From the IMG/VR virus record IMGVR_UViG_3300002520_000024, positions 1 through 64,000 of that record: a stretch of 64,000 nucleotides of DNA; one strand, 5' to 3'. Numbering within the stretch: the first letter of the stretch is position 1; the number at the start of each line of letters is the position of its first letter. Made by a program: the position numbers and the translations under genes. Positions 1 to 64,000 of this stretch are shown here, one piece after another. The notes beneath the pieces are model-generated. The model had not been told where the DNA came from, searched no databases, and saw nothing but the letters and a program-made list of their open reading frames with translations. The DNA comes from a virus.

Positions 1-58
1 ACTCTGACTGGGTGGCCTTCCCTAAACACGTGCTGATTGAATTACTCGGGGGTGCAGA

Positions 59-988
59 TTGAACATCACATCGTTTAACCCACTGTCCCCAGTGATGGCA
101 AGACCCTCGCTGCTGGCGTATATCCACAGCACGATTTCTGGGTACAGCCCGGGGCGGTCATTCGACATCATCCATGCGTCCGATGTGACAAAGCCTGAGT
201 TTTGCGCGAGACGCCGGGCTCTGCAGATCATCGAGCAGGACAAGCCGAACGACGAGTTCCTTACCACCTGCCAGCGCAAAGTCTTCGACGAAGGCCGCCT
301 GTACGAGAGCCACCTGCGGGAGACTTGGTGCGGCGACATCGCCGTTGGTGACTGGATCTGTGGGTGGTGCAACTACGAGCATCTGGCAGTTCGCAAGCCT
401 GGCTCCTGCGCACACTGCCGGCGCAACGCCCCCATGGTTTATCGGGAGCTGCGTTTCCGGAGCCAGTTCACAGGGGTGAGCTGCGGAGTTGACACGCTGC
501 TTCTTCTGCCAGGCAAGAATCTACTGACAATGGTAGAGGTTAAGACCATCGCCGCCCACAGCCCGCAGAAGGACACCCCGATATTCAAGGAGCTGACCGC
601 GCCGCTCGCTGAGCATCGGGCCAGGTCGAGCTGGTATCTCAAGCTGATTCGTGACTCAGGTCACCCTTTGGCACAATTTGTGGATACACAGGAGGCCCTG
701 GTGTTCTATATTTCCAAGGGCTACGGGGAGACCACACCAGAGCTTTCCCTGCTGGGTGTCCTGGACAAGATGACCCCGTTCAAGGAGTTCTGGATCACCC
801 GTGATGATCAGTTGGCCGAGATCTACGACAAGAAGGCACAACCGCTAGGCGACTTCATGCGGACAGGGGTGGTACCAGGCCGGTGCTGCGAGACCAAGGA
901 AGACAGAATGGCGGCTAAGTGTCCGAAGAAAGATGCCTGCTTCAGCACCGTGTACCCAGCAGGTTCTATGCACCAGCGGAGACGATGA
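59..988 (+). CDS. Cas4/RecB-like PD-(D/E)XK exonuclease with Cys cluster
   Basis: 309-aa ORF. Nuclease core VDTLLL...MVEVKT (D...ExK). One N-terminal Cys plus C-terminal CCx10Cx5C, as in Cas4-type FeS nucleases. Extra CxxC...CxxC ribbon. Stop overlaps the next start (ATGA). Confidence 0.6.
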   Translation: MNITSFNPLSPVMARPSLLAYIHSTISGYSPGRSFDIIHASDVTKPEFCARRRALQIIEQDKPNDEFLTTCQRKVFDEGRLYESHLRETWCGDIAVGDWICGWCNYEHLAVRKPGSCAHCRRNAPMVYRELRFRSQFTGVSCGVDTLLLLPGKNLLTMVEVKTIAAHSPQKDTPIFKELTAPLAEHRARSSWYLKLIRDSGHPLAQFVDTQEALVFYISKGYGETTPELSLLGVLDKMTPFKEFWITRDDQLAEIYDKKAQPLGDFMRTGVVPGRCCETKEDRMAAKCPKKDACFSTVYPAGSMHQRRR

Positions 989-1632
989 CAATGTTCAATA
1001 TCGGTTTGGGGGCAGGTGGCCCCCTTCAGACAATCTGGGGCATAGACCCCTCCACCAACACTGGGGTGATAATCCTGGACAGCAAGGGTGGGTTGGTGTC
1101 GGAGAAGCAGCTGCAGCACGGCAACCGCGAAAACCCGACAAAGGAGCAGCGGGCTGCCAAGCAACAGGGTCGGCTCCGCCACCCCATAGACCGCTGCAAC
1201 CACTTTGGTACCGAGCTGGAGGCCCTGCGCCTGGAGTACGGGCTGCCCCACCTTGTGGTAATCGAGGACTTTGGCTTCGCCATGCGCCAGTCGATAGACA
1301 CGATCATCACCCAGTGCTGGGTTGGCTATGTGATCAGGGCCACACTTCGTGCATGGGGTGTGCCTTATATTGAGATCCCGCCCACAACTGGGAAAGCATT
1401 TTGTGGCGCCGCCAAAAAAGAGGCTGTTATGATGCAGGTTCTAAAAACCTGGGGGCATACGTCGAAAACCAATGACCAGGCAGACGCCTATGTCATGGCA
1501 CGTATCGGGTTGGCCGCGCTCGGCTTCGCCACAACCACGAAAGAACAAAGCAAGGCTCTTGCCAAGCTGAAAGACGATGAAGTGATTACCACGCATGTCC
1601 CGGCAGGGTTACTGCGCGGCCTGTTCAACTGA
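985..1632 (+). CDS. RuvC-like Holliday junction resolvase
   Basis: Motifs GIDPSTNTG, VVIEDFGF and NDQADAYVMA match the catalytic Asp/Glu/Asp-Asp pattern of RuvC-fold resolvases. ATG 985 overlaps the upstream stop. Confidence 0.7.
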   Translation: MTMFNIGLGAGGPLQTIWGIDPSTNTGVIILDSKGGLVSEKQLQHGNRENPTKEQRAAKQQGRLRHPIDRCNHFGTELEALRLEYGLPHLVVIEDFGFAMRQSIDTIITQCWVGYVIRATLRAWGVPYIEIPPTTGKAFCGAAKKEAVMMQVLKTWGHTSKTNDQADAYVMARIGLAALGFATTTKEQSKALAKLKDDEVITTHVPAGLLRGLFN

Positions 1633-1645
1633 AGGAGAGACTGTT

Positions 1646-2539
1646 ATGCAACTCAATTTGCCGGGTAGCAACCCGATCACCACCACTGCGACAGCAACCG
1701 CCCCGGCAGTAGGGTCGCAGACCACGGCGCCGACCGACGTTAAGGCCCACACTGTCAAGAAGGCCTCGCTGGTTGGTAACTGGCTTACCGATACCACCAC
1801 AGTGGTGGAGAACATGAATCAGGGCGAGTGCCTGGCCCAGTTGCCGGAGCTGGCCCAGAAATCCGACCGCAGCTGGTTTGCTATTGGCGGCATCCTGAAG
1901 CGTGTGCAGGAGCAGCAGTGGTGGTCGATCCGCGGCTACCAGTCATTCAGCAGCTTCATTGAAGAAGAATTGGGGATCCCCAAAGCTCGTGGTGAGCACT
2001 GGATGAAGGTCTACACCGGCATCGTTAACATGGGCATCACCAGCGAAGACCTCGACGGGATTGGCTGGACGAAGATCAAGGATGCTATCCCGTACATGCG
2101 CAAGGAAAACAAGGATGAACTCCTGGCCATGGCCCGCAGCATGACCGTGATCAACTTCCAGATCTACCTCAAGGGCCTCAGCGGTGCCACCAAGAAGGCT
2201 GGGTCTGGTGCAGCAGGTCGCGGCAACAATGACATCCACGCGCTGAAGATGCAGTTCCACTCTGACCAGTGGGATGTGGTGGAAGTGGCACTGGATCGCG
2301 CCAAGACTGCGCAAAACACGGAGTACGATGCTGTTGCATTCACCAGCATCTGTGAGCAGTACATGGCTGACGGCAGTACCGGGGGCCACGTCACTGAGGG
2401 TGCCCTTATCCTGGCACTGCAGACCATGGGCGACGAGGGGTTGAGCGGGATCCTCAACCGTGCCTTCCCGCACCTGACCATCACAATGAGCGAGGCTGAG
2501 GCGTTCGATCCGAACAGCATCGGCAAAGACCACCTCTAA
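1646..2539 (+). CDS. hypothetical protein (possibly DNA-binding)
   Basis: ATG 1646 is preceded by GGAGAG. Long ORF followed by an intrinsic terminator. No family recognised. Confidence 0.6.
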   Translation: MQLNLPGSNPITTTATATAPAVGSQTTAPTDVKAHTVKKASLVGNWLTDTTTVVENMNQGECLAQLPELAQKSDRSWFAIGGILKRVQEQQWWSIRGYQSFSSFIEEELGIPKARGEHWMKVYTGIVNMGITSEDLDGIGWTKIKDAIPYMRKENKDELLAMARSMTVINFQIYLKGLSGATKKAGSGAAGRGNNDIHALKMQFHSDQWDVVEVALDRAKTAQNTEYDAVAFTSICEQYMADGSTGGHVTEGALILALQTMGDEGLSGILNRAFPHLTITMSEAEAFDPNSIGKDHL

Positions 2540-2555
2540 TCGCAAGGTGGTGATG

Positions 2556-2583
2556 AAAGGGGCTTCGGCCCCTTTTTGTTTTT
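2556..2583 (+). terminator. rho-independent terminator
   Basis: GGGGC-ttcg-GCCCC hairpin followed by TTTTTGTTTTT. Confidence 0.8.
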
Positions 2584-2656
2584 GCGGGCCAGCGCACAGA
2601 TATCCAGGTTGAACTGTGGCATTCTTCATCGAAATCAGCAGAGCGAGGTTTCAGGT

Positions 2657-3073
2657 ATGGCCAGGTTTAAGGACGCATCTGACGTTGTGGACGAACTTAT
2701 GGGGCAGTCGTCCGCTGTGGAGGATTGGGGCGATTGCGGGGTGCTCTACACCCACCAGAACCACCCGGGCGTGCTGTACCGGATAGGGGAGGACGTAGGG
2801 TACACGCGCCGGCTTATCCTTGACTACGTAATGTCTGTAGATCGTTACCAGGGTAATGCCAGCCGGTTTATGCAGTACCTTTGCGAGCTGGCTGACGAGC
2901 ACTTTCTGCAGATAGACCTCCAAGCTGCGGCGTTCAGCACGCATGACGCGCTTTATGGCGAGAGCCTTGACCAGGGAGATCTGGTAGCTTGGTATGAGAG
3001 CTTCGACTTTGCCGAAGAGGTGAACGAGGAGCAGGGGCGCGGGTACTGGATGCGCCGTAATCCACAACAGTGA
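2657..3073 (+). CDS. hypothetical protein
   Basis: Internal ATG 2657 of ORF 2576..3073. The region upstream of it overlaps the terminator. Confidence 0.5.
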   Translation: MARFKDASDVVDELMGQSSAVEDWGDCGVLYTHQNHPGVLYRIGEDVGYTRRLILDYVMSVDRYQGNASRFMQYLCELADEHFLQIDLQAAAFSTHDALYGESLDQGDLVAWYESFDFAEEVNEEQGRGYWMRRNPQQ

Positions 3074-3083
3074 GGTAGGTCCC

Positions 3084-3503
3084 ATGAGCTATGACGTAGA
3101 CATCGAGAACCTGGATCCTGAGTCAAACATTACCGTAGACGACCTGGCTTCGCTGCCGGATGGTCTTTACGCCGTGGTCATTTACGCTCGCAGCCTCGAA
3201 CAGTACAGCGTGGAGGGTGGTGCAGACTACAAAAACGGTACCAGCCACGAAACCGATCTTCAGGATGCCATGACTGACGGCACTGCTATGGTCTTCAAGA
3301 ACGTGAAGCCGCGTGACTTGCCCAGCACCTACGAGACAGCCAAGAGCCTTATCGTCTACGGTTTCTGGTGCGGTGGTGGCGACGTTGAGGATTCAGACGT
3401 TCTTGCCAGCCTGTCAGCTTCCCACGGCTTCCACTGCATGACAATGGAGGATTACGTTGAGATGTATTGCGCAAGCGTAGGGGGCTCCAATGCCATCCAC
3501 TGA
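3084..3503 (+). CDS. hypothetical acidic protein
   Basis: 139-aa ORF, tightly packed in the operon. Confidence 0.55.
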   Translation: MSYDVDIENLDPESNITVDDLASLPDGLYAVVIYARSLEQYSVEGGADYKNGTSHETDLQDAMTDGTAMVFKNVKPRDLPSTYETAKSLIVYGFWCGGGDVEDSDVLASLSASHGFHCMTMEDYVEMYCASVGGSNAIH

Positions 3504-4077
3504 TCTTGTTATCGTAGCCGACGGCAGCTACAACGGCAGCAATGGCACCGGCGGGGTGGGTTTCCAGATCCACGGGGTAGGCTTCCACCTGGAGGGTGGC
3601 GCAGCGTTCAGCAAACACCTTTGCAGATCTAGCATCGACGCGGAGATAGCTGCCATTCTCAGAGGGATGATTGTGGCCTACCGGCTGATGGCCAAACACC
3701 CAGACCTAGCCGCCAGCTCACTGCTGGTTCGCTGCGACTGCCAGCACGCAGTGGACATCATGGCAGGCAAGCGGCCGAAGGGGATAGCGCCATGGCTTAT
3801 CGTGCTGCGGGCCAGGGTGCTTGGGTGGTACGGCGACGATGGCTACGCCGTTAAATTCAAGAGAATAGCCAAACCGGAAGACCGGCCACGTGGTCAGCTG
3901 GCCCCCCTGCACCAGGCGCTCAAGGCTTGCGATCAGCTGTCGAAGTCATTTTGTGGCTTCGGTTACAGTACGGGGTTTGGCCTTGAACTATCCTCCATTG
4001 AAGAGGTTGGGCAGATCACCGGATTACAGCGTGGTGGTTCGTGGGACTTGAAAAATATCAGGGGGCTTTGTGAATAA
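3490..4077 (+). CDS. RNase H-like (RNase HI fold) protein
   Basis: VIVADGSY..GGVGF, DAEIAAIL and RCDCQHAVD resemble the D-E-D pattern of type 1 RNase H domains. Confidence 0.5.
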   Translation: MPSTDLVIVADGSYNGSNGTGGVGFQIHGVGFHLEGGAAFSKHLCRSSIDAEIAAILRGMIVAYRLMAKHPDLAASSLLVRCDCQHAVDIMAGKRPKGIAPWLIVLRARVLGWYGDDGYAVKFKRIAKPEDRPRGQLAPLHQALKACDQLSKSFCGFGYSTGFGLELSSIEEVGQITGLQRGGSWDLKNIRGLCE

Positions 4078-4468
4078 TAGCATAGTTATTTTGACAGGTG
4101 CCGCATCAGAACACGCAGCATTTATACGGAGAAGCCTGCTCAGTGTAGGAGTAACCTGTGTGCTTGCTGGCTCTGGGCAGAGTAAAGCATCGCCATTGCC
4201 TCAAGAATACTCCATTGATACCAACCTGTTTGGCGACGTTATTTTTGGTGACTCGATCCGACTGATTAACCACGTCGGGGTGTGGCCGAGCAATGTCGAA
4301 CCATTGTGGGAAGGCCGTATCCCCGAGGTGTTCGTTGAGATCGGCAGCTACTACAAGCCTGAGTATCTGCGGTTGGATATGGCCAGCAGAAAGTACCAGG
4401 CGACAGAACGCAACTGGAGACAGTACCAGGGGCACAAGCGCAAGAAAAACAAGAAGAAGGTGAAATGA
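4070..4468 (+). CDS. hypothetical protein, Lys-rich C-terminus
   Basis: GTG start preceded by AGGGGG. Overlaps neighbouring genes at both ends. Confidence 0.5.
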   Translation: MNNSIVILTGAASEHAAFIRRSLLSVGVTCVLAGSGQSKASPLPQEYSIDTNLFGDVIFGDSIRLINHVGVWPSNVEPLWEGRIPEVFVEIGSYYKPEYLRLDMASRKYQATERNWRQYQGHKRKKNKKKVK

Positions 4469-5235
4469 TTATGGACTTGACCAAGATGTTTAACGTGACG
4501 CTTTCTCAGCCTACTGAGGCCGGGACAGTAAACACCGTAGCCCTGGGTGTTGGTACCAACCTGCATATCGGGGTGGACCCAGCTACCAATGCCGGCGACA
4601 AAGCCGTGGTGCTGTCTGCAGGCAGTAATGCGCTTGGGTTGTCGATCGGCGTGTCTGTCGATCTGCCGGCTGCGGAAGCCCCAGCTATTGAGCCAGACGA
4701 GCTTGCTGCCGATGCAGCCGCCAAGCTGGCTGGTTGTGACACCAGTCCGATAGGCAGCAGCGAGGTGTTGGCCCAGCACCAGCAGCTGTCCAAGTATGGG
4801 TCCAGCTTCAGCCCTGGCAAGGCCAGAGAAATGGGGCTGTACTTTGGGTATCCGCGCTGCTGCGTGGAGGAGTTCGTCACCAAGGTTGAGGAGGGTTTGT
4901 TGCCAGGTAGCGGGGCCAGTTACCCGGGTGGTTTCATCCCTTGTGCCAAGTGCGCCGGCGTACTGTCAGCGAATGGGAAAGACAATTCCAGCCTGATCAC
5001 CAATCGTGTAGCCCCCACGAAGTTCCCCCATAGCAACTTCGACGAGGACATGAAGGTGCTGATGCGTGGGCGCCCCTCAGCCACGATGATCAAGATCCTC
5101 AGACTGTCCATGAAACTCGACAGCACCAGCCCGGTTGAGCCGGCCACGACGTTGAAATGGGAAGACCAGATCAGCCGGATGCCGAAGGTGGCCTATGAAA
5201 ATGCTATGGAGTATCTGCGCACGGTCAAGGAATGA
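4465..5235 (+). CDS. hypothetical protein with Cys motifs (PRCC..., CAKC)
   Basis: 256-aa ORF. ATGA overlap with the upstream stop. Confidence 0.55.
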   Translation: MIMDLTKMFNVTLSQPTEAGTVNTVALGVGTNLHIGVDPATNAGDKAVVLSAGSNALGLSIGVSVDLPAAEAPAIEPDELAADAAAKLAGCDTSPIGSSEVLAQHQQLSKYGSSFSPGKAREMGLYFGYPRCCVEEFVTKVEEGLLPGSGASYPGGFIPCAKCAGVLSANGKDNSSLITNRVAPTKFPHSNFDEDMKVLMRGRPSATMIKILRLSMKLDSTSPVEPATTLKWEDQISRMPKVAYENAMEYLRTVKE

Positions 5236-5279
5236 TACACTGTAGACCCGATTAGGGTTGACAACACGAGGATATTGCC

Positions 5280-5807
5280 ATGCCGCTCTACCCAGATATT
5301 GCCAAAAAAATCCGCGCTGTGCGGGATTTGGCGTACACACCCGCAAGCACTGTAAAGTCGCTCGCGCACACATCACTGTCGCATATCGCAAACTGCTTTG
5401 AATGGGGCGCGTTGATGAACCCAGCCCCCCCGCTCGCCCAGCCACCGGTAACGGCTGCTGAGTGGAAAATCTACAACGAGTTTATGGCTAAACTCGGGGA
5501 TGCCAATCTTCGTATGGGGGCTGAGTTCCAACCCATGATGGAGAACTTGCGCAAGGGTTCAACAGGGCCGATCAGTAACAGAGCCCCTGCCATGGATTAT
5601 TTCTTGGAGAACAGAAAAAAAGGCGTGGCCATTCTCCTGGCTCGGATCTCCTATGATCTCACGACTATGCGCACCCAAGTTGGCTACATAGAAGGTTGCG
5701 AGGAGGCATTGGATGCTGCAGCTGCTTTGGTGAAAGGCACCAACATGGAAATTGTACTGCGCGAGCTGCGTAAGCACATTGCGCTCATTGGCACCCTTCC
5801 GTTGTAA
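5280..5807 (+). CDS. hypothetical protein
   Basis: 175-aa ORF. Confidence 0.55.
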   Translation: MPLYPDIAKKIRAVRDLAYTPASTVKSLAHTSLSHIANCFEWGALMNPAPPLAQPPVTAAEWKIYNEFMAKLGDANLRMGAEFQPMMENLRKGSTGPISNRAPAMDYFLENRKKGVAILLARISYDLTTMRTQVGYIEGCEEALDAAAALVKGTNMEIVLRELRKHIALIGTLPL

Positions 5808-5819
5808 GGCACAAGAAAA

Positions 5820-6572
5820 ATGGCAACTGCAAACACCAGACGAAACGACGACGCAAACGAGGCAGACCTCTACATCACCCAACCGGAAGATGTGGCCTGC
5901 CTCTTTGTCATGCTTGAGAAGCACGGGATAAGCCTGCCACATGGGACAATCCGTGAGCCGTTTGCCGGTCGCGGCGATATTGCCAAGTACCTTGAGCGCC
6001 GCGGGTATACCGTGGTGAGTACAGATCTGAACGATTATGGCGATTGGGGTTACGGGAAAAGCGGGGAGGACTTCTTCAAGCAGGACTTCACCCAATGCGC
6101 CGCCATTGTAACCAACCCACCGTACTCTGAGATCAATGATGTGGTGCGCTACCTCGGCGACGAGATGCCAGAGCAGTCCATGGTTTGCATGCTGGTGCGC
6201 CAGCAGTTTCTGGAGAGCGCCGATCGCGTGTCGATCTTGCAGCAATACGGTGGCCTGAATTGGGTATTCCAGTACGCCTATCGCACCCTCTGCCCGCGGA
6301 TAGACCACACCACCGGTGAAGCCATCTACCATACTGAGAAGGTTGTTGGTGGCAAGACCAAGAAGACACCTGAGCCGCGAGCTGTGGCCTACTGCTGGGT
6401 GGTCTTCGATTACAGCTACACCGGCCCAGTAATGCTGGATTGGATCACCAAGGATGTGCAGGCTGCAGCCCGGGCCGAGATGGTCAAGTTGCCAATCCAC
6501 CCGGAGGATGCCAAGCGTGCCGATCAGCGGGTGGCAGCAAAAACTGGCGGGTTTAAAATCGGGGTGTTTTAA
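5820..6572 (+). CDS. DNA N6-adenine methyltransferase
   Basis: SAM-binding motif EPFAGRGDI and catalytic motif IV IVTNPPYSE. Confidence 0.8.
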   Translation: MATANTRRNDDANEADLYITQPEDVACLFVMLEKHGISLPHGTIREPFAGRGDIAKYLERRGYTVVSTDLNDYGDWGYGKSGEDFFKQDFTQCAAIVTNPPYSEINDVVRYLGDEMPEQSMVCMLVRQQFLESADRVSILQQYGGLNWVFQYAYRTLCPRIDHTTGEAIYHTEKVVGGKTKKTPEPRAVAYCWVVFDYSYTGPVMLDWITKDVQAAARAEMVKLPIHPEDAKRADQRVAAKTGGFKIGVF

Positions 6573-6629
6573 TTTCAAAAATCCTGCAAAAATAAAAGCC
6601 TGCAGGATCTAGCAATCAGAGGAAACACC

Positions 6630-7520
6630 ATGTTCAAGATAGGCGGCAGTCAGCCAGCGCCCCAGGCCAGAGAGCCTGAGCACCTGGAGGTAATACCGGC
6701 TGAGACCAGGCCAGCAGTTGCGCTTATCGACGAGCTGGTTACCAGGGTTGGCGGCATTGACCCTGGAACTGACATCGACGACCAGGGGCTGGCCGAGCGC
6801 GATGCTGGTATGGCCAGCTTCGCCACGCTGCCGGCTGACGAAAAGCACGCAGTGCTGCAGCTTATCCAGATGGAGGAGTCGGATCTGTTGCGCATGGTTC
6901 AAAACTCTGGGGCTATGCTCGGGCAGTCCCGCGAGAGCCGACTGGCGAGAGAGGCCCGCCTAGCCCTGGTGCACCGCATGACACTGCGCGGCGACACACT
7001 GGAGAGAATGTCTATCCGTCTTGGCATCAGTATCAGCCGGGTTGCCCAGCTGAAGAAGGTGGTTAACGAGCGGATCCGTAACCAGATCTCCAGGGTGGAT
7101 TTCGGCTTGTACGCTGGGCAGCAAATGTCCTTCTACCAGCAGGTAAAGTACACCGCCCTCAGCCTCTCCGAGGACAAGAGCATGCCAGCCACCGCCAAGA
7201 TGTCAGCCCTGGTGCTGGCGCTACGGGCAGCAAAGGACGAGCAGGGTTTCCTGCGGCACTGTGGGGTGTTCAAGCAGTTCACCCATGGCGATGACCTGAT
7301 CAAGCGCCTGCAGACCGAGGACAATGGCACCGGCGGCTCAGCCAACACCATGACCGACATAGCGATGGCCTTCAAGAAGATGGCTGTCATCGCGGCCAAG
7401 GGTGGGAACCTGGAGGAGGCTGTCGACGCCGTGCTGGTCGAGGAGAACAAGCTGTGGGAAGAGTCTGATGTTTTCGACGCTGACGACGAGGACGGATCCC
7501 CGCTCAACATTGGCCAATAA
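6630..7520 (+). CDS. DNA-binding protein with sigma-70 region-4-like HTH
   Basis: REARLALVHRMTLRGDTLERMSIRLGISISRVAQLKKVVNERIRN resembles the sigma region 4.2 / LuxR-type HTH. RBS GAGGAA. Confidence 0.6.
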   Translation: MFKIGGSQPAPQAREPEHLEVIPAETRPAVALIDELVTRVGGIDPGTDIDDQGLAERDAGMASFATLPADEKHAVLQLIQMEESDLLRMVQNSGAMLGQSRESRLAREARLALVHRMTLRGDTLERMSIRLGISISRVAQLKKVVNERIRNQISRVDFGLYAGQQMSFYQQVKYTALSLSEDKSMPATAKMSALVLALRAAKDEQGFLRHCGVFKQFTHGDDLIKRLQTEDNGTGGSANTMTDIAMAFKKMAVIAAKGGNLEEAVDAVLVEENKLWEESDVFDADDEDGSPLNIGQ

Positions 7521-7542
7521 AAGTTGAGAATTTCCACAAAAT

Positions 7543-7579
7543 AAAAAGCCTGGTGAAAATAGCATCAGGCTTTTTTTTC
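7543..7579 (+). terminator. rho-independent terminator
   Basis: AGCCTG-13 nt-CAGGCT followed by T8. Confidence 0.6.
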
Positions 7580-7613
7580 TGGAAAAAACCTGGAAATTTC
7601 CACAAATAAAAAA
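7567..7613. repeat. left copy of a ~45-bp imperfect direct repeat flanking the early cluster
   Basis: AGGC-T8-CTGG-A6-CCTGGAAATTTCCACAAATAAAAAA aligns with 16396-16440. Contains a TTTCCACA DnaA-box-like 9-mer and a T/A palindrome. Confidence 0.5.
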
Positions 7614-7752
7614 GCCTGTAGAAACTAGCAATTCCAGAGATCCGGGAGGGCGCCGTCGCGCCTCTCCTCGCCAGGCGGCAGGCAGGGGCGGGCGCCAGGC
7701 TGAGCGGGCGGTTGCGTTATGGGGCAGGCGGGGGACTGGTCTGATCTCACTA

Positions 7753-7768
7753 TGGCACGCGGCTTGCA
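7753..7768 (+). promoter_or_regulatory. sigma54-type -24/-12 element
   Basis: TGGCACGCGGCTTGCA is a full match to TGGCACG-N4-TTGCW. Confidence 0.45.
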
Positions 7769-7778
7769 TAACGGTGCT

Positions 7779-8070
7779 GCCAGGACGCCACAGGTAAGGC
7801 CCTGCCCTTGATGGCAGGCCGCGCCAGTAGCAGCAGGCGGGGCGCTGTTGGTTCGGTCAATGCCAAGGTGGCGGGGTAGGTTGGCGGTTCGCCACAGGGC
7901 CGCACAATCGCCAACAAGGCGGGGGCCAATGATGCTGTTTCGGGTTTGCGTGGTGTTGTTGCAGTGGATCGGGGTATCGTTGCGAATCCGGCCCCTACTG
8001 TTGCAGGATGGGGGCCTAGTGTCACGGCGGCCAGGCAATAGAAAAGGGGGCCACCAGCGGCCCCCTTTTT
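7779..8070 (+). ncRNA. candidate structured ncRNA (~290 nt)
   Basis: GC-rich stretch with no credible ORF, lying between the sigma54-like element and a strong terminator. Many local hairpins, e.g. GTGGCG...CGCCAC and GGCCCC...GGGGGCC. Confidence 0.3.
8042..8070. terminator. bidirectional rho-independent terminator
   Basis: AAAA-GGGGGCC-accagc-GGCCCCC-TTTTT. Confidence 0.75.
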
Positions 8071-8071
8071 G

Positions 8072-8197
8072 CTACATCAGGATCAAGATCTTCCAGTCAA
8101 CCGCCAGATACAGCAGGACGGCGACCACTATCAAAAAACCCTTGTAAATGACTTTCCATTGCTTTCTGTGATCATCCCATTTCTGGGGGCTACTCAT
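8072..8197 (-). CDS. small membrane protein (41 aa)
   Basis: ATG overlaps the upstream stop (TAATG). Sequence MSSPQKWDDHRKQWKVIYKGFLIVVAVLLYLAVDWKILILM has one TM segment. Below the ORF-track length cutoff. Confidence 0.4.
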   Translation of the reverse strand: MSSPQKWDDHRKQWKVIYKGFLIVVAVLLYLAVDWKILILM

Positions 8198-8508
8198 TAG
8201 CCCGCCACGATATGCCCAAGGCCATCAAACAGCCTGACCGATTGCTTGACCTCTTGCCCCATCAGGTAAACGCGCTCGCTTACCTCTACGCCGGATCCGG
8301 TCACAATCGCCACCATGGTGACAGTGACCCCGCTCGGCTTGGTGTTGTTGCAGGACAGACAGATCGGGCCGCCTTGCTCTTTCTGGTGCACCAGGATCGG
8401 CCCGTGCTGCTTGTGCGGTTGCAGGGCGTCCAGGATGGCAGGGGTAACAGACACCAGCCCGAACGGGCCGGAGATCTTGCGCTGGTTGCGTCTTTTTTTC
8501 GTGCTCAT
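8197..8508 (-). CDS. hypothetical protein
   Basis: 103-aa ORF. ATGA coupling to the upstream gene. Confidence 0.6.
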   Translation of the reverse strand: MSTKKRRNQRKISGPFGLVSVTPAILDALQPHKQHGPILVHQKEQGGPICLSCNNTKPSGVTVTMVAIVTGSGVEVSERVYLMGQEVKQSVRLFDGLGHIVAG

Positions 8509-8846
8509 GGTTTCACCGCCTTGATGTAGTAGGACAGGATCGCACCGTAGGCGGCCCGCTGGCCCTCCAGGTAGCGATCAAAGGATCCCCGCGCTCTGGT
8601 AGCCCAAGCCGCTTGATTGTGCAGCTCCAGGGCCAGGCGCGGGCATGCTTGCACACTCTCGCCCAGGTCAAACAAGCGGCGGGCCACGTCCAGCCGGACA
8701 GATACGGCCAGGGGTTGCCCTTTATGGTCACGGATAACCGACCCCCGCGCAATAGCAGCGGCGATCACCCCATCCCGATAGGTGGCGGCTTGGTGATTCT
8801 GGGACGTGAAGCGGCGGTACTGGCTCACAACTGATTCTAAGCTCAT
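8505..8846 (-). CDS. hypothetical protein
   Basis: 113-aa ORF. RBS GAGGG. Confidence 0.6.
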   Translation of the reverse strand: MSLESVVSQYRRFTSQNHQAATYRDGVIAAAIARGSVIRDHKGQPLAVSVRLDVARRLFDLGESVQACPRLALELHNQAAWATRARGSFDRYLEGQRAAYGAILSYYIKAVKP

Positions 8847-8856
8847 GGGCTGGCCC

Positions 8857-9207
8857 TCAATGGTGGCGGCTGGGGTTGAATCCGTGGGCGGCTTGGTGCA
8901 GGTATCCGCTGACCAGGATCTTGATCGGGGCGGTAAGGTTCGATCCCTCCAGGTTCAACAGTGAGCGGGCAGCCACCAGGGCAGCACGGCAGCGGCGGCC
9001 ACTACTGCGAGCCACGGCAGGCAGCAGGGCGGCCACTCTCCAGCAACCTCTAACACTGAGGCGGCGGGCTTGTGCCCAGCCTGCCCGCAATGTATCCGCC
9101 CAGGTGGCGAACAAGGGGCGGCCACCAGCGGCCACCACGGCGCGATCCTTCTTCCAGATCGCTTGTGCAATGCGCATTGCATCAGGGCCGTAATTGTGTT
9201 TTTTCAT
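8857..9207 (-). CDS. hypothetical protein
   Basis: Internal ATG 9207 (MKKHNYG) preceded by AAGGAAA. The longer ORF version would run through the promoter. Confidence 0.6.
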   Translation of the reverse strand: MKKHNYGPDAMRIAQAIWKKDRAVVAAGGRPLFATWADTLRAGWAQARRLSVRGCWRVAALLPAVARSSGRRCRAALVAARSLLNLEGSNLTAPIKILVSGYLHQAAHGFNPSRHH

Positions 9208-9258
9208 GGTCTGATTTCCTTTTCTGCTTGGCATTATTGCCGGGTTACTACCGGGTAA

Positions 9259-9301
9259 ATAGTAGGTGACAAGGAATAAAAAAACCGTGAGCAGGGTCAC
9301 G
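9259..9301 (-). promoter_or_regulatory. class-II-type promoter with CRP-like dyad
   Basis: Dyad CGTGAGCAGGGTCACG at 9286-9301. -10 TACTAT (minus strand) at 9259-9264, 29 nt from the dyad centre. Confidence 0.6.
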
Positions 9302-9325
9302 GTTTTGATTATTACTGTTTAGGTG

Positions 9326-9787
9326 CTATACGCCGCTTTTTTGCAGCATAGACCGCGCTTTAAGCAAGGCCGCAATAATTGCCTCCTGCTCTGCGATATA
9401 TTCCATTATCCAGCCATCAAGGGCGCGGCATGCTTCATCAGCAAAGGCCGTTATTGCAGCCTTGCCAGCGTCCTCTAATATGTAGCCATGGCAAGAGGCA
9501 GCAGCCCCCAGGCTAGAAACCTCGAACTTGTCGAAGTGCAACCCTTTAATTGAGGTTGTCGGAATAGATGATCCGGCGTCAATATACCAATCATCCTTTA
9601 GGCTTTGTTTCATCTTGTAGGGGTATTTGTTCAGGCTACCATAAATAGCCAAGCCCCCTTTCTCCGCGCTCACTGTTACCGTGGGGTGTCCGTGTGATAG
9701 TCTGACCCGTGCGGTAACAGTAACCAGGCTTTTGCCATTGTTCGCAGCGATAAAGTCAATCGCCTCTTGCTTGCGTGAATCACTCAT
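9326..9787 (-). CDS. hypothetical protein
   Basis: 153-aa ORF. Conserved leader CAAGGAAAGAGGG. Confidence 0.7.
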   Translation of the reverse strand: MSDSRKQEAIDFIAANNGKSLVTVTARVRLSHGHPTVTVSAEKGGLAIYGSLNKYPYKMKQSLKDDWYIDAGSSIPTTSIKGLHFDKFEVSSLGAAASCHGYILEDAGKAAITAFADEACRALDGWIMEYIAEQEAIIAALLKARSMLQKSGV

Positions 9788-9823
9788 TTAATAACCCTCT
9801 TTCCTTGCGCTGTTGATAGGGTA

Positions 9824-9866
9824 AATATAGCCAAGGTCCAAATAAAAAACCGTGAGCAGTGTCACG
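9824..9866 (-). promoter_or_regulatory. class-II-type promoter with CRP-like dyad
   Basis: Dyad CGTGAGCAGTGTCACG at 9851-9866. -10 TATATT at 9824-9829, 29 nt from the centre. Confidence 0.65.
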
Positions 9867-9887
9867 GTTTTAATAAAGGCTTTTTAT

Positions 9888-10148
9888 TTAGGAGATCTGT
9901 TGGACTGTTATTTTAACAGTGCGTGATCCGCCCCAGCGCCCGACTACGTTAGCCGAAAATTCGACACCATCAGCAACGGGGGCCATGTTGCTAATACTGT
10001 AATTTTTGCCAAAGTTGGTACGGATTGCGCTATTGGCGGCGGCCAGGTGATCCAGGGGCTCCCCCTTCTCTTTGACGCTGACGGAAGCAGATCCACGGGG
10101 CGCACCGGATGCGGACAGATTCACGATCTTGACTACAAATTTTTTCAT
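9888..10148 (-). CDS. hypothetical protein
   Basis: 86-aa ORF. RBS AAGGAAG. Confidence 0.65.
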   Translation of the reverse strand: MKKFVVKIVNLSASGAPRGSASVSVKEKGEPLDHLAAANSAIRTNFGKNYSISNMAPVADGVEFSANVVGRWGGSRTVKITVQQIS

Positions 10149-10163
10149 TTTGCGGACTTCCTT

Positions 10164-10328
10164 TTATTGGGTAATTACGGCCACCAGGGCGGCGGCTTTG
10201 ACGTTCAACCAGTGCCCCAAAATCGGGGCACTCTTCCAGATTATCAGACCATAGGCGGCAATCAGTCCCACTTTCTTTGATCCGGTGATCAGCTTGGCCG
10301 CCTTGGTTGCCTTTTCATCTACAAACAC
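10164..10328 (-). CDS. possible small membrane protein (54 aa, GTG start)
   Basis: AGGTGG lies 5 nt before the GTG. Hydrophobic segment GLIAAYGLIIW...AAALVAVI. Fills the gap between two genes. Confidence 0.3.
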   Translation of the reverse strand: MFVDEKATKAAKLITGSKKVGLIAAYGLIIWKSAPILGHWLNVKAAALVAVITQ

Positions 10329-10338
10329 GGCTGCCACC

Positions 10339-11241
10339 TTAGAAAGTAAATGCCCAGTCTTTGGCCTTGGCGAACTTCTCCAGCTCTGCCCGCATATCCG
10401 CCACCAGGGCGGGGACGCGCTCGATCAACCCGTCTACGTCTTGCAGTTGTTCAAGGGTTGCATCAGGCCAGGCGGCACAACTACGGGCAGCGTCAAGATC
10501 CGGCGCCTTGCCCTTGCTGTAGTCGCTGGGGATCTTGGCAACCACTACCCCCCAGCGTTTAGCAGCGGCGGCGAACTCCCGCGCCTTGCTTTCTGAGTTA
10601 AAGGGCGCTTTGTGCCAGTCATACGGCGGCAAGGGATAGCCCTCGAAAGTGTAGCGGGTATAATCTCGCCCTTCTGATTTATGGGTTACCGGAACAACGG
10701 CCAGGCTAGGCCACTGATCAACAGGCTTATCATGCCAGGTCAAGACCCAGGCGCGAAAGCCATCAGATTCAGCGGACATTGTGATCGGGCAATCGTCAAA
10801 CACGAAGAAATGATCCCAGCTTGACGGCTCGCCAGCGCGGCGGCCCCAGCAATCCCGATCACCAGCGTGATAGATGGCATTGCCTACGGCGTGAGAGAAG
10901 ATAGAGCCCAAGCCGATAAGGTGGAACCGGATCAGCGGCGTAACCTCTGGGAACACTTTCATCAGAATTTCATGGATACAGCCACAAGTATCAGGATCGC
11001 TTTCCTTCATCATCTTGCCAGCAAGCCAGGCGCTACCCGTAATCCCCATTGAGTTATAGCCGTTTTTACAGTGGTCGTCCCAGCGGATAGTACAATCAAC
11101 GCGGCGGAAGGTTTCGCCTTTTACTTTAAAATGGCCGTCCTTGCGCAGAGTCAGGCTTTGGCTATTGGTGCGGGTGGACATAGCCAAAATATCAGCCTTG
11201 ATTTGATCAGCGCGGGCTTGCTGCTCTTGGGTAAATGCCAT
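10339..11241 (-). CDS. hypothetical protein (300 aa)
   Basis: Long ORF. Leader CAAGGAAAGAG. Confidence 0.75.
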   Translation of the reverse strand: MAFTQEQQARADQIKADILAMSTRTNSQSLTLRKDGHFKVKGETFRRVDCTIRWDDHCKNGYNSMGITGSAWLAGKMMKESDPDTCGCIHEILMKVFPEVTPLIRFHLIGLGSIFSHAVGNAIYHAGDRDCWGRRAGEPSSWDHFFVFDDCPITMSAESDGFRAWVLTWHDKPVDQWPSLAVVPVTHKSEGRDYTRYTFEGYPLPPYDWHKAPFNSESKAREFAAAAKRWGVVVAKIPSDYSKGKAPDLDAARSCAAWPDATLEQLQDVDGLIERVPALVADMRAELEKFAKAKDWAFTF

Positions 11242-11289
11242 GATATCTCTTTCCTTGTGTTAGCTGGGGCGGCTGCCCCAGTGGTTTAA

Positions 11290-11331
11290 ATATTACTCGA
11301 ACCAGGATTAAAAACAGTGATCAATGTCTCA
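11290..11331 (-). promoter_or_regulatory. class-II-type promoter with CRP-like dyad
   Basis: Dyad AGTGATCAATGTCTCA at 11316-11331. -10 TAATAT at 11290-11295, 28 nt from the centre. Confidence 0.55.
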
Positions 11332-11712
11332 CTCTTTGACTCTGGCTGTTACATAGATTTCTACAGTCTCAGGCAAATTATCAGCGCGGCCCTTGCGAAA
11401 GTTGTTAGCGTCATACTGAAAAGTAAATTCCAGGTCTTCGGCTGCCACTGGTGCATATTTACCAGATCCCAACTTCTGGACAAATAAACCCTTGTAATCC
11501 TCCAGTGGATAGCAGCGGCGTTTAATAAGGCTTTCACTGGGCACACCTTCCAGATAATAGGATCCATCGCCTGTGCCAAAATTGCTCGGGAAAATACCAT
11601 CTTGATCCCGTGCAAGGTATTCAAGGCTTACAGGTTCACCGACCAGTAACCGCCCCTCCCCTTCTATTGCCTGAAAAACCGCGTAAACTATTGCGCCTTT
11701 GTAAAGTTCCAT
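11329..11712 (-). CDS. hypothetical protein
   Basis: 127-aa ORF. Leader ACGGAAAGAGGG. Confidence 0.7.
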   Translation of the reverse strand: MELYKGAIVYAVFQAIEGEGRLLVGEPVSLEYLARDQDGIFPSNFGTGDGSYYLEGVPSESLIKRRCYPLEDYKGLFVQKLGSGKYAPVAAEDLEFTFQYDANNFRKGRADNLPETVEIYVTARVKE

Positions 11713-11750
11713 TGCTTGACCCTCTTTCCGTGTGGTGTATTGATACTTGC

Positions 11751-11792
11751 AGTATAGCGACCACTATTTAAATAACAGTGATCGCCGTCACA
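11751..11792 (-). promoter_or_regulatory. class-II-type promoter with CRP-like dyad
   Basis: Dyad AGTGATCGCCGTCACA at 11777-11792. -10 TATACT at 11751-11756, 28 nt from the centre. Confidence 0.6.
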
Positions 11793-11794
11793 AA

Positions 11795-12373
11795 TTAAAT
11801 AATCAGATCATGCTTGGTGCAGAAAGCCAAAATATCGGGGTTTTCGTGCAGGTATGCGCGGATCTGTTTGTAATAGTCGCCCTTCTTATATTGCGGGCTT
11901 TCTTCGGTTACAGCGAAATCACAGTATATCAGGTAAAGCAGGCTTGATATAACTTTCGGGTGCATATCATCAAAGCACTCGACAGATTCGCGGACTTGAT
12001 CCCACAGCTCCAGGGCAACGGCTTGCCGATCTGCCCCGACCATGACCGGATCCCATGGGGTATAATGGGCACGGTCGCCACAGGCGCCAGGCAGGCGGCT
12101 TGTGTTGAATTGCTGGACGGCGTGATCCGGTGCATAGTCGCACACATTAACCAGGATAGGCCTTGCCCCTTTTGCGTACAGCTCGCGGCCCAGGTGTTGC
12201 CCAATCACGCTGATAGCTTCAACGTGAGCCCCAAGGCCCGCCGCCTTGTCTTCTGCCCAGGCGGACGCTTGCCCAAGGCTATAGGCCAAGGCAATATAAA
12301 CCTCTGCCCGCCCGTTGCTATCGTGGCGGTGGACGGTCTTGTAATACTGGGGGATCTGGTATTCGGTTTTCAT
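11795..12373 (-). CDS. hypothetical protein
   Basis: ATG 12373 (MKTEYQ) preceded by CAAGGAAAGAGGG. Confidence 0.7.
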   Translation of the reverse strand: MKTEYQIPQYYKTVHRHDSNGRAEVYIALAYSLGQASAWAEDKAAGLGAHVEAISVIGQHLGRELYAKGARPILVNVCDYAPDHAVQQFNTSRLPGACGDRAHYTPWDPVMVGADRQAVALELWDQVRESVECFDDMHPKVISSLLYLIYCDFAVTEESPQYKKGDYYKQIRAYLHENPDILAFCTKHDLII

Positions 12374-12394
12374 GGTGTTGCCCTCTTTCCTTGC

Positions 12395-12423
12395 GGCGGC
12401 CCCGCCGGATATCGGGGGGCCTA
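12395..12423 (-). repeat. 29-nt GC-rich hairpin at the 5' end of a transcript (copy 1)
   Basis: GGCGGCCCCGCCGGATATCGGGGGGCCTA is identical to 14178-14206. It starts a few nt after the predicted TSS. Confidence 0.6.
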
Positions 12424-12432
12424 CTGGTGTTG

Positions 12433-12475
12433 ATACTGGCACAAGCCAGGGAATAAAACAGTGATCACTGTCTCA
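12433..12475 (-). promoter_or_regulatory. class-II-type promoter with CRP-like dyad
   Basis: Dyad AGTGATCACTGTCTCA at 12460-12475. -10 CAGTAT at 12433-12438, 29 nt from the centre. Confidence 0.5.
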
Positions 12476-12718
12476 CTTTTCAGCCTTGAAGTGATTCAGC
12501 GCGGATTCGAGCAGATCGGCCGCCTCCTGCTCTGTGCACACCAAGCGGTGATCCCATGCAAGGTGCAACAGGTCGGTGATCAGATCTTTGGTAGCATCGA
12601 TCTGGTCTTGGCGCGGCATGCTATCGGGCCAGCCCTTGGGGTTGCGCTTGGCATAGTGCATTTTCAAGGCTTCACGTGCCGCACGGGCGCGGGCTTGATT
12701 CTCGGTTTCGGTTGTCAT
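12473..12718 (-). CDS. hypothetical protein
   Basis: 81-aa ORF. Leader CAAGGAAAGAGG. Confidence 0.65.
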   Translation of the reverse strand: MTTETENQARARAAREALKMHYAKRNPKGWPDSMPRQDQIDATKDLITDLLHLAWDHRLVCTEQEAADLLESALNHFKAEK

Positions 12719-12752
12719 GTGGTGCCTCTTTCCTTGTGTTGTTGACGGGTTA

Positions 12753-12795
12753 AATGTAGCCCACGCCGTAGAAAATAACCGTGACGCCGGTCACA
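12753..12795 (-). promoter_or_regulatory. class-II-type promoter with CRP-like dyad
   Basis: Dyad CGTGACGCCGGTCACA at 12780-12795. -10 TACATT at 12753-12758, 29 nt from the centre. Confidence 0.65.
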
Positions 12796-13114
12796 TATTC
12801 AAAAGGTCGATTGCTTGTTTTTTCAGGTCAAGGCGGTGGCTGTGGCATACCCGCCCGATCTGCTTAATAGCCAACAGCTGGGCGGGGCAGCGTACCCCCA
12901 GGCACAAGGCCAGCAGAGCGGGGGAGCGCCACCATAAACGGGGGGCGGCCCCGTAGACCATAGACCCCCAGCGATCGCCTATCGGGTCGAAAACAATCGC
13001 ATTGCAGCCAAGGGGGGAAACCTGCCCGCTACTGTCAATAGACAGGTAACCCAGGGCAGGCCCCCCGCTTGGGGTGATATCGGGGATCACCATTGGCCCC
13101 CGCTTGGCTACCAT
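12791..13114 (-). CDS. hypothetical protein
   Basis: 107-aa ORF. Start uncertain: ATG 13114 or ATG 13093. Confidence 0.5.
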   Translation of the reverse strand: MVAKRGPMVIPDITPSGGPALGYLSIDSSGQVSPLGCNAIVFDPIGDRWGSMVYGAAPRLWWRSPALLALCLGVRCPAQLLAIKQIGRVCHSHRLDLKKQAIDLLNM

Positions 13115-13410
13115 CCCGTGTGCATGCCGTAAGCTGCCCAGGATGGCAGGCTATCCGGTAATGTGGCATTCTCCAGCCATTGGATCATGGCGGCCTTGGT
13201 GCGCTGCTCCCGTGGGATATTGCGGGGGGTTCGCCAGTAGGGGTAATCTTCATCCTGTCGCCAGTCGCCTGATTTTGGGGCAGCGACTACCATAAATTCG
13301 GCGCTGGCCTGTGATACGCTAAAATCAATGTCATCGTACTTTTCCCAAAGGCCGGACGTGTCCACGTCTTTGATCTGCTCTAATGCCTTCTCAAAATCAA
13401 CACAGCACAA
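13108..13410 (-). CDS. hypothetical protein
   Basis: 100-aa ORF with a TTG start. Overlaps the upstream gene. Confidence 0.5.
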   Translation of the reverse strand: MCCVDFEKALEQIKDVDTSGLWEKYDDIDFSVSQASAEFMVVAAPKSGDWRQDEDYPYWRTPRNIPREQRTKAAMIQWLENATLPDSLPSWAAYGMHTGW

Positions 13411-13903
13411 AAGGCGCCCGCCAGGCAGAGAAGGGGATAACCACTAACCCGATCAGGTACTCCAGCGGCGGGGCGCCGTTAAAGCAGATTGCGCCGTTTT
13501 GATCAGACCCATCATATGATTCGTCATACTCCCAGCCGCCGGATTCATCACCGATTATCTCGGATGGCACGTCAAAAATTAATACTACCTTGTGGCAGTC
13601 GCTCATAGAGTAGGCCGCCGCGATATCAGCGGATCCGAAAGCCTGCTTGATTGTATGGGCTAGGCTTTCGGCTCGCTGCTCTTCGGGGAGGTCATCTAGA
13701 TCCGCGTCCTCCTCTTCCCAGTCTGACGTATCAATGTGCCCGAACCGGATCAGCTCTTCTTCGCTCCAGGCGTAGAAATAACCATCATTATCGGGGCAGA
13801 GCCAGGGCGAGCCGCTGATCACGCTGCGCTTGTCTGCATCAGCCTTGGCGCTTGCGATGATAGCGGGGATCAGTTTGCTGGTGGTGCCATGAGTCAAGAT
13901 CAT
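13397..13903 (-). CDS. hypothetical acidic protein
   Basis: 168-aa ORF. Leader CAAGGAAAGAGAAA. Acidic run DWEEEDADLDDLPEE. Confidence 0.7.
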   Translation of the reverse strand: MILTHGTTSKLIPAIIASAKADADKRSVISGSPWLCPDNDGYFYAWSEEELIRFGHIDTSDWEEEDADLDDLPEEQRAESLAHTIKQAFGSADIAAAYSMSDCHKVVLIFDVPSEIIGDESGGWEYDESYDGSDQNGAICFNGAPPLEYLIGLVVIPFSAWRAPFVLC

Positions 13904-13930
13904 TTTCTCTTTCCTTGTGATCGTGGGTGA

Positions 13931-14161
13931 TTAGGGTTGTTCGGTGTGGGTTTTGCTTTCGGTGATCAGCATACCGATCACCCCAACCAGCAGGCAGAAG
14001 ATCGCTGTCGCGCCAGTCAGCGCCGCTTCCCCTGTGGTGATAAGCCCGAGATTGTTACCAAAGATAACCATCAGGGCAGCCACAGAGCCAACGGCAGCAC
14101 ATACGGCGCAAAATACAAACAGGGCATTGGTTGCGGGGTGGTTGTTGTTCGGCTTTTCCAT
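13931..14161 (-). CDS. small membrane protein (2 TM)
   Basis: ATG 14161 preceded by GGAGAA. Hydrophobic segments FVFCAVCAAVGSVAALMVIF and ATAIFCLLVGVIGMLI. Confidence 0.6.
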   Translation of the reverse strand: MEKPNNNHPATNALFVFCAVCAAVGSVAALMVIFGNNLGLITTGEAALTGATAIFCLLVGVIGMLITESKTHTEQP

Positions 14162-14177
14162 CTGTCTATTCTCCATT

Positions 14178-14206
14178 GGCGGCCCCGCCGGATATCGGGG
14201 GGCCTA
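14178..14206 (-). repeat. 29-nt GC-rich hairpin at the 5' end of a transcript (copy 2)
   Basis: Identical to 12395-12423. Confidence 0.6.
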
Positions 14207-14218
14207 GTTGATGGGGTA

Positions 14219-14261
14219 ACTATCGCACAGGTTTTACAGGTTGTCCGTGACAGCGATTACA
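14219..14261 (-). promoter_or_regulatory. class-II-type promoter with CRP-like dyad (inside the 3' end of the upstream gene)
   Basis: Dyad CGTGACAGCGATTACA at 14246-14261. -10 GATAGT at 14219-14224, 29 nt from the centre. Confidence 0.5.
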
Positions 14262-14884
14262 GAACTGTTTGGAGTGTTGACAGAGATTACCCCCCAGGTA
14301 TTGAGGCAACCAGCATCAGCCAGGGCCTTAGAGAAGGCGGCGGGGGTAAACAGTCTAGCCCGCCCGTTAGGCCCCTCTGTAGCCTCAATCTCTGCCAGGG
14401 CGTAGGAACTGGGGAAATTGACAGTCACACAGACTAGGCCATAAGGGCGGATAATCCGGCGGTCACTAGCCACCAAGAGATCGGATCCGCAATCGCTGAT
14501 ATCGTAGAGGTTTTCTAACAGCCGATTGAAGATGTCCTGTTTGCATTCTGCAAAGCAGAACCAGCAATCGATCGGCTTGCTACGGGCGCCAAGCTCCCGA
14601 TCCGCATAGACGGCCATCACTCCAACCTGACGGGCCATTGTGTAATATGTTTCTGCCAGCAATTCCAGGCAGTGGGCGGGCAGGTGCGCCAGCGGAAAGC
14701 CCTTTTCACCCTCAACCAGGGCGGAGATCTCCATGCCGTCCAGCTGGTTTTTCTTGATAGCGTCGAGGTTACGGTAAGCCAGGGCTTTGATGCGCTCGAT
14801 CATCAAAATGTGATCTTGCAGCTGGTCGATCGGCATGTTAGCCAGAATGTTAAAATGCGCTTGAGTATCTTTGATTTCGATCAT
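14234..14884 (-). CDS. hypothetical protein
   Basis: 216-aa ORF. Leader CAAGGAAAGAGG. Confidence 0.7.
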   Translation of the reverse strand: MIEIKDTQAHFNILANMPIDQLQDHILMIERIKALAYRNLDAIKKNQLDGMEISALVEGEKGFPLAHLPAHCLELLAETYYTMARQVGVMAVYADRELGARSKPIDCWFCFAECKQDIFNRLLENLYDISDCGSDLLVASDRRIIRPYGLVCVTVNFPSSYALAEIEATEGPNGRARLFTPAAFSKALADAGCLNTWGVISVNTPNSSVIAVTDNL

Positions 14885-14954
14885 GATAGTCGCCTCTTTC
14901 CTTGTGTTGAATCCCCGCCCAGTAGCGGGGGAGTTGTCTTATTCGTCTTCGCTT

Positions 14955-15458
14955 TTAGCTGTGGCGGGGGTACGCATCATTGAGAAAACCGATCATTGCC
15001 TCTTCGGCCTCCTCGTTATTCAGATCCATAGCGTCCAGCTCTTCCGGCGTATAGATGGCAATGGCGTAGCCCTGTTTTCTGATCTCACGGCTAAGGGCGA
15101 TCAGCGCATCGTACAAGGTAGGGTGATCATCAGCGCCACTTTCTGGGGCCTCATTGCTGGGGCAGTCGTCAGCAGGGCACTTGTCCAGGTATTCACCGGA
15201 GAAGACACGACCACACTGATCACAGTGGCAACCGTCAAAGCGGATCCAGCCCTTGGCGGTGATCTCTTTCAAAGCAGAAGTGAAACCGTTCACCCGCCAA
15301 AACTTGTTAACCTGCATCACCCCATCAGCATCAACCAGGGCCAGCGCCAGGGCTACGGGCTTTTCGCCCGCTTCGGTTTTTGGCGTGACGTGGCCCAGGT
15401 ATGCAACCTTCCCGTTTTTGATAAATCCGGTTTGCTCATTCTTAGGCTTGATGATCAT
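14955..15458 (-). CDS. hypothetical protein with Cys-rich ribbon
   Basis: ATG 15458 (MIIKPK) preceded by CAAGGAAAGAGAAA. CHCDQC...CPADDC motif. Confidence 0.7.
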   Translation of the reverse strand: MIIKPKNEQTGFIKNGKVAYLGHVTPKTEAGEKPVALALALVDADGVMQVNKFWRVNGFTSALKEITAKGWIRFDGCHCDQCGRVFSGEYLDKCPADDCPSNEAPESGADDHPTLYDALIALSREIRKQGYAIAIYTPEELDAMDLNNEEAEEAMIGFLNDAYPRHS

Positions 15459-15507
15459 TTTCTCTTTCCTTGGGTTAGGGGCTCGCCTCATTGCGGGCCA
15501 TGGTTAG

Positions 15508-15549
15508 ATAATAGCGGGGTCACAGAATAAAACAGCGACCCCGATCACA
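15508..15549 (-). promoter_or_regulatory. class-II-type promoter with CRP-like dyad
   Basis: Dyad AGCGACCCCGATCACA at 15534-15549. -10 TATTAT at 15508-15513, 28 nt from the centre. Confidence 0.6.
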
Positions 15550-15552
15550 CTT

Positions 15553-15912
15553 TTAAATATTCGCCAGGGCTTGGGCTAATGCCTTGCGCTGGTAGTCCGG
15601 CACAGCGGCGACAGCCTCCCCCATCGCATCAAGGAAATCATCAGGCAGGCCGTAGCCTGTTTCTGTCTTGTGCAGATAGGCCCAGGATCGGCAGAGCACA
15701 GAGCCAAAGTGATCCAGCACGTCCCGAACCAGGGCGGGGCGGGTGTGTTTATGCTCACTGGCAAAACCCAGCTCGCCCAGGTGTTGGAGCATAGCCCCCG
15801 CCGTTTGGTACTGGTAGGATTCGACAATATCCAGGTCAGCCGTCAGGCTCTCCAAAACCGAGCCCTCTACAACCTCGATCACCCAGTCGTAAACAATGCG
15901 CTTGGCCATCAT
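15553..15912 (-). CDS. hypothetical protein
   Basis: ATG 15912 overlaps the upstream stop (ATGA). Confidence 0.6.
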   Translation of the reverse strand: MMAKRIVYDWVIEVVEGSVLESLTADLDIVESYQYQTAGAMLQHLGELGFASEHKHTRPALVRDVLDHFGSVLCRSWAYLHKTETGYGLPDDFLDAMGEAVAAVPDYQRKALAQALANI

Positions 15913-16310
15913 TCGCCCCCTTGAGCCCGATAGTGATCCCCCAGGGTTTGAAGCATAGCGCGGGCGCCTGCTTTCCACTCCTCGCACTCTTGCTCATAGG
16001 GCACAGCCTCAACCTTGAAATAAACCTCTGCCCCCCTGTGGTTGTAGAGCGACACTAAATCAGCCGCTTCCTGTGCACCATAGCGGCGGGCTTTCATTGG
16101 CACGGGGTCGAAAGTGGTAGTGCCCCGCAACTTGACAAGGTAGCCGGATCGGTAGGCTTGCCCGACTGCATCGCTTGAGGTGTCAGGGTTCGCTATTACG
16201 CGGATCAAGTAACCGCGATCACCCTCGCCTAGCTCTTGATAGTGGTGCAGGGTAACGGCGGCTTGCAGGTTTTGCATGAGATCCGCCAAATACAGATCAA
16301 AGGCTTTCAT
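15909..16310 (-). CDS. hypothetical protein
   Basis: 133-aa ORF. Leader CAAGGAAAGAGAAG. First gene of the leftward cluster. Confidence 0.7.
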   Translation of the reverse strand: MKAFDLYLADLMQNLQAAVTLHHYQELGEGDRGYLIRVIANPDTSSDAVGQAYRSGYLVKLRGTTTFDPVPMKARRYGAQEAADLVSLYNHRGAEVYFKVEAVPYEQECEEWKAGARAMLQTLGDHYRAQGGE

Positions 16311-16341
16311 CTTCTCTTTCCTTGTTGGTTACTGTTGGGCC

Positions 16342-16384
16342 ACTATAGCGGCCATCTTTTAAAAAAACCGTGCTGGTTGTCACA
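16342..16384 (-). promoter_or_regulatory. class-II-type promoter with CRP-like dyad
   Basis: Dyad CGTGCTGGTTGTCACA at 16369-16384. -10 TATAGT at 16342-16347, 29 nt from the centre. Confidence 0.65.
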
Positions 16385-16395
16385 CTTTTCGATAA

Positions 16396-16440
16396 AGGCC
16401 TTTTTTTCAGAAAAAGAGCTGGTTTTTTCCACAAAAAAAA
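16396..16440. repeat. right copy of the ~45-bp imperfect direct repeat flanking the early cluster
   Basis: AGGCC-T7-CAG-A5-GAGCTGGTTTTTTCCACAAAAAAAA aligns with 7567-7613. Confidence 0.5.
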
Positions 16441-16581
16441 TTGCATGGCGGATCTAGGGATTCTCTCCTCTCCTCCCCCTCCCCCCATCCCCTGGCGCCC
16501 CCTCCCTGGCGTGGATTCGGGGGACTACCCAAGACAGGGGGCCAGCATCACCAGGATCGGCGAACTGGTCGGATCTCTGTT

Positions 16582-17368
16582 TGGCATGGCGCTTGCATGG
16601 GTCGGGGGGCGACAGGCAAGAGCTGTGCCAAGTTCGCGCCATGCAAAAGGAAAGGCGAGCCAGAAAATCGGTATGCAAAGCCCGTGCCAAAATGGCGGGC
16701 TACCCCTCGCAGAAAAAACGGGGGCATGCAAGAGACGTGCCAACATAGGCGGATCCCTCCCTAGACATTTTAGGGACACAAACCCAAGCAAGGGCCGTGC
16801 CAGTTTTTTACTTTTCTTGCCAGGTAGCCAAAAAAACCGCCAGCCCAGCAAAAAGCGTGCCAAGACGCAACGCCGAAAAAAGGGCGAGCATCCACAGCAA
16901 ATAACATGCCAAGATCACCATGATCCGGCCTCCATTAGATCGGTTTCCTAGTGCCGATAACCCTAGCCCAATGGCAAGAAAAAACCAGTGATCGGCGTCA
17001 CATTTTCACCCTGTAAAGGCTAAAAACTTTTGCCGTCAAAAACCGTGCCAACAATGCACCGTTTTTGTGATTCACGTCAAATACTTAACACACAAGGAAA
17101 AACGGGGGCCGTACCATGCAAAAACGGGGCCAGATCACCCCCTATAGAGCAGGATCTCCAACGTATGCAAACCCCGTGCCAACCCATGCCGAAAATCGGG
17201 GCCGACTGGCCGATCATAGTAGTGCATCTAGTAAGAGATCTGATCCCTTTGCGGTAGCAAATTACGTGCCACAAATAAAACTTTCCTCCTCCAGATCGCT
17301 TGTCCCGTGCGCCGCTTCCTTGCACCATGAAAATAATAACGCGCCTTCTCCATGCAAGGCCCGTGCCA
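16582..17368. repeat. tandem array of sigma54 -24/-12 consensus-like elements (iteron-like)
   Basis: Eleven minus-strand copies start at 16615, 16674, 16727, 16787, 16847, 16896, 17035, 17117, 17166, 17256 and 17353 (16 nt each). One plus-strand copy lies at 16582-16597. No credible ORF in the region. Confidence 0.7.
16960..17002 (-). promoter_or_regulatory. possible class-II-type promoter inside the repeat array
   Basis: Dyad AGTGATCGGCGTCACA at 16987-17002. Weak -10 TAGGGT at 16960-16965, 29 nt from the centre. Confidence 0.4.
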
Positions 17369-17399
17369 CGTCACGGATTTTCTACGCCGTGAAAAACTT

Positions 17400-17461
17400 T
17401 GTGACGCCGCTCACACTTTTTTACTTTGTCGCCTTGCGCCTTCTTTTTTCTTGCCTATAGT
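17400..17461 (+). promoter_or_regulatory. sigma70-like promoter with upstream CRP-like dyad (class-I-like position)
   Basis: Dyad TGTGACGCCGCTCACA at 17400-17415. TTGCGC (17434-17439), 16-nt spacer, TATAGT (17456-17461). Dyad centre is at about -60. Confidence 0.45.
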
Positions 17462-17511
17462 CAAAGGGCACTAAGGCGAACCCGCCACAACCACGAAAAG
17501 GAAATCTGACC

Positions 17512-17772
17512 ATGAAAGCAAAAGAAGTTATCCAGACCTTGGGCCGCCAAACCCGCAACGCCGCTTTTGTCGAGTGCCTGCCCGTGTCCCTTCTTTTTGG
17601 TGACACCTCCACCACTTATCTCGGTGGCGAGGCCGTACCGCCCAGCGCCAAATATCCGACCCGCGCACAATTCAAAATCCGTGCCAAGGTTGCGGCGCTG
17701 GTCGGTTGCTCCACGGGCGACTTTGAGGCCATCGATCGCCACCTCAACAACGCCGCCAGTTACCGCGCATAA
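17512..17772 (+). CDS. hypothetical protein
   Basis: 86-aa ORF. RBS AAAGGAAA. Confidence 0.55.
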   Translation: MKAKEVIQTLGRQTRNAAFVECLPVSLLFGDTSTTYLGGEAVPPSAKYPTRAQFKIRAKVAALVGCSTGDFEAIDRHLNNAASYRA

Positions 17773-17789
17773 GCAAAGGATGTGCCAAA

Positions 17790-17999
17790 ATGAAAAGCCT
17801 TGTTCAAGCCGTAGATCTGGGGACGGCTCCCCGTATGTTTGATCTCTACATTGGGCTGATCCGTGTCGGGTATGTCGGGCAGGTTGGCGAGTGCCGTTGG
17901 CGGGGCTGGTTCAACGGGCACGGGCAGATCGTGGGCGATACCCTTTTGCAAGTTTTGGGCCAAGCCGAAACCATCGCCCAAGAGGGGGACAAGGCATGA
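17790..17999 (+). CDS. hypothetical protein
   Basis: 69-aa ORF. Confidence 0.5.
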   Translation: MKSLVQAVDLGTAPRMFDLYIGLIRVGYVGQVGECRWRGWFNGHGQIVGDTLLQVLGQAETIAQEGDKA

Positions 18000-18112
18000 T
18001 CGACAGTCTGGTTTTTCTGGCCCTCTTTGTGGGGTCGGTGATCGGGGCCGCTGTGACGGGCGGCCTAGTTCCGGCTCTGGTTGTGCTCGTGCTTTTCTCC
18101 ATCGCCGCCTAG
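17996..18112 (+). CDS. small membrane protein (38 aa)
   Basis: ATGA overlap with the upstream stop. Sequence MIDSLVFLALFVGSVIGAAVTGGLVPALVVLVLFSIAA. Confidence 0.4.
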   Translation: MIDSLVFLALFVGSVIGAAVTGGLVPALVVLVLFSIAA

Positions 18113-18340
18113 CAAAACCCGTGCCATCTTTTTATGCGCCGATCTGACTAGATCGCGCTATTCAATAGTTGAGAGGGGGCCTTTATGGTTATGGCGCAAC
18201 GGGGGGCCGATCGCTGTAATCGCGTCCTGCGCGTTTTGGCGAGGGCCGTTTTTGCCGATCGGGCCGTTTTTGGCCTGGCAACCTGGCACGGTTTTTGATC
18301 ACTGCTTATCCATTCATTTGGTTGCATAGACAAAAAACTA

Positions 18341-18401
18341 TGTGATCAACGTCACATTTTCTTTCTTTTCCCCGCGCAAGTTTTCGGGGCTTGGCTATAC
18401 T
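18341..18401 (+). promoter_or_regulatory. promoter with perfect CRP-type dyad upstream
   Basis: Dyad TGTGATCAACGTCACA at 18341-18356. -10 TATACT at 18396-18401. Dyad centre is at about -60. Confidence 0.4.
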
Positions 18402-18455
18402 TATCACATCAGGTAGGGAATGACTCCCCGCCGCACGTGAGAAGGAATGCCAGCC

Positions 18456-18680
18456 ATGAAAACCGTTCACACTATCTTGTCAGGCCTGCTAAACCCGTCA
18501 GTCTGCGAACTGGAGGAGGCCGCCTATCAGGTCGGTCGTTTCGAGCAGTCCGCTATTATGGATCCCGAGCTGGAGCGCCTGATCAGTGAGACTTATCCCG
18601 ACAGCGATCTGATCTGGTCTCGTTGCTATGACGCGCACCAGCAGGGCCGCGCTGACCAAGACGCCCAAGAAGCCGCCTAA
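18456..18680 (+). CDS. hypothetical protein
   Basis: ATG 18456 lies 9 nt after GAAGGA. Confidence 0.55.
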   Translation: MKTVHTILSGLLNPSVCELEEAAYQVGRFEQSAIMDPELERLISETYPDSDLIWSRCYDAHQQGRADQDAQEAA

Positions 18681-18721
18681 TCCGAATCAAAAACCGTACC
18701 AACTTTTAAGGAATCGATATC

Positions 18722-19483
18722 ATGAAAATGCCCGCCCTTGTCGAACTGAAAACCGCTGCCCCGTCCTTTGACCGTTGCGCCGAGATTGCAAGAGTCGTGC
18801 CACTTCAAGAAGGTTGCGAGCTGGTGATCACCGACACCATGATCCGCCTGATTGCCCAGAATGGGGCCGAGTTCACATTCTATCGGGGCGACTGTGCCCG
18901 CGCTGTGACTGAGGGCATGTTTACTTGCCTGATGGCTCTTCGTGCCGCGCCTGCTCCCCACTATGTCGAGATGGGGCGCAAGGGCGACAAGGTGAACACT
19001 CACAAGGTGATCGGCATTGACCACCGTCCGATCCTCCAGACTGAGGATGACTGCGAACTGTGCGACCCCGAGCAGGCGAACCTGTTTAGTGTCTATGTCG
19101 TGCTCGCCGTTGATGGCTGGGAACTTTCCTACCACTACGCCGATCACCAGACCCTTGACGCGGCAAAAGAGCAGGCCGATCTGTTGGCACAGGTTTTGAA
19201 TGTGGTTCACACCTACACCACCGAGAGCGAGGGGGAGCAAGTCCAGAGCGAGCCGGACGCTGACGGATTCGGGGCCGAGCATGATCGCGCCGTAGTCGAG
19301 GCCCTGATGCACATTGCCGAACACGGGGCGCAGGATCTGTCTATCCTGTCTCACGTGCTGGAGTACGATCTCACGTCTGCCGAGTGCAGCCTGATCGGGC
19401 GGTTCCGCCGTGGTGCCAACGTAGACGGGGATCACGCTGCCCTTGCCGCACTGGCCCAAGCCATCCAGAATGGCGAACGGTAA
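18722..19483 (+). CDS. hypothetical acidic protein
   Basis: 253-aa ORF. RBS AAGGAA. The antisense ORF 18677..19501 looks non-protein-like. Confidence 0.65.
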   Translation: MKMPALVELKTAAPSFDRCAEIARVVPLQEGCELVITDTMIRLIAQNGAEFTFYRGDCARAVTEGMFTCLMALRAAPAPHYVEMGRKGDKVNTHKVIGIDHRPILQTEDDCELCDPEQANLFSVYVVLAVDGWELSYHYADHQTLDAAKEQADLLAQVLNVVHTYTTESEGEQVQSEPDADGFGAEHDRAVVEALMHIAEHGAQDLSILSHVLEYDLTSAECSLIGRFRRGANVDGDHAALAALAQAIQNGER

Positions 19484-19504
19484 AAGCAAACCCCATGCCA
19501 ACTT

Positions 19505-19527
19505 GCCCGCCCTGTGCGGGCTTTTTT
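19505..19527 (+). terminator. rho-independent terminator
   Basis: GCCCGC-cctgt-GCGGGC followed by T6. Confidence 0.7.
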
Positions 19528-19654
19528 ACGTCCGGATTTTTCGGGGCTACCCTGGCCCGTTGGCATGATACTTGCTAGGCGCAATCACAGAAGAGTTGGC
19601 ATGCTTTTTGCGGGCCTACCCCCTCTCTCACAGATCTATGACAAAAGTTTTTTT

Positions 19655-19815
19655 GGGCGTGCGGGCGACGACGAAAAAATTATGGAAAATATTTTTAGGG
19701 GGCGTTGGGGTGTGTGAGGCGTGAAAAGATGTGGGGCGTGATGGCGTGGGGCGTGAAAAAACTATGGTCGTGACGGGGGCTCTGGGCGTGATAAATATTT
19801 TTGTGGCGGGCGTGG
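19655..19815. repeat. cluster of direct GGCGTGA-type repeats flanked by AT-rich tracts
   Basis: At least 8 copies of G(G)CGTG(A/G) in about 160 bp, e.g. GAGGCGTGAAAAG, GGGGCGTGATGG, GGGGCGTGAAAAA, GGTCGTGACGG and GGGCGTGATAAA. AT-rich tracts at 19671-19697 and 19791-19804. Confidence 0.5.
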
Positions 19816-19861
19816 GGCGGCGAGGGTCGATAAAAAGAGAGGCCAAACGAAAAACTGGTAA

Positions 19862-19891
19862 AAAATTTCGCTTGGCCATTGGCCAATAGGT
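19862..19891 (-). promoter_or_regulatory. conserved 30-nt element with TTGGCC/GGCCAA palindrome (terminator-like), copy 1
   Basis: AAAATTTCGCTTGGCCATTGGCCAATAGGT. Lies downstream of gene 19928..20401 on the minus strand. Confidence 0.4.
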
Positions 19892-19927
19892 AGGGACGAC
19901 TGGCCTACGGCCGTGACCAGCCAGCGG

Positions 19928-20401
19928 TTACTGCCTTGTAACCACACGGAGCAAGAAACGGTTATCTCCTTCGATGCAGAAGTTTTCTGTCACCATGTCC
20001 ACGTAGGCGCCAAAGGCGTGGTCGTATTTGAAACCGGTGCTCGCCATCCTGGAGAACGGTTGCAGATTTATCACGCTGCTACGCACGTTGCCAAACACCT
20101 CGTAGGGGTCGAAGCCACGACGACGCAGCAGGATGAAAGCCAGGTCCATAAGCATGCCGCGCAGCTGGTCTTCAGTGACATGCTCAGTGGCAGGCACGAC
20201 CAGCGACAGTTCTTCCAGGAACGGCTTAGTGTTTGCTGACGGCTCAAACTGCTTGCGGTAGCTCATGCGCAGGCCTGGATCACCATGTTCCAGCGCATAC
20301 TGCGTGAGGTGCGGTGGGCGCAGCGCCAGGCTCTTACCTTCAAAGAAGGCAAACGGGGCCATGTTCATTGCGATGTTGATGCTACTGCGGATAGTGCTCA
20401 T
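19928..20401 (-). CDS. hypothetical protein
   Basis: 157-aa ORF. RBS GGAG. Confidence 0.65.
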   Translation of the reverse strand: MSTIRSSINIAMNMAPFAFFEGKSLALRPPHLTQYALEHGDPGLRMSYRKQFEPSANTKPFLEELSLVVPATEHVTEDQLRGMLMDLAFILLRRRGFDPYEVFGNVRSSVINLQPFSRMASTGFKYDHAFGAYVDMVTENFCIEGDNRFLLRVVTRQ

Positions 20402-20403
20402 GG

Positions 20404-20877
20404 CTACGCTCCATTGACATTGCGCAGGCCATCACCCAGGTTGCTCAGGCGGTACTGCAGCTCCTCCTGGGTCACCTTGACGATATCGGTCTTCAGGATG
20501 TTGTAGACGGCGGTGCGGGCTGCGCTACCGGCAATCTCACCCAGGCGGGCAGACTGCTCAGCGACTGCGGTGTCTACAGCGGCGCGACCTTCCTTCTTGA
20601 TGGTATCGGCCACTGCTAATCGCCCACCTCGAATGGCTGAGCCTGCGCCGAAGTGCTTTTCCAGCTCGTCGCGCAGCATGCGGTTGGTGGCGTTGTTCTC
20701 CTCCTGCACGACCTGGCGCAGGAAAGCCTTGGCCTCGTCGCCCAAGGCATGCTTGACGAACTGCTTGGCGGCCATGGCGAGGGCAGCACGCTGGAGTTCG
20801 ACCCGGGCTTGGCTGCCCTCGGGGAACAGGACGTTGAGTGCTTCAGGTGTCAGCGCGATTACGGCGTTGGTGGACAT
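20404..20877 (-). CDS. hypothetical protein
   Basis: ATG 20877 (MSTNAV) preceded by AGAAGG. The longer version would run through the promoter. Confidence 0.65.
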   Translation of the reverse strand: MSTNAVIALTPEALNVLFPEGSQARVELQRAALAMAAKQFVKHALGDEAKAFLRQVVQEENNATNRMLRDELEKHFGAGSAIRGGRLAVADTIKKEGRAAVDTAVAEQSARLGEIAGSAARTAVYNILKTDIVKVTQEELQYRLSNLGDGLRNVNGA

Positions 20878-20915
20878 ACGGCGTACCTTCTGTTGGTGGT
20901 GTTTTCGATAGGGGG

Positions 20916-20958
20916 AGCATAGCAGCGGCCGGTGCCGGGATCTGCGAGGTGCGTCACA
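20916..20958 (-). promoter_or_regulatory. class-II-type promoter with CRP-like dyad
   Basis: Dyad TGCGAGGTGCGTCACA at 20943-20958. -10 TATGCT at 20916-20921, 29 nt from the centre. Confidence 0.55.
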
Positions 20959-20976
20959 GTCCTGGAAACCGGCCGG

Positions 20977-21005
20977 AAAATTTCGCTTGGCTGGCGCCAA
21001 TAGGT
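20977..21005 (-). promoter_or_regulatory. conserved element with TTGGC...GCCAA palindrome, copy 2
   Basis: AAAATTTCGCTTGGCTGGCGCCAATAGGT. Lies directly after the stop of 21008..21433. Confidence 0.4.
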
Positions 21006-21007
21006 GG

Positions 21008-21433
21008 TTACTTCTTGGATCGGTGTTTAGCGGCCTGCTCTCGGGCCATGGAATCCAGCCACTTCACCTTGCAGTAGGAGACATAGAGTGTGGTGCTGCG
21101 CTTGAGCACCCATCCCTTGGCGTCCTTGTCGTAGACCGTCAGGTCTAGCTTGCACAGGTAGGCCATGATGGCGCTCGGGGTGCGCTGCAGTGTCTCGGAC
21201 AGCTGCTCCACCGTGGCGCCCTCCTTGAACATCCTGACCAGCGTCTTGACCTCGGGGGCCAGCCAGTCGGTGTAAGCGTTGGGGTAGGCCTGCTTGGTCT
21301 TCCGGCGGGCCAGGTCAGCCTTGCGCACCACGTAGCCATACTCTGCCAGCACCTCGCGCACCTGCTGCACGTAGGCGAAGACCTCTGCGCTGGACATGTC
21401 CGGCTTAGCCGGCGGCGGGGTTACCTTCTCCAT
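21008..21433 (-). CDS. hypothetical protein, possible HTH
   Basis: 141-aa ORF. GATVEQLSETLQRTPSAIMAYL is HTH-like. Confidence 0.6.
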   Translation of the reverse strand: MEKVTPPPAKPDMSSAEVFAYVQQVREVLAEYGYVVRKADLARRKTKQAYPNAYTDWLAPEVKTLVRMFKEGATVEQLSETLQRTPSAIMAYLCKLDLTVYDKDAKGWVLKRSTTLYVSYCKVKWLDSMAREQAAKHRSKK

Positions 21434-21783
21434 CAGCAGGCCTCCGTGTATCCGTTGGTGACGGTGAGCCCCATCCCCTGGTAGAACTTCGTCAGCTGCT
21501 CTCGGTTGGGGCCGCCAATGTGATAGGGGGTAGCGCCGATGTAAATCTCGCCGTCGTGGCCCTTATCGCGGATCTGGCGGATCGCCTCTTCGAGCAGCTG
21601 ACGGGCCACACCCTGGCGCCGGTACTTGCAGTCCACGAACAGCGAGTGGATCAGCCACTCGATCCGGCCTTCCATCTCGAAGCTGTAATAGCTGACCTTG
21701 GCAGACTTGGCGTTCTCCAACCCGGCACAGCAGATAGTCCAGTTGTCGAGTGACAGGTTCTCTGGTTTGGTAATGAAGTGCAT
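21433..21783 (-). CDS. GNAT-family N-acetyltransferase
   Basis: Acetyl-CoA motif A: VDCKYRRQGVARQLLEEAI. ATG 21783 overlaps the upstream stop. Confidence 0.6.
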   Translation of the reverse strand: MHFITKPENLSLDNWTICCAGLENAKSAKVSYYSFEMEGRIEWLIHSLFVDCKYRRQGVARQLLEEAIRQIRDKGHDGEIYIGATPYHIGGPNREQLTKFYQGMGLTVTNGYTEAC

Positions 21784-22160
21784 CAGTAGATCCTCCGCTC
21801 TTGCTGGTTGCGCAGGTGGCACCAGCGGACGCCACGCATCAACAGATCCCGCTCGACGTGGCTGGTGGCATAGTTCGGTTGGTGGAAGCGTGACGTCCAG
21901 CGTGGGCGGTCGCCTGCCCCCTGCAAGGACAGAACCGGCTTGCGTGAGCCCAAGGGCTTCTGCATGTGGTCCTCACTACGGGGCCGCCCCTCAGCACGGT
22001 TCTTGCGTGCACACCACTCTCTGGCGATAGACAGGATCCATTTATCCTGAAGCGACATGCGCCCAACCACCTGGGGGTTTGCCCTGGCCCACCAGAATGC
22101 ACCGTTGGCGGATGGGCACAGGAAGATTACCGGTTTCCAGGCCTCAATGGATTCAGCCAT
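21783..22160 (-). CDS. hypothetical basic protein
   Basis: ATG 22160 (MAESIEAW) overlaps the end of the upstream gene. Confidence 0.55.
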   Translation of the reverse strand: MAESIEAWKPVIFLCPSANGAFWWARANPQVVGRMSLQDKWILSIAREWCARKNRAEGRPRSEDHMQKPLGSRKPVLSLQGAGDRPRWTSRFHQPNYATSHVERDLLMRGVRWCHLRNQQERRIY

Positions 22161-22650
22161 GATGCGCCCCCCGTTGAGACCACTGCAGGTCGTCGTTTTT
22201 GTGGGTTGCCGCCCAGGCCAGCTCAACCTGAAGATCTACCGACAGGTCATCGCCAACGCTCTGCCATTTGACAGGGCTGTGCGGGTTGAGGCTCGGGATC
22301 ACATGGCGGCCGGTGGCAAGCTCCGGGCAGATCTGGATGGCCAGCTTGCAAATCAACCAGCGCAGCAGCTTTTGCCTGTTGGGGTTTTGCCAAACTGTCT
22401 GGGTCAGCTTGTCTACGTTGTAGCCCTTGATGGGGTACATACCGGCATGCCCAAGCTGGGCATTCAGCGGCCAGTCCTCCCAAAGGTGCTGCAGCAGGTT
22501 CTTGGATTGGGTCGTCATCAGATAGTGGTCCCGCATCTCCAGCGCGTCGTTGACGTTGCTGCAGATCCCGCTATAAGGGTCGGGTATCTCGTTGTTGACC
22601 AGCAGCAAGGCATTCAGTGTGGTGAACAGCAGCTCACTGGTCATGATCAT
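22153..22650 (-). CDS. hypothetical protein
   Basis: ORF 22153..22713. Start uncertain: ATG 22650, GTG 22671 or TTG 22713. Confidence 0.55.
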   Translation of the reverse strand: MIMTSELLFTTLNALLLVNNEIPDPYSGICSNVNDALEMRDHYLMTTQSKNLLQHLWEDWPLNAQLGHAGMYPIKGYNVDKLTQTVWQNPNRQKLLRWLICKLAIQICPELATGRHVIPSLNPHSPVKWQSVGDDLSVDLQVELAWAATHKNDDLQWSQRGAHHG

Positions 22651-22681
22651 TGTCTGGATAGGCTTTTCCACGGTGACCACC

Positions 22682-23044
22682 TCAGAAATGGCGCTTGGCT
22701 TTCGGGGCGACAAAGCGATTTATCGGCACCAGTTTGATCCGCACATCCGGCCGCATCAGTCTGGCCTTTTGGCTCTTGCTGAGTCGCAGCGGGGTGATCT
22801 CATGCCAGCGATTGAAGAACTCGGATCTGACCTGGCTAAGCACACTGCCACCAAGCCCTACGCTATCCAACGCCACATACGCCGATCCTGGACGTGAGAG
22901 TTCCACTGCCTTGAGTATCAAGGTGACGCCGCAGCGCGGCAGGGTGATTCTGTAGAACTCCTCAGTGCCGTGGCCAGGAGCGTGCTCAGTGACGATGGTG
23001 AAGCGGCGGCGGTGGCCGTGCACAGCCTTGATAAGTGCTTTCAT
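22682..23044 (-). CDS. hypothetical protein
   Basis: ATG 23044 overlaps the upstream stop (ATGA). Alternative start at 23053. Confidence 0.55.
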   Translation of the reverse strand: MKALIKAVHGHRRRFTIVTEHAPGHGTEEFYRITLPRCGVTLILKAVELSRPGSAYVALDSVGLGGSVLSQVRSEFFNRWHEITPLRLSKSQKARLMRPDVRIKLVPINRFVAPKAKRHF

Positions 23045-23298
23045 AGTTGACACCCCTTGTTAACTTGGTCCATCCAGCGCATTGCCTCGAACAGCTCGTC
23101 GTAGGTTGTAGGCTTAGGGCAGCCTGCCGCTGTTGGTACCATGATGGTGTAGGTCACCGGCACCTTGCGATGGCCCACCTCTATGGTTTCTGATTTGGCT
23201 ATACCGAGGCCGAGGCTACAGCGAGCACCCATCCCCTGGGCACCGGTGAACGCTCGGCAGCCATCGCAGGTTTTGGCTTTTTTCATCTTCACAGGCAT
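23041..23298 (-). CDS. hypothetical Cys-containing protein
   Basis: ATG 23298 preceded by GGAGG. Contains CDGC...C...C. Confidence 0.6.
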   Translation of the reverse strand: MPVKMKKAKTCDGCRAFTGAQGMGARCSLGLGIAKSETIEVGHRKVPVTYTIMVPTAAGCPKPTTYDELFEAMRWMDQVNKGCQL

Positions 23299-23330
23299 AG
23301 GAACCTCCGTTATCGATGTGGCCACTTTAC

Positions 23331-23360
23331 AAAGAAAAAGGGGCTCTGTCTGAGAGCCCC
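23331..23360 (-). terminator. rho-independent terminator
   Basis: Minus strand reads GGGGCTCT-cagac-AGAGCCCC followed by TTTTTCTTT. Confidence 0.75.
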
Positions 23361-23377
23361 ATCACATATCTAGAACG

Positions 23378-23638
23378 TCACACCTTATCGATGTACTCGG
23401 TCAGCTCATTCGTCTGGAACAGGTACTCGATATAGGACTTCGGCACCGGCACGATCGCGCTCTGGTTGCTGCCTACGCCAACGGCTATGCGGTTGGTATC
23501 CTTGGCCTCAACATGCTGGTAAATCCGGAAGGTTGGGATCTGCGTGTCCTTGAACTCCTCCATGATGCAGAAGTGCTTGCTGCCATAGCACGGGCCAGAA
23601 AACATGATGAAGGAGCGAGGGAAGTCTTCGCTGGGCAT
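23378..23638 (-). CDS. hypothetical protein, or C-terminal part of the upstream gene
   Basis: 86-aa ORF with protein-like composition. Its frame stays open upstream of the ATG and overlaps the 3' tail of 23508..24653. Confidence 0.5.
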   Translation of the reverse strand: MPSEDFPRSFIMFSGPCYGSKHFCIMEEFKDTQIPTFRIYQHVEAKDTNRIAVGVGSNQSAIVPVPKSYIEYLFQTNELTEYIDKV

Positions 23639-24653
23639 AGAACATGGTTCGGTTGCTACGGTCGTCGTTAACCCAGGCTTGGGTCTTCTGGAAATCCAGG
23701 TTTGCCCCTGGGATGTTCTTGCCGCGCCAGTTCAATACGGGGCGCAGGCCGCCTTCGTGGCGCTCCAGGTCGGCCAGGCTGATGGTGTAGTGCCCGAGTT
23801 GGCGCCCTGCTCTGGTATCCAGCTCTGCCAGGACGCGGTGGTCAAACTCCATGGTGCTTTGGCCAAATGACTTTGCCGCGTGCGCCGGGACGAACAGCTT
23901 GTAGCGATCCAGATCTACCTGCTGGACGAACAGCACCGTGAAACCGAGCAGCACCACCAAGATAACGTGGTCGGTGTAGGGGTGCTCAAATCGGGCGTCG
24001 ATGATCAGCGGATCGGAGCATTCACCAACCGTGCCGGAGAGAAAAACCCGCCCCGTTGGTTGGTGGTTGCCACTGAGGTGGTGCAGGCTGCTGAGGGTTG
24101 CCGCGTAGTTGCTGAGATCCATGCGAACAGTCGGGGCAGGGGCCGTGACTGTCTGGATCAAGCTGGGGTGAATGCTAAACTCAGGCCCACTGGTAACCAG
24201 GCTGACTTCAACCGAGCCGGGGCCAGAACCAACAGGCAAAGTGCCTGCCACACTGGCCTTTGAGGAGAAGCCATCGGGCTCAACAGTGACGAAGGTGGCG
24301 ATGCTGTCGGTGGTCTCGTTGAACCAGTTGCGCACGGTGTTGGCGTAATCCTCGGCCATGTCGCCGGAGACAGGGAGAGAGACCAGCTGGGTATCGTGGC
24401 CGCCGGGCTGATTGGACTGGCACAGGATATCGGCTCGCAGGTTGGTGCTGGCAAAGCCGCCTTGCACGACCCGGATGCCTTGGATCTTGAAGTTCGTGGT
24501 ATCAGGGAGGGTGGTGCGCGGGCGAGTGGTGATAGGGGAGAACAGCTGGGGGTGCATGTCCTCAAACTCCTTGATGGTTACCATCTCGCGGACGATGTAG
24601 GCCTGCAGGTTGCCAAGGTCTACCTGGAATTTCTTGATGTTTTCGACGTTCAT
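23508..24653 (-). CDS. hypothetical protein (about 380 aa), 3' end doubtful
   Basis: ATG 24653 (MNVENIKK) preceded by ACGGAG. The last ~45 codons (MFYAQRRLPSLLHHVFWP...) look out of frame. Confidence 0.6.
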   Translation of the reverse strand: MNVENIKKFQVDLGNLQAYIVREMVTIKEFEDMHPQLFSPITTRPRTTLPDTTNFKIQGIRVVQGGFASTNLRADILCQSNQPGGHDTQLVSLPVSGDMAEDYANTVRNWFNETTDSIATFVTVEPDGFSSKASVAGTLPVGSGPGSVEVSLVTSGPEFSIHPSLIQTVTAPAPTVRMDLSNYAATLSSLHHLSGNHQPTGRVFLSGTVGECSDPLIIDARFEHPYTDHVILVVLLGFTVLFVQQVDLDRYKLFVPAHAAKSFGQSTMEFDHRVLAELDTRAGRQLGHYTISLADLERHEGGLRPVLNWRGKNIPGANLDFQKTQAWVNDDRSNRTMFYAQRRLPSLLHHVFWPVLWQQALLHHGGVQGHADPNLPDLPAC

Positions 24654-24690
24654 GGGGTTGCTCCGTGGTGGTGTTCGGTTATTTGCAGGC

Positions 24691-24733
24691 ACTATAAATG
24701 AAAAAACCGGGCCATGTTGTGACCCGGGTCGCA
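24691..24733 (-). promoter_or_regulatory. class-II-type promoter with CRP-like dyad
   Basis: Dyad TGTGACCCGGGTCGCA at 24718-24733. -10 TATAGT at 24691-24696, 29 nt from the centre. Confidence 0.6.
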
Positions 24734-24747
24734 AAAATGCGAGGCTC

Positions 24748-25368
24748 CTACACCCCAAGAATAACGGGGGCCTGGCCTGCAGGTGGTGGCAGCTTACCTG
24801 CAAGCCGGGCGAGCAGCTGACGGGTGATATAGGCGTCACCGAGGCTGGAGTGGTTGTTGCGGTTGGGGTCGAACCCCTCCCGCACCAGCGCCTCAGAGAG
24901 CTTGATGTTCTTCGGCAGCATGCGCCACTCAGCGTAGAGCTTCATCAGGCAATGCACATCGAACAGCTGGCTCAGATCCATGTTGATGCCGTGGGCCTTG
25001 GCCGACTGCTTGATCATGCGCACGTCGAAGTCAGCGTTATAGGCGACTATCGGCCGGTCACCCAGCGAGCCGAGCAGGTAGAGGATCTGCTGCGACACCT
25101 CGGCGAATGTCGGAGCATTAACCAGCCGGTCTGGTGTGATGCCGTGCACCAGCTCTGCCTCGGGGCTACAGGGCTTGGTGGCCTTGATCAACGAATCGAA
25201 CAGCACGGCGCCGGTCTTGGCAGACACCAAGGTGATGGCCAGGATTTCGTCGTCCCCTTTGAAGCCGGTGGTTTCTGTGTCCAGCACCACGGCGTCCAGG
25301 TAGAATAGCTCGCGGGCGAACGGTATGTGCGGCGGGTAGTCAGCCGCTGGTTTCGTGGTGAAGTCCAT
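24748..25368 (-). CDS. DnaQ-like (DEDDh) 3'-5' exonuclease
   Basis: Exo motifs VLDTETTG, AYNADFDVRM and HSSLGDAYIT. Confidence 0.8.
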   Translation of the reverse strand: MDFTTKPAADYPPHIPFARELFYLDAVVLDTETTGFKGDDEILAITLVSAKTGAVLFDSLIKATKPCSPEAELVHGITPDRLVNAPTFAEVSQQILYLLGSLGDRPIVAYNADFDVRMIKQSAKAHGINMDLSQLFDVHCLMKLYAEWRMLPKNIKLSEALVREGFDPNRNNHSSLGDAYITRQLLARLAGKLPPPAGQAPVILGV

Positions 25369-25370
25369 GG

Positions 25371-25676
25371 TCAGTACACCGGATTGGGCAGATAGTCTGC
25401 GTTAGGATACTCCAGCATCATCTTGGTGCATGCCTGTGCCAGCTCTGTGTAGCGGTGGCGCTCCTCCAGCAGCAGCTTGTGCAGGTGCTTGAAGGCCTCC
25501 TCGCGGTCTTCGGTGCAGAGGCCACGCTGGTTATGGGTTTTCGGGTTGACGGTGAAGCTGCCGCCAAAGCGGTTTACCTTCCAGGTCTTCTCCGTCTTGG
25601 AGATTATTGAGTAGCAGCGGATCCCGGGGGTGCCTGTTTCTGGGGCGCTCGGGATAACGACGTAAAGGGTGCTCAT
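25371..25676 (-). CDS. hypothetical protein
   Basis: 101-aa ORF. Confidence 0.6.
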   Translation of the reverse strand: MSTLYVVIPSAPETGTPGIRCYSIISKTEKTWKVNRFGGSFTVNPKTHNQRGLCTEDREEAFKHLHKLLLEERHRYTELAQACTKMMLEYPNADYLPNPVY

Positions 25677-25984
25677 GCTAAATCCTCTTCAGGTAGTGGA
25701 TCGCCAGGTAGGCGGACGTTGGTGCCGCGAGGGTCGCCTGTGATAGATCGGTCGTAGTTGATAACCCCCATGGTCAGCAGCTTGAGGCCAGACCGCCGCA
25801 CCGACGCGGCGTAGAATCGGGTGATGCGGGTGCGTGGCCAGTCAGTGTAGCCAAAACCATCAATCCAATCGGCCATTGCCATCGCAGCCTCACCAGCCCC
25901 CAGCAGCGTGTTTGATCTGGCCTTGGCAGCACAAGCATCACCGGCGTGGCTACACGGGTATTTCATCTTCAGTGACATCATCAC
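25673..25984 (-). CDS. hypothetical protein
   Basis: 103-aa ORF. 4-nt overlap with its neighbour. Confidence 0.55.
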   Translation of the reverse strand: MMMSLKMKYPCSHAGDACAAKARSNTLLGAGEAAMAMADWIDGFGYTDWPRTRITRFYAASVRRSGLKLLTMGVINYDRSITGDPRGTNVRLPGDPLPEEDLA

Positions 25985-26348
25985 CCCCGAGTATCAGTTG
26001 CAGCATTTTCCAGTTGTAGCCGGCACAGTAGGCCAACGCCTCCTGGCCCCACGAGGAATAACGCTGTGCGCCATCGCCAAACTGGACAGCGGCGTAGCGC
26101 CGACCGTGGAAAACGATGCGCGGCTTAATTGCCTTGTGGAAGTTTTTAGCCTTCAGCTCAAGGTCAGGCAGCTCCTCAAACACAACCATCCATGATGACA
26201 ACTCACTTCGCTTGAAGCAGTGCTTGACGGTAAGGACGTCGCCCTCACTCTTCAGCAGATTGGCCGCCTTAGACCAGTTGATACCTGCGAGCCTCGGGTT
26301 GTTGATCCAGGGGCTGGGGAAATGGGGCGTACTGGGAAAGCAGCTCAT
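25950..26348 (-). CDS. hypothetical protein
   Basis: 132-aa ORF. Confidence 0.55.
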   Translation of the reverse strand: MSCFPSTPHFPSPWINNPRLAGINWSKAANLLKSEGDVLTVKHCFKRSELSSWMVVFEELPDLELKAKNFHKAIKPRIVFHGRRYAAVQFGDGAQRYSSWGQEALAYCAGYNWKMLQLILGGDDVTEDEIPV

Positions 26349-26372
26349 GCTCCAGGCCTTTGACTGCAGCTC

Positions 26373-26702
26373 TCATTTTGACTCCGCCCTTTCATGGTCA
26401 TGGACAACAGCCATGTACCCGAGGATGTACGAGGCGGAGAAGCTGCCAAGACGCGGCCGGAGGGTAGTGCTTGCCTCCAGGGTGCCGTAGCGGGCAATCA
26501 TCGTCTCGGCCGCGGTCTCCCCGGCAACAAACTCCTCGTCGTAGTTCATGACGAAATAGAGGGTGCGCAGCTCGGTATTGAGCCCTGACTGCACGATGGC
26601 CAACGGCGCGTTAATCTGCATATCTGCAGGCGGCGCCTTGTAACGATCATCGCGGCGAATGGCGTGCATCCGGTCGCGGATTGCTTCTTCGCTCAGGCGC
26701 AT
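26373..26702 (-). CDS. hypothetical protein
   Basis: 109-aa ORF. Confidence 0.6.
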   Translation of the reverse strand: MRLSEEAIRDRMHAIRRDDRYKAPPADMQINAPLAIVQSGLNTELRTLYFVMNYDEEFVAGETAAETMIARYGTLEASTTLRPRLGSFSASYILGYMAVVHDHERAESK

Positions 26703-27073
26703 GACTGGTCAACCTCGTTCTTGAATGGGCGGGCGTAGTAGCTGCGCAGGAAGGGGCAGTCAAGGGCAGTTTGCCAGCCGATCTTGAAGGCCTCGTCGTG
26801 GTCTTTCAGATCAGCGCGGGCTGCCGCCTTTTCGCCGTACTGGTCGATAAGCTCGAAACATGCACGGGCACCCTCTACTACGGTGGGCTTGCTGCCTAGC
26901 AGCAGGAGGCGATAGGCACGAACCTGAGCTTTCATCCCGGCTACCCGAGCGGTGTAGACACCGAACTCGTTGTTGATATCACCCTGGTCCTCCAGGCGCT
27001 TCAATTCAGCCTGAAAGGTCTCGTACAGATCGAGGATATGTTTTTCAGTGGCGTACATAATCTGGGTTTGCAT
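26693..27073 (-). CDS. hypothetical protein
   Basis: 126-aa ORF. RBS AGAAGGAG. Confidence 0.65.
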   Translation of the reverse strand: MQTQIMYATEKHILDLYETFQAELKRLEDQGDINNEFGVYTARVAGMKAQVRAYRLLLLGSKPTVVEGARACFELIDQYGEKAAARADLKDHDEAFKIGWQTALDCPFLRSYYARPFKNEVDQSCA

Positions 27074-27141
27074 ACGAAGGCTCCTTCTGATGAATAGGGC
27101 CAGCTTGCCACAACCGGCCCCACTTTACTGTGACCGGGGTC

Positions 27142-27297
27142 TCAATCCTGATCACCAACCTTCTTGCCGGGCACAGTGCCGATGTCCTTGCCGGTACCCT
27201 CGTCCACCAGATGCTGGGGGACATGCGGGGACCAGTCTTTGCCTGGCTCATAGCCGGTCAACTGAGGCATCGGCTCAATCTGTCTGGTTTGCGTCAT
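27142..27297 (-). CDS. small hypothetical protein (51 aa)
   Basis: ATG 27297 overlaps the upstream stop (ATGA). Confidence 0.4.
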   Translation of the reverse strand: MTQTRQIEPMPQLTGYEPGKDWSPHVPQHLVDEGTGKDIGTVPGKKVGDQD

Positions 27298-27539
27298 GGG
27301 CTGATCCCCTTGTCTTTGCCCCAGGCCTCTACCAGCGTCTCCCAGCCCCACAGGCATAGGCCGCCAATAAGCAGGACTATGGAGGTTGGCGCGAACACGG
27401 TGAAGGCTACGCCGCGGCAGAAGCCATCAAGGTGCGGGTGCGTGTCACCGAGCCACCACCAGTAAAAGGCACATGCGGCCAGCAGGTAGAGCACAACCAG
27501 CACCCAGTGCAGGTTGAGGTAGTTCCACAGGTCAGCCAT
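27294..27539 (-). CDS. membrane protein (2-3 TM)
   Basis: ATG 27539 (MADLWNY). Hydrophobic segments. Confidence 0.55.
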   Translation of the reverse strand: MADLWNYLNLHWVLVVLYLLAACAFYWWWLGDTHPHLDGFCRGVAFTVFAPTSIVLLIGGLCLWGWETLVEAWGKDKGISP

Positions 27540-27942
27540 GGCTGATACTCCAGCTGAGAACCAGGAGGGTGGCACTGCAGATCCACACGGAGTAAAGCAC
27601 CCAAGGCTTCACTCGATCAGGATGGGCCGATGTATTACGGTCTTCCACATAGCACATCAGGCCACCGATGCACGACATCAGGGTGAACACCTTCAGCATC
27701 GTCGCGTCAGTCTCAAGCACTGCCATCGTGATCCCCGTGACCATAAGGTAGACGAGAATCAGGACGTGCAGGTGCTTGGTCCGGACTTGGCGAGCGAAGA
27801 AACCAAAGTACCAGCCGACACCGGGGCTGTACCAGCGTTCCACCTTGCTTGAGTTGAGCAGTTTGCTCCCCAGCGCCATCACCACGATGGAAACCAGCAA
27901 GCCTGCAACTGCCAAGAGGAAAACCAGGGTAAATGTAGTCAT
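27532..27942 (-). CDS. membrane protein (about 4 TM)
   Basis: 136-aa ORF with several hydrophobic helices. Confidence 0.6.
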   Translation of the reverse strand: MTTFTLVFLLAVAGLLVSIVVMALGSKLLNSSKVERWYSPGVGWYFGFFARQVRTKHLHVLILVYLMVTGITMAVLETDATMLKVFTLMSCIGGLMCYVEDRNTSAHPDRVKPWVLYSVWICSATLLVLSWSISHG

Positions 27943-28433
27943 TTTTTGCCTCCTTGGGCACGTTTTTTGAGGGCCTGCTTTACTGTCAGGCCGGTATCCA
28001 CTTCCACCGGGTCAGGGCGGCCAAACTCCCGCTTGGTGGCTGCACAGGCCTTACTGCAAGACCTGCCCCAGCCACGCTCAAGGTCAGCCACCCTGGCATG
28101 GTACTTTGTGCCGCAATGGCACTGCAGCCACAGCTTGGCGCCACGGGTAGGTGCCGGCGGCGCGGTTCTTACTTTCCTGATTTCAGCAGGGCGCCGATCC
28201 AGCTCTTCGGTGAGCAGGTCCACCCAGTCACCCCACATGTCCATGTCCTCCTCAAAGCCAGCGCAGACCTGCATGCGCTTGGCTACTCGGATTGCATTGG
28301 TGAGGTGTCTGGTTGACATGCCCTTGACATTCACCGTGCCGTCCTGGGCCGGCCAATCACCGAAGGCCAGACCTTCCGCGAAAGGGCTATATTCCAGGTC
28401 GTAAGCACCGCAGCTTTCTGCACCTTGTCCCAT
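27939..28433 (-). CDS. hypothetical protein with C-terminal Cys ribbon
   Basis: 164-aa ORF. CHCGTKYH...CSKAC. Confidence 0.6.
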   Translation of the reverse strand: MGQGAESCGAYDLEYSPFAEGLAFGDWPAQDGTVNVKGMSTRHLTNAIRVAKRMQVCAGFEEDMDMWGDWVDLLTEELDRRPAEIRKVRTAPPAPTRGAKLWLQCHCGTKYHARVADLERGWGRSCSKACAATKREFGRPDPVEVDTGLTVKQALKKRAQGGKK

Positions 28434-28443
28434 GGCCTACCCC

Positions 28444-29310
28444 TTAGAGCTTGCAGCTATCGCCGCAATCATCAGCACCAGCCTCGCCACCATCAACAGC
28501 CGGCGGGGCAGCAATCGTAGCCTCGGCCTTTGCCAGCGCGTCCTCGAAATCGGCGTCGCTGAACGCAGCGAGTTCATCAATCTCACCCTGCGCCGCAGCT
28601 ATGGCACCGGCATGCACCGAGGCGTCGATGTACTCGACACTGGCAAGCATGAAGGCCGCTGCTCGCAGCAGGTTCTCGCGGGGGCTGCGGGGCTTGAAGG
28701 TTTCAGGCGCCCATGGCCACATGGCCCAGACGTCGTGGTCTGCCGGATTGCCCACCGCACCCTCCATGGCGTTGGCACTATAGGCGATACCAGCCATGAT
28801 CAGGTGCTCGATGCTGTTGTTTTGCAGGTCACCATCCAGGCTGTACTTGGTGCGCTGGTGGTGGAAGGCTGCCACTGCGGCCATAACCGCGGGGCTGCGA
28901 TAGAGCGTGGTGTGGCCATGGAACCACCCGGCGTCAGGCTGACAGGCGGAGATCAGGTCTTCCGGATCACACCCGTGGATCTGGGCCAGGCGGTTGATCA
29001 CGTCATAGGGGTCGGCGCCAAAGTTCTCACAGGCCTTGGCCGTGGTGCAGCGCCGGCTATGGACGGTGGAGGGCGAGGTACACCCAGGCGTGGTGCACGG
29101 CACGGGGGCCATGGTAGGTTCGTTCATGTTTTCCTCACTTGGTTGCAGTTCAGCCATGATGGCCAAGCACTCTTTCACGATTCGGCGGGTGTCGTCACGG
29201 CATTCCATACCGACACCACAGCAGGTGATCAAAGCCTTGTCCACCTGGCCGAGTCTCTTCTGCAACCCAGCCAGCAGGTCAGCCGGCAGGGCATTTTTCA
29301 GGGTAGGCAT
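28444..29310 (-). CDS. hypothetical protein, possibly all-alpha NTP pyrophosphohydrolase-like (DUF550-type) C-terminal half
   Basis: ATG 29310 (MPTLKN). IEHLIMAGIAYSANAMEG...NLLRAAAFMLASVEYID resembles phage dATP/dGTP pyrophosphohydrolase-like domains. Cys-rich N-terminal half. Confidence 0.35.
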   Translation of the reverse strand: MPTLKNALPADLLAGLQKRLGQVDKALITCCGVGMECRDDTRRIVKECLAIMAELQPSEENMNEPTMAPVPCTTPGCTSPSTVHSRRCTTAKACENFGADPYDVINRLAQIHGCDPEDLISACQPDAGWFHGHTTLYRSPAVMAAVAAFHHQRTKYSLDGDLQNNSIEHLIMAGIAYSANAMEGAVGNPADHDVWAMWPWAPETFKPRSPRENLLRAAAFMLASVEYIDASVHAGAIAAAQGEIDELAAFSDADFEDALAKAEATIAAPPAVDGGEAGADDCGDSCKL

Positions 29311-29314
29311 CTTG

Positions 29315-29704
29315 CTACTCTTGCTTGACGATGGCCACCTGGTTCTCGTGCAGGCTCTGTGCTGCGGCAGCTGCAAACCCGAAGCACAGCATCGCCTCAC
29401 CTTGCACATTGGCAGCCCCGCTGACGATGGCATTGTAGGAGGTTTGTGCCCGCATCTGGGCCAGGTCTTCATCGATCCCCAGCAGCGCGGCGTTGTAAAA
29501 ATTCTGTGCCGCCGACATGGCGCCATCAGCGGAGGCTGCATCCAGCTCGGCAACACCGGAGTAGACACCCGCACAAGAGGCATAGACCTCCGCCATGGCA
29601 GTGTCGATGACACCCTCAGTCTCGGGTTGCGGATTGGCCATGGCGCAGGCGCTGGATGTCAGGGTAATCAGGCTGAACAGAAAAGCGGCGATGTACTTTT
29701 TCAT
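29315..29704 (-). CDS. secreted protein (signal peptide)
   Basis: MKKYIAAFLFSLITLTSSACA followed by an Ala-rich mature part. Confidence 0.65.
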   Translation of the reverse strand: MKKYIAAFLFSLITLTSSACAMANPQPETEGVIDTAMAEVYASCAGVYSGVAELDAASADGAMSAAQNFYNAALLGIDEDLAQMRAQTSYNAIVSGAANVQGEAMLCFGFAAAAAQSLHENQVAIVKQE

Positions 29705-29755
29705 GGTGGTGTCTCTCTTGTTGGTGGTTGCTATCGAATCAGCTTCGACAGGGAG

Positions 29756-29825
29756 ACTGTAAAATATCTAGTGTTTTGATTCTGTGAGGTACGTCTCAGA
29801 ACAGAAAAGTGGGTTGTGAGATAGT
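29756..29825. promoter_or_regulatory. bidirectional promoter sharing one CRP-like dyad
   Basis: Dyad TGTGAGGTACGTCTCA at 29783-29798. Minus-strand -10 TACAGT at 29756-29761 and plus-strand -10 GATAGT at 29820-29825, each 29 nt from the dyad centre. Confidence 0.6.
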
Positions 29826-29859
29826 TCAGTTCTCCAATCGATTCGATAGGAATACCGAA

Positions 29860-30564
29860 ATGTTCAAGAGCTACATCAGATCCAAACACAAAAACCTGCC
29901 GATCGGTTTAAAGGTGACCCATGTGACCTGGATAGCCCCCAGCATGAAGAACGAGGTGACCGTGGTGCTCAGCCATGGGGGTTCTCGGGCTGGTTACGGC
30001 GAAGGCCATAAAGAGCTGCATGCTCTCACCTACACGGCTACTGTCACCGGCGCAAACAGCGGGCGGACCCTGGACGCTGCCCAGAATGAGCTGCTGATGC
30101 CGCAGGCACAGGCCAATGCCCAGCTGTGGAAATTCATTCGGGACTGTGAGCGACACCCTAGCACCGAAAGCCTTACCATCGAGCTGTACGGCCGTCCATA
30201 TGCCCTGCCTTTCTTCTACGTGCTGGAGCCGGCAGACCTGCAGGTTGGCGACGTCATCCAGCTGCGCAAGGGTGCACGGTACCGCATCAACTCCATGGAT
30301 CCTGATGGATGGCGCGTGACCTGGTACGCCTCTGCCAAGGATGTGCGGGAGGCCAGCAAATACCCCCAGCCATTCAAGACTGAAGCACCGCATTTCATCG
30401 CAAACCCGGGCCAGATGCTCCGTGCCACGATGGCCAAGCGCGTCATCAAAGCCCACATCGCAGGAGAAGACACCAATGATCAAGAGCACCTTTATTCGCA
30501 TGGAGATGGAGACTGTCGATGCGATAGCCGATATGGATGCAGAATTGGCCCAATTGCTTATTGA
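29860..30564 (+). CDS. hypothetical protein
   Basis: ATG 29860. The 3' end overlaps the next gene by 89 nt and looks low-quality. Confidence 0.55.
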   Translation: MFKSYIRSKHKNLPIGLKVTHVTWIAPSMKNEVTVVLSHGGSRAGYGEGHKELHALTYTATVTGANSGRTLDAAQNELLMPQAQANAQLWKFIRDCERHPSTESLTIELYGRPYALPFFYVLEPADLQVGDVIQLRKGARYRINSMDPDGWRVTWYASAKDVREASKYPQPFKTEAPHFIANPGQMLRATMAKRVIKAHIAGEDTNDQEHLYSHGDGDCRCDSRYGCRIGPIAY

Positions 30565-30814
30565 GCACAACGCCTTGGTAGCCAAGCTGTCGGTGAAGAT
30601 GGCAAAGCTGGCAGACCAGCAGCGCGGGGAAGCCGATCTGTTCAAGGCTGTTACCGATCTAACCGCACGGGCAGTGCTGGCACAAGCGTTATTCCGCGCC
30701 CGCGGTAGCGCCAGCGCAGCGGCTCGGCGCCTTGGCATGAATCGCGGCACCTTTCGCCGCTGGGCCAAGGAGCTGGGGTTGCACAAAGCCAATGACGCCG
30801 GTTGCCGGCTGTAG
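30476..30814 (+). CDS. Fis/NtrC-type HTH (HTH_8-like) DNA-binding protein
   Basis: ATG 30476 preceded by AGGAGAAG. C-terminus GSASAAARRLGMNRGTFRRWAKELGL matches the Fis-family HTH pattern. Confidence 0.6.
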   Translation: MIKSTFIRMEMETVDAIADMDAELAQLLIEHNALVAKLSVKMAKLADQQRGEADLFKAVTDLTARAVLAQALFRARGSASAAARRLGMNRGTFRRWAKELGLHKANDAGCRL

Positions 30815-30823
30815 GAGATTATC

Positions 30824-31468
30824 GTGAGCAAGACTAAAAAGATCCGCCGACTGCGCAAGCAGCTGGATCAGCAGAACAGCGCAGCCGAGCTGCAGGCCAT
30901 GCAAGACCAGCTGGATCATCTGAACGCCCAGCGCGAGCGCGAGCAAGCTGTATTGGAGCAGGCCAGCAAGGCTATTGATGACCTGGAACTCAACCGCATG
31001 CACTGGCGGTCTTTGGCCGATGTGTTCATTCGCACCTTGGGGCGCAATCACATGTTTAGCCGAATGGCTATTGTGGCCGGGGGCGATGTCTATCAGGAGC
31101 GACAACCCTACCACGTGGGCAACCAGGTGCATTACCAAGCGGTTCCCTCACCTGTACCTGGTAATTACCGCTGCGCCCCTGATGCGGCAACAGCCCGCTA
31201 TCGGGAACTGGAGCACTGCGGGATGCAGGTGGTCACCATGACCATGAGAAAGGACGCACAACTGTTCAAACCGGGGCACGAGTTCTTGCAGCGGGTTACT
31301 CTGGGTGACCGCTCCTTCGGCTTTGCCATCAACGTGACGCAAGCCGCGCTGATACCGAGATCCGTGCTGGAGAAAGAGGTGATAGACTACGCGCTGAGAG
31401 CTTTTGACGAGTTGCTTCAGGTGGCCCAACAGGACATTGAAGCTGGTTATGGTAAAGCACGACGGTGA
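30824..31468 (+). CDS. hypothetical protein with N-terminal coiled coil
   Basis: 214-aa ORF. Confidence 0.6.
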   Translation: MSKTKKIRRLRKQLDQQNSAAELQAMQDQLDHLNAQREREQAVLEQASKAIDDLELNRMHWRSLADVFIRTLGRNHMFSRMAIVAGGDVYQERQPYHVGNQVHYQAVPSPVPGNYRCAPDAATARYRELEHCGMQVVTMTMRKDAQLFKPGHEFLQRVTLGDRSFGFAINVTQAALIPRSVLEKEVIDYALRAFDELLQVAQQDIEAGYGKARR

Positions 31469-31480
31469 TCTGGGGGATCA

Positions 31481-31702
31481 ATGAGCAATTGGAAACGGGC
31501 GTATCTCCGGATGCGGAACAGAGCGACCATGGTGATGCTGGCTAAAGGCATGACCTCACTGGAGCTTTACGAGGTTTGCACAAAAGAAGAAGACCCGCTG
31601 ACCTTCATTCAGCGGTTGCCTGATGGGAGTGAGCGGGAAACCTCCGGGCTCCAGCTCTACCAGCAGTTTGTTTACCTCACGTTGGATGCGGCGCAGTCGT
31701 AG
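31481..31702 (+). CDS. hypothetical protein
   Basis: 73-aa ORF. Confidence 0.5.
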   Translation: MSNWKRAYLRMRNRATMVMLAKGMTSLELYEVCTKEEDPLTFIQRLPDGSERETSGLQLYQQFVYLTLDAAQS

Positions 31703-31723
31703 GCATAGGGGGAGAGGTATCGG

Positions 31724-31748
31724 TGGCCCTTCGGGGCCATTTTTGTTT
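31724..31748 (+). terminator. rho-independent terminator
   Basis: TGGCCC-ttcg-GGGCCA followed by TTTTTGTTT. Confidence 0.75.
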
Positions 31749-31749
31749 C

Positions 31750-31792
31750 TGTGAAGTGGCGCACAGTATCGACTGACAATCGGTGCTACAGT
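31750..31792 (+). promoter_or_regulatory. class-II-type promoter with CRP-like dyad
   Basis: Dyad TGTGAAGTGGCGCACA at 31750-31765. -10 TACAGT at 31787-31792, 29 nt from the centre. Confidence 0.6.
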
Positions 31793-31818
31793 CACCACAC
31801 ACTCAGAAGGAGAGCGTT

Positions 31819-32250
31819 ATGAAGCAATCAGTGGCTGGTAAGGTGTTCGTCGTTACGGGGGCCATCGGCACCATGCGCCGGATGCAAATCAAGGCCTTTG
31901 TTAATCGTCAAGGTGGCCGAGTCTGCGGTGCGGTGATGCCGGAAACCGATTACTTGATCACCGCCGGTAGCGATAGCACTGCCAAGCGCAAACGCGCCGA
32001 GGAGCTGGGTATCCAGATCATCAGCATTGATCAGTTCGTGACGGGGTTTCTGCCGGATGGTTTCATCCAGCTGTGTCCTCGTATGGACTTCATCAACGAC
32101 GCGCTGGTGCGTGCTGGGTTCCCGGCCTACGGTAATGCCGAGCTGGCGTTCAAGGCGTTAGCAGAAGCCGCCAAAGACACGGAGCGTCGCCTGCAAATTC
32201 TGATAGAGGCCATGAAACAACTGGGGGACATTCACGATGGCGAGTACTGA
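31819..32250 (+). CDS. BRCT-domain protein
   Basis: GKVFVVTGAIGTMRRMQIKAFVNRQGGRVCGAVMPETDYLITAGSDSTAKRKRAEELGIQIISIDQF follows the BRCT pattern seen at the C-terminus of NAD-dependent ligases. RBS GAAGGAGAG. Confidence 0.6.
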   Translation: MKQSVAGKVFVVTGAIGTMRRMQIKAFVNRQGGRVCGAVMPETDYLITAGSDSTAKRKRAEELGIQIISIDQFVTGFLPDGFIQLCPRMDFINDALVRAGFPAYGNAELAFKALAEAAKDTERRLQILIEAMKQLGDIHDGEY

Positions 32251-32704
32251 GTTCAAGGAAATGCTGGCGCTGCTTTTTCAGACCTGGCCGCTCAGCGAGT
32301 ACATCATCTGCGTGGCGTGGTTCACCTTGGTGGTGCTGATTGTGGCGCCGGCACGGTACAACCACCGGATCCGCGGCATAGTCCAGGGTGGTGCCTTCAA
32401 CAAACTCAGCATCACCGGCGACATGCTGCAGGAGATTGCGAAACACCGCCCAGCGATGCTTTGGCTGACCTGGGGGAGCGTCCTGCAGCTGGCGGTGGTT
32501 GGCATCGTGTACCAGGTTGTTGGGTGGCTAAACCCGAACCTCCCCATGCTGCTGATGCACGCCTGCTGGCTGGGGCTGGCTGTGTTCGAGCTGATCTGGG
32601 GCACTGAGCCACCGTCCAAATGGGCCAAGATTTACACCGGGGTCGTTATCCTTTACCTAGCGAACGGCGAAGCACTTATCAAACTGTTTGGAGTTGACCA
32701 ATGA
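32237..32704 (+). CDS. membrane protein (about 4 TM)
   Basis: 155-aa ORF with hydrophobic helices. Confidence 0.6.
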   Translation: MASTEFKEMLALLFQTWPLSEYIICVAWFTLVVLIVAPARYNHRIRGIVQGGAFNKLSITGDMLQEIAKHRPAMLWLTWGSVLQLAVVGIVYQVVGWLNPNLPMLLMHACWLGLAVFELIWGTEPPSKWAKIYTGVVILYLANGEALIKLFGVDQ

Positions 32705-33084
32705 GCGAACGTGTGAAAAACCTGCTGGAGGCAATGCTTGCCTGCACTGACGCACCCGAGCGTGACAGCGCCGGTTACTACACCAACCCGGCATTTTACG
32801 ACTACCTGGACAACCGCGAGCCGACCCTGGACCAGGTGATTGCCGAACTGGCCCAGGTAGACGGCGAAGTCTACACCCAGATGATGCAGGACGACGAGGA
32901 TGTCGAGATTCCGGAGATCGATTTCTCCTTCTACGACGAAGCTGTCAAAACCTGGCAGCCGAAGCCGCCGCCTATCGGTGAAGGCTGGGTACTGGTGTCG
33001 ATCCATGACACCGAGAGCGACGGCCCTATGGCCTTGTGGGTTAGCCGCAAGCGTGACAATTACAAGCTGAACGGGGGTTGGTGA
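32701..33084 (+). CDS. hypothetical acidic protein
   Basis: 127-aa ORF. ATGA overlap. Confidence 0.6.
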   Translation: MSERVKNLLEAMLACTDAPERDSAGYYTNPAFYDYLDNREPTLDQVIAELAQVDGEVYTQMMQDDEDVEIPEIDFSFYDEAVKTWQPKPPPIGEGWVLVSIHDTESDGPMALWVSRKRDNYKLNGGW

Positions 33085-33614
33085 TGTCTATCGTCGATCA
33101 TGGGATTGGCCGGGAATATGGCGGCCTTCGTTACCCTGCCCTGGCCACTGCCGGCAAGGTGTTCATCGTAGCTCTCGGGGCACCTGGCAAGATTGCCTAC
33201 GTGGACACCGGCCCTGCGGAGGCCGGCCCATCGCACATTTCCGTGTTTATCCCTGACACAGAGCAGCCGACAGGGCGGTGGCTTGACCTCCAGGAGGACC
33301 AGGTATATGTCAGCGTGGAGGCGGCGCTGCGTGCTGCTCAGGCTCAGGTGCAAAGCCTGTACCTCGAAGCTGAGCGGATCCTGGCCAGCCAGAAGCGGAC
33401 ACGGGCAGAACTGGAAGATCGCCTAGCCACCCTCGATAAGGAGATCAACGCACAGGACGTGGTTTGTGGTGGCCTCACCGAGCAGATAAAAAATATCGGG
33501 CTGGACGTGGCGCTGTATCGGCAGGCTGTGGAGCAAGCCAGCTGCAATGGCGAGAAGCCATGGCCACCTGGCCTGGTGACTGAAGCCGCCGGTGACGGCG
33601 TAGAGCTGGCATAA
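33084..33614 (+). CDS. hypothetical protein with coiled coil
   Basis: ATG 33084 overlaps the upstream stop. Confidence 0.6.
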   Translation: MSIVDHGIGREYGGLRYPALATAGKVFIVALGAPGKIAYVDTGPAEAGPSHISVFIPDTEQPTGRWLDLQEDQVYVSVEAALRAAQAQVQSLYLEAERILASQKRTRAELEDRLATLDKEINAQDVVCGGLTEQIKNIGLDVALYRQAVEQASCNGEKPWPPGLVTEAAGDGVELA

Positions 33615-33629
33615 CTGCAGGAGGTTGCC

Positions 33630-33830
33630 ATGAGCATAGGCGTTATCATCTTCTGCCCGGGGTGCAAGTTTGCCTGCTTTCCGCTGAAGGCAGAGCGTGT
33701 GCACGAAGGGCAGCACACCTGCCGCGGGTGCGGTGCCGTGGCTACCTTCCTGGAGGTGCGGCGCATCTACCCTAAACCAGAAGCTGTGCGTTTTGATATA
33801 GTGTGGGAGCTGCCACCACCGCTTGACTAG
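33630..33830 (+). CDS. zinc-ribbon protein
   Basis: CPGC...CRGC. RBS GGAGG. Confidence 0.55.
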   Translation: MSIGVIIFCPGCKFACFPLKAERVHEGQHTCRGCGAVATFLEVRRIYPKPEAVRFDIVWELPPPLD

Positions 33831-33891
33831 AGTTTAGCGTGCTGGTCAGTATGGTGGCTATGATAGCAACTTAACAACGAGGATTCACATT

Positions 33892-34236
33892 ATGAGTAAT
33901 TATCAACAGGTAGGGCCTACCGTGGTACCATTCACCTCTGATGGTGAGTTTATCACCATCCCTGTGCAAAAGGAGTACCCACATAACTTCATCGGGGTGG
34001 TATTTTGCAACGCTGCTGGTGAGTTGGTAGCGGCTCCTGCCGGGTTGAAGGCTAAGGTGTCCGGGGAGACGGTAAACACCCCTGGGTTTTACCAGGATCT
34101 GGCAATTAACACGATTGATCTTACAGCCCCGGTAACGCTGTCTGCTGAGGCCAATCTGGTTAAGCTGCGGATTCAAACACAAGGCGTTACTGCGCCAGGG
34201 CACCTGAAGATTTTGGTTACCCAGAATCTTGCATAA
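33892..34236 (+). CDS. hypothetical protein (possibly virion-associated)
   Basis: 114-aa ORF, beta-rich composition. Confidence 0.55.
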   Translation: MSNYQQVGPTVVPFTSDGEFITIPVQKEYPHNFIGVVFCNAAGELVAAPAGLKAKVSGETVNTPGFYQDLAINTIDLTAPVTLSAEANLVKLRIQTQGVTAPGHLKILVTQNLA

Positions 34237-34312
34237 CTGTGGCGCCGGTCACAACACGGTACACACGGACGTGATACCTTCTACCTATCGAAATGCCAAC
34301 GGGAAAGCCATC

Positions 34313-34957
34313 ATGTCAATCAACTACACCAAGCCGCCAATTCCACCACACTTCTACTTTGACAGCCTGGGATCCCATCCAAGGATGCACCACATTGACA
34401 CAGTTAAGGCCCTCAAGATTGCTGAAATCTACGGCATGGGCGCATTGCGCCGGGCCATGATGCGCGACTTGATGGGGTACCACCCGTTGCAGCTGCGAAC
34501 CTCAGTGGTGGAGATCCACCGCACCATTCATGGCAACACCGACAACATCCACAAGATTGTTGGCGAGATCCCCTTCGCGTTCCCGCCGCACTTCTGCCTA
34601 CCAGACCACAAGCCCACGCTGCTGAAGTGGGTTGCACCGAAACCGTCAGAGGGTCGGCAGGTTATCGGTGGCGCTCGACCAGGAAAGAACTCGCATTTTC
34701 TAATGTCTGCCTTGTACCAGCGCGGCCTCAACTATGAGGATCTGGAAAAGCGGGCCACCGCGCTCAGCACAAAGTTTGACCGCAGGATCGGTGACCGCGG
34801 GTTGTATGATGCCATGGATTTGGTGTTGTCCGACGAAAAACACATTTACCCTGGCACAGTTACGGGTAGAATCTCTATGAAACACTCCAACTTTGAATGC
34901 CCTGCCTGGGGCTCAGATTTACCCACGCAAGAGGAGGTGATCCACCCTAAGCCCTAA
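34313..34957 (+). CDS. hypothetical protein
   Basis: ATG 34313 within ORF 34229..34957. Confidence 0.55.
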   Translation: MSINYTKPPIPPHFYFDSLGSHPRMHHIDTVKALKIAEIYGMGALRRAMMRDLMGYHPLQLRTSVVEIHRTIHGNTDNIHKIVGEIPFAFPPHFCLPDHKPTLLKWVAPKPSEGRQVIGGARPGKNSHFLMSALYQRGLNYEDLEKRATALSTKFDRRIGDRGLYDAMDLVLSDEKHIYPGTVTGRISMKHSNFECPAWGSDLPTQEEVIHPKP

Positions 34958-35057
34958 AACCAGGTGCGCCTGGTTTAGTAAAGAGGTCGGGACTATCTCC
35001 GCACGGCCGGCAGCCGCCTGGTAGCTCTACCGTGAAGGTAGGTAAGCCAACTTTTCT

Positions 35058-35082
35058 AGGCCCTACCAAGGGCCTTCTTTTT
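35058..35082 (+). terminator. rho-independent terminator
   Basis: AGGCCCT-acca-AGGGCCT followed by TCTTTTT. Confidence 0.7.
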
Positions 35083-35115
35083 ACGACAAAGTTCTGATGC
35101 CTCCTGGAGGTTTCT

Positions 35116-35859
35116 ATGTTATCCCCAGCCTATGGGCGTAAAGTTGAACAGCCGACCCAAACTATAGCGCCACCGGTAGTAAGGCCTACACCATTGGTGC
35201 GTTACCGGCCAACTGATGTCGTGGCTGGTAGAATCGTGCGGTGCAGCGGGCTGCTAACTGCGCACCCTGCTGCGGCAATGGATACCACCAAGTTGGAGGT
35301 TAGATCTGAGGGGCCTGGACCTGGCTTGCCAAAGTGCTGGCACAGCAAGTCAACTACCTCCATCACGCTACCATCCATAACAGGTTCGGTGTGGTCGCCG
35401 TCAAGACAAAACAACACGTTGTCCTTATCTCTATGGTTCCGCACGAACATGGTAAACCCCGGGGCTGCGCATTGCGGTTTTGCTGGGCAAGGCGCGTCTG
35501 GTAAATCATGGTATGTTCGGGTTGACAAGGATTCTGGTAAACTGTGCATAGGCCAAACCACGTCGGCCGGCGTAGATGCTAGGCTCTATACCTCGGCTGG
35601 TAAAATGAACGACAACGTGTGGCGACATCTATACGTTTACATGGCAGATAATCGGCTTGAGGTTTATATCAACGCAGAGCTGGTGCACACTGATACCGCC
35701 ACCATAAGCACCTGGAACAAGACCAGTACAGCAGCCGTTGGTTGCGGTGGGGTACCGAGCGACTATGGGATGACCAATGGGCAGCTTGGCGCCATTGAGT
35801 TGTTTTTTGCCAAGCTGACGCAGGCAGAGGTAAGCCTTCTATACGACGAACGGTTGTGA
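35116..35859 (+). CDS. LamG/concanavalin-A-like lectin domain protein (fibre or receptor-binding candidate)
   Basis: C-terminal pattern WRHLYVYMADNRLEVYINAELV...GAIELFFAKLTQAEVSLLY is typical of Laminin_G_3-type domains. RBS GGAGG. Confidence 0.55.
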   Translation: MLSPAYGRKVEQPTQTIAPPVVRPTPLVRYRPTDVVAGRIVRCSGLLTAHPAAAMDTTKLEVRSEGPGPGLPKCWHSKSTTSITLPSITGSVWSPSRQNNTLSLSLWFRTNMVNPGAAHCGFAGQGASGKSWYVRVDKDSGKLCIGQTTSAGVDARLYTSAGKMNDNVWRHLYVYMADNRLEVYINAELVHTDTATISTWNKTSTAAVGCGGVPSDYGMTNGQLGAIELFFAKLTQAEVSLLYDERL

Positions 35860-35884
35860 CACTTTCACTTAGAGGTAACAAGCT

Positions 35885-36253
35885 ATGATTAACCCGGCAT
35901 ACAGTGGATCTCAATCGGGCGGTTCTTCCGGAGCAGGCGGGGCGGTGCCCAAGGTTGGCGATATTGTCACCACGTTTGCAACTGAATTGGTTGCAGGGGG
36001 CGCCACCGCGAAGCTGACGCCACTGGCGGCACTGGCTAACACTATTGTAGCAAAGAACGTCAACGAAGCTCTCTACGACGTGATCCCTTACCCCAGCACC
36101 ATGCTCGTACCTTCTGCTGTTGGTGGGGGCGCGGTGGATGTCACCGTGGGACTGGAAACATTCCAGGTGGTAGACACCTACGGGTCGATGGCGCCGGCCT
36201 ATCTAAACAAATTAACCAGCAAGGCTGGTAAATGCGTTCTGGTTGGCGACTAG
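35885..36253 (+). CDS. hypothetical Gly/Ala-rich protein (fibre-associated?)
   Basis: 122-aa ORF. RBS AGAGG. Confidence 0.55.
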   Translation: MINPAYSGSQSGGSSGAGGAVPKVGDIVTTFATELVAGGATAKLTPLAALANTIVAKNVNEALYDVIPYPSTMLVPSAVGGGAVDVTVGLETFQVVDTYGSMAPAYLNKLTSKAGKCVLVGD

Positions 36254-36259
36254 ATCAGA

Positions 36260-37354
36260 TTGACCCCGGATGCAAGCATGGCTGCTGTTGCTTGCGTTGA
36301 TTTTGCCAGAACTGGTGCGGTGATGACTTGCACCAATGATAGCTCCTGGCCAAGAAAAACTTTTGGCTTCACTTCAGGGAATAACGTTGCAGGTGAGGAT
36401 ATGGTGTTTTCCTTAACCGTACCAGCTGACCCATCAGGTGGGGTGGTGTCCACTGTGATAGCCACCAACGGTGGTGTTGGTGACGACCCTACCTCAGTGG
36501 AGATCCTCCTTGGTTGGTATTGCAGTAACGGATCTAAAGTGGCGTGGCTTGCACGCGACAGATTCTCAAAAAACTTGATACTGCACTACAGGGATACTGC
36601 CAACGGGGCAATGCGCCGGATTCTCCTTCTGGATGTTATCCCTTGGTCGGCAGTTAATGAAGTCACAAATGGGCATACTTCGCTGGCCATGGCAATGAGC
36701 ACTGACAGTGTTTATATCGTGGTTATTGGTTACGGGTTGATTCGCCTGCGCATTTCATACCTTCTTGGGTTTTCCGCGACTGATATCGTGGCTGCGCCAG
36801 CAGGTGACCCAGAGTTCAACCCAGTGACATTACCGTTCCTTGGTAACTACACTGGCGAGGGCTCAACACCACCACCGTCGATTTTCGGGATGGGTATTGA
36901 CGGGTATACCAATGAGCTGATGATCGTAACAGCTGCTGGCTTCCACCGCTGTCGGGTTTGGGATTATGCTCAACCGTCGAAATATGCAACAGCCCCGTAC
37001 CCCGACCTGGAGCTGTTGTTGCCTTGGGGTGCTACGCCTAAGTGGATCACCTCACGCGGTTGTGTGATTGCCTTGCAGGATCGGGTGCTTTACGCGGCAT
37101 ACCCTCTCAAACCTGACGAGGCCCCCATAATTTCCGAGATTTTCCCTGCGGGGTTTTCTGCTCTGCAAGGGATCTGCGTCTCCAGGACTTATGGATCAGA
37201 TCCATGGGAGGGGGTGCTTGGCTACGCCAAAGTTACCGGTGGGGACTATGGCTTATTTGCTGTTGGGTATTTGGGGGGTAATACCAAACCGTTCCCAGTA
37301 GTAACTGGGCTGCAGCCGTTCGACAAGATTGTTACCAGCGTATCAACGCAATAA
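36260..37354 (+). CDS. hypothetical protein (364 aa, structural candidate)
   Basis: Long ORF. Start uncertain: TTG 36260 or ATG 36278. Confidence 0.6.
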   Translation: MTPDASMAAVACVDFARTGAVMTCTNDSSWPRKTFGFTSGNNVAGEDMVFSLTVPADPSGGVVSTVIATNGGVGDDPTSVEILLGWYCSNGSKVAWLARDRFSKNLILHYRDTANGAMRRILLLDVIPWSAVNEVTNGHTSLAMAMSTDSVYIVVIGYGLIRLRISYLLGFSATDIVAAPAGDPEFNPVTLPFLGNYTGEGSTPPPSIFGMGIDGYTNELMIVTAAGFHRCRVWDYAQPSKYATAPYPDLELLLPWGATPKWITSRGCVIALQDRVLYAAYPLKPDEAPIISEIFPAGFSALQGICVSRTYGSDPWEGVLGYAKVTGGDYGLFAVGYLGGNTKPFPVVTGLQPFDKIVTSVSTQ

Positions 37355-37398
37355 CCATGTAAAATGTACTAAGGTAGGACCTTTATGAAAATACAACC

Positions 37399-38220
37399 GT
37401 GGCCTGCGGTGCCCAGCGCCTCCACCTGATACCGCCGAAAGACCAACAGGGTGACCCCGCAGCATGGGACGCTTTTCATCAGGCTTGCGACGGCGATACG
37501 CCTATCCAGGACGTGATTGACATGCTGCAGGCGTTAACCCACAAATACCGGCTGTGCTGGGTAACCTACCGCGGCGAGAGTACCCGGCAGAAGACCGTAG
37601 ACTTTCTGGTTGCGCAAGGGTTTGACGTCCCGCAGGAGCAGGATCTGATCATGCGCCAGGACGCGCACGGCCCGAACGCTGGCTTCTTCAAGCTGGACGC
37701 TATCAAGGCGTGGGAGAACGCCACCGGCTGCAAGATTGCGTTCGCTATTGAAGACTCGGCCGACGTTATCGATGTGCTCCGGCAGCACAACATCCCCACC
37801 TATCAGGTGCGGGACTGGAAAAAGCCGATGCCGTGCGAGGCAGTGGAGCTGCCGCAGATGGTGAAAGAGACCGTGAAGGTTTTCCATGACAAGCAGGATC
37901 GCCGCGTGCCGGTGCGCACTGCTCAACACATCGGGGTGCAGCTGAGAATCCCACTGGATGGCCAGGATTACGCCCTGGTGCTCAGCGACGATGTGGTCGG
38001 GCCGTTTGATCTGCGGTTGGATGGGCCAGGCCAGCTTCTGCGCTTCGAGTCTGCACTGGAGCGCAAGGTTGGTGGTGTGAAAATGGTCCACCCTCACCTG
38101 GCCGCCCAGCTGTCGGCCAGCCCTGAGAATCTGATCGCAATAGGGGTGCTGCACGTGGAGGGCCTGCCGGGTAGCCTCTACGATGTGATGACGCCAAAGG
38201 ATATCGTGGTTTACGTTTAA
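37399..38220 (+). CDS. HAD-phosphatase-like protein lacking the DxDxT nucleophile motif, with an extra C-terminal domain
   Basis: Paralogous to 51497..52078 (RLHLIP.., WVTYRGESTRQKT, FAIEDSADVIDVLRQ). Starts at a GTG with no RBS. An out-of-frame ATG at 37385 has a strong RBS. Confidence 0.5.
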   Translation: MACGAQRLHLIPPKDQQGDPAAWDAFHQACDGDTPIQDVIDMLQALTHKYRLCWVTYRGESTRQKTVDFLVAQGFDVPQEQDLIMRQDAHGPNAGFFKLDAIKAWENATGCKIAFAIEDSADVIDVLRQHNIPTYQVRDWKKPMPCEAVELPQMVKETVKVFHDKQDRRVPVRTAQHIGVQLRIPLDGQDYALVLSDDVVGPFDLRLDGPGQLLRFESALERKVGGVKMVHPHLAAQLSASPENLIAIGVLHVEGLPGSLYDVMTPKDIVVYV

Positions 38221-38241
38221 CCGGCAGCAGCTGGTTTCTAA

Positions 38242-38267
38242 GGGGCTTCGGCCCCTTTTCTTTTTTT
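38242..38267 (+). terminator. rho-independent terminator
   Basis: GGGGC-ttcg-GCCCC followed by TTTTCTTTTTTT. Confidence 0.8.
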
Positions 38268-38308
38268 GTGACCAACGGCACAGACACCACACCGCAATGG
38301 TGCTAATT
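38266..38308 (+). promoter_or_regulatory. class-II-type promoter with CRP-like dyad
   Basis: Dyad TGTGACCAACGGCACA at 38266-38281. -10 TAATTT at 38303-38308, 29 nt from the centre. Confidence 0.55.
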
Positions 38309-38334
38309 TTCTGGCATCACAAACAGGAGGTCAC

Positions 38335-38811
38335 ATGGGACGAAGAGTTGGTAATGCCAAGCAGCCTTGTGAGTTGCTGGCCGAGTTTCTGGTTGGTCGT
38401 GGGAAGGTGACCTGTGCTGATCTGGTTGCTCTTGGGGCGCACGAGACCTGCGGGTACACCAGCAGAAAGAACAACATCACGCAAGCCCTTCGTGTCGGGC
38501 TCTCGCTGCTGGTGGCTGAGCGGGTCGTGCTCTCTGCAAACGACGGTGTTGCTGAGCAGCCTGTGGCCGACACCAGCAACCTGTGGCGGCGCAAGTGCAT
38601 GACCTACCAGCTCAACCCTGCACTGGCCGGCTACACCGATGGCCGCCTGATGCGCGAGGCAATGGCAGCCGGGCTGGTGACCAAGGCGGATACGCAGGCC
38701 GATAACAAAAAGGCCCCTGCCGGGTGGAGCCAGATGTTCAAGGTGGCCATGACCAGCAAGGACGCAGACCTGGCCAGGATTGGTAAGCATTACGCCGTGG
38801 AAAACGATTGA
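38335..38811 (+). CDS. hypothetical protein (possible winged-helix)
   Basis: 158-aa ORF. RBS AGGAGG. Confidence 0.6.
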   Translation: MGRRVGNAKQPCELLAEFLVGRGKVTCADLVALGAHETCGYTSRKNNITQALRVGLSLLVAERVVLSANDGVAEQPVADTSNLWRRKCMTYQLNPALAGYTDGRLMREAMAAGLVTKADTQADNKKAPAGWSQMFKVAMTSKDADLARIGKHYAVEND

Positions 38812-38880
38812 GTACCATTCTAGTCTTGATCAGGGTAACCTACGGATCGTCAGCAATACTGCGGCCTCCGGAGGTGTGCA

Positions 38881-40032
38881 ATGGGTTCCCCGAACAAGAT
38901 TGACGACGAGCAGTTCAAGCAGCTGCTGATGGAAAAGAAAACCATGGCGGAGATCGCCAAGATCTTTGGTTGCTCAGAGCGGCGCCTCTATATCAGAAAG
39001 TCGCACCTCACTCGATCTGGGTGGGCGCCGGAGCATGGCCTGACCACCCAGTATGACCTCGGGTTCATGCTGGGGAAGGTGACCATCCAGCGCGATGCCG
39101 AGGGTAACGTTGAGCGTACCTGGGAACGGATGGTGCAGGACAACGACAAGTTCAGCCAGTTGCTTGCCGAGAGCATGCAGGCCATGGTTGAGGACTTGCC
39201 CAGGTTCAAGCCGGTTCCGGCCACCCTTGGGGCTGCAGCTGACCTGATGACGGTGATCCCGCTGGGTGACCCGCATATCGGCATGCTCTCGTGGGGCGAG
39301 GAAACGGGGCAGGACTGGGATCTGAAGATTGCAGAGCGGTATTTCTGCAAGGCATTTTCAGAGATCGTGATGTCGGCGCCGCGTTCAAAGGAGTGCGTCA
39401 TCCTCAACCTTGGGGACTTCTTCCACTCTGACAACATGGAAGGCCTCACATCCAGATCCAAGCACGCGCTCGATATGGACAGCCGCTACGGCAAGATGAT
39501 CCGGGTTGGGGTGAAGATTATCCGCCAGATGATTGAGTCTGGTTTGCGGCACCATGACGTGGTTCGCGTGGTGAACTGCATTGGCAACCATGATGACATC
39601 GGCAGCCAGTGGCTAAACGTCCTGCTGCACCATGCCTATGAGAACGAGCCTCGGGTGATCATTGACCGCACCGTTGGCCCGTTCAACTACGTGGTGTGGG
39701 GCGACGTGTTGTGGGGTGCACACCACGGGCACAGCTGCAAGGCCAGCCAGCTCGCCGGCGCGATGGCTTGCGATATGGCGAAGGAGTGGGGCAAGGCCAA
39801 GTGGCGCTACTGGTACACCGGCCACATCCACAACGACTCAGCCAAGGAGTTTCCGGGGGTGAAGTGGGAGAGCTTCCGAACCCTCGCAGCCAAGGACGCC
39901 TATGCCACCTGGGGTGGGTACCGAGCTGGGCAGGACATCAAGGCTATCGTTCTCCACCGGAAGCGCGGCGAGATTGCGCGGTTCCAGTTCAACATCCAAC
40001 ACCTCAAAGAGGCGACGGGGTATTACCTATGA
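38881..40032 (+). CDS. calcineurin-like metallophosphoesterase with N-terminal HTH
   Basis: Motifs GDPHIG, LGDFFHSD, GNHD, HHGH and GHIH. N-terminal MAEIAKIFGCSERRLYIRK is HTH-like. Confidence 0.75.
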   Translation: MGSPNKIDDEQFKQLLMEKKTMAEIAKIFGCSERRLYIRKSHLTRSGWAPEHGLTTQYDLGFMLGKVTIQRDAEGNVERTWERMVQDNDKFSQLLAESMQAMVEDLPRFKPVPATLGAAADLMTVIPLGDPHIGMLSWGEETGQDWDLKIAERYFCKAFSEIVMSAPRSKECVILNLGDFFHSDNMEGLTSRSKHALDMDSRYGKMIRVGVKIIRQMIESGLRHHDVVRVVNCIGNHDDIGSQWLNVLLHHAYENEPRVIIDRTVGPFNYVVWGDVLWGAHHGHSCKASQLAGAMACDMAKEWGKAKWRYWYTGHIHNDSAKEFPGVKWESFRTLAAKDAYATWGGYRAGQDIKAIVLHRKRGEIARFQFNIQHLKEATGYYL

Positions 40033-40523
40033 GAATCCTGATTCTTGGCCACGGGGAGCACGGCAAGGACGCTGCTGCAGAAATCCTCACCAAGCTGACC
40101 GGCCTGCCGGCCATCGCCAGCTCGCGCTTTGCCTGCCAGCATTTCCTTCGCAAAAAGCTGGAAACCTACGGGCTGCATTACCCCAGCCTGGAGGCCTGCT
40201 ACGAAGACCGCCGAAATCACCGTGAGCTGTGGAAGGCCTTGATCTGCAGTTACGTGCGGGAGGATAAGACCCGTCTGGCCGTAGAGCTGACCGCAGAGTA
40301 CCCCATCTATGTCGGGATGCGTGACATTGAGGAGTTTGATGCCACGGAGGATCTGTTTGATCACATCCTCTACGTGGTGGCGCCTCAGCGGGTACCACGG
40401 GTAGACCCCACCATGGAAATACCGGTGGAGCGGGCTTCCATCATCATTGACAACAACGGCACACTGGCTGACCTGGAGGAGCTGCTTGGGCGCTTTGTCC
40501 GAGATTTCGACCTGGCCAAATAA
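40029..40523 (+). CDS. putative nucleotide kinase-like protein (degenerate P-loop)
   Basis: ATGA overlap. N-terminus MRILILGHGEHGKD resembles phage dNMP-kinase-type P-loops. Confidence 0.35.
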   Translation: MRILILGHGEHGKDAAAEILTKLTGLPAIASSRFACQHFLRKKLETYGLHYPSLEACYEDRRNHRELWKALICSYVREDKTRLAVELTAEYPIYVGMRDIEEFDATEDLFDHILYVVAPQRVPRVDPTMEIPVERASIIIDNNGTLADLEELLGRFVRDFDLAK

Positions 40524-40535
40524 GGTTTCCTCTTT

Positions 40536-41204
40536 GTGATCGAGCCCCCAGTTTCGGGGGCTTTTTTATTGATCAGTTTTTTCAACAACAAGCAGCGTTT
40601 CCCCAAGGTGGCTGCGGTTCTCCTGCACAACGAGCTGGCGCCGACCACTCGAAGTGACCAGGACTACCTCCGCTGGGCCTTGACCACACTGCCGAATGGT
40701 TGCCTTGATGGGCGTAACCCGCTCTACGTGATAAGCGGTGAGTTCCTGAGCGGTAGCAATCGCATGGCAATCTGCAACGCCATGGAGACCCTGGGGTACC
40801 GCCGCGCCAAGCAGCTCAATCGGAATGTGCGCGTGGTCATCTACAGCTCCAGCCCCACTGCAGAGTTGGGTAACAAGCTGGACGAGGCCGCCGAGATGCA
40901 AATCCCAATCCAGATGAATGAGGCGGCTGCCTGCGCAGTGCTCGGGGTGCCCTTCTCTGCCCCAGCCAAGCCGGTGGCCCAGGACCATGGGCGCAAGCGT
41001 GGTAAGAGCAGCCGGGCTGCCATGGGTTACCTTCTGGAAGCCTGGTGCAATGAGGGTCGCGTGGTTCACATCACTGATCACTTCCCCACCCCTGCTGCTG
41101 ACCGGATGTGTGCTGGCATCGTCCAGGACATGATCTCCACCCTCAACCTCAAGGGGTTCGTGGTCGACAGCATAGCGAAAACGGTGGTGTTCAATGGCTA
41201 CTAA
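40536..41204 (+). CDS. hypothetical protein, start uncertain
   Basis: The ORF-track start lies inside the terminator. The true start is probably downstream: TTG 40569, GTG 40608 or ATG 40764. Confidence 0.45.
   Translation: MIEPPVSGAFLLISFFNNKQRFPKVAAVLLHNELAPTTRSDQDYLRWALTTLPNGCLDGRNPLYVISGEFLSGSNRMAICNAMETLGYRRAKQLNRNVRVVIYSSSPTAELGNKLDEAAEMQIPIQMNEAAACAVLGVPFSAPAKPVAQDHGRKRGKSSRAAMGYLLEAWCNEGRVVHITDHFPTPAADRMCAGIVQDMISTLNLKGFVVDSIAKTVVFNGY
40543..40567 (+). terminator. rho-independent terminator
   Basis: AGCCCCC-agtttc-GGGGGCT followed by T6. Confidence 0.75.
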
Positions 41205-41622
41205 ACTGGCTGTCGGGGATCGAGTGTTCATCCAACCCGATCACCGTAGTGACATGAAGGGTTGTATCGGCACGGTAGTACGATCTGCTGCTGGGTCCAC
41301 AGAGGAGATGCCAGCCTGGGCGCTCGCCATCCCCGCCAAGGGGCTTGACGCGTTCATCGTGTTTGAGAAGTACCTGGTGCCTGTCCCGTTCCTCGACAAT
41401 GGCGACCCGGCCTACAGCATTATCGGGGCAAATAGCCCGTTCGTGATGAAGGTGCGCACGCATGCTGGCAGCCCGCGGCACATCACCAGTATCAAGAAGA
41501 TGACGGTGCTGGCGGTGTGCCCGCACCAGAGCGATTACCGGCGCGACACCATCCTCGTGAAAGCCTGGGGATGGCACAGCGACCTTGAGTTCCAACGCTG
41601 GGAACTTGAACCAGCAAACTGA
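41194..41622 (+). CDS. hypothetical protein
   Basis: 142-aa ORF. Confidence 0.6.
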   Translation: MATKLAVGDRVFIQPDHRSDMKGCIGTVVRSAAGSTEEMPAWALAIPAKGLDAFIVFEKYLVPVPFLDNGDPAYSIIGANSPFVMKVRTHAGSPRHITSIKKMTVLAVCPHQSDYRRDTILVKAWGWHSDLEFQRWELEPAN

Positions 41623-41634
41623 GACGGAGAAACC

Positions 41635-42207
41635 ATGAAGATTTCAATGGGCAAGCATTTTGAAGTTCCGAAGGCAGCTGTGCTGGAGGCCATCTGGTAC
41701 AAACGTGATCAGATCCATGACGCGGCATGGTTGGCCGGTATCCCAGGGCGAAAGGTGCCTGCGAGCGCGTTGATCCGCAACGCTGGGCCTACAGGATTCT
41801 GGTTGGTGATGGCGCACCTGATGCGCTGCACCTCGGTCGGCAAGGAGCTGGCGTCGCATCTACACGCCAGCATGGTGGGGCACACCGAGGAACTGCTGCA
41901 GGAGATTAAGGCAGATCTGTTCCCGGGGGACGACAGCCGTGACATCACTGAAAAGGAAATAGAGCGGCTGGTTACCGGGGCCGACCCGTTGACCCTGAAC
42001 TCCCTGGTGTGCCTGCTGCACTTGACCCGTGCCCAGCATTACCTGCAGGTGCCTAACCACATGGGTTACAAGGCTGCTGCGCAGGCTGCTAAGGCCTTGG
42101 CCCTTTGCTGGGGGAGCAACGAACTGGCCTACCGGATGTACGCCTCGCCGGTAATCTGCAACCCCGAGCACAAGTACGTAATCCACACCCTGGAGATTGT
42201 TGCTTAA
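41635..42207 (+). CDS. hypothetical protein
   Basis: 190-aa ORF. RBS GGAGAAA. Confidence 0.6.
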   Translation: MKISMGKHFEVPKAAVLEAIWYKRDQIHDAAWLAGIPGRKVPASALIRNAGPTGFWLVMAHLMRCTSVGKELASHLHASMVGHTEELLQEIKADLFPGDDSRDITEKEIERLVTGADPLTLNSLVCLLHLTRAQHYLQVPNHMGYKAAAQAAKALALCWGSNELAYRMYASPVICNPEHKYVIHTLEIVA

Positions 42208-42210
42208 ATC

Positions 42211-42253
42211 TGCGGGGTAGCTCACAGCAATGCGCCGCGGTAATGGGTAGTAT
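42211..42253 (+). promoter_or_regulatory. class-II-type promoter with CRP-like dyad
   Basis: Dyad TGCGGGGTAGCTCACA at 42211-42226. -10 TAGTAT at 42248-42253, 29 nt from the centre. Confidence 0.5.
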
Positions 42254-42280
42254 CTATTCATCAACAAGAGGAGACGCGAC

Positions 42281-42626
42281 ATGTTAGAGAAAAGCATTCT
42301 GGCCATAGTGCTTGGCTATGTGGTGTTGACTTTCAGCGGCAATGCCGACGCCAGCCAGAACACCCACTGCCGATACCGGCGTGCGCAGCAAAACGGTAGT
42401 GAGCAGCGCCGGCAGCAACTCCACCTGGGTGATTACCACTGACAGTACAGGGTATCGCACCAAGGAGCTGAAGGTGGTCTCGGGTCGCGTCTCAGTAGTT
42501 TCAGGGTCTGACAACAATGGCGGCCGGTGGTCGAGCACCACGATAGCCACCGGCATCGATATTTCCGATACTGTCAGCATCGCCGATACAACCGGCATCG
42601 CTGATGAAATGTCCATCCAACGATAA
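42281..42626 (+). pseudogene. secreted Ser/Thr-rich protein gene with a frame change after the signal peptide
   Basis: ATG 42281 has a strong RBS (AGAGGAG) and encodes the signal peptide MLEKSILAIVLGYVVLTFSGNADA, then runs into an Arg-rich tail and stops at 42442. The protein-like mature part is in another frame (42342..42626), which has no RBS. Confidence 0.5.
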
Positions 42627-42637
42627 AGAGAGACAAG

Positions 42638-42955
42638 ATGAATTTGCCACCGCACAAGATTATTTTTAAGGACGAGCGCAGTATCCTGGTCGAGTTTGAG
42701 ATTGGCGATGGCCTCAAGCCGCTTCGCCAGCTCTACACCAACGAGGAGCATGCTACCATGCAGGAGCTGGAAGTTGATGCGCACCTCCTCCTTAACGAGG
42801 TTGGTGACGTGACCGGTGTGGTGCCGCATGACCTGCTGGAGATGCACGGCGGACTCGAAAACTACAAAGAGTTCATCGCCGAGCAGATCGGGGCGACTGT
42901 GGTGCCTTGCGTAATCGTACCTTGGGGGTATTCACATGTTGATGGATCTGCTTAA
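42638..42955 (+). CDS. hypothetical protein
   Basis: 105-aa ORF. RBS AGAGAGA. Confidence 0.6.
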   Translation: MNLPPHKIIFKDERSILVEFEIGDGLKPLRQLYTNEEHATMQELEVDAHLLLNEVGDVTGVVPHDLLEMHGGLENYKEFIAEQIGATVVPCVIVPWGYSHVDGSA

Positions 42956-43304
42956 CCTGCTGCTCGATATCGTCAAGGGTTACTTGACGGTTGGCCTGCT
43001 GCTGGCGATTGGTGTGTGCTGCCGCTGGCTCTACAGCGAACGCAAGCACTACGGCAGCATGGAGAACGTTAACTGGCTCCTGCTGATGGGCTGTGGCTTT
43101 GGCCTCTTGGTGTTCTGGCTGCCGGTGGCTGCGAGTATCGGGGACTTCCTTTACCGGCGTCACCTGAACAGGGTGGCCCGCAAGAAGCAGGCGGAGAAGC
43201 CGGTGATGCGCATGTCACCTGGCCCGGCTCTGCGGAAGCACCACAGCCAGATCCTGCGAGAAACCCTACCGGTTGACGAGCACGAGGAGAGCGGCGGGGT
43301 ATGA
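42936..43304 (+). CDS. membrane protein (2 TM) with basic tail
   Basis: 122-aa ORF. Confidence 0.55.
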   Translation: MLMDLLNLLLDIVKGYLTVGLLLAIGVCCRWLYSERKHYGSMENVNWLLLMGCGFGLLVFWLPVAASIGDFLYRRHLNRVARKKQAEKPVMRMSPGPALRKHHSQILRETLPVDEHEESGGV

Positions 43305-43921
43305 TCCAGATCGGTCAATCCGGCGTCCAGCTTAAAACCAGCAGCCGCATTGCAGAGGCCATCGCGTTCGACCTAATGGCGTGGTGGCATCTGCGCAGCC
43401 GCTCGGTGAAGTGGATAGTGCCGAACATCTACGTGTTGAACTGGTTTGAGGCTGATGTGTGCGCCATCAGGACACCTGGCCTTATCGACGAGTTCGAGAT
43501 CAAGATCAGCAGATCTGACTTTCTCGCCGACGCCAAGAAGCGGGATAAGTTCGGGGACAATCGAAAGACCAAGCACGAGCGCCTTGCAGCTGGGGTGGAC
43601 GAGCACCCTCTTGCAGCCTTCTGGTTTGTAACGCCGCCGGGGATAATCAAGCCAGGCGAGCTGCCAGAGTTCGCTGGCCACATTGAGGTTGAGTTCCCCA
43701 GACCTGGTGAAAAGGTTCGCTGCCTCTTGAGCCATAAGATGAAAGTCGACATGGCCTCCTTCACCATTGTGAAGCATGCCCCAAAGCTGCGTAGGCAATC
43801 AGATGAAGCAGGCGTCGCAGCCGTAAACTCCGCACTCGCCATCATGGCCTATCGATATCTTGACCAGTTGAAGAAAGGCTACCACCTGCACAAGCCGGTG
43901 AGTCGCTACACCGAGGAGTGA
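43301..43921 (+). CDS. PD-(D/E)XK-fold protein (MmcB-like)
   Basis: FEADVCAIRTPGLIDEFEIKISRSDFLADAKK fits the D...ExK core of MmcB-type nuclease-fold proteins. Confidence 0.5.
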   Translation: MIQIGQSGVQLKTSSRIAEAIAFDLMAWWHLRSRSVKWIVPNIYVLNWFEADVCAIRTPGLIDEFEIKISRSDFLADAKKRDKFGDNRKTKHERLAAGVDEHPLAAFWFVTPPGIIKPGELPEFAGHIEVEFPRPGEKVRCLLSHKMKVDMASFTIVKHAPKLRRQSDEAGVAAVNSALAIMAYRYLDQLKKGYHLHKPVSRYTEE

Positions 43922-43925
43922 TCGC

Positions 43926-44426
43926 ATGTGGTGCCCTATCGACAAAGAGAGCAACGTTGAACGGCTGGCGCGGTGGGCCTTGGCCAAAGGTGACTGGGTG
44001 TGCTCTGGTGATGTGCCTGCTGAGTTTGGCAAGACTGCAAGGCTTCGAGCCTGCGCATTCAATAACCTTTGCCGAAATAAGCGTTTCGTGAAAGAGGTTG
44101 AGATTCGTGACTCAGTGGTGGTTCGTGGGGCCAGGAACACCAGGGTGAAGTCGAAGTTTGTTAAGGTGACGCAGGTCAACGATCGGCGAGACATCCCACG
44201 ACCTATCATGGGGGTCAATGCGAAGACGGGGCAGGTGGCGGAGTTCGCCAGCCTGCATGAGGTTGAGAAGAAAGGTGGTTTCGATCTACCAGATGTGAGG
44301 CTTGCGCTTTCAGGATTGTCTAGGGTTCAAGGCAATGGCTTCTCTCGTGATAAGCACCCTGACAAGGTGATGCCCTGTTACAGCCAGGGCTACATCTGGC
44401 TCGACCTGACTAAAATAACACCATAG
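43926..44426 (+). CDS. hypothetical DNA-binding-like protein
   Basis: 166-aa ORF. C-terminal VAEFASLHEVEKKGGFDLPDVRLAL resembles NUMOD/IENR-type motifs. Confidence 0.45.
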   Translation: MWCPIDKESNVERLARWALAKGDWVCSGDVPAEFGKTARLRACAFNNLCRNKRFVKEVEIRDSVVVRGARNTRVKSKFVKVTQVNDRRDIPRPIMGVNAKTGQVAEFASLHEVEKKGGFDLPDVRLALSGLSRVQGNGFSRDKHPDKVMPCYSQGYIWLDLTKITP

Positions 44427-44450
44427 GCCGCTACCCGCGGCCTTTTCTTT
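44426..44450 (+). terminator. rho-independent terminator
   Basis: GGCCGC-taccc-GCGGCC followed by TTTTCTTT. Confidence 0.75.
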
Positions 44451-44504
44451 GCCTGCTGTCCGGCGGTACACTACCCAAGCACAAACATCAGAGGAGTGCA
44501 TGCC

Positions 44505-44765
44505 GTGGATCTACTCAGTATTCTAGCCGGGTACAGCCCGGTGCTCATTGGCTGGCTGTTCAACCTGCTCTATATGGTGACAGCTGTCGTTACAGTTTTC
44601 TGGGTGCTGCGCCACCTGGACAAAAGGCTTGGGGTGAACTTCCGTGATACTTTACTTCCTATCCTTACCTCTAACCCAATCGCTTTGGCGATATATCGTG
44701 GCGCTTGGATTTTTGGTTGCTGCCTGCTGGCCGGCCTCATGCTCGGCGGCGGTGGAGTCGGTTAA
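44505..44765 (+). CDS. holin candidate (3 TM)
   Basis: GTG 44505 lies 8 nt after GAGGAG. Three hydrophobic helices. Immediately upstream of the endolysin. Confidence 0.55.
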   Translation: MDLLSILAGYSPVLIGWLFNLLYMVTAVVTVFWVLRHLDKRLGVNFRDTLLPILTSNPIALAIYRGAWIFGCCLLAGLMLGGGGVG

Positions 44766-45279
44766 GCCGTCGATCTCGGCCAGCATTCGGCAGGCCTGGG
44801 CCAGGTCGCTCCCTGAGTATCGCTGGGAGCTTGGGTTGGGGCAGGCCTACCAGGAGTCACGGTACCGGCTTGATGCCGTGTCACCTGTAGGCGCCCAAGG
44901 GTTGTTCCAGTTCATGCCTGGCACTTGGCGAGACATGCAAAAGCGTGGGGTAGTGCCGTTCGACGTATCGGCGTTCGATCCTAAATGGGCGACCATAGCC
45001 GGTGCGGTCTATATGGCCCAGCTGGTTAAAAGCTGGAGCAGCCCACGCCCTTTGCGGGATCGCTACCTGCTGGCGCTGGCCTCGTACAACGCCGGGCTTG
45101 GAAACATCCTGGCAGCACAGAAGCGGTGCCGTGGTGCGGTGCTGTATGAGGAAATCATGACCTGCCTGCCGATGGTAACAGGTCACCACTCGAAGGAGAC
45201 AATAGGCTATGGGCGCTCAATTGAAGGTCATGTTGCTCGTTATCTCGCTGTGTCTGGTGGTCGCCGCTTGGATTGGTAG
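44644..45279 (+). CDS. SLT-domain lytic transglycosylase (endolysin), possibly signal-anchored
   Basis: YQESRY (catalytic Glu), GLFQFMPGTW and ASYNAGLGN. Start uncertain: GTG 44644 would give the hydrophobic N-terminus IVALGFLVAACWPASCSAA, or GTG 44752. Confidence 0.75.
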   Translation: MILYFLSLPLTQSLWRYIVALGFLVAACWPASCSAAVESVKPSISASIRQAWARSLPEYRWELGLGQAYQESRYRLDAVSPVGAQGLFQFMPGTWRDMQKRGVVPFDVSAFDPKWATIAGAVYMAQLVKSWSSPRPLRDRYLLALASYNAGLGNILAAQKRCRGAVLYEEIMTCLPMVTGHHSKETIGYGRSIEGHVARYLAVSGGRRLDW

Positions 45280-45643
45280 CCTTTACCTGGCTTTCGATTA
45301 CGGAGGAACCCTGTGCAGGGCTGACGTTGCTGAGGCCAACGCCGAGAAGGTGGTAGAGAAAGATCAGCTGCAGGGGGACCTGGCTGGCGTGGAGAACAAG
45401 ACTGCAAAGGAGCTTGCCGAGGTAGGGAAGAACAGGCCACAGCTGACACGCGAGGTGGTTCGATATGAAACGGTTTATGTTAATCGCTCTCGTGATTGTG
45501 CAGACGCTAATGCTGAGCGCCTGCGCATCCTCAACGAAGCAGCCGGGGCACAACCTGGACCCGGACAGTTACCCAGCGCAGCTGATGACACCACCGGAGC
45601 CAACGATCTACGTGGACCCAAAGGCAGAGGCAACGCTGATTGA
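45209..45643 (+). CDS. i-spanin (Rz-like)
   Basis: N-terminal TM segment, coiled-coil periplasmic part, and position after the endolysin. Confidence 0.65.
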   Translation: MGAQLKVMLLVISLCLVVAAWIGSLYLAFDYGGTLCRADVAEANAEKVVEKDQLQGDLAGVENKTAKELAEVGKNRPQLTREVVRYETVYVNRSRDCADANAERLRILNEAAGAQPGPGQLPSAADDTTGANDLRGPKGRGNAD

Positions 45644-45749
45644 CGAGGTTGCCCGCATGGAGCAGTTGAGAACCTGGAGGCTGCAGCTTATCGGGTTGCA
45701 GGAATGGGTTAACGAACTCTACCGGAAGAATAAGGAAAAGCCCCAGTGA
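45465..45749 (+). CDS. o-spanin lipoprotein (Rz1-like), overlapping the Rz gene in another frame
   Basis: Signal peptide with lipobox LSAC. Pro-rich mature N-terminus. Confidence 0.65.
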   Translation: MKRFMLIALVIVQTLMLSACASSTKQPGHNLDPDSYPAQLMTPPEPTIYVDPKAEATLIDEVARMEQLRTWRLQLIGLQEWVNELYRKNKEKPQ

Positions 45750-45764
45750 TGGGGCTTTTTGTTT
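45739..45764 (+). terminator. rho-independent terminator
   Basis: AGCCCC-agtgat-GGGGCT followed by TTTTTGTTT. Confidence 0.75.
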
Positions 45765-45765
45765 A

Positions 45766-46353
45766 TCATTGGCTGCGCGGCTGCAGCGACCAGCCCCAGT
45801 TGCTGATCGGGCAGATTATAAGCGCCCCACCAGGAGCAGCCGCCTTCTGGTAGTCATAACCGGTAAGAATCATTGTCAGGCGGGTGTGCAGGGCCTCTAC
45901 ATCCTTCTGGCTGTATCTGACCACCCGGCTACCGCTGTTATTGGCAGTGACCACCGTCAGCTCAAAGGCTGCCAGCAGTACCTCGGTGATGGTGTGCTGC
46001 GACAGCTTGGATGCGTCCAGTGTCCCGAGGTCTGACCCCTTCGCCAGGATCTGGCCTGCAGCGTCGAACAGTTCAAGGTCATTGCGTCCAATGTAGAAGG
46101 ATACGACCTCCCCCTTGGATGTAGCCCCCCACGGGTAGCAATATCTCAGGCTCAGGGTTATCAGGGTCTGGTCCTCCCCCACCCGGCGACTGAAGCCAGC
46201 CTCCCAGGTGTACCCAGCATTCATACGACCGTCCTGGGTGAGGTACAGGCCCACAATCTTGGCGTCGGCCTCTTTCAACCCGGGGGCTATGGCGTGCAGC
46301 GGGATGTGTTTGAGCATGTCGCTATTGGAGCGCAGGATATTAATGTTGACCAT
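45766..46353 (-). CDS. hypothetical protein; lone reverse-oriented gene (moron-like)
   Basis: ATG 46353 (MVNINILR) preceded by AAGGAGGA. Has its own promoter. No family recognised. Confidence 0.7.
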   Translation of the reverse strand: MVNINILRSNSDMLKHIPLHAIAPGLKEADAKIVGLYLTQDGRMNAGYTWEAGFSRRVGEDQTLITLSLRYCYPWGATSKGEVVSFYIGRNDLELFDAAGQILAKGSDLGTLDASKLSQHTITEVLLAAFELTVVTANNSGSRVVRYSQKDVEALHTRLTMILTGYDYQKAAAPGGALIICPISNWGWSLQPRSQ

Positions 46354-46377
46354 ATGGTCCTCCTTAGTGGTGAGCCA

Positions 46378-46447
46378 ACTATACCAGCAGGCTTGCGCAA
46401 TTACTGTGAGGTGGCGCACAGTAATAACCCGCTGGCTTTGGTACTCT
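46378..46447. promoter_or_regulatory. bidirectional promoter sharing one CRP-like dyad
   Basis: Dyad TGTGAGGTGGCGCACA at 46405-46420. Minus-strand -10 TATAGT at 46378-46383 and plus-strand -10 TACTCT at 46442-46447, each 29 nt from the centre. Confidence 0.6.
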
Positions 46448-46477
46448 GCCACGGTATTGCATCACCAGGAGACGATC

Positions 46478-46678
46478 ATGACTGAATATCTTTGCGAGGC
46501 AAACGCCCCGCTGCTATGGCCCACGGTGTATCTGATGACCATGGCTGGGGTGGTGATTGCTGCCACTTTTGCCGTGCTCGCCGCCCTGCTGGACAAGGCA
46601 AACAACCGCCTGCCTGTGGCAATGCTGCAAACGTGGCTCTTGTGCTGCTGGCTGCCATTTATGTCTGGGTGTCGATAG
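46478..46678 (+). CDS. small membrane protein
   Basis: ATG 46478 preceded by GGAG. One clear TM segment. The C-terminal part may continue in the overlapping frame (46492..46749). Confidence 0.45.
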   Translation: MTEYLCEANAPLLWPTVYLMTMAGVVIAATFAVLAALLDKANNRLPVAMLQTWLLCCWLPFMSGCR

Positions 46679-46739
46679 CCGCTATCCTCCTTGCGCCTAC
46701 CCTGTGGCGGGAGATGGCCACACTCATTGGAGGTGCCAT

Positions 46740-47492
46740 ATGTTCGTGATAGGCAAACCTGCGGCGCCTAAGTCTTTCCAGCTCGGCCTTGGCTTTGTCG
46801 AGTCGGCCCCTGTGCCGGAAGGCCTCAACCTCAGCGCCATTGCAGAGGAGCAGCGGCTGGCGGTAGACCAAGCCAACGAGGCTATCCAGGAGCTGATTGA
46901 CGAGCGCGAGGCTGAGGCTATTGCCAAGGTCAGGGCTGCCGAGTACAGCGAGTGGCAAGACCAGCAGGCTGAGGTAGCAAAGATAAAGCCGGCGGAGCGC
47001 CGCTACAGTTACCCTGGCGTGGGCACCACTGACGTCTGCGTGGATCTGATCCAGGTTGACAGCTTCACCCGGTCAATGCCAAACCCCGAGTACCATCGCG
47101 GCGCCGGTGCGGCAGAGACGATCGAGGAGCTGGTGTGCCATTACGCCTGCAATCTGCAACAGCCGGCAGAAGACTGGGCTGAGGACTACACCATGTGCAC
47201 TGTCCGCGCCTTGTTGAAGGTGAAGACGGTGAACGGCACGGCCAGCGTCTATACCATTGAGGTGTACCTCGGGGAAAAATACATCGGCTACACCTCGCAA
47301 TTTTGCCCGAATAATTGGGGTGTCCACATGGCTTGGCCGGGGCAGGGACGTAGCGACGAGCCGCACCCCGTACCTGCCAAGAGCACCAGCTGGGTGGTTG
47401 GCGTCAACTGCGCGAAAATGCCGGAAGCAGCAGATCCGCTGTACCCGTGGCCGATCATCAAGTCGATGGTCAACTACCATCTAAACAACTAG
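46740..47492 (+). CDS. hypothetical protein
   Basis: ATG 46740 preceded by GGAGGT. Confidence 0.65.
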   Translation: MFVIGKPAAPKSFQLGLGFVESAPVPEGLNLSAIAEEQRLAVDQANEAIQELIDEREAEAIAKVRAAEYSEWQDQQAEVAKIKPAERRYSYPGVGTTDVCVDLIQVDSFTRSMPNPEYHRGAGAAETIEELVCHYACNLQQPAEDWAEDYTMCTVRALLKVKTVNGTASVYTIEVYLGEKYIGYTSQFCPNNWGVHMAWPGQGRSDEPHPVPAKSTSWVVGVNCAKMPEAADPLYPWPIIKSMVNYHLNN

Positions 47493-47503
47493 GAGACGAT
47501 GAC

Positions 47504-48040
47504 ATGTCGAAAATGATAATGGCGCTCAAGAATCTTTTCAGTGCAGAGCCGGAGTTCGACTACGAGAAGATCCTGCGCGAGAAGGTTGATGCCTTTCTGG
47601 TAAAGCGGACTGCGCAGCGTCGGGTTGAAGGCAAGCTAGTCCCGGTTGGTACCAACGCAATTTTGCGGGTTGCGATCTTGCGGGCAGCGGTGCGGGCTTT
47701 CGAGCTGGCAAACGAGGTCTATGATCCGCAGGTAAACGGCACAGTTTATCTGGCGGTACCGTTCGATATTGATTTCCAGGACGACCGCTGGCCGTGGTTG
47801 GTGCAGTTTCCAGCATTGACAGATGGCATGTATCTGGCGCACATGAAGGCTATCCGAGATGTTTGCGCACAGGTGCAAGATAATAACCAGGGTCTGAAAG
47901 AAATTGCTGGGTCAGCTTTCGTCATCATGGAGCCGAAGGAATTAGCCATGGCTACCAAGGTGCTTATTCGTCGGATGGTCAAGGAATCTGAGGACAATAA
48001 ATTACCGATGCGAGTTTTTAGCGTAAAAATCAGAGAGTGA
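47504..48040 (+). CDS. hypothetical protein
   Basis: ATG 47504 preceded by AGGAGA. Confidence 0.65.
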   Translation: MSKMIMALKNLFSAEPEFDYEKILREKVDAFLVKRTAQRRVEGKLVPVGTNAILRVAILRAAVRAFELANEVYDPQVNGTVYLAVPFDIDFQDDRWPWLVQFPALTDGMYLAHMKAIRDVCAQVQDNNQGLKEIAGSAFVIMEPKELAMATKVLIRRMVKESEDNKLPMRVFSVKIRE

Positions 48041-48157
48041 TCACAAAAATAAAATATGGGGCTTGGCCACAAAAAATAAAAGCTGTAATGTGGGGGCCTC
48101 TGATAGCGAAGAAGTTTTTCACCGAAGCAAAAAACCCCTGAAGGAAAGGAGAGTACC

Positions 48158-49132
48158 ATGTCTCAACAAGAACCCTCCATCAAGATTGCCATCCAGCTCG
48201 CCCCTGCTTACCAGCTGGACGTGCTCACCGTAGGCACCTCTGACCAGGCAGTATCTGACAAGCTGGCCCAAACCATGGCGCCGCTGTATCAGGCTGCTAC
48301 GGCAAACCAGGACTACAGTGCCATGGCTCCGGCAGTCTTCGATGCAATCGTCGACAGCCTCAAGTCGGCGTTCGCTGTAAGCAACCTGCCGTATACCGAC
48401 CACCTGGCCGGTGCTCAGGCGATGATCAGCCAGTTGCAGGACAAGCTGGCAAGTTTCGAGGCCCAAGCTCAAGCCGCGGTAAACGCCGCCTATGAGAAAG
48501 GCCGTTCCGAAGCTGTAGCAGCTGCCACGCAAGGCGGCCAGGTTTCCGGTGGTGGTTTGACCATCCATCTGGACACTGACGCCGTGGCTCGCCAGCTCCT
48601 GCTGGCCATGGGCAGCCAACCGGCAGCCGCACAGGCTCAGGCCAACGCTGGCCAAGCCCAGGCCAATGCCGCGCAGAACCAGGGTGGTTTGTCCCTGGGC
48701 AGCGGAGTAATGCTGGGAAAGCATGAGGCGGTACAGGAGTCTAGTGCACAACCTGTAACCGCGTCCGGTGCAACAACCAGCCAGGCCCTTGCCGCAGCTT
48801 CCCAAGAAGCATCGCTCTATGCCATTAACCCTGCGACCATCGGTTCAGGTGAAGGCTCGGGTGGCGGCATTGTGAATACCTCCAATGCTGCTGGTAAAAC
48901 CGTGGCCCAAGTCCGCGGCGATACCAACCTGGAGAAAGTAGGCTTGCCGACAGCCAAGAAGAAGTACGCTGCTGGTTCTATCATCTACATCCTGCCGTCC
49001 AGTGACAGCGCCCAATGGGACGAGAAGCTGGCAGTAATCGCAGACCCGAAAGAGGGTGGTGATCTGGAGCAGGTTGCTGAGGGTGCCAAGGTGGTGCTGA
49101 TGAAGACCCTGCACTACTACGCTGAGCTGTAA
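48158..49132 (+). CDS. hypothetical Ala/Gln-rich protein
   Basis: 324-aa ORF. RBS AAGGAGAG. Low-complexity centre. Confidence 0.65.
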   Translation: MSQQEPSIKIAIQLAPAYQLDVLTVGTSDQAVSDKLAQTMAPLYQAATANQDYSAMAPAVFDAIVDSLKSAFAVSNLPYTDHLAGAQAMISQLQDKLASFEAQAQAAVNAAYEKGRSEAVAAATQGGQVSGGGLTIHLDTDAVARQLLLAMGSQPAAAQAQANAGQAQANAAQNQGGLSLGSGVMLGKHEAVQESSAQPVTASGATTSQALAAASQEASLYAINPATIGSGEGSGGGIVNTSNAAGKTVAQVRGDTNLEKVGLPTAKKKYAAGSIIYILPSSDSAQWDEKLAVIADPKEGGDLEQVAEGAKVVLMKTLHYYAEL

Positions 49133-49153
49133 GGCCCGGATGACTGCTAAACT

Positions 49154-49180
49154 AAATGGGGCCGTGTGCCCCATTTTCAT
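49154..49180 (+). terminator. rho-independent terminator (weak T-run)
   Basis: TGGGGC-cgtgt-GCCCCA followed by TTTT. Confidence 0.55.
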
Positions 49181-49192
49181 TTGGAGGTTCCC

Positions 49193-49546
49193 ATGGAACG
49201 CCCGCATTTCAATGAGTACCCTGACACCGGCGCCATCGCGCTGATCGTAGACGCTGACCTGTTGCGTGGGCCTAGCGAGATGTCGCCGAATACCCTTGAG
49301 GTTGGCACTGAGGTTGTTGTGATTTTCAACGACCTGATCGAGGACGGGCTGGCCAGCATCCATGACAATCTGGTGCCATGCCTCCCCCGCCAATACCTCG
49401 GGGATCTCGACCCTCGCAGCAATGACCTTGCCACTAGGACAGCGATTTTGGATCTGTTCAACCGCTTTGGCGATTATATGCGCTGGAAAAAAGAGGGGCC
49501 TGATTCCCTCCTGCCTGCAAATATTGTGCCATTGCCGGAGGGTTAA
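49193..49546 (+). CDS. hypothetical protein (small-terminase position)
   Basis: ATG 49193 preceded by GGAGG. Directly upstream of the large terminase. No motif support. Confidence 0.5.
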   Translation: MERPHFNEYPDTGAIALIVDADLLRGPSEMSPNTLEVGTEVVVIFNDLIEDGLASIHDNLVPCLPRQYLGDLDPRSNDLATRTAILDLFNRFGDYMRWKKEGPDSLLPANIVPLPEG

Positions 49547-49593
49547 TAGCCGGTGTACCATTGGGCCAGACTCGCCTTTATAGGATCTGGCCC

Positions 49594-51429
49594 ATGTTTG
49601 ACAATCTCAATCACGCTCAGCTCTGCAGCCTGGCAGAGCAGGCCATAGAAATAACCCCGCCCGGGGAATGGCGGGAAGACCTCAAACTCAGCCTTGAGAT
49701 GTATAAGGCCGGTACTAACCGGATGCGCATCTTCTATTTGCTGATGCTTGAGAAATACCCTGTCGATATTGAAACCTTCCTGTTCGACCCTCAATACATG
49801 AATGCCAAGCGCCACCTGTGGCCAGAGATGGTGCCATTCATCAAAGAGGTTAATAATCCCGATGGTGACAGGCTGGGGATGCGGTACCACGAGGTTGTGC
49901 TTACCGGCGGTATCGGTACTGCCAAAACCACACAGGCGCTCTACGGCCTGGCCTACCAGCTCTACCTGCTATCCTGCTATCGGGAGCCACATCTGGTACT
50001 GGGCCAAGACCCCAGTGCGGAGATCCTGTTTATCTTCCAGTCCATCAACACCAAGGTGGCAAAGAACGATTACCTGCGCTTCCGGAGGATGATTGAACGG
50101 TCGCCGTATTTCCGTGACAACTTCAATTTTCGTCGAGACATTGAGACGGTGATGCTGTTTCCGCACTCGATCGAGGTTCAACCTGTTACCGGTGAGGTGA
50201 CGGCTACTATCGGTACGAACGTGCTCGGCGGCCTGATTGACGAAGTGAACTTCATGATCAGGACGAAGAAGTCCAAGAAATCCTCTGGTGGCAGCGGCGA
50301 CTTTGACCAGGCATCAGAACTCTACAACTCCATCGACTCCCGGCGGAAATCACGATTCATGGAATTGGGTTGTGTACCTGGACTCCTGTTTATCGCCAGC
50401 TCGAAGAACTACCCTGGTCAGTTCACCGACCTGAAAGAAAAGGAGGCTCTGACCAACCCCGGGATCTACTACTGGGACAAGCGGATCTGGGATGTTCGAC
50501 CAAACAAGTTCGGCAAGGAGCGGTTCCCAGTATTCGTCGGTGACATCAGCACCCAGCCTTTCATTGTTGACGAGCGCCACCCAGCGCCGAAGGGGGCGCA
50601 GGCCAAGGGTCTGATTGACTGGATCCCCATGGACTACCTTGACCGGTTCAAGGCAGACATCTACAACTCGTTGCGGGAGATTGCAGGGCGGTCCACCTTG
50701 AGCACCTGCCCATACATGCCAAATGCCAGAGCTGTCAGTGCCGCATTCAGACCTGCTGTGCAGTCAGTGGTGCTGCCAACCCTGGTGGACTTCGACCAGA
50801 TTTTCCCGATGGCCTACCCGCAGTACATCTTCAACAGGCACCTGCCGCGGGCGGTGCACGTTGACTTGGCAATTAACGGGGACATTGCCGGTATCAGCTG
50901 CGGCTACGTCGAGAAATTTGTATCGGTGCAGGATGAAGGCGAGAGCTATATGATGCCGTTCATCCGCTACGACTTTGTGATGGGTGTGCGGGCGCCGTCA
51001 GGTGACGATATCCAGTTCAGCAAGATCCGATTGCTGATTGTGCAGCTATTCAACATGGGCGTGCCGATAAAATGGATCTCCTTCGATACCTTCCAGTCCA
51101 AGGACTCCCAGCAGATCCTCAAACAGAAAGGCTTCATCACAGGTGAGGTATCGGTCGACGTTACCCCGCTGCCCTACGACTGCTTCAAGACTGCTATCAA
51201 CCAAGGCCGAGTGGCTGCACCACCAAACGAAGATGCGATGATTGAGTGCATCCGGCTGGAGCGTGGTGCTGACGGCAAGGTTGACCACCCTGCTGATGGT
51301 AGCAAGGATATGTCGGACTCCATGGCAGGGGTTTGTTACGTGCTGACCATGCGCCGGGAGAACTGGATGCTCCACGGGGTGCAGCCTAAATTCCCTGTTC
51401 GTGACGTGTCTCGCAAAATCGGGGACTGA
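49594..51429 (+). CDS. terminase large subunit
   Basis: Walker A-like LTGGIGTAKTT, Walker B LGGLIDEVNF, and a C-terminal nuclease-like acidic motif (VHVDLAINGD). Size about 610 aa. Confidence 0.75.
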   Translation: MFDNLNHAQLCSLAEQAIEITPPGEWREDLKLSLEMYKAGTNRMRIFYLLMLEKYPVDIETFLFDPQYMNAKRHLWPEMVPFIKEVNNPDGDRLGMRYHEVVLTGGIGTAKTTQALYGLAYQLYLLSCYREPHLVLGQDPSAEILFIFQSINTKVAKNDYLRFRRMIERSPYFRDNFNFRRDIETVMLFPHSIEVQPVTGEVTATIGTNVLGGLIDEVNFMIRTKKSKKSSGGSGDFDQASELYNSIDSRRKSRFMELGCVPGLLFIASSKNYPGQFTDLKEKEALTNPGIYYWDKRIWDVRPNKFGKERFPVFVGDISTQPFIVDERHPAPKGAQAKGLIDWIPMDYLDRFKADIYNSLREIAGRSTLSTCPYMPNARAVSAAFRPAVQSVVLPTLVDFDQIFPMAYPQYIFNRHLPRAVHVDLAINGDIAGISCGYVEKFVSVQDEGESYMMPFIRYDFVMGVRAPSGDDIQFSKIRLLIVQLFNMGVPIKWISFDTFQSKDSQQILKQKGFITGEVSVDVTPLPYDCFKTAINQGRVAAPPNEDAMIECIRLERGADGKVDHPADGSKDMSDSMAGVCYVLTMRRENWMLHGVQPKFPVRDVSRKIGD

Positions 51430-51496
51430 TCATTGCTTTACCGGCCAGCGAGCTTATAGTTGGCTGGCTATTCCAACAACCAGAAAGGATCTGAGT

Positions 51497-52078
51497 ATGA
51501 CAAAGACTACCAACCAGGCAGCCGAAGAGGTTGTGTTTGGACGTGACACCTATATCTTCGATATCGATGACACGTTGACCGACACCCGCCATCGCGCCGC
51601 CCTCAAGCCGCCGGCTGGGACTACCGCGGCGTCAGCCTATCGTGAGTTCACCGCGCAGTGCTGGAAGGACACGCCGTTGTTCGACGTCATCTGCACCCTG
51701 ATGATGCTCAATGCTGCCGGCTTCCGGATCATCCTGAAGACCGGTCGGGCCGAAGAGTTTCGCAGCATGACCGAGAACTATCTGGCTTACTGCGGCATCC
51801 CGTACAGCGACCTGATCATGTTGCCCGATGACTTTGACGGCGACTATGGTGAGTGGAAAGCAAGCCAGCTAGACAACGACATCATCGGCGGCAAAGACCG
51901 GGTGGTGGCGGTGTTCGATGATCACCCGCAGAGCGTAGCCGCCTACCGCGCTGCAGGGGTCACGGTGATGCAGGTGCACCATCGTTCCGATGACGGCGAT
52001 CAGCCGAGCCCGCTCATGGACTCTGGCCTGTATGCGCCGGTTGACCTTGATGATGACGCAGAGGAGGATCTGCAATGA
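51497..52078 (+). CDS. HAD-superfamily phosphatase
   Basis: Nucleophile motif IFDIDDTLTD, then KTGR and VAVFDDHPQ. RBS AAAGGA. Confidence 0.7.
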   Translation: MTKTTNQAAEEVVFGRDTYIFDIDDTLTDTRHRAALKPPAGTTAASAYREFTAQCWKDTPLFDVICTLMMLNAAGFRIILKTGRAEEFRSMTENYLAYCGIPYSDLIMLPDDFDGDYGEWKASQLDNDIIGGKDRVVAVFDDHPQSVAAYRAAGVTVMQVHHRSDDGDQPSPLMDSGLYAPVDLDDDAEEDLQ

Positions 52079-52863
52079 ACCTTACCCCCGCACGCCTCGG
52101 CGAAGATGTCGCAGGCAAAGCCGTAGCACTCGTTGATTTCGAGGGTATCGACGGAGCTGGCAAGAGTTCGCTTATCTCGGCCGTTGCCGGGATCTTGGAG
52201 CAGGTCTTCAGCTTGCCCAAGCAGGTTATCGGCGAGGCAGCCAATACCATTGAAGTGGTCACCCACAGCCTGCCTGACATGGAGGTACCTCTTGGCCGGG
52301 ATATTCGCTGGCTGGTGAAGCAGCAAGAGCTGACTGTCATGGAGGAGATTGCTGCCTTGACATTCAACCGTAGCCTCTGCGCTCGCCGCTTGCGCGAGAT
52401 GTACGGCGCAGGTGAAGGGGAGCAGATCAAGCATCTGGTGCTGATGGATCGTTGGCTGCCAACCTGCATCGCCTACCAGGGGGCTGATCTCGGAAACGAC
52501 CTTAGCCGGCGTTCTCTTATCGTCGACATGCACGAAAAGCTCGTGGGGCTGGATCCCATGCTTGTGGTTTACGTGGACACCGGGCCTGCAGACGCCCGCG
52601 AGCGTATGCTTGCTGCCCGGCCCAACCTCGACAACAACGAGCAAAGCCTGGAGCGCCAGAAGCAGATCCACGAAAACTACGAAGTGCAGTACCGGCACAG
52701 CATTGCTGCGCATGGGCGCTCCTGGTTGCGCGTCTGCTCACACTGGCCGATCGAGCGGGCAGCGATGTACGTGGCCAACGAAATCCTGGAGGTGCTGTCG
52801 TATCAGTTCGGCACCGAACAGACTACTGTAGAGTTTCAAAAACAAGGTGACAATCATGAGTAA
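52075..52863 (+). CDS. tmk: thymidylate (dNMP) kinase-like protein
   Basis: P-loop VDFEGIDGAGKSSLI, typical of dTMP kinases. ATGA overlap. Confidence 0.6.
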   Translation: MNLTPARLGEDVAGKAVALVDFEGIDGAGKSSLISAVAGILEQVFSLPKQVIGEAANTIEVVTHSLPDMEVPLGRDIRWLVKQQELTVMEEIAALTFNRSLCARRLREMYGAGEGEQIKHLVLMDRWLPTCIAYQGADLGNDLSRRSLIVDMHEKLVGLDPMLVVYVDTGPADARERMLAARPNLDNNEQSLERQKQIHENYEVQYRHSIAAHGRSWLRVCSHWPIERAAMYVANEILEVLSYQFGTEQTTVEFQKQGDNHE

Positions 52864-53617
52864 GTTTCTGGGTTCGTTTTTGACCATCGCCCTCTCCGTG
52901 GTGATCACTGGCGGGGCACTGCTGGGTATCGCCACTCTCAACGGTGATCCGGCTATCCTCGCCGCCTCCAATGTGGCCCCCGTAATATCGGTGATCTTGA
53001 TCTCGGCCTGGTGCCTGTGCCTGATTGTCGGGGTGGCTGCCACCTTTAAACCTGAATGGCTCTGGAGCTTCTGCCAGGTCGCGGTGAAACTGAAGAAGAT
53101 GCAGGACGATTATGACTCGCTGCTCTCCAGAACCTCGGCCCAGTACGCCAGCTTGGAAGACCAGTGCAATCGCCATAAGGCATTGCGCCTTGAGGCCGAG
53201 GCCAGCCGCAACGCTATTGAGGCTAAGCTGCGAGACGCTGAAGAATCGCTGTATCTGCTGCAGGCCCCTAAGAAAACTTTTGATGCACCGCAGAAAGCTG
53301 AGCCCGTTAATCAGCACGACCAGGTGGTTCGTGGCTTGGGTTACACGCTGGAGTCGCTGCTTTGGTCTGCCCGTGGCGGTAACGAGAATAAGGCTCCTAT
53401 CGAGATCCATGTGATCTGCCGCGGGGCTGGGCACAGTATCTACCTGGGTCAACCAATGCTCTCCAGTGCACTGCAGGAGCTGCAGGACGGTTTGGTTGCG
53501 GCTCAGCAAACATTCGACGCCTGCAACTTTGCCCAGCACGTCACCAACTGTGTGACCACCGCCAAGAACGCCGGTGACCTTGCCGAGCGGATTGCCAAAG
53601 CCACAGTAGAGGAGTGA
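52856..53617 (+). CDS. membrane-anchored coiled-coil protein
   Basis: Two N-terminal TM segments, then a coiled coil. Confidence 0.6.
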   Translation: MSKFLGSFLTIALSVVITGGALLGIATLNGDPAILAASNVAPVISVILISAWCLCLIVGVAATFKPEWLWSFCQVAVKLKKMQDDYDSLLSRTSAQYASLEDQCNRHKALRLEAEASRNAIEAKLRDAEESLYLLQAPKKTFDAPQKAEPVNQHDQVVRGLGYTLESLLWSARGGNENKAPIEIHVICRGAGHSIYLGQPMLSSALQELQDGLVAAQQTFDACNFAQHVTNCVTTAKNAGDLAERIAKATVEE

Positions 53618-53622
53618 TCGCC

Positions 53623-54138
53623 ATGGCTAAAATCAACACCAATGTAATTTACACCAGCAAGATCCTGAAGAACGTCCACGGTGGTCTGCAGTACATGCGC
53701 CCTGGTGATGCCGGGTTCGACATCCGTGCGGTGTTCGACTTGGATACAAAGGGCGTCCCAGCCGTACAGGTAACCGAGGGGCGCCAGGTTCACGCTGTGA
53801 CCTGCACCATCGAGCCTGGGGAGCAGGTGACTTTCCCTACCGGCTTCAAGATCGAGGTGCCCGAGGGTTACATGCTTGCGGTTTACCCACGTGGTGGGAA
53901 AGGTTGCGAGGGTCTGGTGCTCGGTAATCTGGTGGGCGTCATTGACCATCAGTACCAGGGGGAGGTGTTTGTCTGCCTCTGGAACCGCAGCTTCAACCCG
54001 ATCACCATCACGGCGTTTGACCGTGTGGCGCAGGGTGTGCTGCAGCCGGTAACCCAGGCTGTGTTCAAAGAGGTGGAGAAATTCACCGCACCGTCTGCCC
54101 GTGGCGAAGGCAAGCTCAACAGCAGCGGTGAGGCATAA
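53623..54138 (+). CDS. dut: dUTPase (trimeric type)
   Basis: Motifs GDAGFDIRA and GVIDHQYQGEV, plus a C-terminal RGEG motif. RBS GAGGAG. Confidence 0.85.
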   Translation: MAKINTNVIYTSKILKNVHGGLQYMRPGDAGFDIRAVFDLDTKGVPAVQVTEGRQVHAVTCTIEPGEQVTFPTGFKIEVPEGYMLAVYPRGGKGCEGLVLGNLVGVIDHQYQGEVFVCLWNRSFNPITITAFDRVAQGVLQPVTQAVFKEVEKFTAPSARGEGKLNSSGEA

Positions 54139-54413
54139 TGTCGGCCCGTAAACCGGCGCCATTTTGGGGCACCTGCTATGGAGGGCGGGTGCATCTCATT
54201 ATGTCGCGCAGCACTGATAACCGGGTGGTGGCCCACGTCACAGGGTGTGGGGCAACTGTGTTCGGGTCTGGGCGGCACCCCAACGTAGTGCCAGCAAGCG
54301 GCAACCAGGAAAACGGGGCAATCTGTCCGGAGTGCGTGGCCAAGGCCAGAGAGCTGGGGCTGACTGTCATAGGCCGGGTGAACGTCCATGGGGCAAGCGG
54401 CTACCCCTATTGA
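54138..54413 (+). CDS. zinc-ribbon protein
   Basis: 91-aa ORF. GTCYGG...CG...CPEC. Confidence 0.5.
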   Translation: MSARKPAPFWGTCYGGRVHLIMSRSTDNRVVAHVTGCGATVFGSGRHPNVVPASGNQENGAICPECVAKARELGLTVIGRVNVHGASGYPY

Positions 54414-54458
54414 GGCCGGTGTTGTATGCTACGGTGAAAACCCTGGGGGGCCGACGCC

Positions 54459-54923
54459 ATGGCACTGAATGTACGGATACCGGTAGGCGGTGATTTATTC
54501 ATCGGGCCACACCATTTCACGATAGAGCACGGCGGTGATGACTGCTTCTTATTGATGGAGCGCGACGCCCTCAATAGCAGTGTCAACCTGGCCGTTACCC
54601 AGAACAGATCAGCACACCTTCAAATAGGCGATGATGTCGCCGTCATCACTCTTGCCAATGGCAGCAACTCCTACCGCGTAGCCCTCAGTATCGACGCCCC
54701 AAAAAGCATCTCTATTCTGAGAGGTGATCTGTATCGCAAAACCGGTGGGATTTTTGTTGTATCCTCGGCAACACGAGAAAGTATCTCCAGTGGACACAAG
54801 GTAGTCAAAAGCGTCGAGCAGCTGATCGAGCTGGCCAGCCCCTATCGCGGGCGCAATGGCTGGGTCGCGTTGGATGGCTTGATGATCGAGATTGCCGGTA
54901 CCGAGATCGTCAGCATCAAGTAA
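54459..54923 (+). CDS. CsrA/RsmA-like RNA-binding domain protein (possible tandem repeat)
   Basis: LAVTQNRSAHLQIGDDVAVITLANGSNSYRVALSIDAPKSISILRGDLYRK aligns by eye with E. coli CsrA [49 protein letters not shown]. The N-terminal ~40 aa form a weaker second copy. Confidence 0.6.
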   Translation: MALNVRIPVGGDLFIGPHHFTIEHGGDDCFLLMERDALNSSVNLAVTQNRSAHLQIGDDVAVITLANGSNSYRVALSIDAPKSISILRGDLYRKTGGIFVVSSATRESISSGHKVVKSVEQLIELASPYRGRNGWVALDGLMIEIAGTEIVSIK

Positions 54924-54933
54924 GGAGTTCGAC

Positions 54934-56058
54934 ATGATAAGAATCGGGGAAGGCCCCGCGATTCAAGCGTCGCCCGTAGACCCACTGACAGCCCTGGGCC
55001 TACAGCCGATCAGCACAGTTGCGGCAGCTGCACCAGCGGTTGAACCAGTTGAACCAGAAGGCCCCCTGCAAGGGTTGGCTATCGGTGGTATCCCTCTGCC
55101 GCCGCTTAAAAAGAAACGTGCACCCGCGAAGCGCAAGCCCAAGGAGAAAGCTGAGGAGGTCTATACCGGCCCGCCCCTGCTGACTGAGGAGCTTAACGAC
55201 CCGCATGCTCGGCGAGTGCCTGAGATACCGGTGGCGCCGGCAACACCTCCTACGCAGCGAATCCTCATGCCACATAACCACCAACTGGTTATCGTGACAG
55301 ACGCCCGCACCAACGAGATTATGGACACCATTGGCAATATCATGGGGGCCGCGGTGCGCGACGGGCTGCAGGTGTTTACCCACCACCTCGACGCCAAAGG
55401 GGAAAAGCCGCTACCCCAGTTTTTCCCAGGCGTCACCTATCTGATCATGGGCAAAACAGCCTATGACCGGATCAGTCGTGAGTGTGGGGCGCTGGCAAAG
55501 AACAAGTCGATCTCTGCATACCGGCACACTGAGGTGGCCTTCAACGGTGCCGTGCTGCTGACCACCCATAGCCCCTATGGTGGCACCAAGGATTACCCGA
55601 CCCTGGTAGATATCCAGCTCGATACCCAAGCAGCCGTGCGCCGGGCCTTCACCGGTACCATAGCCCCAGGTGGCCTTGGCCAGTACGAGTGGGTCGACGA
55701 TTTTGCCCCGCTCTGCCACGCCATTCACCATGAGTACCTGCGCACCGGCCAACCTGTTCGCGTGTCATGGGACTTGGAGTGCGTGGGCTTGGACGAGCAC
55801 GACCCATTGGCCTGGATTGTCTCCATCTTCTTCTCGATGAAGGTTGGCTTCTCCACCGGCATGGCGTTTAAGTGGCACCTCGACCAACCGTGCCGAGCAG
55901 ACACCGCGATGTTCCAGGGTGGCAAAGCTGCGACATGGGACAAGCTGGTGCTGATCTGGGAACAGATAAACTGGATCCTAAACACGCCAATGGTTTGGTC
56001 TGTCGGTGCCAACCTGAAATGGAGTGCACCAACCACAGGTTCGACACCACGCTGGTAG
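54934..56058 (+). CDS. family-A DNA polymerase, N-terminal part (UDG-like region plus Exo I)
   Basis: RBS AAGGAG. VSWDLECVGLDEHD is the Exo I DxE motif. The ORF ends in an out-of-frame tail after VGANLKW. Confidence 0.7.
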   Translation: MIRIGEGPAIQASPVDPLTALGLQPISTVAAAAPAVEPVEPEGPLQGLAIGGIPLPPLKKKRAPAKRKPKEKAEEVYTGPPLLTEELNDPHARRVPEIPVAPATPPTQRILMPHNHQLVIVTDARTNEIMDTIGNIMGAAVRDGLQVFTHHLDAKGEKPLPQFFPGVTYLIMGKTAYDRISRECGALAKNKSISAYRHTEVAFNGAVLLTTHSPYGGTKDYPTLVDIQLDTQAAVRRAFTGTIAPGGLGQYEWVDDFAPLCHAIHHEYLRTGQPVRVSWDLECVGLDEHDPLAWIVSIFFSMKVGFSTGMAFKWHLDQPCRADTAMFQGGKAATWDKLVLIWEQINWILNTPMVWSVGANLKWSAPTTGSTPRW

Positions 56059-57749
56059 GCGGCCTGCTGGACGAGAACAGATCCAACAGCCTGAACAACC
56101 ACGCGAAGATCTACGCGCCGGAGATAGGTGGCTACGACGACTACTTCAACAACACCGTGGATAAGGGCCGCATGGATTTGGCGCTCGCCGCCAACCCAGA
56201 CGAGTTCAAGATTTACGCCGGAGGCGATACGGATGCGGCGCTGAGGATTTATTACCCACTGCGCGACCAGCTCTCCTACAACGAGCGGTTGACCAACCTC
56301 TACATCAACCTGGTTCACCCTGCGTCGGATTTCTTCTGCCGGCTGGAGCAGGTTGGTGTGCTGGTTGATCAGGACGAGTACGCCCGGCTCGGTGTCGAGC
56401 TGCAGGAGGAGATTGCAAGATTGCAGTCTGAGGCGGACGCGCTGTTCCCGATGCGACTGAGGGCCAAGCATAAGGGTGACACCAAGCTGACAAAAAGCGC
56501 GGTGATCGCCGATTACATGTTCAGTCAGCTGGGGCTTGGCCTGAGACCGTTGGAGTTCACGGCGAAGACCAAGAACACACCGGTACCCAAGCCGAGCACC
56601 GAGTACACGCACCTGGTCAAGTTCAAGGGGGTGCACCCTGACGTCGCCAAGTTCTTGGAGATCTACAAGGCCTATAACTCCGCGTCGAAGACATTGACCA
56701 CCTACGTCACCGGTTTCCTTTCGCACCTTCGTAGCGACGGGCGGTTCCACGCCACCTATCTGCTGCACAAGTCGGACAAGGGGGGTGACACTGGTGAGAC
56801 GGGGGGCGGTACCGTAACAGGGCGCCTGGCCTGTACTGGTCCTGCCATGCAGACCGTGCCGAGCAAGACCACGTGGGCCAAGAAGTTGCGTAAGTGCTTC
56901 CCGGCGCCGCCTGGCTACAAGGCAGTCGAGATCGACTACTCCCAAGGTGAGCTTCGTGTTGCTGCGGTGGTGGCTGGTGTCCGCGCCATGATCGACAGCT
57001 ACAACAACAACGAGGACCTGCACGTCTTGGCGGGGGCTCTCGCTGCAGGGATGAACCCCGAGGAAGTGCGCAGCTGGAAAGATTGCGGCAACCCAGAGCT
57101 GGAGAAGAAGTACAAGTTCGTGCGACAGAACGGCAAGGCTGCAAACTTCGGCCTGCTGTACGGCATGAGCGCCGAAGGCTACATGAACTACGCCCGCGAC
57201 TCCTATGGTGTGGAGATGACGCTGGACGAGGCCATCTACGCCCGCCAGGCATTCTTCGACTTGTACCCAGAGCTGCTGGACTGGCACGCCGAGTACCAGG
57301 CGAAGGCCGCCCGCGATGGCGTGATCGTCAGCCCGCTGGGCCGTGTCCGCCACCTGCCTTTCATCAACTCGCGGGATAACTCGCTGCGCAGCCAGTCCGA
57401 GCGCCAGGCTATCAACTCGCCGATCCAGGCCACGCTGTCCGACATGACCGTGCTTTCTGGTATCGAGTTTGAGAATAACTACGGGCGGTTCGGGCGGGAT
57501 AACCCGGTGCAGTTCTTCATGATGGTGCACGACGCGCTCTATGCGTACATCAAAGAGGATGACATCGATATCTGGGTACCGCGCATTGTGGAGATCATGG
57601 AGAATTTACCGTTGGCTGAGAAGTTCGGTTGGTACAATATCCCCTTGAAATTTGCAGCCGAGCCAGAGGCCGGGTCAAATCTGGCGGACAAGCACGAGCT
57701 GCACTTCACGCCGGAGCACCTGCGCACTGTCCTGAAATGGGCGGCTTAA
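56019..57749 (+). CDS. family-A DNA polymerase, C-terminal part (rest of exo domain plus polymerase)
   Basis: RFDTTLVGGLLDE (Exo II region), DYSQGELRV (motif A), RQNGKAANFGLLYGMS (motif B) and MMVHDALY (motif C). This frame is open from 55872. Confidence 0.8.
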   Translation: MECTNHRFDTTLVGGLLDENRSNSLNNHAKIYAPEIGGYDDYFNNTVDKGRMDLALAANPDEFKIYAGGDTDAALRIYYPLRDQLSYNERLTNLYINLVHPASDFFCRLEQVGVLVDQDEYARLGVELQEEIARLQSEADALFPMRLRAKHKGDTKLTKSAVIADYMFSQLGLGLRPLEFTAKTKNTPVPKPSTEYTHLVKFKGVHPDVAKFLEIYKAYNSASKTLTTYVTGFLSHLRSDGRFHATYLLHKSDKGGDTGETGGGTVTGRLACTGPAMQTVPSKTTWAKKLRKCFPAPPGYKAVEIDYSQGELRVAAVVAGVRAMIDSYNNNEDLHVLAGALAAGMNPEEVRSWKDCGNPELEKKYKFVRQNGKAANFGLLYGMSAEGYMNYARDSYGVEMTLDEAIYARQAFFDLYPELLDWHAEYQAKAARDGVIVSPLGRVRHLPFINSRDNSLRSQSERQAINSPIQATLSDMTVLSGIEFENNYGRFGRDNPVQFFMMVHDALYAYIKEDDIDIWVPRIVEIMENLPLAEKFGWYNIPLKFAAEPEAGSNLADKHELHFTPEHLRTVLKWAA

Positions 57750-57818
57750 ACTTTACCGGTGGCGGGTTTGCGCGGATAATCCAGCAATACCCGCCTCTTA
57801 GCATCTGAGGATTTACCC

Positions 57819-59660
57819 ATGAGTGACCAGAAAAACAACGTCGTATCCACCGTGGTTACGCAGCAGCGATCCAACGTGCTGGTGCAGAAAGCGGAGATCG
57901 TGGGTGACAGTACCCAGCATGCCGAGATCACCAACGAGCAACTTAGCCAGGGGCTCACCGGCGGCCAACTGCTGCACCCCCAGTACAGCTACGCCACCCT
58001 GAGATCGATAATCTCGGAGAGCAGCACCCTGCCTGTCTGCTTCGAGGCAGTGGAAACCAACGTCGCCTCCACCGGTTTCATGGTGCTGGAGTCTGACAAG
58101 GAGACCGAGGACGAGGGCACATCCGTAGACAAAATGAGCCCTGAGCAGAAGAAGGCCTATGGGTTCTTCGGGGAGCTGTGGCCCGGGGTTGACCTTGTTG
58201 ACTTGCTCCGCGCCACGGTGAACGAGGTGGAGAGCGTTGGCCTCTATTACTGGGAAGTGTTCCGCAACGCCAATAAAGAGATCGCTTTTTGTCGTGGTGT
58301 TTCGGCCGACAATCTTCGCCCTCTCCGCTTCGGCCCAGCAGACAAGGTAGTGAAAGAGGTTACCCTGAACCGCCTTGACACGGATTTCAAAATTGACAAC
58401 TTCGAGACCTTTGAGCGCCGCTACGTCAAGACCACTCGCCTGGCCGTCGGCACCAAGGACACCACCAGTGACCGCGTTTACTATCGGGAGTTTGGTAGCA
58501 GCCGGGATCTTGATCGTCTGACAGGTGAATGGGCCACCGCCGCCAAACCTGTGGCTGTGGAAAACCTGGCCACCGAGCTTATCGAGTTCAAGCGTAACAA
58601 GGCTGGTTCCCCCGTCTGGATAACCGACCTTCAGTTTGTCCTCGGGGAGCGCGAGGCTGGTTCCATGAACCTGGAGTTCTTCGGCAATGGTGGCGTACCG
58701 CCGGCGATCATCGCGCTGATTGGCGGCCAGCTCACCAATGACTCGCGTGACAGGTTCAATGCTGTGCTCACTGGTAAGGCCAAGGACAAACTCGCCGTTG
58801 CCCTGGTTGAGGTGTTCAGCACTGGTGGTTCCCTGGATGGTAAGGACGTGCCGGCAAAACTGGAGGTGCATAAATTCGGGGCAGAGTCGGCCAACGACGT
58901 CATGTTCGAGAAATACCTGAAGCTGTGCTCAGAGCGCATTCGCCGCCGCTGGCGTCTGCCGGCAATCCTCACGGGCGATGCCAGCGACATGAGCTATGCG
59001 ACCGCGTTTGTCAGCTACATGGTGGCTGAGGAGCAGGTGTTCGCCCCAATGCGCAAGACCTACTACTCCATCATCAACAGCACCTTGATGAAGGACAAGA
59101 GCCTTGGTGGCGGTGCCCTCAAGCTCTCCCCTAAAGCACTCACGATCAAGGACTCGAAGCAGTTGCAAACAGCCCTTGACAATGCCCTGGCCAAGGGCGC
59201 CATCGACAAGACCGAGTACCGTCGCCAGCTTAACCTGCTGCTTAACCTTAATCTGGTTGAGCCGAAAGAGGTCGATGCTGTGCCAGGCGAGGCAGGTGAA
59301 GTCGACGAGGATGGTAACCCTGTGAATACCGATGACCCGGCTGGTGCAGATAACAGCCGCACTGACGTCGGCACACTGAATCAGCAGGGTACCAACACCG
59401 AAGCGCCGCGCAATTCGCAGAAGGCAGACTCCACCACGGTCGACTTTGTGCTCACCTTGGCCGAGGACGTGGCGAAGTGCTTGCTGTCTGGGGCGCCAGT
59501 AACAGAAGAGGTTGTCCAGAAGATGGAGGAACTTTCCTCTATTGACGGGGCCACCGCAGTGTTCAAACGCTGCTTGGTTTCTGCAGTGCTGACCCGGGAC
59601 ACTGGCACTGGTGCTGCTGACCTGGTGGCGGAGGTGTCTAATGGCTGCTGTGGCAACTGA
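57819..59660 (+). CDS. portal protein
   Basis: 613 aa. Lies immediately upstream of the Mu-F-like, protease, scaffold and capsid genes. Acidic C-terminus. Confidence 0.65.
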   Translation: MSDQKNNVVSTVVTQQRSNVLVQKAEIVGDSTQHAEITNEQLSQGLTGGQLLHPQYSYATLRSIISESSTLPVCFEAVETNVASTGFMVLESDKETEDEGTSVDKMSPEQKKAYGFFGELWPGVDLVDLLRATVNEVESVGLYYWEVFRNANKEIAFCRGVSADNLRPLRFGPADKVVKEVTLNRLDTDFKIDNFETFERRYVKTTRLAVGTKDTTSDRVYYREFGSSRDLDRLTGEWATAAKPVAVENLATELIEFKRNKAGSPVWITDLQFVLGEREAGSMNLEFFGNGGVPPAIIALIGGQLTNDSRDRFNAVLTGKAKDKLAVALVEVFSTGGSLDGKDVPAKLEVHKFGAESANDVMFEKYLKLCSERIRRRWRLPAILTGDASDMSYATAFVSYMVAEEQVFAPMRKTYYSIINSTLMKDKSLGGGALKLSPKALTIKDSKQLQTALDNALAKGAIDKTEYRRQLNLLLNLNLVEPKEVDAVPGEAGEVDEDGNPVNTDDPAGADNSRTDVGTLNQQGTNTEAPRNSQKADSTTVDFVLTLAEDVAKCLLSGAPVTEEVVQKMEELSSIDGATAVFKRCLVSAVLTRDTGTGAADLVAEVSNGCCGN

Positions 59661-60756
59661 GGCCTACCTGGATCTTGAAGGATCCACCATTGATAAATCA
59701 GTGGCTGCGATCGACAAGGTAGCATCAAGCTGGGCGACAGATTTCGGGGCTGCCATGGAAGGCGGCGATCTGAACCTCGCTGCCACGATGGTAGAGAATC
59801 TGGATCTCAGCGGTGCTGCGGTGACCCTGAAGAAGCCAGTCCTCCTCCTCAGCAATGGCCTGGCTACCTACGGTGCCACACAGGTTGTTGGCGGGGACAC
59901 CAAGGACGTGACCATCGAGCCACTGGCTGACCCGATCATTATCCTGGCCCAGCAGTTTGTCGCGTCCTCCCTGGTGACAGCGCAGAACGTGGCCCAGGCC
60001 TCAGCCTCCCAGATGATTGCCAACGCTGCGAGTGGGTTGGTGCAGAAGGCCGAGGGGGATCCACTCAAGCCGCTCAAGGCCGCCATGAACTCCATGGCCA
60101 TCAACATGAGCCAGCTCTCCAGCCGGTTGGCCAGCTACGGGTTCCTGTTGCAGGCGACTACGGTTGGTGAGGTGATCTATGAGCTGTCAGCAGTCCTGGA
60201 TGACCGCACCTCTGATTTTTGCCGAGCCATCCATGGGAAGATCATACCGGTAGAGGTTGGCCTGGAGCGGGCAATCACCGTGCTGGGTGCCACCACCCCG
60301 GAAGAGGCCGCTGCTTTGGCGCCATGGCCGAAGATTGACAGCAGCCTTATCACTCAGATCCAGGACGCTGGGTATAAAGAGCTTGTGGCCATGGGGTTGT
60401 ACCTGCCTCCGTTCCACCCATACTGCCGAACCATCCTGCAGTTCGTCACCAGCTCTGTGAAGAATCAGGTGATAACCGAGGTCACCAGCACTGGCCTCAC
60501 CGGCGGCACAACAGCAAGCACCGTCGCCACCAGCAGCAACGGCCTGACCAACCTGCTCGGGCTTGGCCTCGGGGTAGCCGCTATCGCTGCGCTGGTTGGT
60601 GAGGACAACACCTCAGCCCTGCTGCCAGGGGTTAGCGTTGACGTTGTGCAGGACGCCATAGAGGACATAAAAAACGGGGCAACCATCCTGGAGATAATGC
60701 AGAGGTACAACCTGACCATGCTGGAAGTCCTACGGCTACGGGAGCTAGTGGGTTGA
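59641..60756 (+). CDS. head morphogenesis protein (Mu gpF / SPP1 gp7-like)
   Basis: LDDRTSDFCRAIHGKIIPV matches the conserved D-x-R-T...C...G-K motif of Mu-F-like proteins. Confidence 0.6.
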   Translation: MAAVATEAYLDLEGSTIDKSVAAIDKVASSWATDFGAAMEGGDLNLAATMVENLDLSGAAVTLKKPVLLLSNGLATYGATQVVGGDTKDVTIEPLADPIIILAQQFVASSLVTAQNVAQASASQMIANAASGLVQKAEGDPLKPLKAAMNSMAINMSQLSSRLASYGFLLQATTVGEVIYELSAVLDDRTSDFCRAIHGKIIPVEVGLERAITVLGATTPEEAAALAPWPKIDSSLITQIQDAGYKELVAMGLYLPPFHPYCRTILQFVTSSVKNQVITEVTSTGLTGGTTASTVATSSNGLTNLLGLGLGVAAIAALVGEDNTSALLPGVSVDVVQDAIEDIKNGATILEIMQRYNLTMLEVLRLRELVG

Positions 60757-60783
60757 ATAAAGTGGGCCTAGCCCACTTTTTTA
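60757..60783 (+). terminator. rho-independent terminator
   Basis: AGTGGGC-cta-GCCCACT followed by T6. Confidence 0.75.
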
Positions 60784-60847
60784 TTGCCTTCTGCAGAAAA
60801 AATCTGTGACAATAGCCACACAATTTTAGACGTAGCGGTTTCTCCTC

Positions 60848-61438
60848 ATGAAAGTTTTTGCGTCAGTGAAAAAATCAGACGAGTACGAGCAGATTGTTAT
60901 GGGGGAAGTCTATATCCCCATGGCGCTCGACTCCGATGGTGCCTTCATGACCGCAGAGGAGATTAAGAAGCTGGCCTATCTGTTCCTTGGCAAGCGCCTT
61001 CAACTGAACGTCGATACCAACCACGATAACGAAATGAACGGCGCCATCGTCGTCGAGTCATTCATAGCACGAGAAGGTGACCCCATCTTCATACCCGGGG
61101 CATGGGTGGTTGCTGTGTGGTTGCCTATCGAGGTTTTTGAGAAGGTCCTATCCAATGAGCTGAACGGCTTCTCCATCGAAATGGCTGTCCTGATGGAGAA
61201 GAAGCAGATCGCTTACAACATGCCCTCGGTTCTGTACGGTGAGACCTCGGATAACTCTGGGCATAAGCACCCCTTCAAAATCTACATCTCCGAGGCGAGC
61301 GACGGTGATCAGCACTACCACCTGATCTCGCATGGTACTGTCACCAACCCGGCGGGTGCAGATCAACACGTGCACACCTTCGAGTTTGTGCAGCTGTATC
61401 TCGACGGCGAACCTATGGTGATTGAAGATGGCCAGTGA
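60848..61438 (+). CDS. prohead protease (XkdF-like)
   Basis: VMGEVYIPMALDSDGAFMTAEEI...VDTNHD...VVESFI...GAWVVAVW...NGFSIE follows the XkdF-type pattern. Lies upstream of the scaffold gene. Confidence 0.55.
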   Translation: MKVFASVKKSDEYEQIVMGEVYIPMALDSDGAFMTAEEIKKLAYLFLGKRLQLNVDTNHDNEMNGAIVVESFIAREGDPIFIPGAWVVAVWLPIEVFEKVLSNELNGFSIEMAVLMEKKQIAYNMPSVLYGETSDNSGHKHPFKIYISEASDGDQHYHLISHGTVTNPAGADQHVHTFEFVQLYLDGEPMVIEDGQ

Positions 61439-62609
61439 ATCAGATAAAACTGTGATTACTGTCACAGCTGACGAGATGACGAACGCCGATCCGAAGTGGC
61501 TGTCAATTGTGACGAAAGCCTCTAACCGCCGGCCGTTTCAAGTTATTAAAAGTGAGGGTGATCTTATGTCTCTTAAACTGGAAAGCACGCAGGCCAAGCT
61601 GGACGTTAGCGCCCTGGTAACAGCCATGCACAACATTAAAAAGAGCGAGGCAGATAAAGCCGCTGTTGCTCCAGTAGCTGCATTGCAGGCTGTGTCTGTC
61701 CCTGCTGGCCAGGGTGAAGCCCTCAAAGCGGTGCTGGATGGCATGACTGACTCTGGTCTCCCGGCCGTGCAGGTGGTCAAGCAGGAAGGTGAGGTTGACG
61801 TTCTGTTGTTCACTGAACAGCTGGATGGTGACGCCACCGTACTGCTCTCCGGCGAAGCTGGCCTGGCAGTAACCAACGTCAAGAAATGGGTTCAGACCTG
61901 GCCGCAAGGCGAGAGCTTCCTGGAGAACCTTTCTGCCGGCACGCTGTACTCCAACATCTGGGGCGCACTGACCACTGCAGACTCCACTATCTACAACATC
62001 CTGGAGAACACCAGCGAAGGTGAGCAGGCCGAGGCTGTTGCCAAGGTTCGTCAGCTTTTCGTTGAGCTGGCTGCCCACGTGGAAGGCCTGATTACCGCGC
62101 TGCCGGTAACCGTGTTCAAGATGGAAAAGACCGTCACTGCATTCCTCACTGAAGCCGCCGCGAAAGCCGCTGCTGAAGCTGTGGAAGGTGAGTTGGTTAC
62201 CAAATCCGATGAAAGCGGCACCACCCCTGCAACCGATACCACCGCAGTAGTTGATACCGCCGCGGTTGTTGATCCGGCTGTTGCGCCTGCTGAAGCTACT
62301 GCACCCGCAGGTTTCGACATGCAAGCCATGATCGACGCGGTTAGCGCCGGTGTGATGAAGGTGGTGGACGAGCGTTTCAACGTGATGAAGCAAGAGCACC
62401 AGCAAGCAATCACCACCGTTACCGAAGAAGTGGTAAAAGATGCCACCGTTGTTGTATCCAAAGCCGAGGAAGCGTTCCGCAAGCTGGGTACCACCGTGGT
62501 TGGCAGCACTGCTGATAATCCGGACGCCGTAGTGGCCCCTGTCACCGCGGAAACCACCGTAACCAAATCTGATGACACTATCGAGCCCCTGGGCTTCGAG
62601 CGTGCCTGA
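61428..62609 (+). CDS. scaffolding protein
   Basis: Ala/Glu/Val-rich helical protein directly upstream of the major capsid gene. Confidence 0.6.
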   Translation: MASESDKTVITVTADEMTNADPKWLSIVTKASNRRPFQVIKSEGDLMSLKLESTQAKLDVSALVTAMHNIKKSEADKAAVAPVAALQAVSVPAGQGEALKAVLDGMTDSGLPAVQVVKQEGEVDVLLFTEQLDGDATVLLSGEAGLAVTNVKKWVQTWPQGESFLENLSAGTLYSNIWGALTTADSTIYNILENTSEGEQAEAVAKVRQLFVELAAHVEGLITALPVTVFKMEKTVTAFLTEAAAKAAAEAVEGELVTKSDESGTTPATDTTAVVDTAAVVDPAVAPAEATAPAGFDMQAMIDAVSAGVMKVVDERFNVMKQEHQQAITTVTEEVVKDATVVVSKAEEAFRKLGTTVVGSTADNPDAVVAPVTAETTVTKSDDTIEPLGFERA

Positions 62610-62651
62610 TGGTCGGCCTACAGCCAAACACATAGTAGAGGGTAAATAACC

Positions 62652-63632
62652 ATGTCCAATATCACTAAAGAGTTGCTGGTGCAGAAGGCCGACCAGACGG
62701 TAGCCTCTTTCCAGGCAAATGGTGGCCTGCTCAACGCTGAGCAAGGTGACCGCTTCCTCAAGACCCTGCTGAAAGGCGTGACCATGCTGAACCGCGTTCG
62801 CGTTGTTCAGATGACCAAGCCCGAAGTAGAGATCGCCAAGATCGGTTTCGGCAAGCGCATCATGCGTGCTGCTGTGGAAAGCGAAGGCCTGAGCCTGGCT
62901 GAGCGTTCCACTCTGACCACTTCCAAGCTGGTGCTGACCAGTAAAGAAGCGATCGCCGAAATCCGCGTCCCGTACCAGCTGATGGAAGATGCTATCGAGC
63001 AAGCTGCCATTCAGTTTGGTGCTGACGCGCCGGCCGGTGTTTTCATCAACACCATTCTGGATCTGGTGGCCGAGCGTGCCCAGGTGGACATCGAAGATGC
63101 CATGCTGAACGGCGACACCGCTCGTACCAAACTGGCAGAAGAAACCAACGGCGAGCACGCCTTCATGGCTCAGCACGACGGTTGGCTGAAGCTCGCCATG
63201 TCCGGTAACGTGGTCGACTTCAGCAACGCCAAGATCTCCCGTACCCTGCTGAAGAAAGCCATGCAGGTTCTCCCGGGTCAGTATCTGCGCGACCGCTCCA
63301 ACATGATGTTCCTGGTCTCCAACAACCAGGAAATCGAGTACCAGGACACTCTGGCTGGTCGTGAGACCGCGCTGGGTGACTCCAAGCACAACGAGAACAA
63401 CCCGGCTCGCGCCGCTGGTGCTCTGGTTGTGCCGGTACCGATGATGCCGGACAACAAGGGTATCTTCGCTAACCCGAAGAACTTCATTTTCGGTATCCGC
63501 CGCGACGTGAGCATGGAGTTCGAGAAATTGATCTCCGAGCGCCAGTACAAGATCGTGCTGACCGTCCGCATGTGCCCGCGTGTTGAATGGGCCGACGCCG
63601 TAGTCGGTCTGGATAACATCGGCGCAGTCTGA
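62652..63632 (+). CDS. major capsid protein (HK97-fold type)
   Basis: 326 aa. Position after the scaffold gene. Strongly biased codon usage. VDIEDAMLNGD-type motif. Followed by a terminator. Confidence 0.75.
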   Translation: MSNITKELLVQKADQTVASFQANGGLLNAEQGDRFLKTLLKGVTMLNRVRVVQMTKPEVEIAKIGFGKRIMRAAVESEGLSLAERSTLTTSKLVLTSKEAIAEIRVPYQLMEDAIEQAAIQFGADAPAGVFINTILDLVAERAQVDIEDAMLNGDTARTKLAEETNGEHAFMAQHDGWLKLAMSGNVVDFSNAKISRTLLKKAMQVLPGQYLRDRSNMMFLVSNNQEIEYQDTLAGRETALGDSKHNENNPARAAGALVVPVPMMPDNKGIFANPKNFIFGIRRDVSMEFEKLISERQYKIVLTVRMCPRVEWADAVVGLDNIGAV

Positions 63633-63648
63633 TACATATAGAGCAAGG

Positions 63649-63672
63649 CAGGGGGTTTCGGCCCCCTGTTTC
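63649..63672 (+). terminator. rho-independent terminator
   Basis: CAGGGGG-tttcgg-CCCCCTG followed by TTTCTCT. Confidence 0.65.
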
Positions 63673-63706
63673 TCTATGACCCCTGTTAAAACTGAAGGAG
63701 CTAATC

Positions 63707-64000
63707 ATGGCTACTCAAAAGAAAGACGCTTCCCGCATCACCCTGTACCTCGTTGGCGCAACCACCTACAACATCGTGAACGGTGCTGAGGATGGCGGCA
63801 TGCTGCGCGTCAAGCGCGGTCAAGGCGCATCTTTCGATGCCAGCAAAGCTGCTGAGCTGCTGAAGAAGAAAGGCTCTGTAACCACCAACGGCCATATCAC
63901 CCCGGCACCCATGTTCACCAAGGAAGCTGCCGTGGCCTCTGAATACCTCGGCTACGACGTGACCAAGAAGGTCAAGGTGGGCGACGAGGTGGAGGAGTTC
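63707..64000 (+). CDS. hypothetical head-associated protein (partial, runs off the window)
   Basis: ATG 63707 preceded by GGAG. Open to the end of the window. Highly expressed-like codon usage. Confidence 0.6.
   Translation, partial: MATQKKDASRITLYLVGATTYNIVNGAEDGGMLRVKRGQGASFDASKAAELLKKKGSVTTNGHITPAPMFTKEAAVASEYLGYDVTKKVKVGDEVEEF

Follow-up and report, generated by a model that had tools for sequence, protein, structure and literature searches.

CsrA is the textbook RNA-binding regulator whose activity depends on a symmetric dimeric form, in which two faces join a pair of GGA sites. Its β1 strand adjoins the β4 of the partner chain, and the basic residues at β1 positions 6-7 belong to a positively charged RNA surface delineated by alanine scanning. 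In RsmN/RsmF the CsrA fold is rearranged topologically while the same RNA-binding sandwich is kept, and RsmN is a symmetric homodimer whose helix is placed internally. T4 RegA is a small phage repressor of translation that acts on a set of early mRNAs, binding where their translation starts and shutting them off. Within the CsrA sheet, β2-β4 of one subunit are flanked by β1 and β5 of the other; L4 and R44 have been named critical in CsrA-RNA binding, and the SELEX consensus is RUACARGGAUGU (PMC7652899). Titles on CsrA-fold rearrangement in RsmN/RsmF of Pseudomonas aeruginosa are cited in PMC8545117. Homologues of CsrA/RsmA have been reported in Burkholderia phages DC1 and CSP3 and in P. aeruginosa phage F116 (Campa et al. 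2021, PMC8450108), as single-domain proteins highly similar to bacterial CsrA (PMC8450108). The CRISPRi-ART study of 2025 included the phage CsrA homologue PTXU04_00028 and stated that the role of such a homologue had not been tested earlier (PMC11879866). In Vibrio phage J26, an ORF is annotated 'sRNA-binding carbon storage regulator CsrA' (PP534163.1; PMC12038007), and a single-chain architecture is not described there.

We analysed a CsrA-like gene of a tailed phage in a stretch of viral DNA of 64,000 nucleotides (positions 1 to 64,000 of IMG/VR record IMGVR_UViG_3300002520_000024), hereafter the window. Its features are as follows.

54459..54923, plus strand: gene of the predicted single-chain CsrA-like protein, ATG start, 154 codons plus TAA (ORF listing and sequence)
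54459..54563, plus strand: truncated N-terminal copy A, residues 1-35, predicted β1-β4 without β5 or helix (AF2, hhalign)
54564..54575, plus strand: predicted short turn from β4 of copy A to β1 of copy B, residues 36-39 (AF2)
54576..54743, plus strand: copy B, residues 40-95, complete CsrA-like unit of β1-β5 and helix start (Pfam, NCBIfam, PDB chains, AF2, profiles)
54708..54740, plus strand: most conserved block, ISILRGDLYRK, residues 84-94, corresponding to V40-R50 of CsrA (β5 and beginning of the helix)
54720-54722, plus strand: AGA codon of R88, equivalent to CsrA R44
54744..54920, plus strand: predicted C-terminal α/β module, residues 96-154 (AF2)
54921..54936, plus strand: overlap of stop codon and Shine-Dalgarno, TAAGGAG, with the DNA polymerase ATG at 54934 (sequence)

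The ORF at 54459-54923 is a real, conserved gene, and its translation is identical to the 154-aa sequence quoted in an earlier note on this DNA. That note had placed it between a dUTPase gene and a DNA polymerase gene. It does lie between both (dUTPase 53614-54138, upstream; family-A DNA polymerase, PolA, start 54934, downstream), but a 91-aa ORF at 54138-54413, which the note left unmentioned, also intervenes and separates it from the dUTPase gene. PolA starts 11 nt past the stop of the CsrA-like gene (gene call in L001), and the arrangement of this stop and the polA Shine-Dalgarno is tightly coupled.

The window's clade comprises six metagenomic phages. Full-length homologues (P0003, P0005, P0007, P0014 and P0015) share 27-37% identity, and an identical 154-aa protein occurs on three other assemblies. 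Distant homologues are encoded within the same gene block in about 28 records of Vibrio siphophages (the SIO-2/VHS1/J26/PG28 group), nearly all of them annotated as hypothetical; the two examined with Pfam, J26 and SIO-2, gave no match. Proteins of the two clades align by hhalign with a probability of 90% (E 1.6e-6, 143 columns), and the window PolA is 41-45% identical to that of the SIO-2/VHS1/J26/PG28 group. Synteny around the CsrA-like gene is conserved in diverged phages, and in the window's clade the gene lies directly upstream of PolA. In the Vibrio clade it stands three or four genes from PolA, within a block that precedes PolA and portal; a close link with the polymerase gene is thus not general. 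We conclude that the CsrA-like gene is a syntenic core gene of this phage lineage. The window protein gave no nucleotide or tblastn match in the phage collection; a search of IMG/VR added one locus only, and a metagenome scan no further locus. Two sets of candidate relatives were discarded: long multi-stretch phmmer matches (P0002, P0004, P0006 and P0009-P0012) are repetitive proteins with 'GDLYRK'-like repeats, and in Vibrio phage KarBoss the 161-aa gene that directly precedes PolA proved to be unrelated.

By sequence comparison, copy B is homologous to CsrA. The window protein matched Pfam CsrA (PF02599) with 28.2 bits (E 1.9e-6; residues 53-94 on model positions 11-50 of 53), 1.2 bits above the gathering cutoff of 27, and the NCBIfam CsrA models at E 8.6e-7 and 1.1e-5 over residues 46-94. 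It also matched the PHROG 'CsrA-like regulator' at 9.4e-5, and phmmer aligned residues 44-94 with solved CsrA/RsmE chains at E ~3e-3. At the family level, comparison with a CsrA profile gave z = 8.3 in a shuffle test and an hhalign probability of 75-90%; the Vibrio-phage clade matched CsrA independently (P 2.9e-6, 47 columns), and the PG28 protein alone matches CsrA models. R88 is aligned to CsrA R44, and I84, I86, L91 and Y92 to V40, V42, I47 and Y48; copy B also carries a CsrA-like A-P-K turn and an L2/L4-type β1, with V46 as the L4 equivalent. AF2 predicts strands at 40-47, 53-56, 60-64, 73-79 and 86-88 and then a helix at 89-95, the β1-β2-β3-β4-β5-α order of the CsrA family. The earlier note's proposal of a phage-encoded CsrA-family protein, alignable with CsrA over residues ~44-94 including the RNA-binding arginine, was therefore borne out, as was the Pfam match it had called for, if narrowly.

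The same searches set the distance. Equivalog scores were 25.5 bits against a cutoff of 70.1 for TIGR00202 and 28.9 bits against 73 for NF002469; on these scores the protein is a distant CsrA homologue, not a CsrA orthologue. Within the clade, only the window protein passes Pfam CsrA and 2 of the 6 members match at E ≤ 1; the other five had no match to PHROG CsrA families. An HMM of the six-member family did not retrieve CsrA from the PDB, and its match there to uvsY (E 0.02) was spurious, being aligned to a leader of His-tag and thrombin site.

AF2, run as a monomer on a shallow alignment of six sequences, returned a model of the window protein with pLDDT 75 and pTM 0.56, with 4 + 5 strands and then a helix. 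A tandem CsrA (P0008), modelled as a positive control, reached 83.5 and 0.77. Eight BFVD targets were common to the Foldseek searches with the two models:

A0A6G5YEX0, A0A6J5RUQ1 ('Carbon storage regulator'), A0A6G5YD98, A0A7S5US24, A0A6J7WXS8, A0A2H4PHU8, A0A6G8R4L0 and A0A2I7RQV3

Of these, A0A2I7RQV3 (160 aa; TMq 0.61, rmsd 2.2 Å) is also a full-length match of the window-protein model. Only two BFVD proteins, both of 160 aa, matched this model over its full length (E 2.7e-9 and 6.9e-8), and they are probably members of the Vibrio siphophage family. Equivalence of A0A6J5RUQ1 with P0008 was looked for and not established. Against the PDB, Foldseek found nothing at E ≤ 0.001 and generic β-sandwiches only (TM ~0.2). 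Little can be read from this null, since each single CsrA chain makes up just one half of the interdigitated fold. With strand pairings inferred from strand order and the fold-search overlap, residues 1-95 appear to hold both halves of the CsrA dimer fold in one chain, and a putative β4A-β1B hairpin is compatible with the CsrA sheet. The turn between them (residues 36-39) is poorly conserved, with a mean pairwise identity of 0.18.

The earlier note had suggested a single-chain pseudo-dimer and asked for the predicted monomer to be compared with the CsrA dimer; the model indeed matches the same viral structures as the tandem CsrA model. The overlap of the fold searches and the coincidence of strands speak for the suggestion, but the predicted object is asymmetric, with one canonical RNA face at most. 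Calling it structurally novel was an overstatement, since natural full tandem CsrA-CsrA proteins and BFVD single-chain folds of 81-114 aa exist.

Beyond the CsrA region, the further ~60 residues described earlier are present as residues 96-154. AF2 predicts a β-bridge at 100-101, helices at 103-110 and 119-129, and strands at 133-138, 141-146 and 149-153. F99, V101, S103 and R106 are conserved, and the module is kept in both clades. Its sequence found no relatives in Pfam or the PDB and did not resemble CsrA; as far as sequence searches reach, it is a family-specific module without detectable relatives outside the family. Residues 99-110 were considered as a substitute for the lost β5/helix of copy A, an idea without sequence support.

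Our main reading, to which we give a probability of about 0.55, is that the protein is an asymmetric single-chain CsrA pseudo-dimer with an added α/β module, acting as a monovalent GGA-type RNA binder and post-transcriptional regulator. A tight turn would link the truncated copy A to the complete copy B, so that one chain builds two interdigitated sheets. The sole RNA face, with β1 from copy A next to β5/helix from copy B, would most likely hold no more than one single-stranded GGA-type RNA site at once. Translational control would follow, probably via occlusion of the ribosome-binding site, and the C-terminal module may supply oligomerisation or a second contact.

Conservation was examined against this predicted face. 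Because copy A lacks β5, there can be at most one canonical RNA face, made of β1A and β5/helix B. The model did not describe a symmetric homodimer with two identical faces; the partner half is predicted in cis from residues 1-35. Segment identity is 0.46 in β1A and 0.8-0.9 in β5B/αB, with 0.23 in β1B; residues 86, 88, 89, 90, 91, 92 and 93 are invariant in the window's clade. L3, equivalent to CsrA L2, is invariant in 16/16 sequences, and V5, equivalent to L4, is V/I in the window's clade and Leu in 10/10 Vibrio-clade members. As modelled, the conserved surface is the sole possible canonical RNA face, with the L2/L4 equivalents and R88 kept. R88 is present in 6/6 window-clade members, but an arginine stands at the R44 position in just 1/10 of the Vibrio clade, where the other nine have T, G or S. 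CsrA-type RNA binding therefore cannot extend to the entire superfamily. Neither copy has a basic residue in β1 at the places of CsrA 6 and 7, which are I/V and P/A in copy A and Q/I/P/F/E and N/Y/G/E in copy B.

Such losses would fit a CsrA-derived scaffold that had given up RNA binding and been re-used in the replication/nucleotide-metabolism module, for instance to connect proteins or to assist the polymerase by binding DNA, with the RGDLYRK block serving a new interaction. Nine of ten Vibrio homologues retain the protein and its position without the R44 equivalent, both copies lack R6/R7 equivalents, and most members go undetected by CsrA models. The fixed place directly upstream of PolA, with its stop/Shine-Dalgarno overlap, points the same way, as do the lack of enrichment of CsrA motifs and of a decoy sRNA (see below). 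Yet the positions conserved in the window's clade are those with which CsrA meets RNA (equivalents of L2, L4, V40, V42, R44 and I47), β5/helix is the most conserved segment, PG28 in the other clade retains 'VAREEAYQ', and the Vibrio-clade gene stands three or four genes away from PolA. We regard a scaffold without RNA binding as possible, if rather unlikely.

Candidate RNA targets are found elsewhere in the window, where a 12-nt element, ACAAGGAAAGAG, recurs in the leaders of nine consecutive minus-strand early genes, each copy 3-9 nt 5' of an ATG; three of these genes start at 11241, 13903 and 16310. All nine copies fit [A/G/C]CA[A/C]GGAAAGAG and lie within 9797..16325:

9797-9808, minus strand: element copy, candidate RNA target
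11247-58, minus strand: element copy, candidate RNA target
11722-33, minus strand: element copy, candidate RNA target
12383-94, minus strand: element copy, candidate RNA target
12726-37, minus strand: element copy, candidate RNA target
13907-18, minus strand: element copy, candidate RNA target
14894-905, minus strand: element copy, candidate RNA target
15462-73, minus strand: element copy, candidate RNA target
16314-25, minus strand: element copy, candidate RNA target

Matches with ≤2 mismatches numbered 14, against 4.2 ± 1.9 expected, and 0/100 shuffles reached 14; the element contains the sole 11-mer that occurs at least 5 times in the window, and it is absent from plus-strand genes. Its ACA-A-GGA core agrees with the CsrA SELEX consensus. 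The CsrA consensus motifs CANGGANG and ACANGGA showed no genome-wide enrichment, no conserved hairpin loop presents the GGA of the 12-mer, and neither an Rfam family nor a CsrB-like GGA-dense region or decoy sRNA was found. Early protein m11241 has no relative in IMG/VR. PG28 carries nine copies of AGTCAGGAGACG, and repeated RBS-type elements also occur in SIO-2, whose protein has no R44 equivalent; such elements are therefore not specific evidence for a link between protein and operator. That the nine ACAAGGAAAGAG leaders are targets of the CsrA-like protein is speculative. Built on this is a more specific possibility, in our view a doubtful one: the protein, as a monovalent RNA binder with an added effector module, might be dedicated to translational shut-off of phage early genes via a private 12-nt leader, a RegA-like circuit on a CsrA scaffold, with co-evolved protein/operator pairs in relatives (e.g. 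PG28 with AGTCAGGAGACG).

A phage CsrA homologue could instead be aimed at the host, binding host CsrA targets or CsrB/RsmY-type sRNAs and so altering carbon storage, motility, biofilm or CRISPR-Cas expression. RsmA/CsrA homologues are widespread in phages, and manipulation of the host, CRISPR-Cas included, has been suggested as their role (PMC8450108); plaque size depends in part on a phage csrA homologue (PMC11879866), and the critical L4 and R44 equivalents are retained here. But 28.9 bits is far from the equivalog cutoff of 73, a protein with one face and not two could not span a pair of sites in the manner of CsrA, and a deeply diverged syntenic core gene is not a recent acquisition. We therefore consider a host-directed mimic distinctly unlikely. 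Its standing as a syntenic core gene of a whole marine siphophage lineage speaks for a task in the phage's own expression programme. The score far below the equivalog cutoff, the conserved synteny and the strong divergence favour a phage-intrinsic function over mere imitation of host CsrA.

Alternatively, residues 40-95 might be a CsrA domain that homodimerises in the usual way and carries unrelated extensions at both termini, the second copy being an artefact of monomer prediction that fills the partner's place with available β-strands. The model does come from a monomer run on a shallow alignment, residues 1-39 are weakly CsrA-like in sequence, and CsrA proteins with terminal extensions are known (PMC7366521). 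Copy A went undetected by Pfam (N-half alone) and BLASTP, and a BLOSUM profile test against CsrA was not significant (p = 0.18). An internal-repeat comparison of the N-half with the family's middle domain gave z = 3.1, but its traceback was a 4-residue GD(L/I/V)Y out of structural register and was set aside. By hhalign against a 54-sequence CsrA profile, however, the N-half aligned in register from residue 3 on L2 through residue 35 on G33, with P of 0.005 (window's clade) and 0.0013 (both clades). Column shuffles reached this score in 6/300 and 1/300 cases, respectively (empirical p ≈ 0.007-0.02), so that the match beats 294/300 and 299/300 shuffles. The predicted strands of copy A (2-8, 12-15, 18-26 and 29-35; pLDDT 71-84) coincide nearly with those of the genuine tandem CsrA model (2-7, 11-14, 18-26 and 29-35). 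The N-terminal motif with the L2/L4 equivalents is among the best conserved across both clades, and the two-lobed single-chain fold is shared by several BFVD phage proteins of 81-114 aa, among them A0A6G5YEX0, A0A6J5RUQ1 and A0A7S5US24, whose monomer models are independent. Since its sequence signal is weak, the case for copy A comes mainly from predicted structure. The earlier description of a degenerate second copy thus stands as to the in-register β1-β4 match and the predicted packing on copy B, with the qualification that this copy is truncated and faint in sequence, and we find an ordinary homodimer improbable.

Chance resemblance without kinship to CsrA, for which one might cite the Pfam margin of just 1.2 bits and the failure of most relatives to match CsrA models, is very improbable, as several independent libraries give the same region and register, the family-level z is 8.3, the second clade matches CsrA by itself, and the fold searches overlap with those of a real tandem CsrA.

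If the pseudo-dimer reading is true, a natural one-chain, one-face version would show how far the CsrA fold can be simplified and provide a monovalent CsrA scaffold ready to use in mechanistic studies and synthetic biology. The family takes in about 28 proteins, so far called 'hypothetical', from Vibrio phages in culture (SIO-2, VHS1, PG28 and others), and experiments are therefore feasible in existing phage-host systems. The nine early-gene leaders provide a concrete candidate target, testable in vitro.

Set beside described systems, the window protein shares with bacterial CsrA/RsmA/RsmE (PF02599; 1Y00, 2BTI, 2JPP) the β1-β5-α order, the A-P-K turn, the equivalents of V40, V42, R44, I47 and Y48 and the predicted sandwich. 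It differs in length (154 aa against ~61), in its predicted one chain against two, in one putative RNA face against two identical ones, in lacking basic positions 6-7 and in its extra C-terminal α/β module. The tandem CsrA-CsrA fusions (P0008, P0013 and P0017-P0020; metagenomic, some named 'carbon storage regulator') likewise place both dimer halves in one polypeptide, but both of their copies are complete, and two RNA faces are therefore expected; P0008 matches TIGR00202 with 127 bits in two stretches, whereas the window protein does so in one, its copy A being truncated and almost unrecognisable in sequence. RsmN/RsmF, unlike the window protein as modelled, is not single-chain asymmetric. 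With T4 RegA we propose a functional analogy only and no homology, and the analogy depends on the speculative link to the nine ACAAGGAAAGAG leaders. The Vibrio proteins of SIO-2 (VPEG_00064), VHS1, PG28 and J26 (157-170 aa) share full-length homology, the three-part layout and the gene block, and differ in their ~16-21% identity, a shorter N-half and the loss of the R44 equivalent save in PG28. The reported phage CsrA/RsmA homologues, for which a role in infection was suggested or measured (PMC8450108, PMC11879866), are likewise phage-borne members of the CsrA superfamily, whereas the window protein is highly diverged, a predicted single-chain pseudo-dimer and the product of a syntenic core gene. 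Phage CsrA homologues were already known; what is new is the asymmetric single-chain design predicted here.

The CsrA-like protein is the product of an ATG-started ORF that encodes exactly the sequence quoted in the earlier note, and three further public assemblies carry a gene for an identical protein. The gene is flanked by a dUTPase and a DNA polymerase, as that note had placed it, but a 91-aa ORF also intervenes:

53614-54138, dUTPase, upstream of the CsrA-like gene
54138-54413, plus strand, small ORF of 91 aa
54459-54923, plus strand, CsrA-like gene, 154 codons
from 54934, family-A DNA polymerase (PolA), downstream of the CsrA-like gene

Further upstream are genes for a large MJ0330_N-type ATPase, a HAD/PNKP phosphatase and a thymidylate kinase, and beyond PolA follow portal, S78 protease and capsid; these surroundings are of the tailed-phage type. 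The G+C content of the window is ~57%, and a search of it for tRNAs found none. Scattered cysteines in the 91-aa ORF (C..C…C..CPEC) suggest a small zinc-ribbon protein; an 83-91-aa gene occupies this position in loci L001, L004 and L007 and is absent from L005. In the window, the polymerase I gene (54934-57749) is broken near 56020 and reads as two ORFs, 54892..56058 and 55872..57749, which overlap. Compared with L001 and L002, other assemblies of the same phage in which PolA is intact (949 aa), it lacks a 34-nt stretch, TTCGATAAGCGGTGGATTGCCAAAAAGTGGAACA, flanked by short microhomology GAAA(T)/GAACA(T). The break reflects an assembly artefact or else a defective variant.

The proposed resemblance of residues ~44-94 to CsrA held up in several independent tests, which agree on region and register. 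Pfam CsrA (PF02599) aligned residues 53-94 with model positions 11-50 of 53 (E 1.9e-6; 28.2 bits, barely above the gathering cutoff of 27 bits), two NCBIfam CsrA models matched at E 8.6e-7 and 1.1e-5, the PHROG 'CsrA-like regulator' matched at 9.4e-5, and phmmer against solved structures retrieved CsrA/RsmE chains over residues 44-94 (E ~3e-3). The NCBIfam equivalog cutoffs were far from reached (28.9 vs 73 bits). The window protein is the most CsrA-like of its family: Pfam CsrA at E ≤ 1 matched two of the six full-length members, the PHROG CsrA families matched none of the other five, and an HMM of all six did not retrieve CsrA from the PDB. When profiles were compared, the middle region of the family scored z = 8.3 against CsrA (2000 column shuffles), and hhalign gave 75-90% probability over β4-β5-helix. 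Judged by these sequence comparisons, the homology is real but distant, and the protein is a member of the CsrA superfamily and no CsrA orthologue.

Relatives were collected by a HMMER scan covering all 1.84 billion representatives, which returned the full-length proteins P0003, P0005 and P0007 (E 1e-16 to 1.6e-8), by a profile search that added P0014 and P0015, and from IMG/VR, which added one further locus. The members of this clade, all metagenomic, are 154-162 aa long and 27-37% identical to the window protein; the long contigs on record (P0001, P0003, P0007, a P0016 cluster member and L007) span 82-95 kb. Gene order is constant across the clade: dUTPase, (small ORF), CsrA-like gene, PolA, portal. 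Among cultured phages, the closest by PolA (41-45% identity) are the SIO-2/VHS1/J26/PG28 group of Vibrio siphophages, with genomes of ~80 kb; these carry a 157-170-aa protein in the corresponding gene block. Full-length hhalign of this protein against our family gave a probability of 90% (E 1.6e-6, 143 columns). Nearly all of the 28 Vibrio-clade records are annotated 'hypothetical'; the J26 member is annotated 'sRNA-binding carbon storage regulator CsrA' (PMC12038007). Taken by itself, the Vibrio clade also matches CsrA (P 2.9e-6, 47 columns), and the PG28 protein, with 'CRIEVTAPDEVCVAREEAYQ', matches the NCBIfam CsrA models unaided. The gene is therefore long established in the core of this phage lineage and was not recently acquired from a host.

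In the Vibrio clade, the CsrA-like gene is directly preceded by a ~690-aa gene (1-1958 in the J26 locus L008; 252-2309 in the PG28 locus L011), whose annotation varies between 'pyruvate phosphate dikinase', 'kinase' and hypothetical and which the J26 paper highlights as an auxiliary metabolic gene (PMC12038007). Since a terminase large subunit is annotated separately in PG28, this gene is distinct from the terminase. The PolA closest to that of the window (44.9% identity) is from Vibrio phage KarBoss, in which an unrelated 161-aa gene lies directly upstream of PolA (L010, 5411-5896) and tblastn of the J26 CsrA-like protein found no match; the CsrA-like family may have been lost or replaced there.

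The earlier note had also read the N-terminus as a degenerate second CsrA copy. The N-half has no Pfam match, BLASTP detected no similarity between it and either E. coli CsrA or the CsrA part of the same protein, and a BLOSUM-based profile test against CsrA gave p = 0.18, the best alignment nonetheless being in register across β1-β4. Against a richer profile of 51 diverse CsrAs and three references, hhalign placed the N-half alone in register, from residue 3 on L2 through residue 35 on G33 (P 0.005 for our clade, 0.0013 for both clades combined). Column shuffles reached these scores in 6/300 and 1/300 cases, respectively, and a reversed control fell at the null mean. Sequence comparison supports a second copy weakly, and structural modelling supports it more strongly.

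An AlphaFold2 model from the six-member alignment (pLDDT 75, pTM 0.56) predicts four strands (2-8, 12-15, 18-26, 29-35; copy A, residues 1-35), then a complete β1-β5-α unit (40-47, 53-56, 60-64, 73-79, 86-88 and helix 89-95; copy B, residues 40-95). The positive control was P0008, a natural tandem CsrA-CsrA in which both halves match CsrA models (127 bits). It was modelled as a confident single-chain pseudo-dimer (pLDDT 83.5, pTM 0.77), and its first four strands (2-7, 11-14, 18-26, 29-35) nearly coincide with those of the window protein. Foldseek of the window model against BFVD returned two 160-aa phage proteins full-length (E 2.7e-9 and 6.9e-8), presumably, given their equal length, the Vibrio-clade proteins of SIO-2 and Nahant 1.215. 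It also returned several 88-114-aa phage proteins over ~93 columns (TM 0.56-0.77 on target), including one that bears the name 'Carbon storage regulator'. The P0008 and window models have in common the BFVD entries A0A6G5YEX0, A0A6J5RUQ1, A0A6G5YD98, A0A7S5US24, A0A6J7WXS8, A0A2H4PHU8, A0A6G8R4L0 and A0A2I7RQV3, the last of which (160 aa) aligned with the P0008 model at probability 1.0, TMq 0.61 and rmsd 2.2 Å. Taken together, the comparisons and models support reading residues 1-95 as a predicted single-chain pseudo-dimer. The degenerate second copy stands as an in-register profile match and a predicted fold, and not as a similarity seen by Pfam or BLASTP.

Small, mostly unnamed phage proteins in BFVD (A0A6G5YEX0, 88 aa; A0A6G5YD98, 96 aa; A0A7S5US24, 93 aa; A0A6J7WXS8, 106 aa; A0A2I7QSD7, 85 aa; A0A2H4PHU8, 81 aa; A0A6J5RUQ1, 114 aa) were modelled with folds that can be superposed on that of a single-chain tandem CsrA (TM on target up to 0.85). 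Single-chain folds resembling the CsrA dimer may, on these models, be common in phages.

In CsrA, β1 pairs with the β4 of the partner subunit. In our model β4 is the last strand of copy A, and a turn of four residues joins it directly to β1 of copy B, a connection that is geometrically natural given this pairing. The CsrA sheet consists of β2-β4 of one subunit flanked by the partner's β1 and β5, and on the RNA face β1 of one subunit lies beside β5 of the other, with L4 and R44 as critical residues (PMC7652899). Because copy A has no β5, the face 'β1B + β5A' would be impossible and only 'β1A + β5B' could form. Conservation tracks this predicted asymmetry:

L3 (CsrA L2), invariant in 16/16 sequences
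Position 5 (CsrA L4), V or I in our clade and Leu in each of the 10 Vibrio members
β5B with the helix, identity 0.8-0.9, higher than in any other segment
I84, I86, R88, L91, Y92 (CsrA V40, V42, R44, I47, Y48), kept; R88 invariant in 6/6
β1B, identity 0.23

The critical CsrA positions L4 and R44 have equivalents in the window protein, V5 and R88. Two observations count against a fully CsrA-like site: there are no basic residues at the R6/R7 equivalents, and within the Vibrio clade the R44-equivalent Arg is kept by PG28 only. Residues 96-154, predicted as two helices and a sheet of three strands, form a module common to both clades; F99, V101, S103 and R106 are conserved in it, and it has no relatives in Pfam or PDB.

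CsrA consensus motifs were not enriched genome-wide, and neither Rfam families nor a GGA-dense decoy region were found. A single 11-mer, CAAGGAAAGAG, occurs five or more times in the 64-kb window. The most repeated element is a near-identical 12-mer, ACAAGGAAAGAG, in the leaders of nine genes:

9797-16325, minus strand, nine copies of [A/G/C]CA[A/C]GGAAAGAG, each 3-9 nt upstream of an ATG

These genes are consecutive and of unknown function; plus-strand genes of the window lack the element. Allowing up to 2 mismatches, the 12-mer has 14 matches (4.2 ± 1.9 expected), a number reached by 0/100 shuffles. In front of many copies lie GC-rich hairpins or terminator-like stem-loops, and terminator-like sites in 9000-17500 number 22 vs 9.7 expected. 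The ACA-A-GGA core fits the CsrA SELEX consensus RUACARGGAUGU (PMC7652899); no conserved hairpin loop displays its GGA. In PG28, where the Arg is kept, another 12-mer centred on GGA recurs in nine exact copies, each 3-7 nt before a start codon:

16740, 23275, 30346, 31635, 48359, 50288, 52124, 57652 and 75361 in PG28 (MT735630.2; L019 and L020), copies of AGTCAGGAGACG

These start codons follow intergenic gaps, and shuffles give 0-2 copies. A palindromic element resembling a DNA operator, TGCAATTAA(T/C)TGCA, is also present in PG28, in 16-19 copies. SIO-2, whose protein is without the Arg, likewise has a repeated RBS element, a caveat on the link between protein and target. The nine-gene 12-mer is a candidate target of the CsrA-like protein, a testable lead rather than evidence.

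For this conserved, syntenic gene with CsrA homology in copy B, the best-supported reading is a monovalent protein with a predicted single-chain CsrA fold. It would bind one single-stranded GGA-type RNA site at a time and act post-transcriptionally, presumably by translational control, and its C-terminal module might contribute a second contact or oligomerisation. A role intrinsic to the phage is likelier than imitation of host CsrA, because this is a deeply diverged syntenic core gene, because the phage CsrA homologues in the literature are described as 'highly similar' to their bacterial counterparts (PMC8450108), and because a one-faced protein, unlike CsrA, could not bridge two sites (PMC7652899).

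Phage-encoded CsrA/RsmA homologues are already established (PMC12038007, PMC8450108), their role in infection being hardly tested (PMC11879866), and the CsrA connection made here is not wholly new, having been annotated once before, for phage J26. The earlier note's 'structurally novel' single chain is novel to the literature searched, in which we found no single-chain or tandem CsrA, but not to sequence databases, which hold natural full CsrA-CsrA fusions (P0008, P0013, P0017-P0020; metagenomic, 114-192 aa). Both halves of these fusions are recognisable as CsrA, and some are labelled simply 'carbon storage regulator'; P0017 lies on an 854-kb contig and P0013 on a 169-kb contig. The architecture of the window protein is unusual, and its putative function is a hypothesis that cultured Vibrio phages would allow to be tested directly. 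It shares with the CsrA family a score above the Pfam threshold and, in the model, the fold; it differs from tandem CsrA in that CsrA models recognise one domain in it and not two. We classify it, on the model, as a single-chain protein of the CsrA fold, asymmetric and one-faced, to which a further module has been added and whose gene is conserved in the core of SIO-2-like siphophages.
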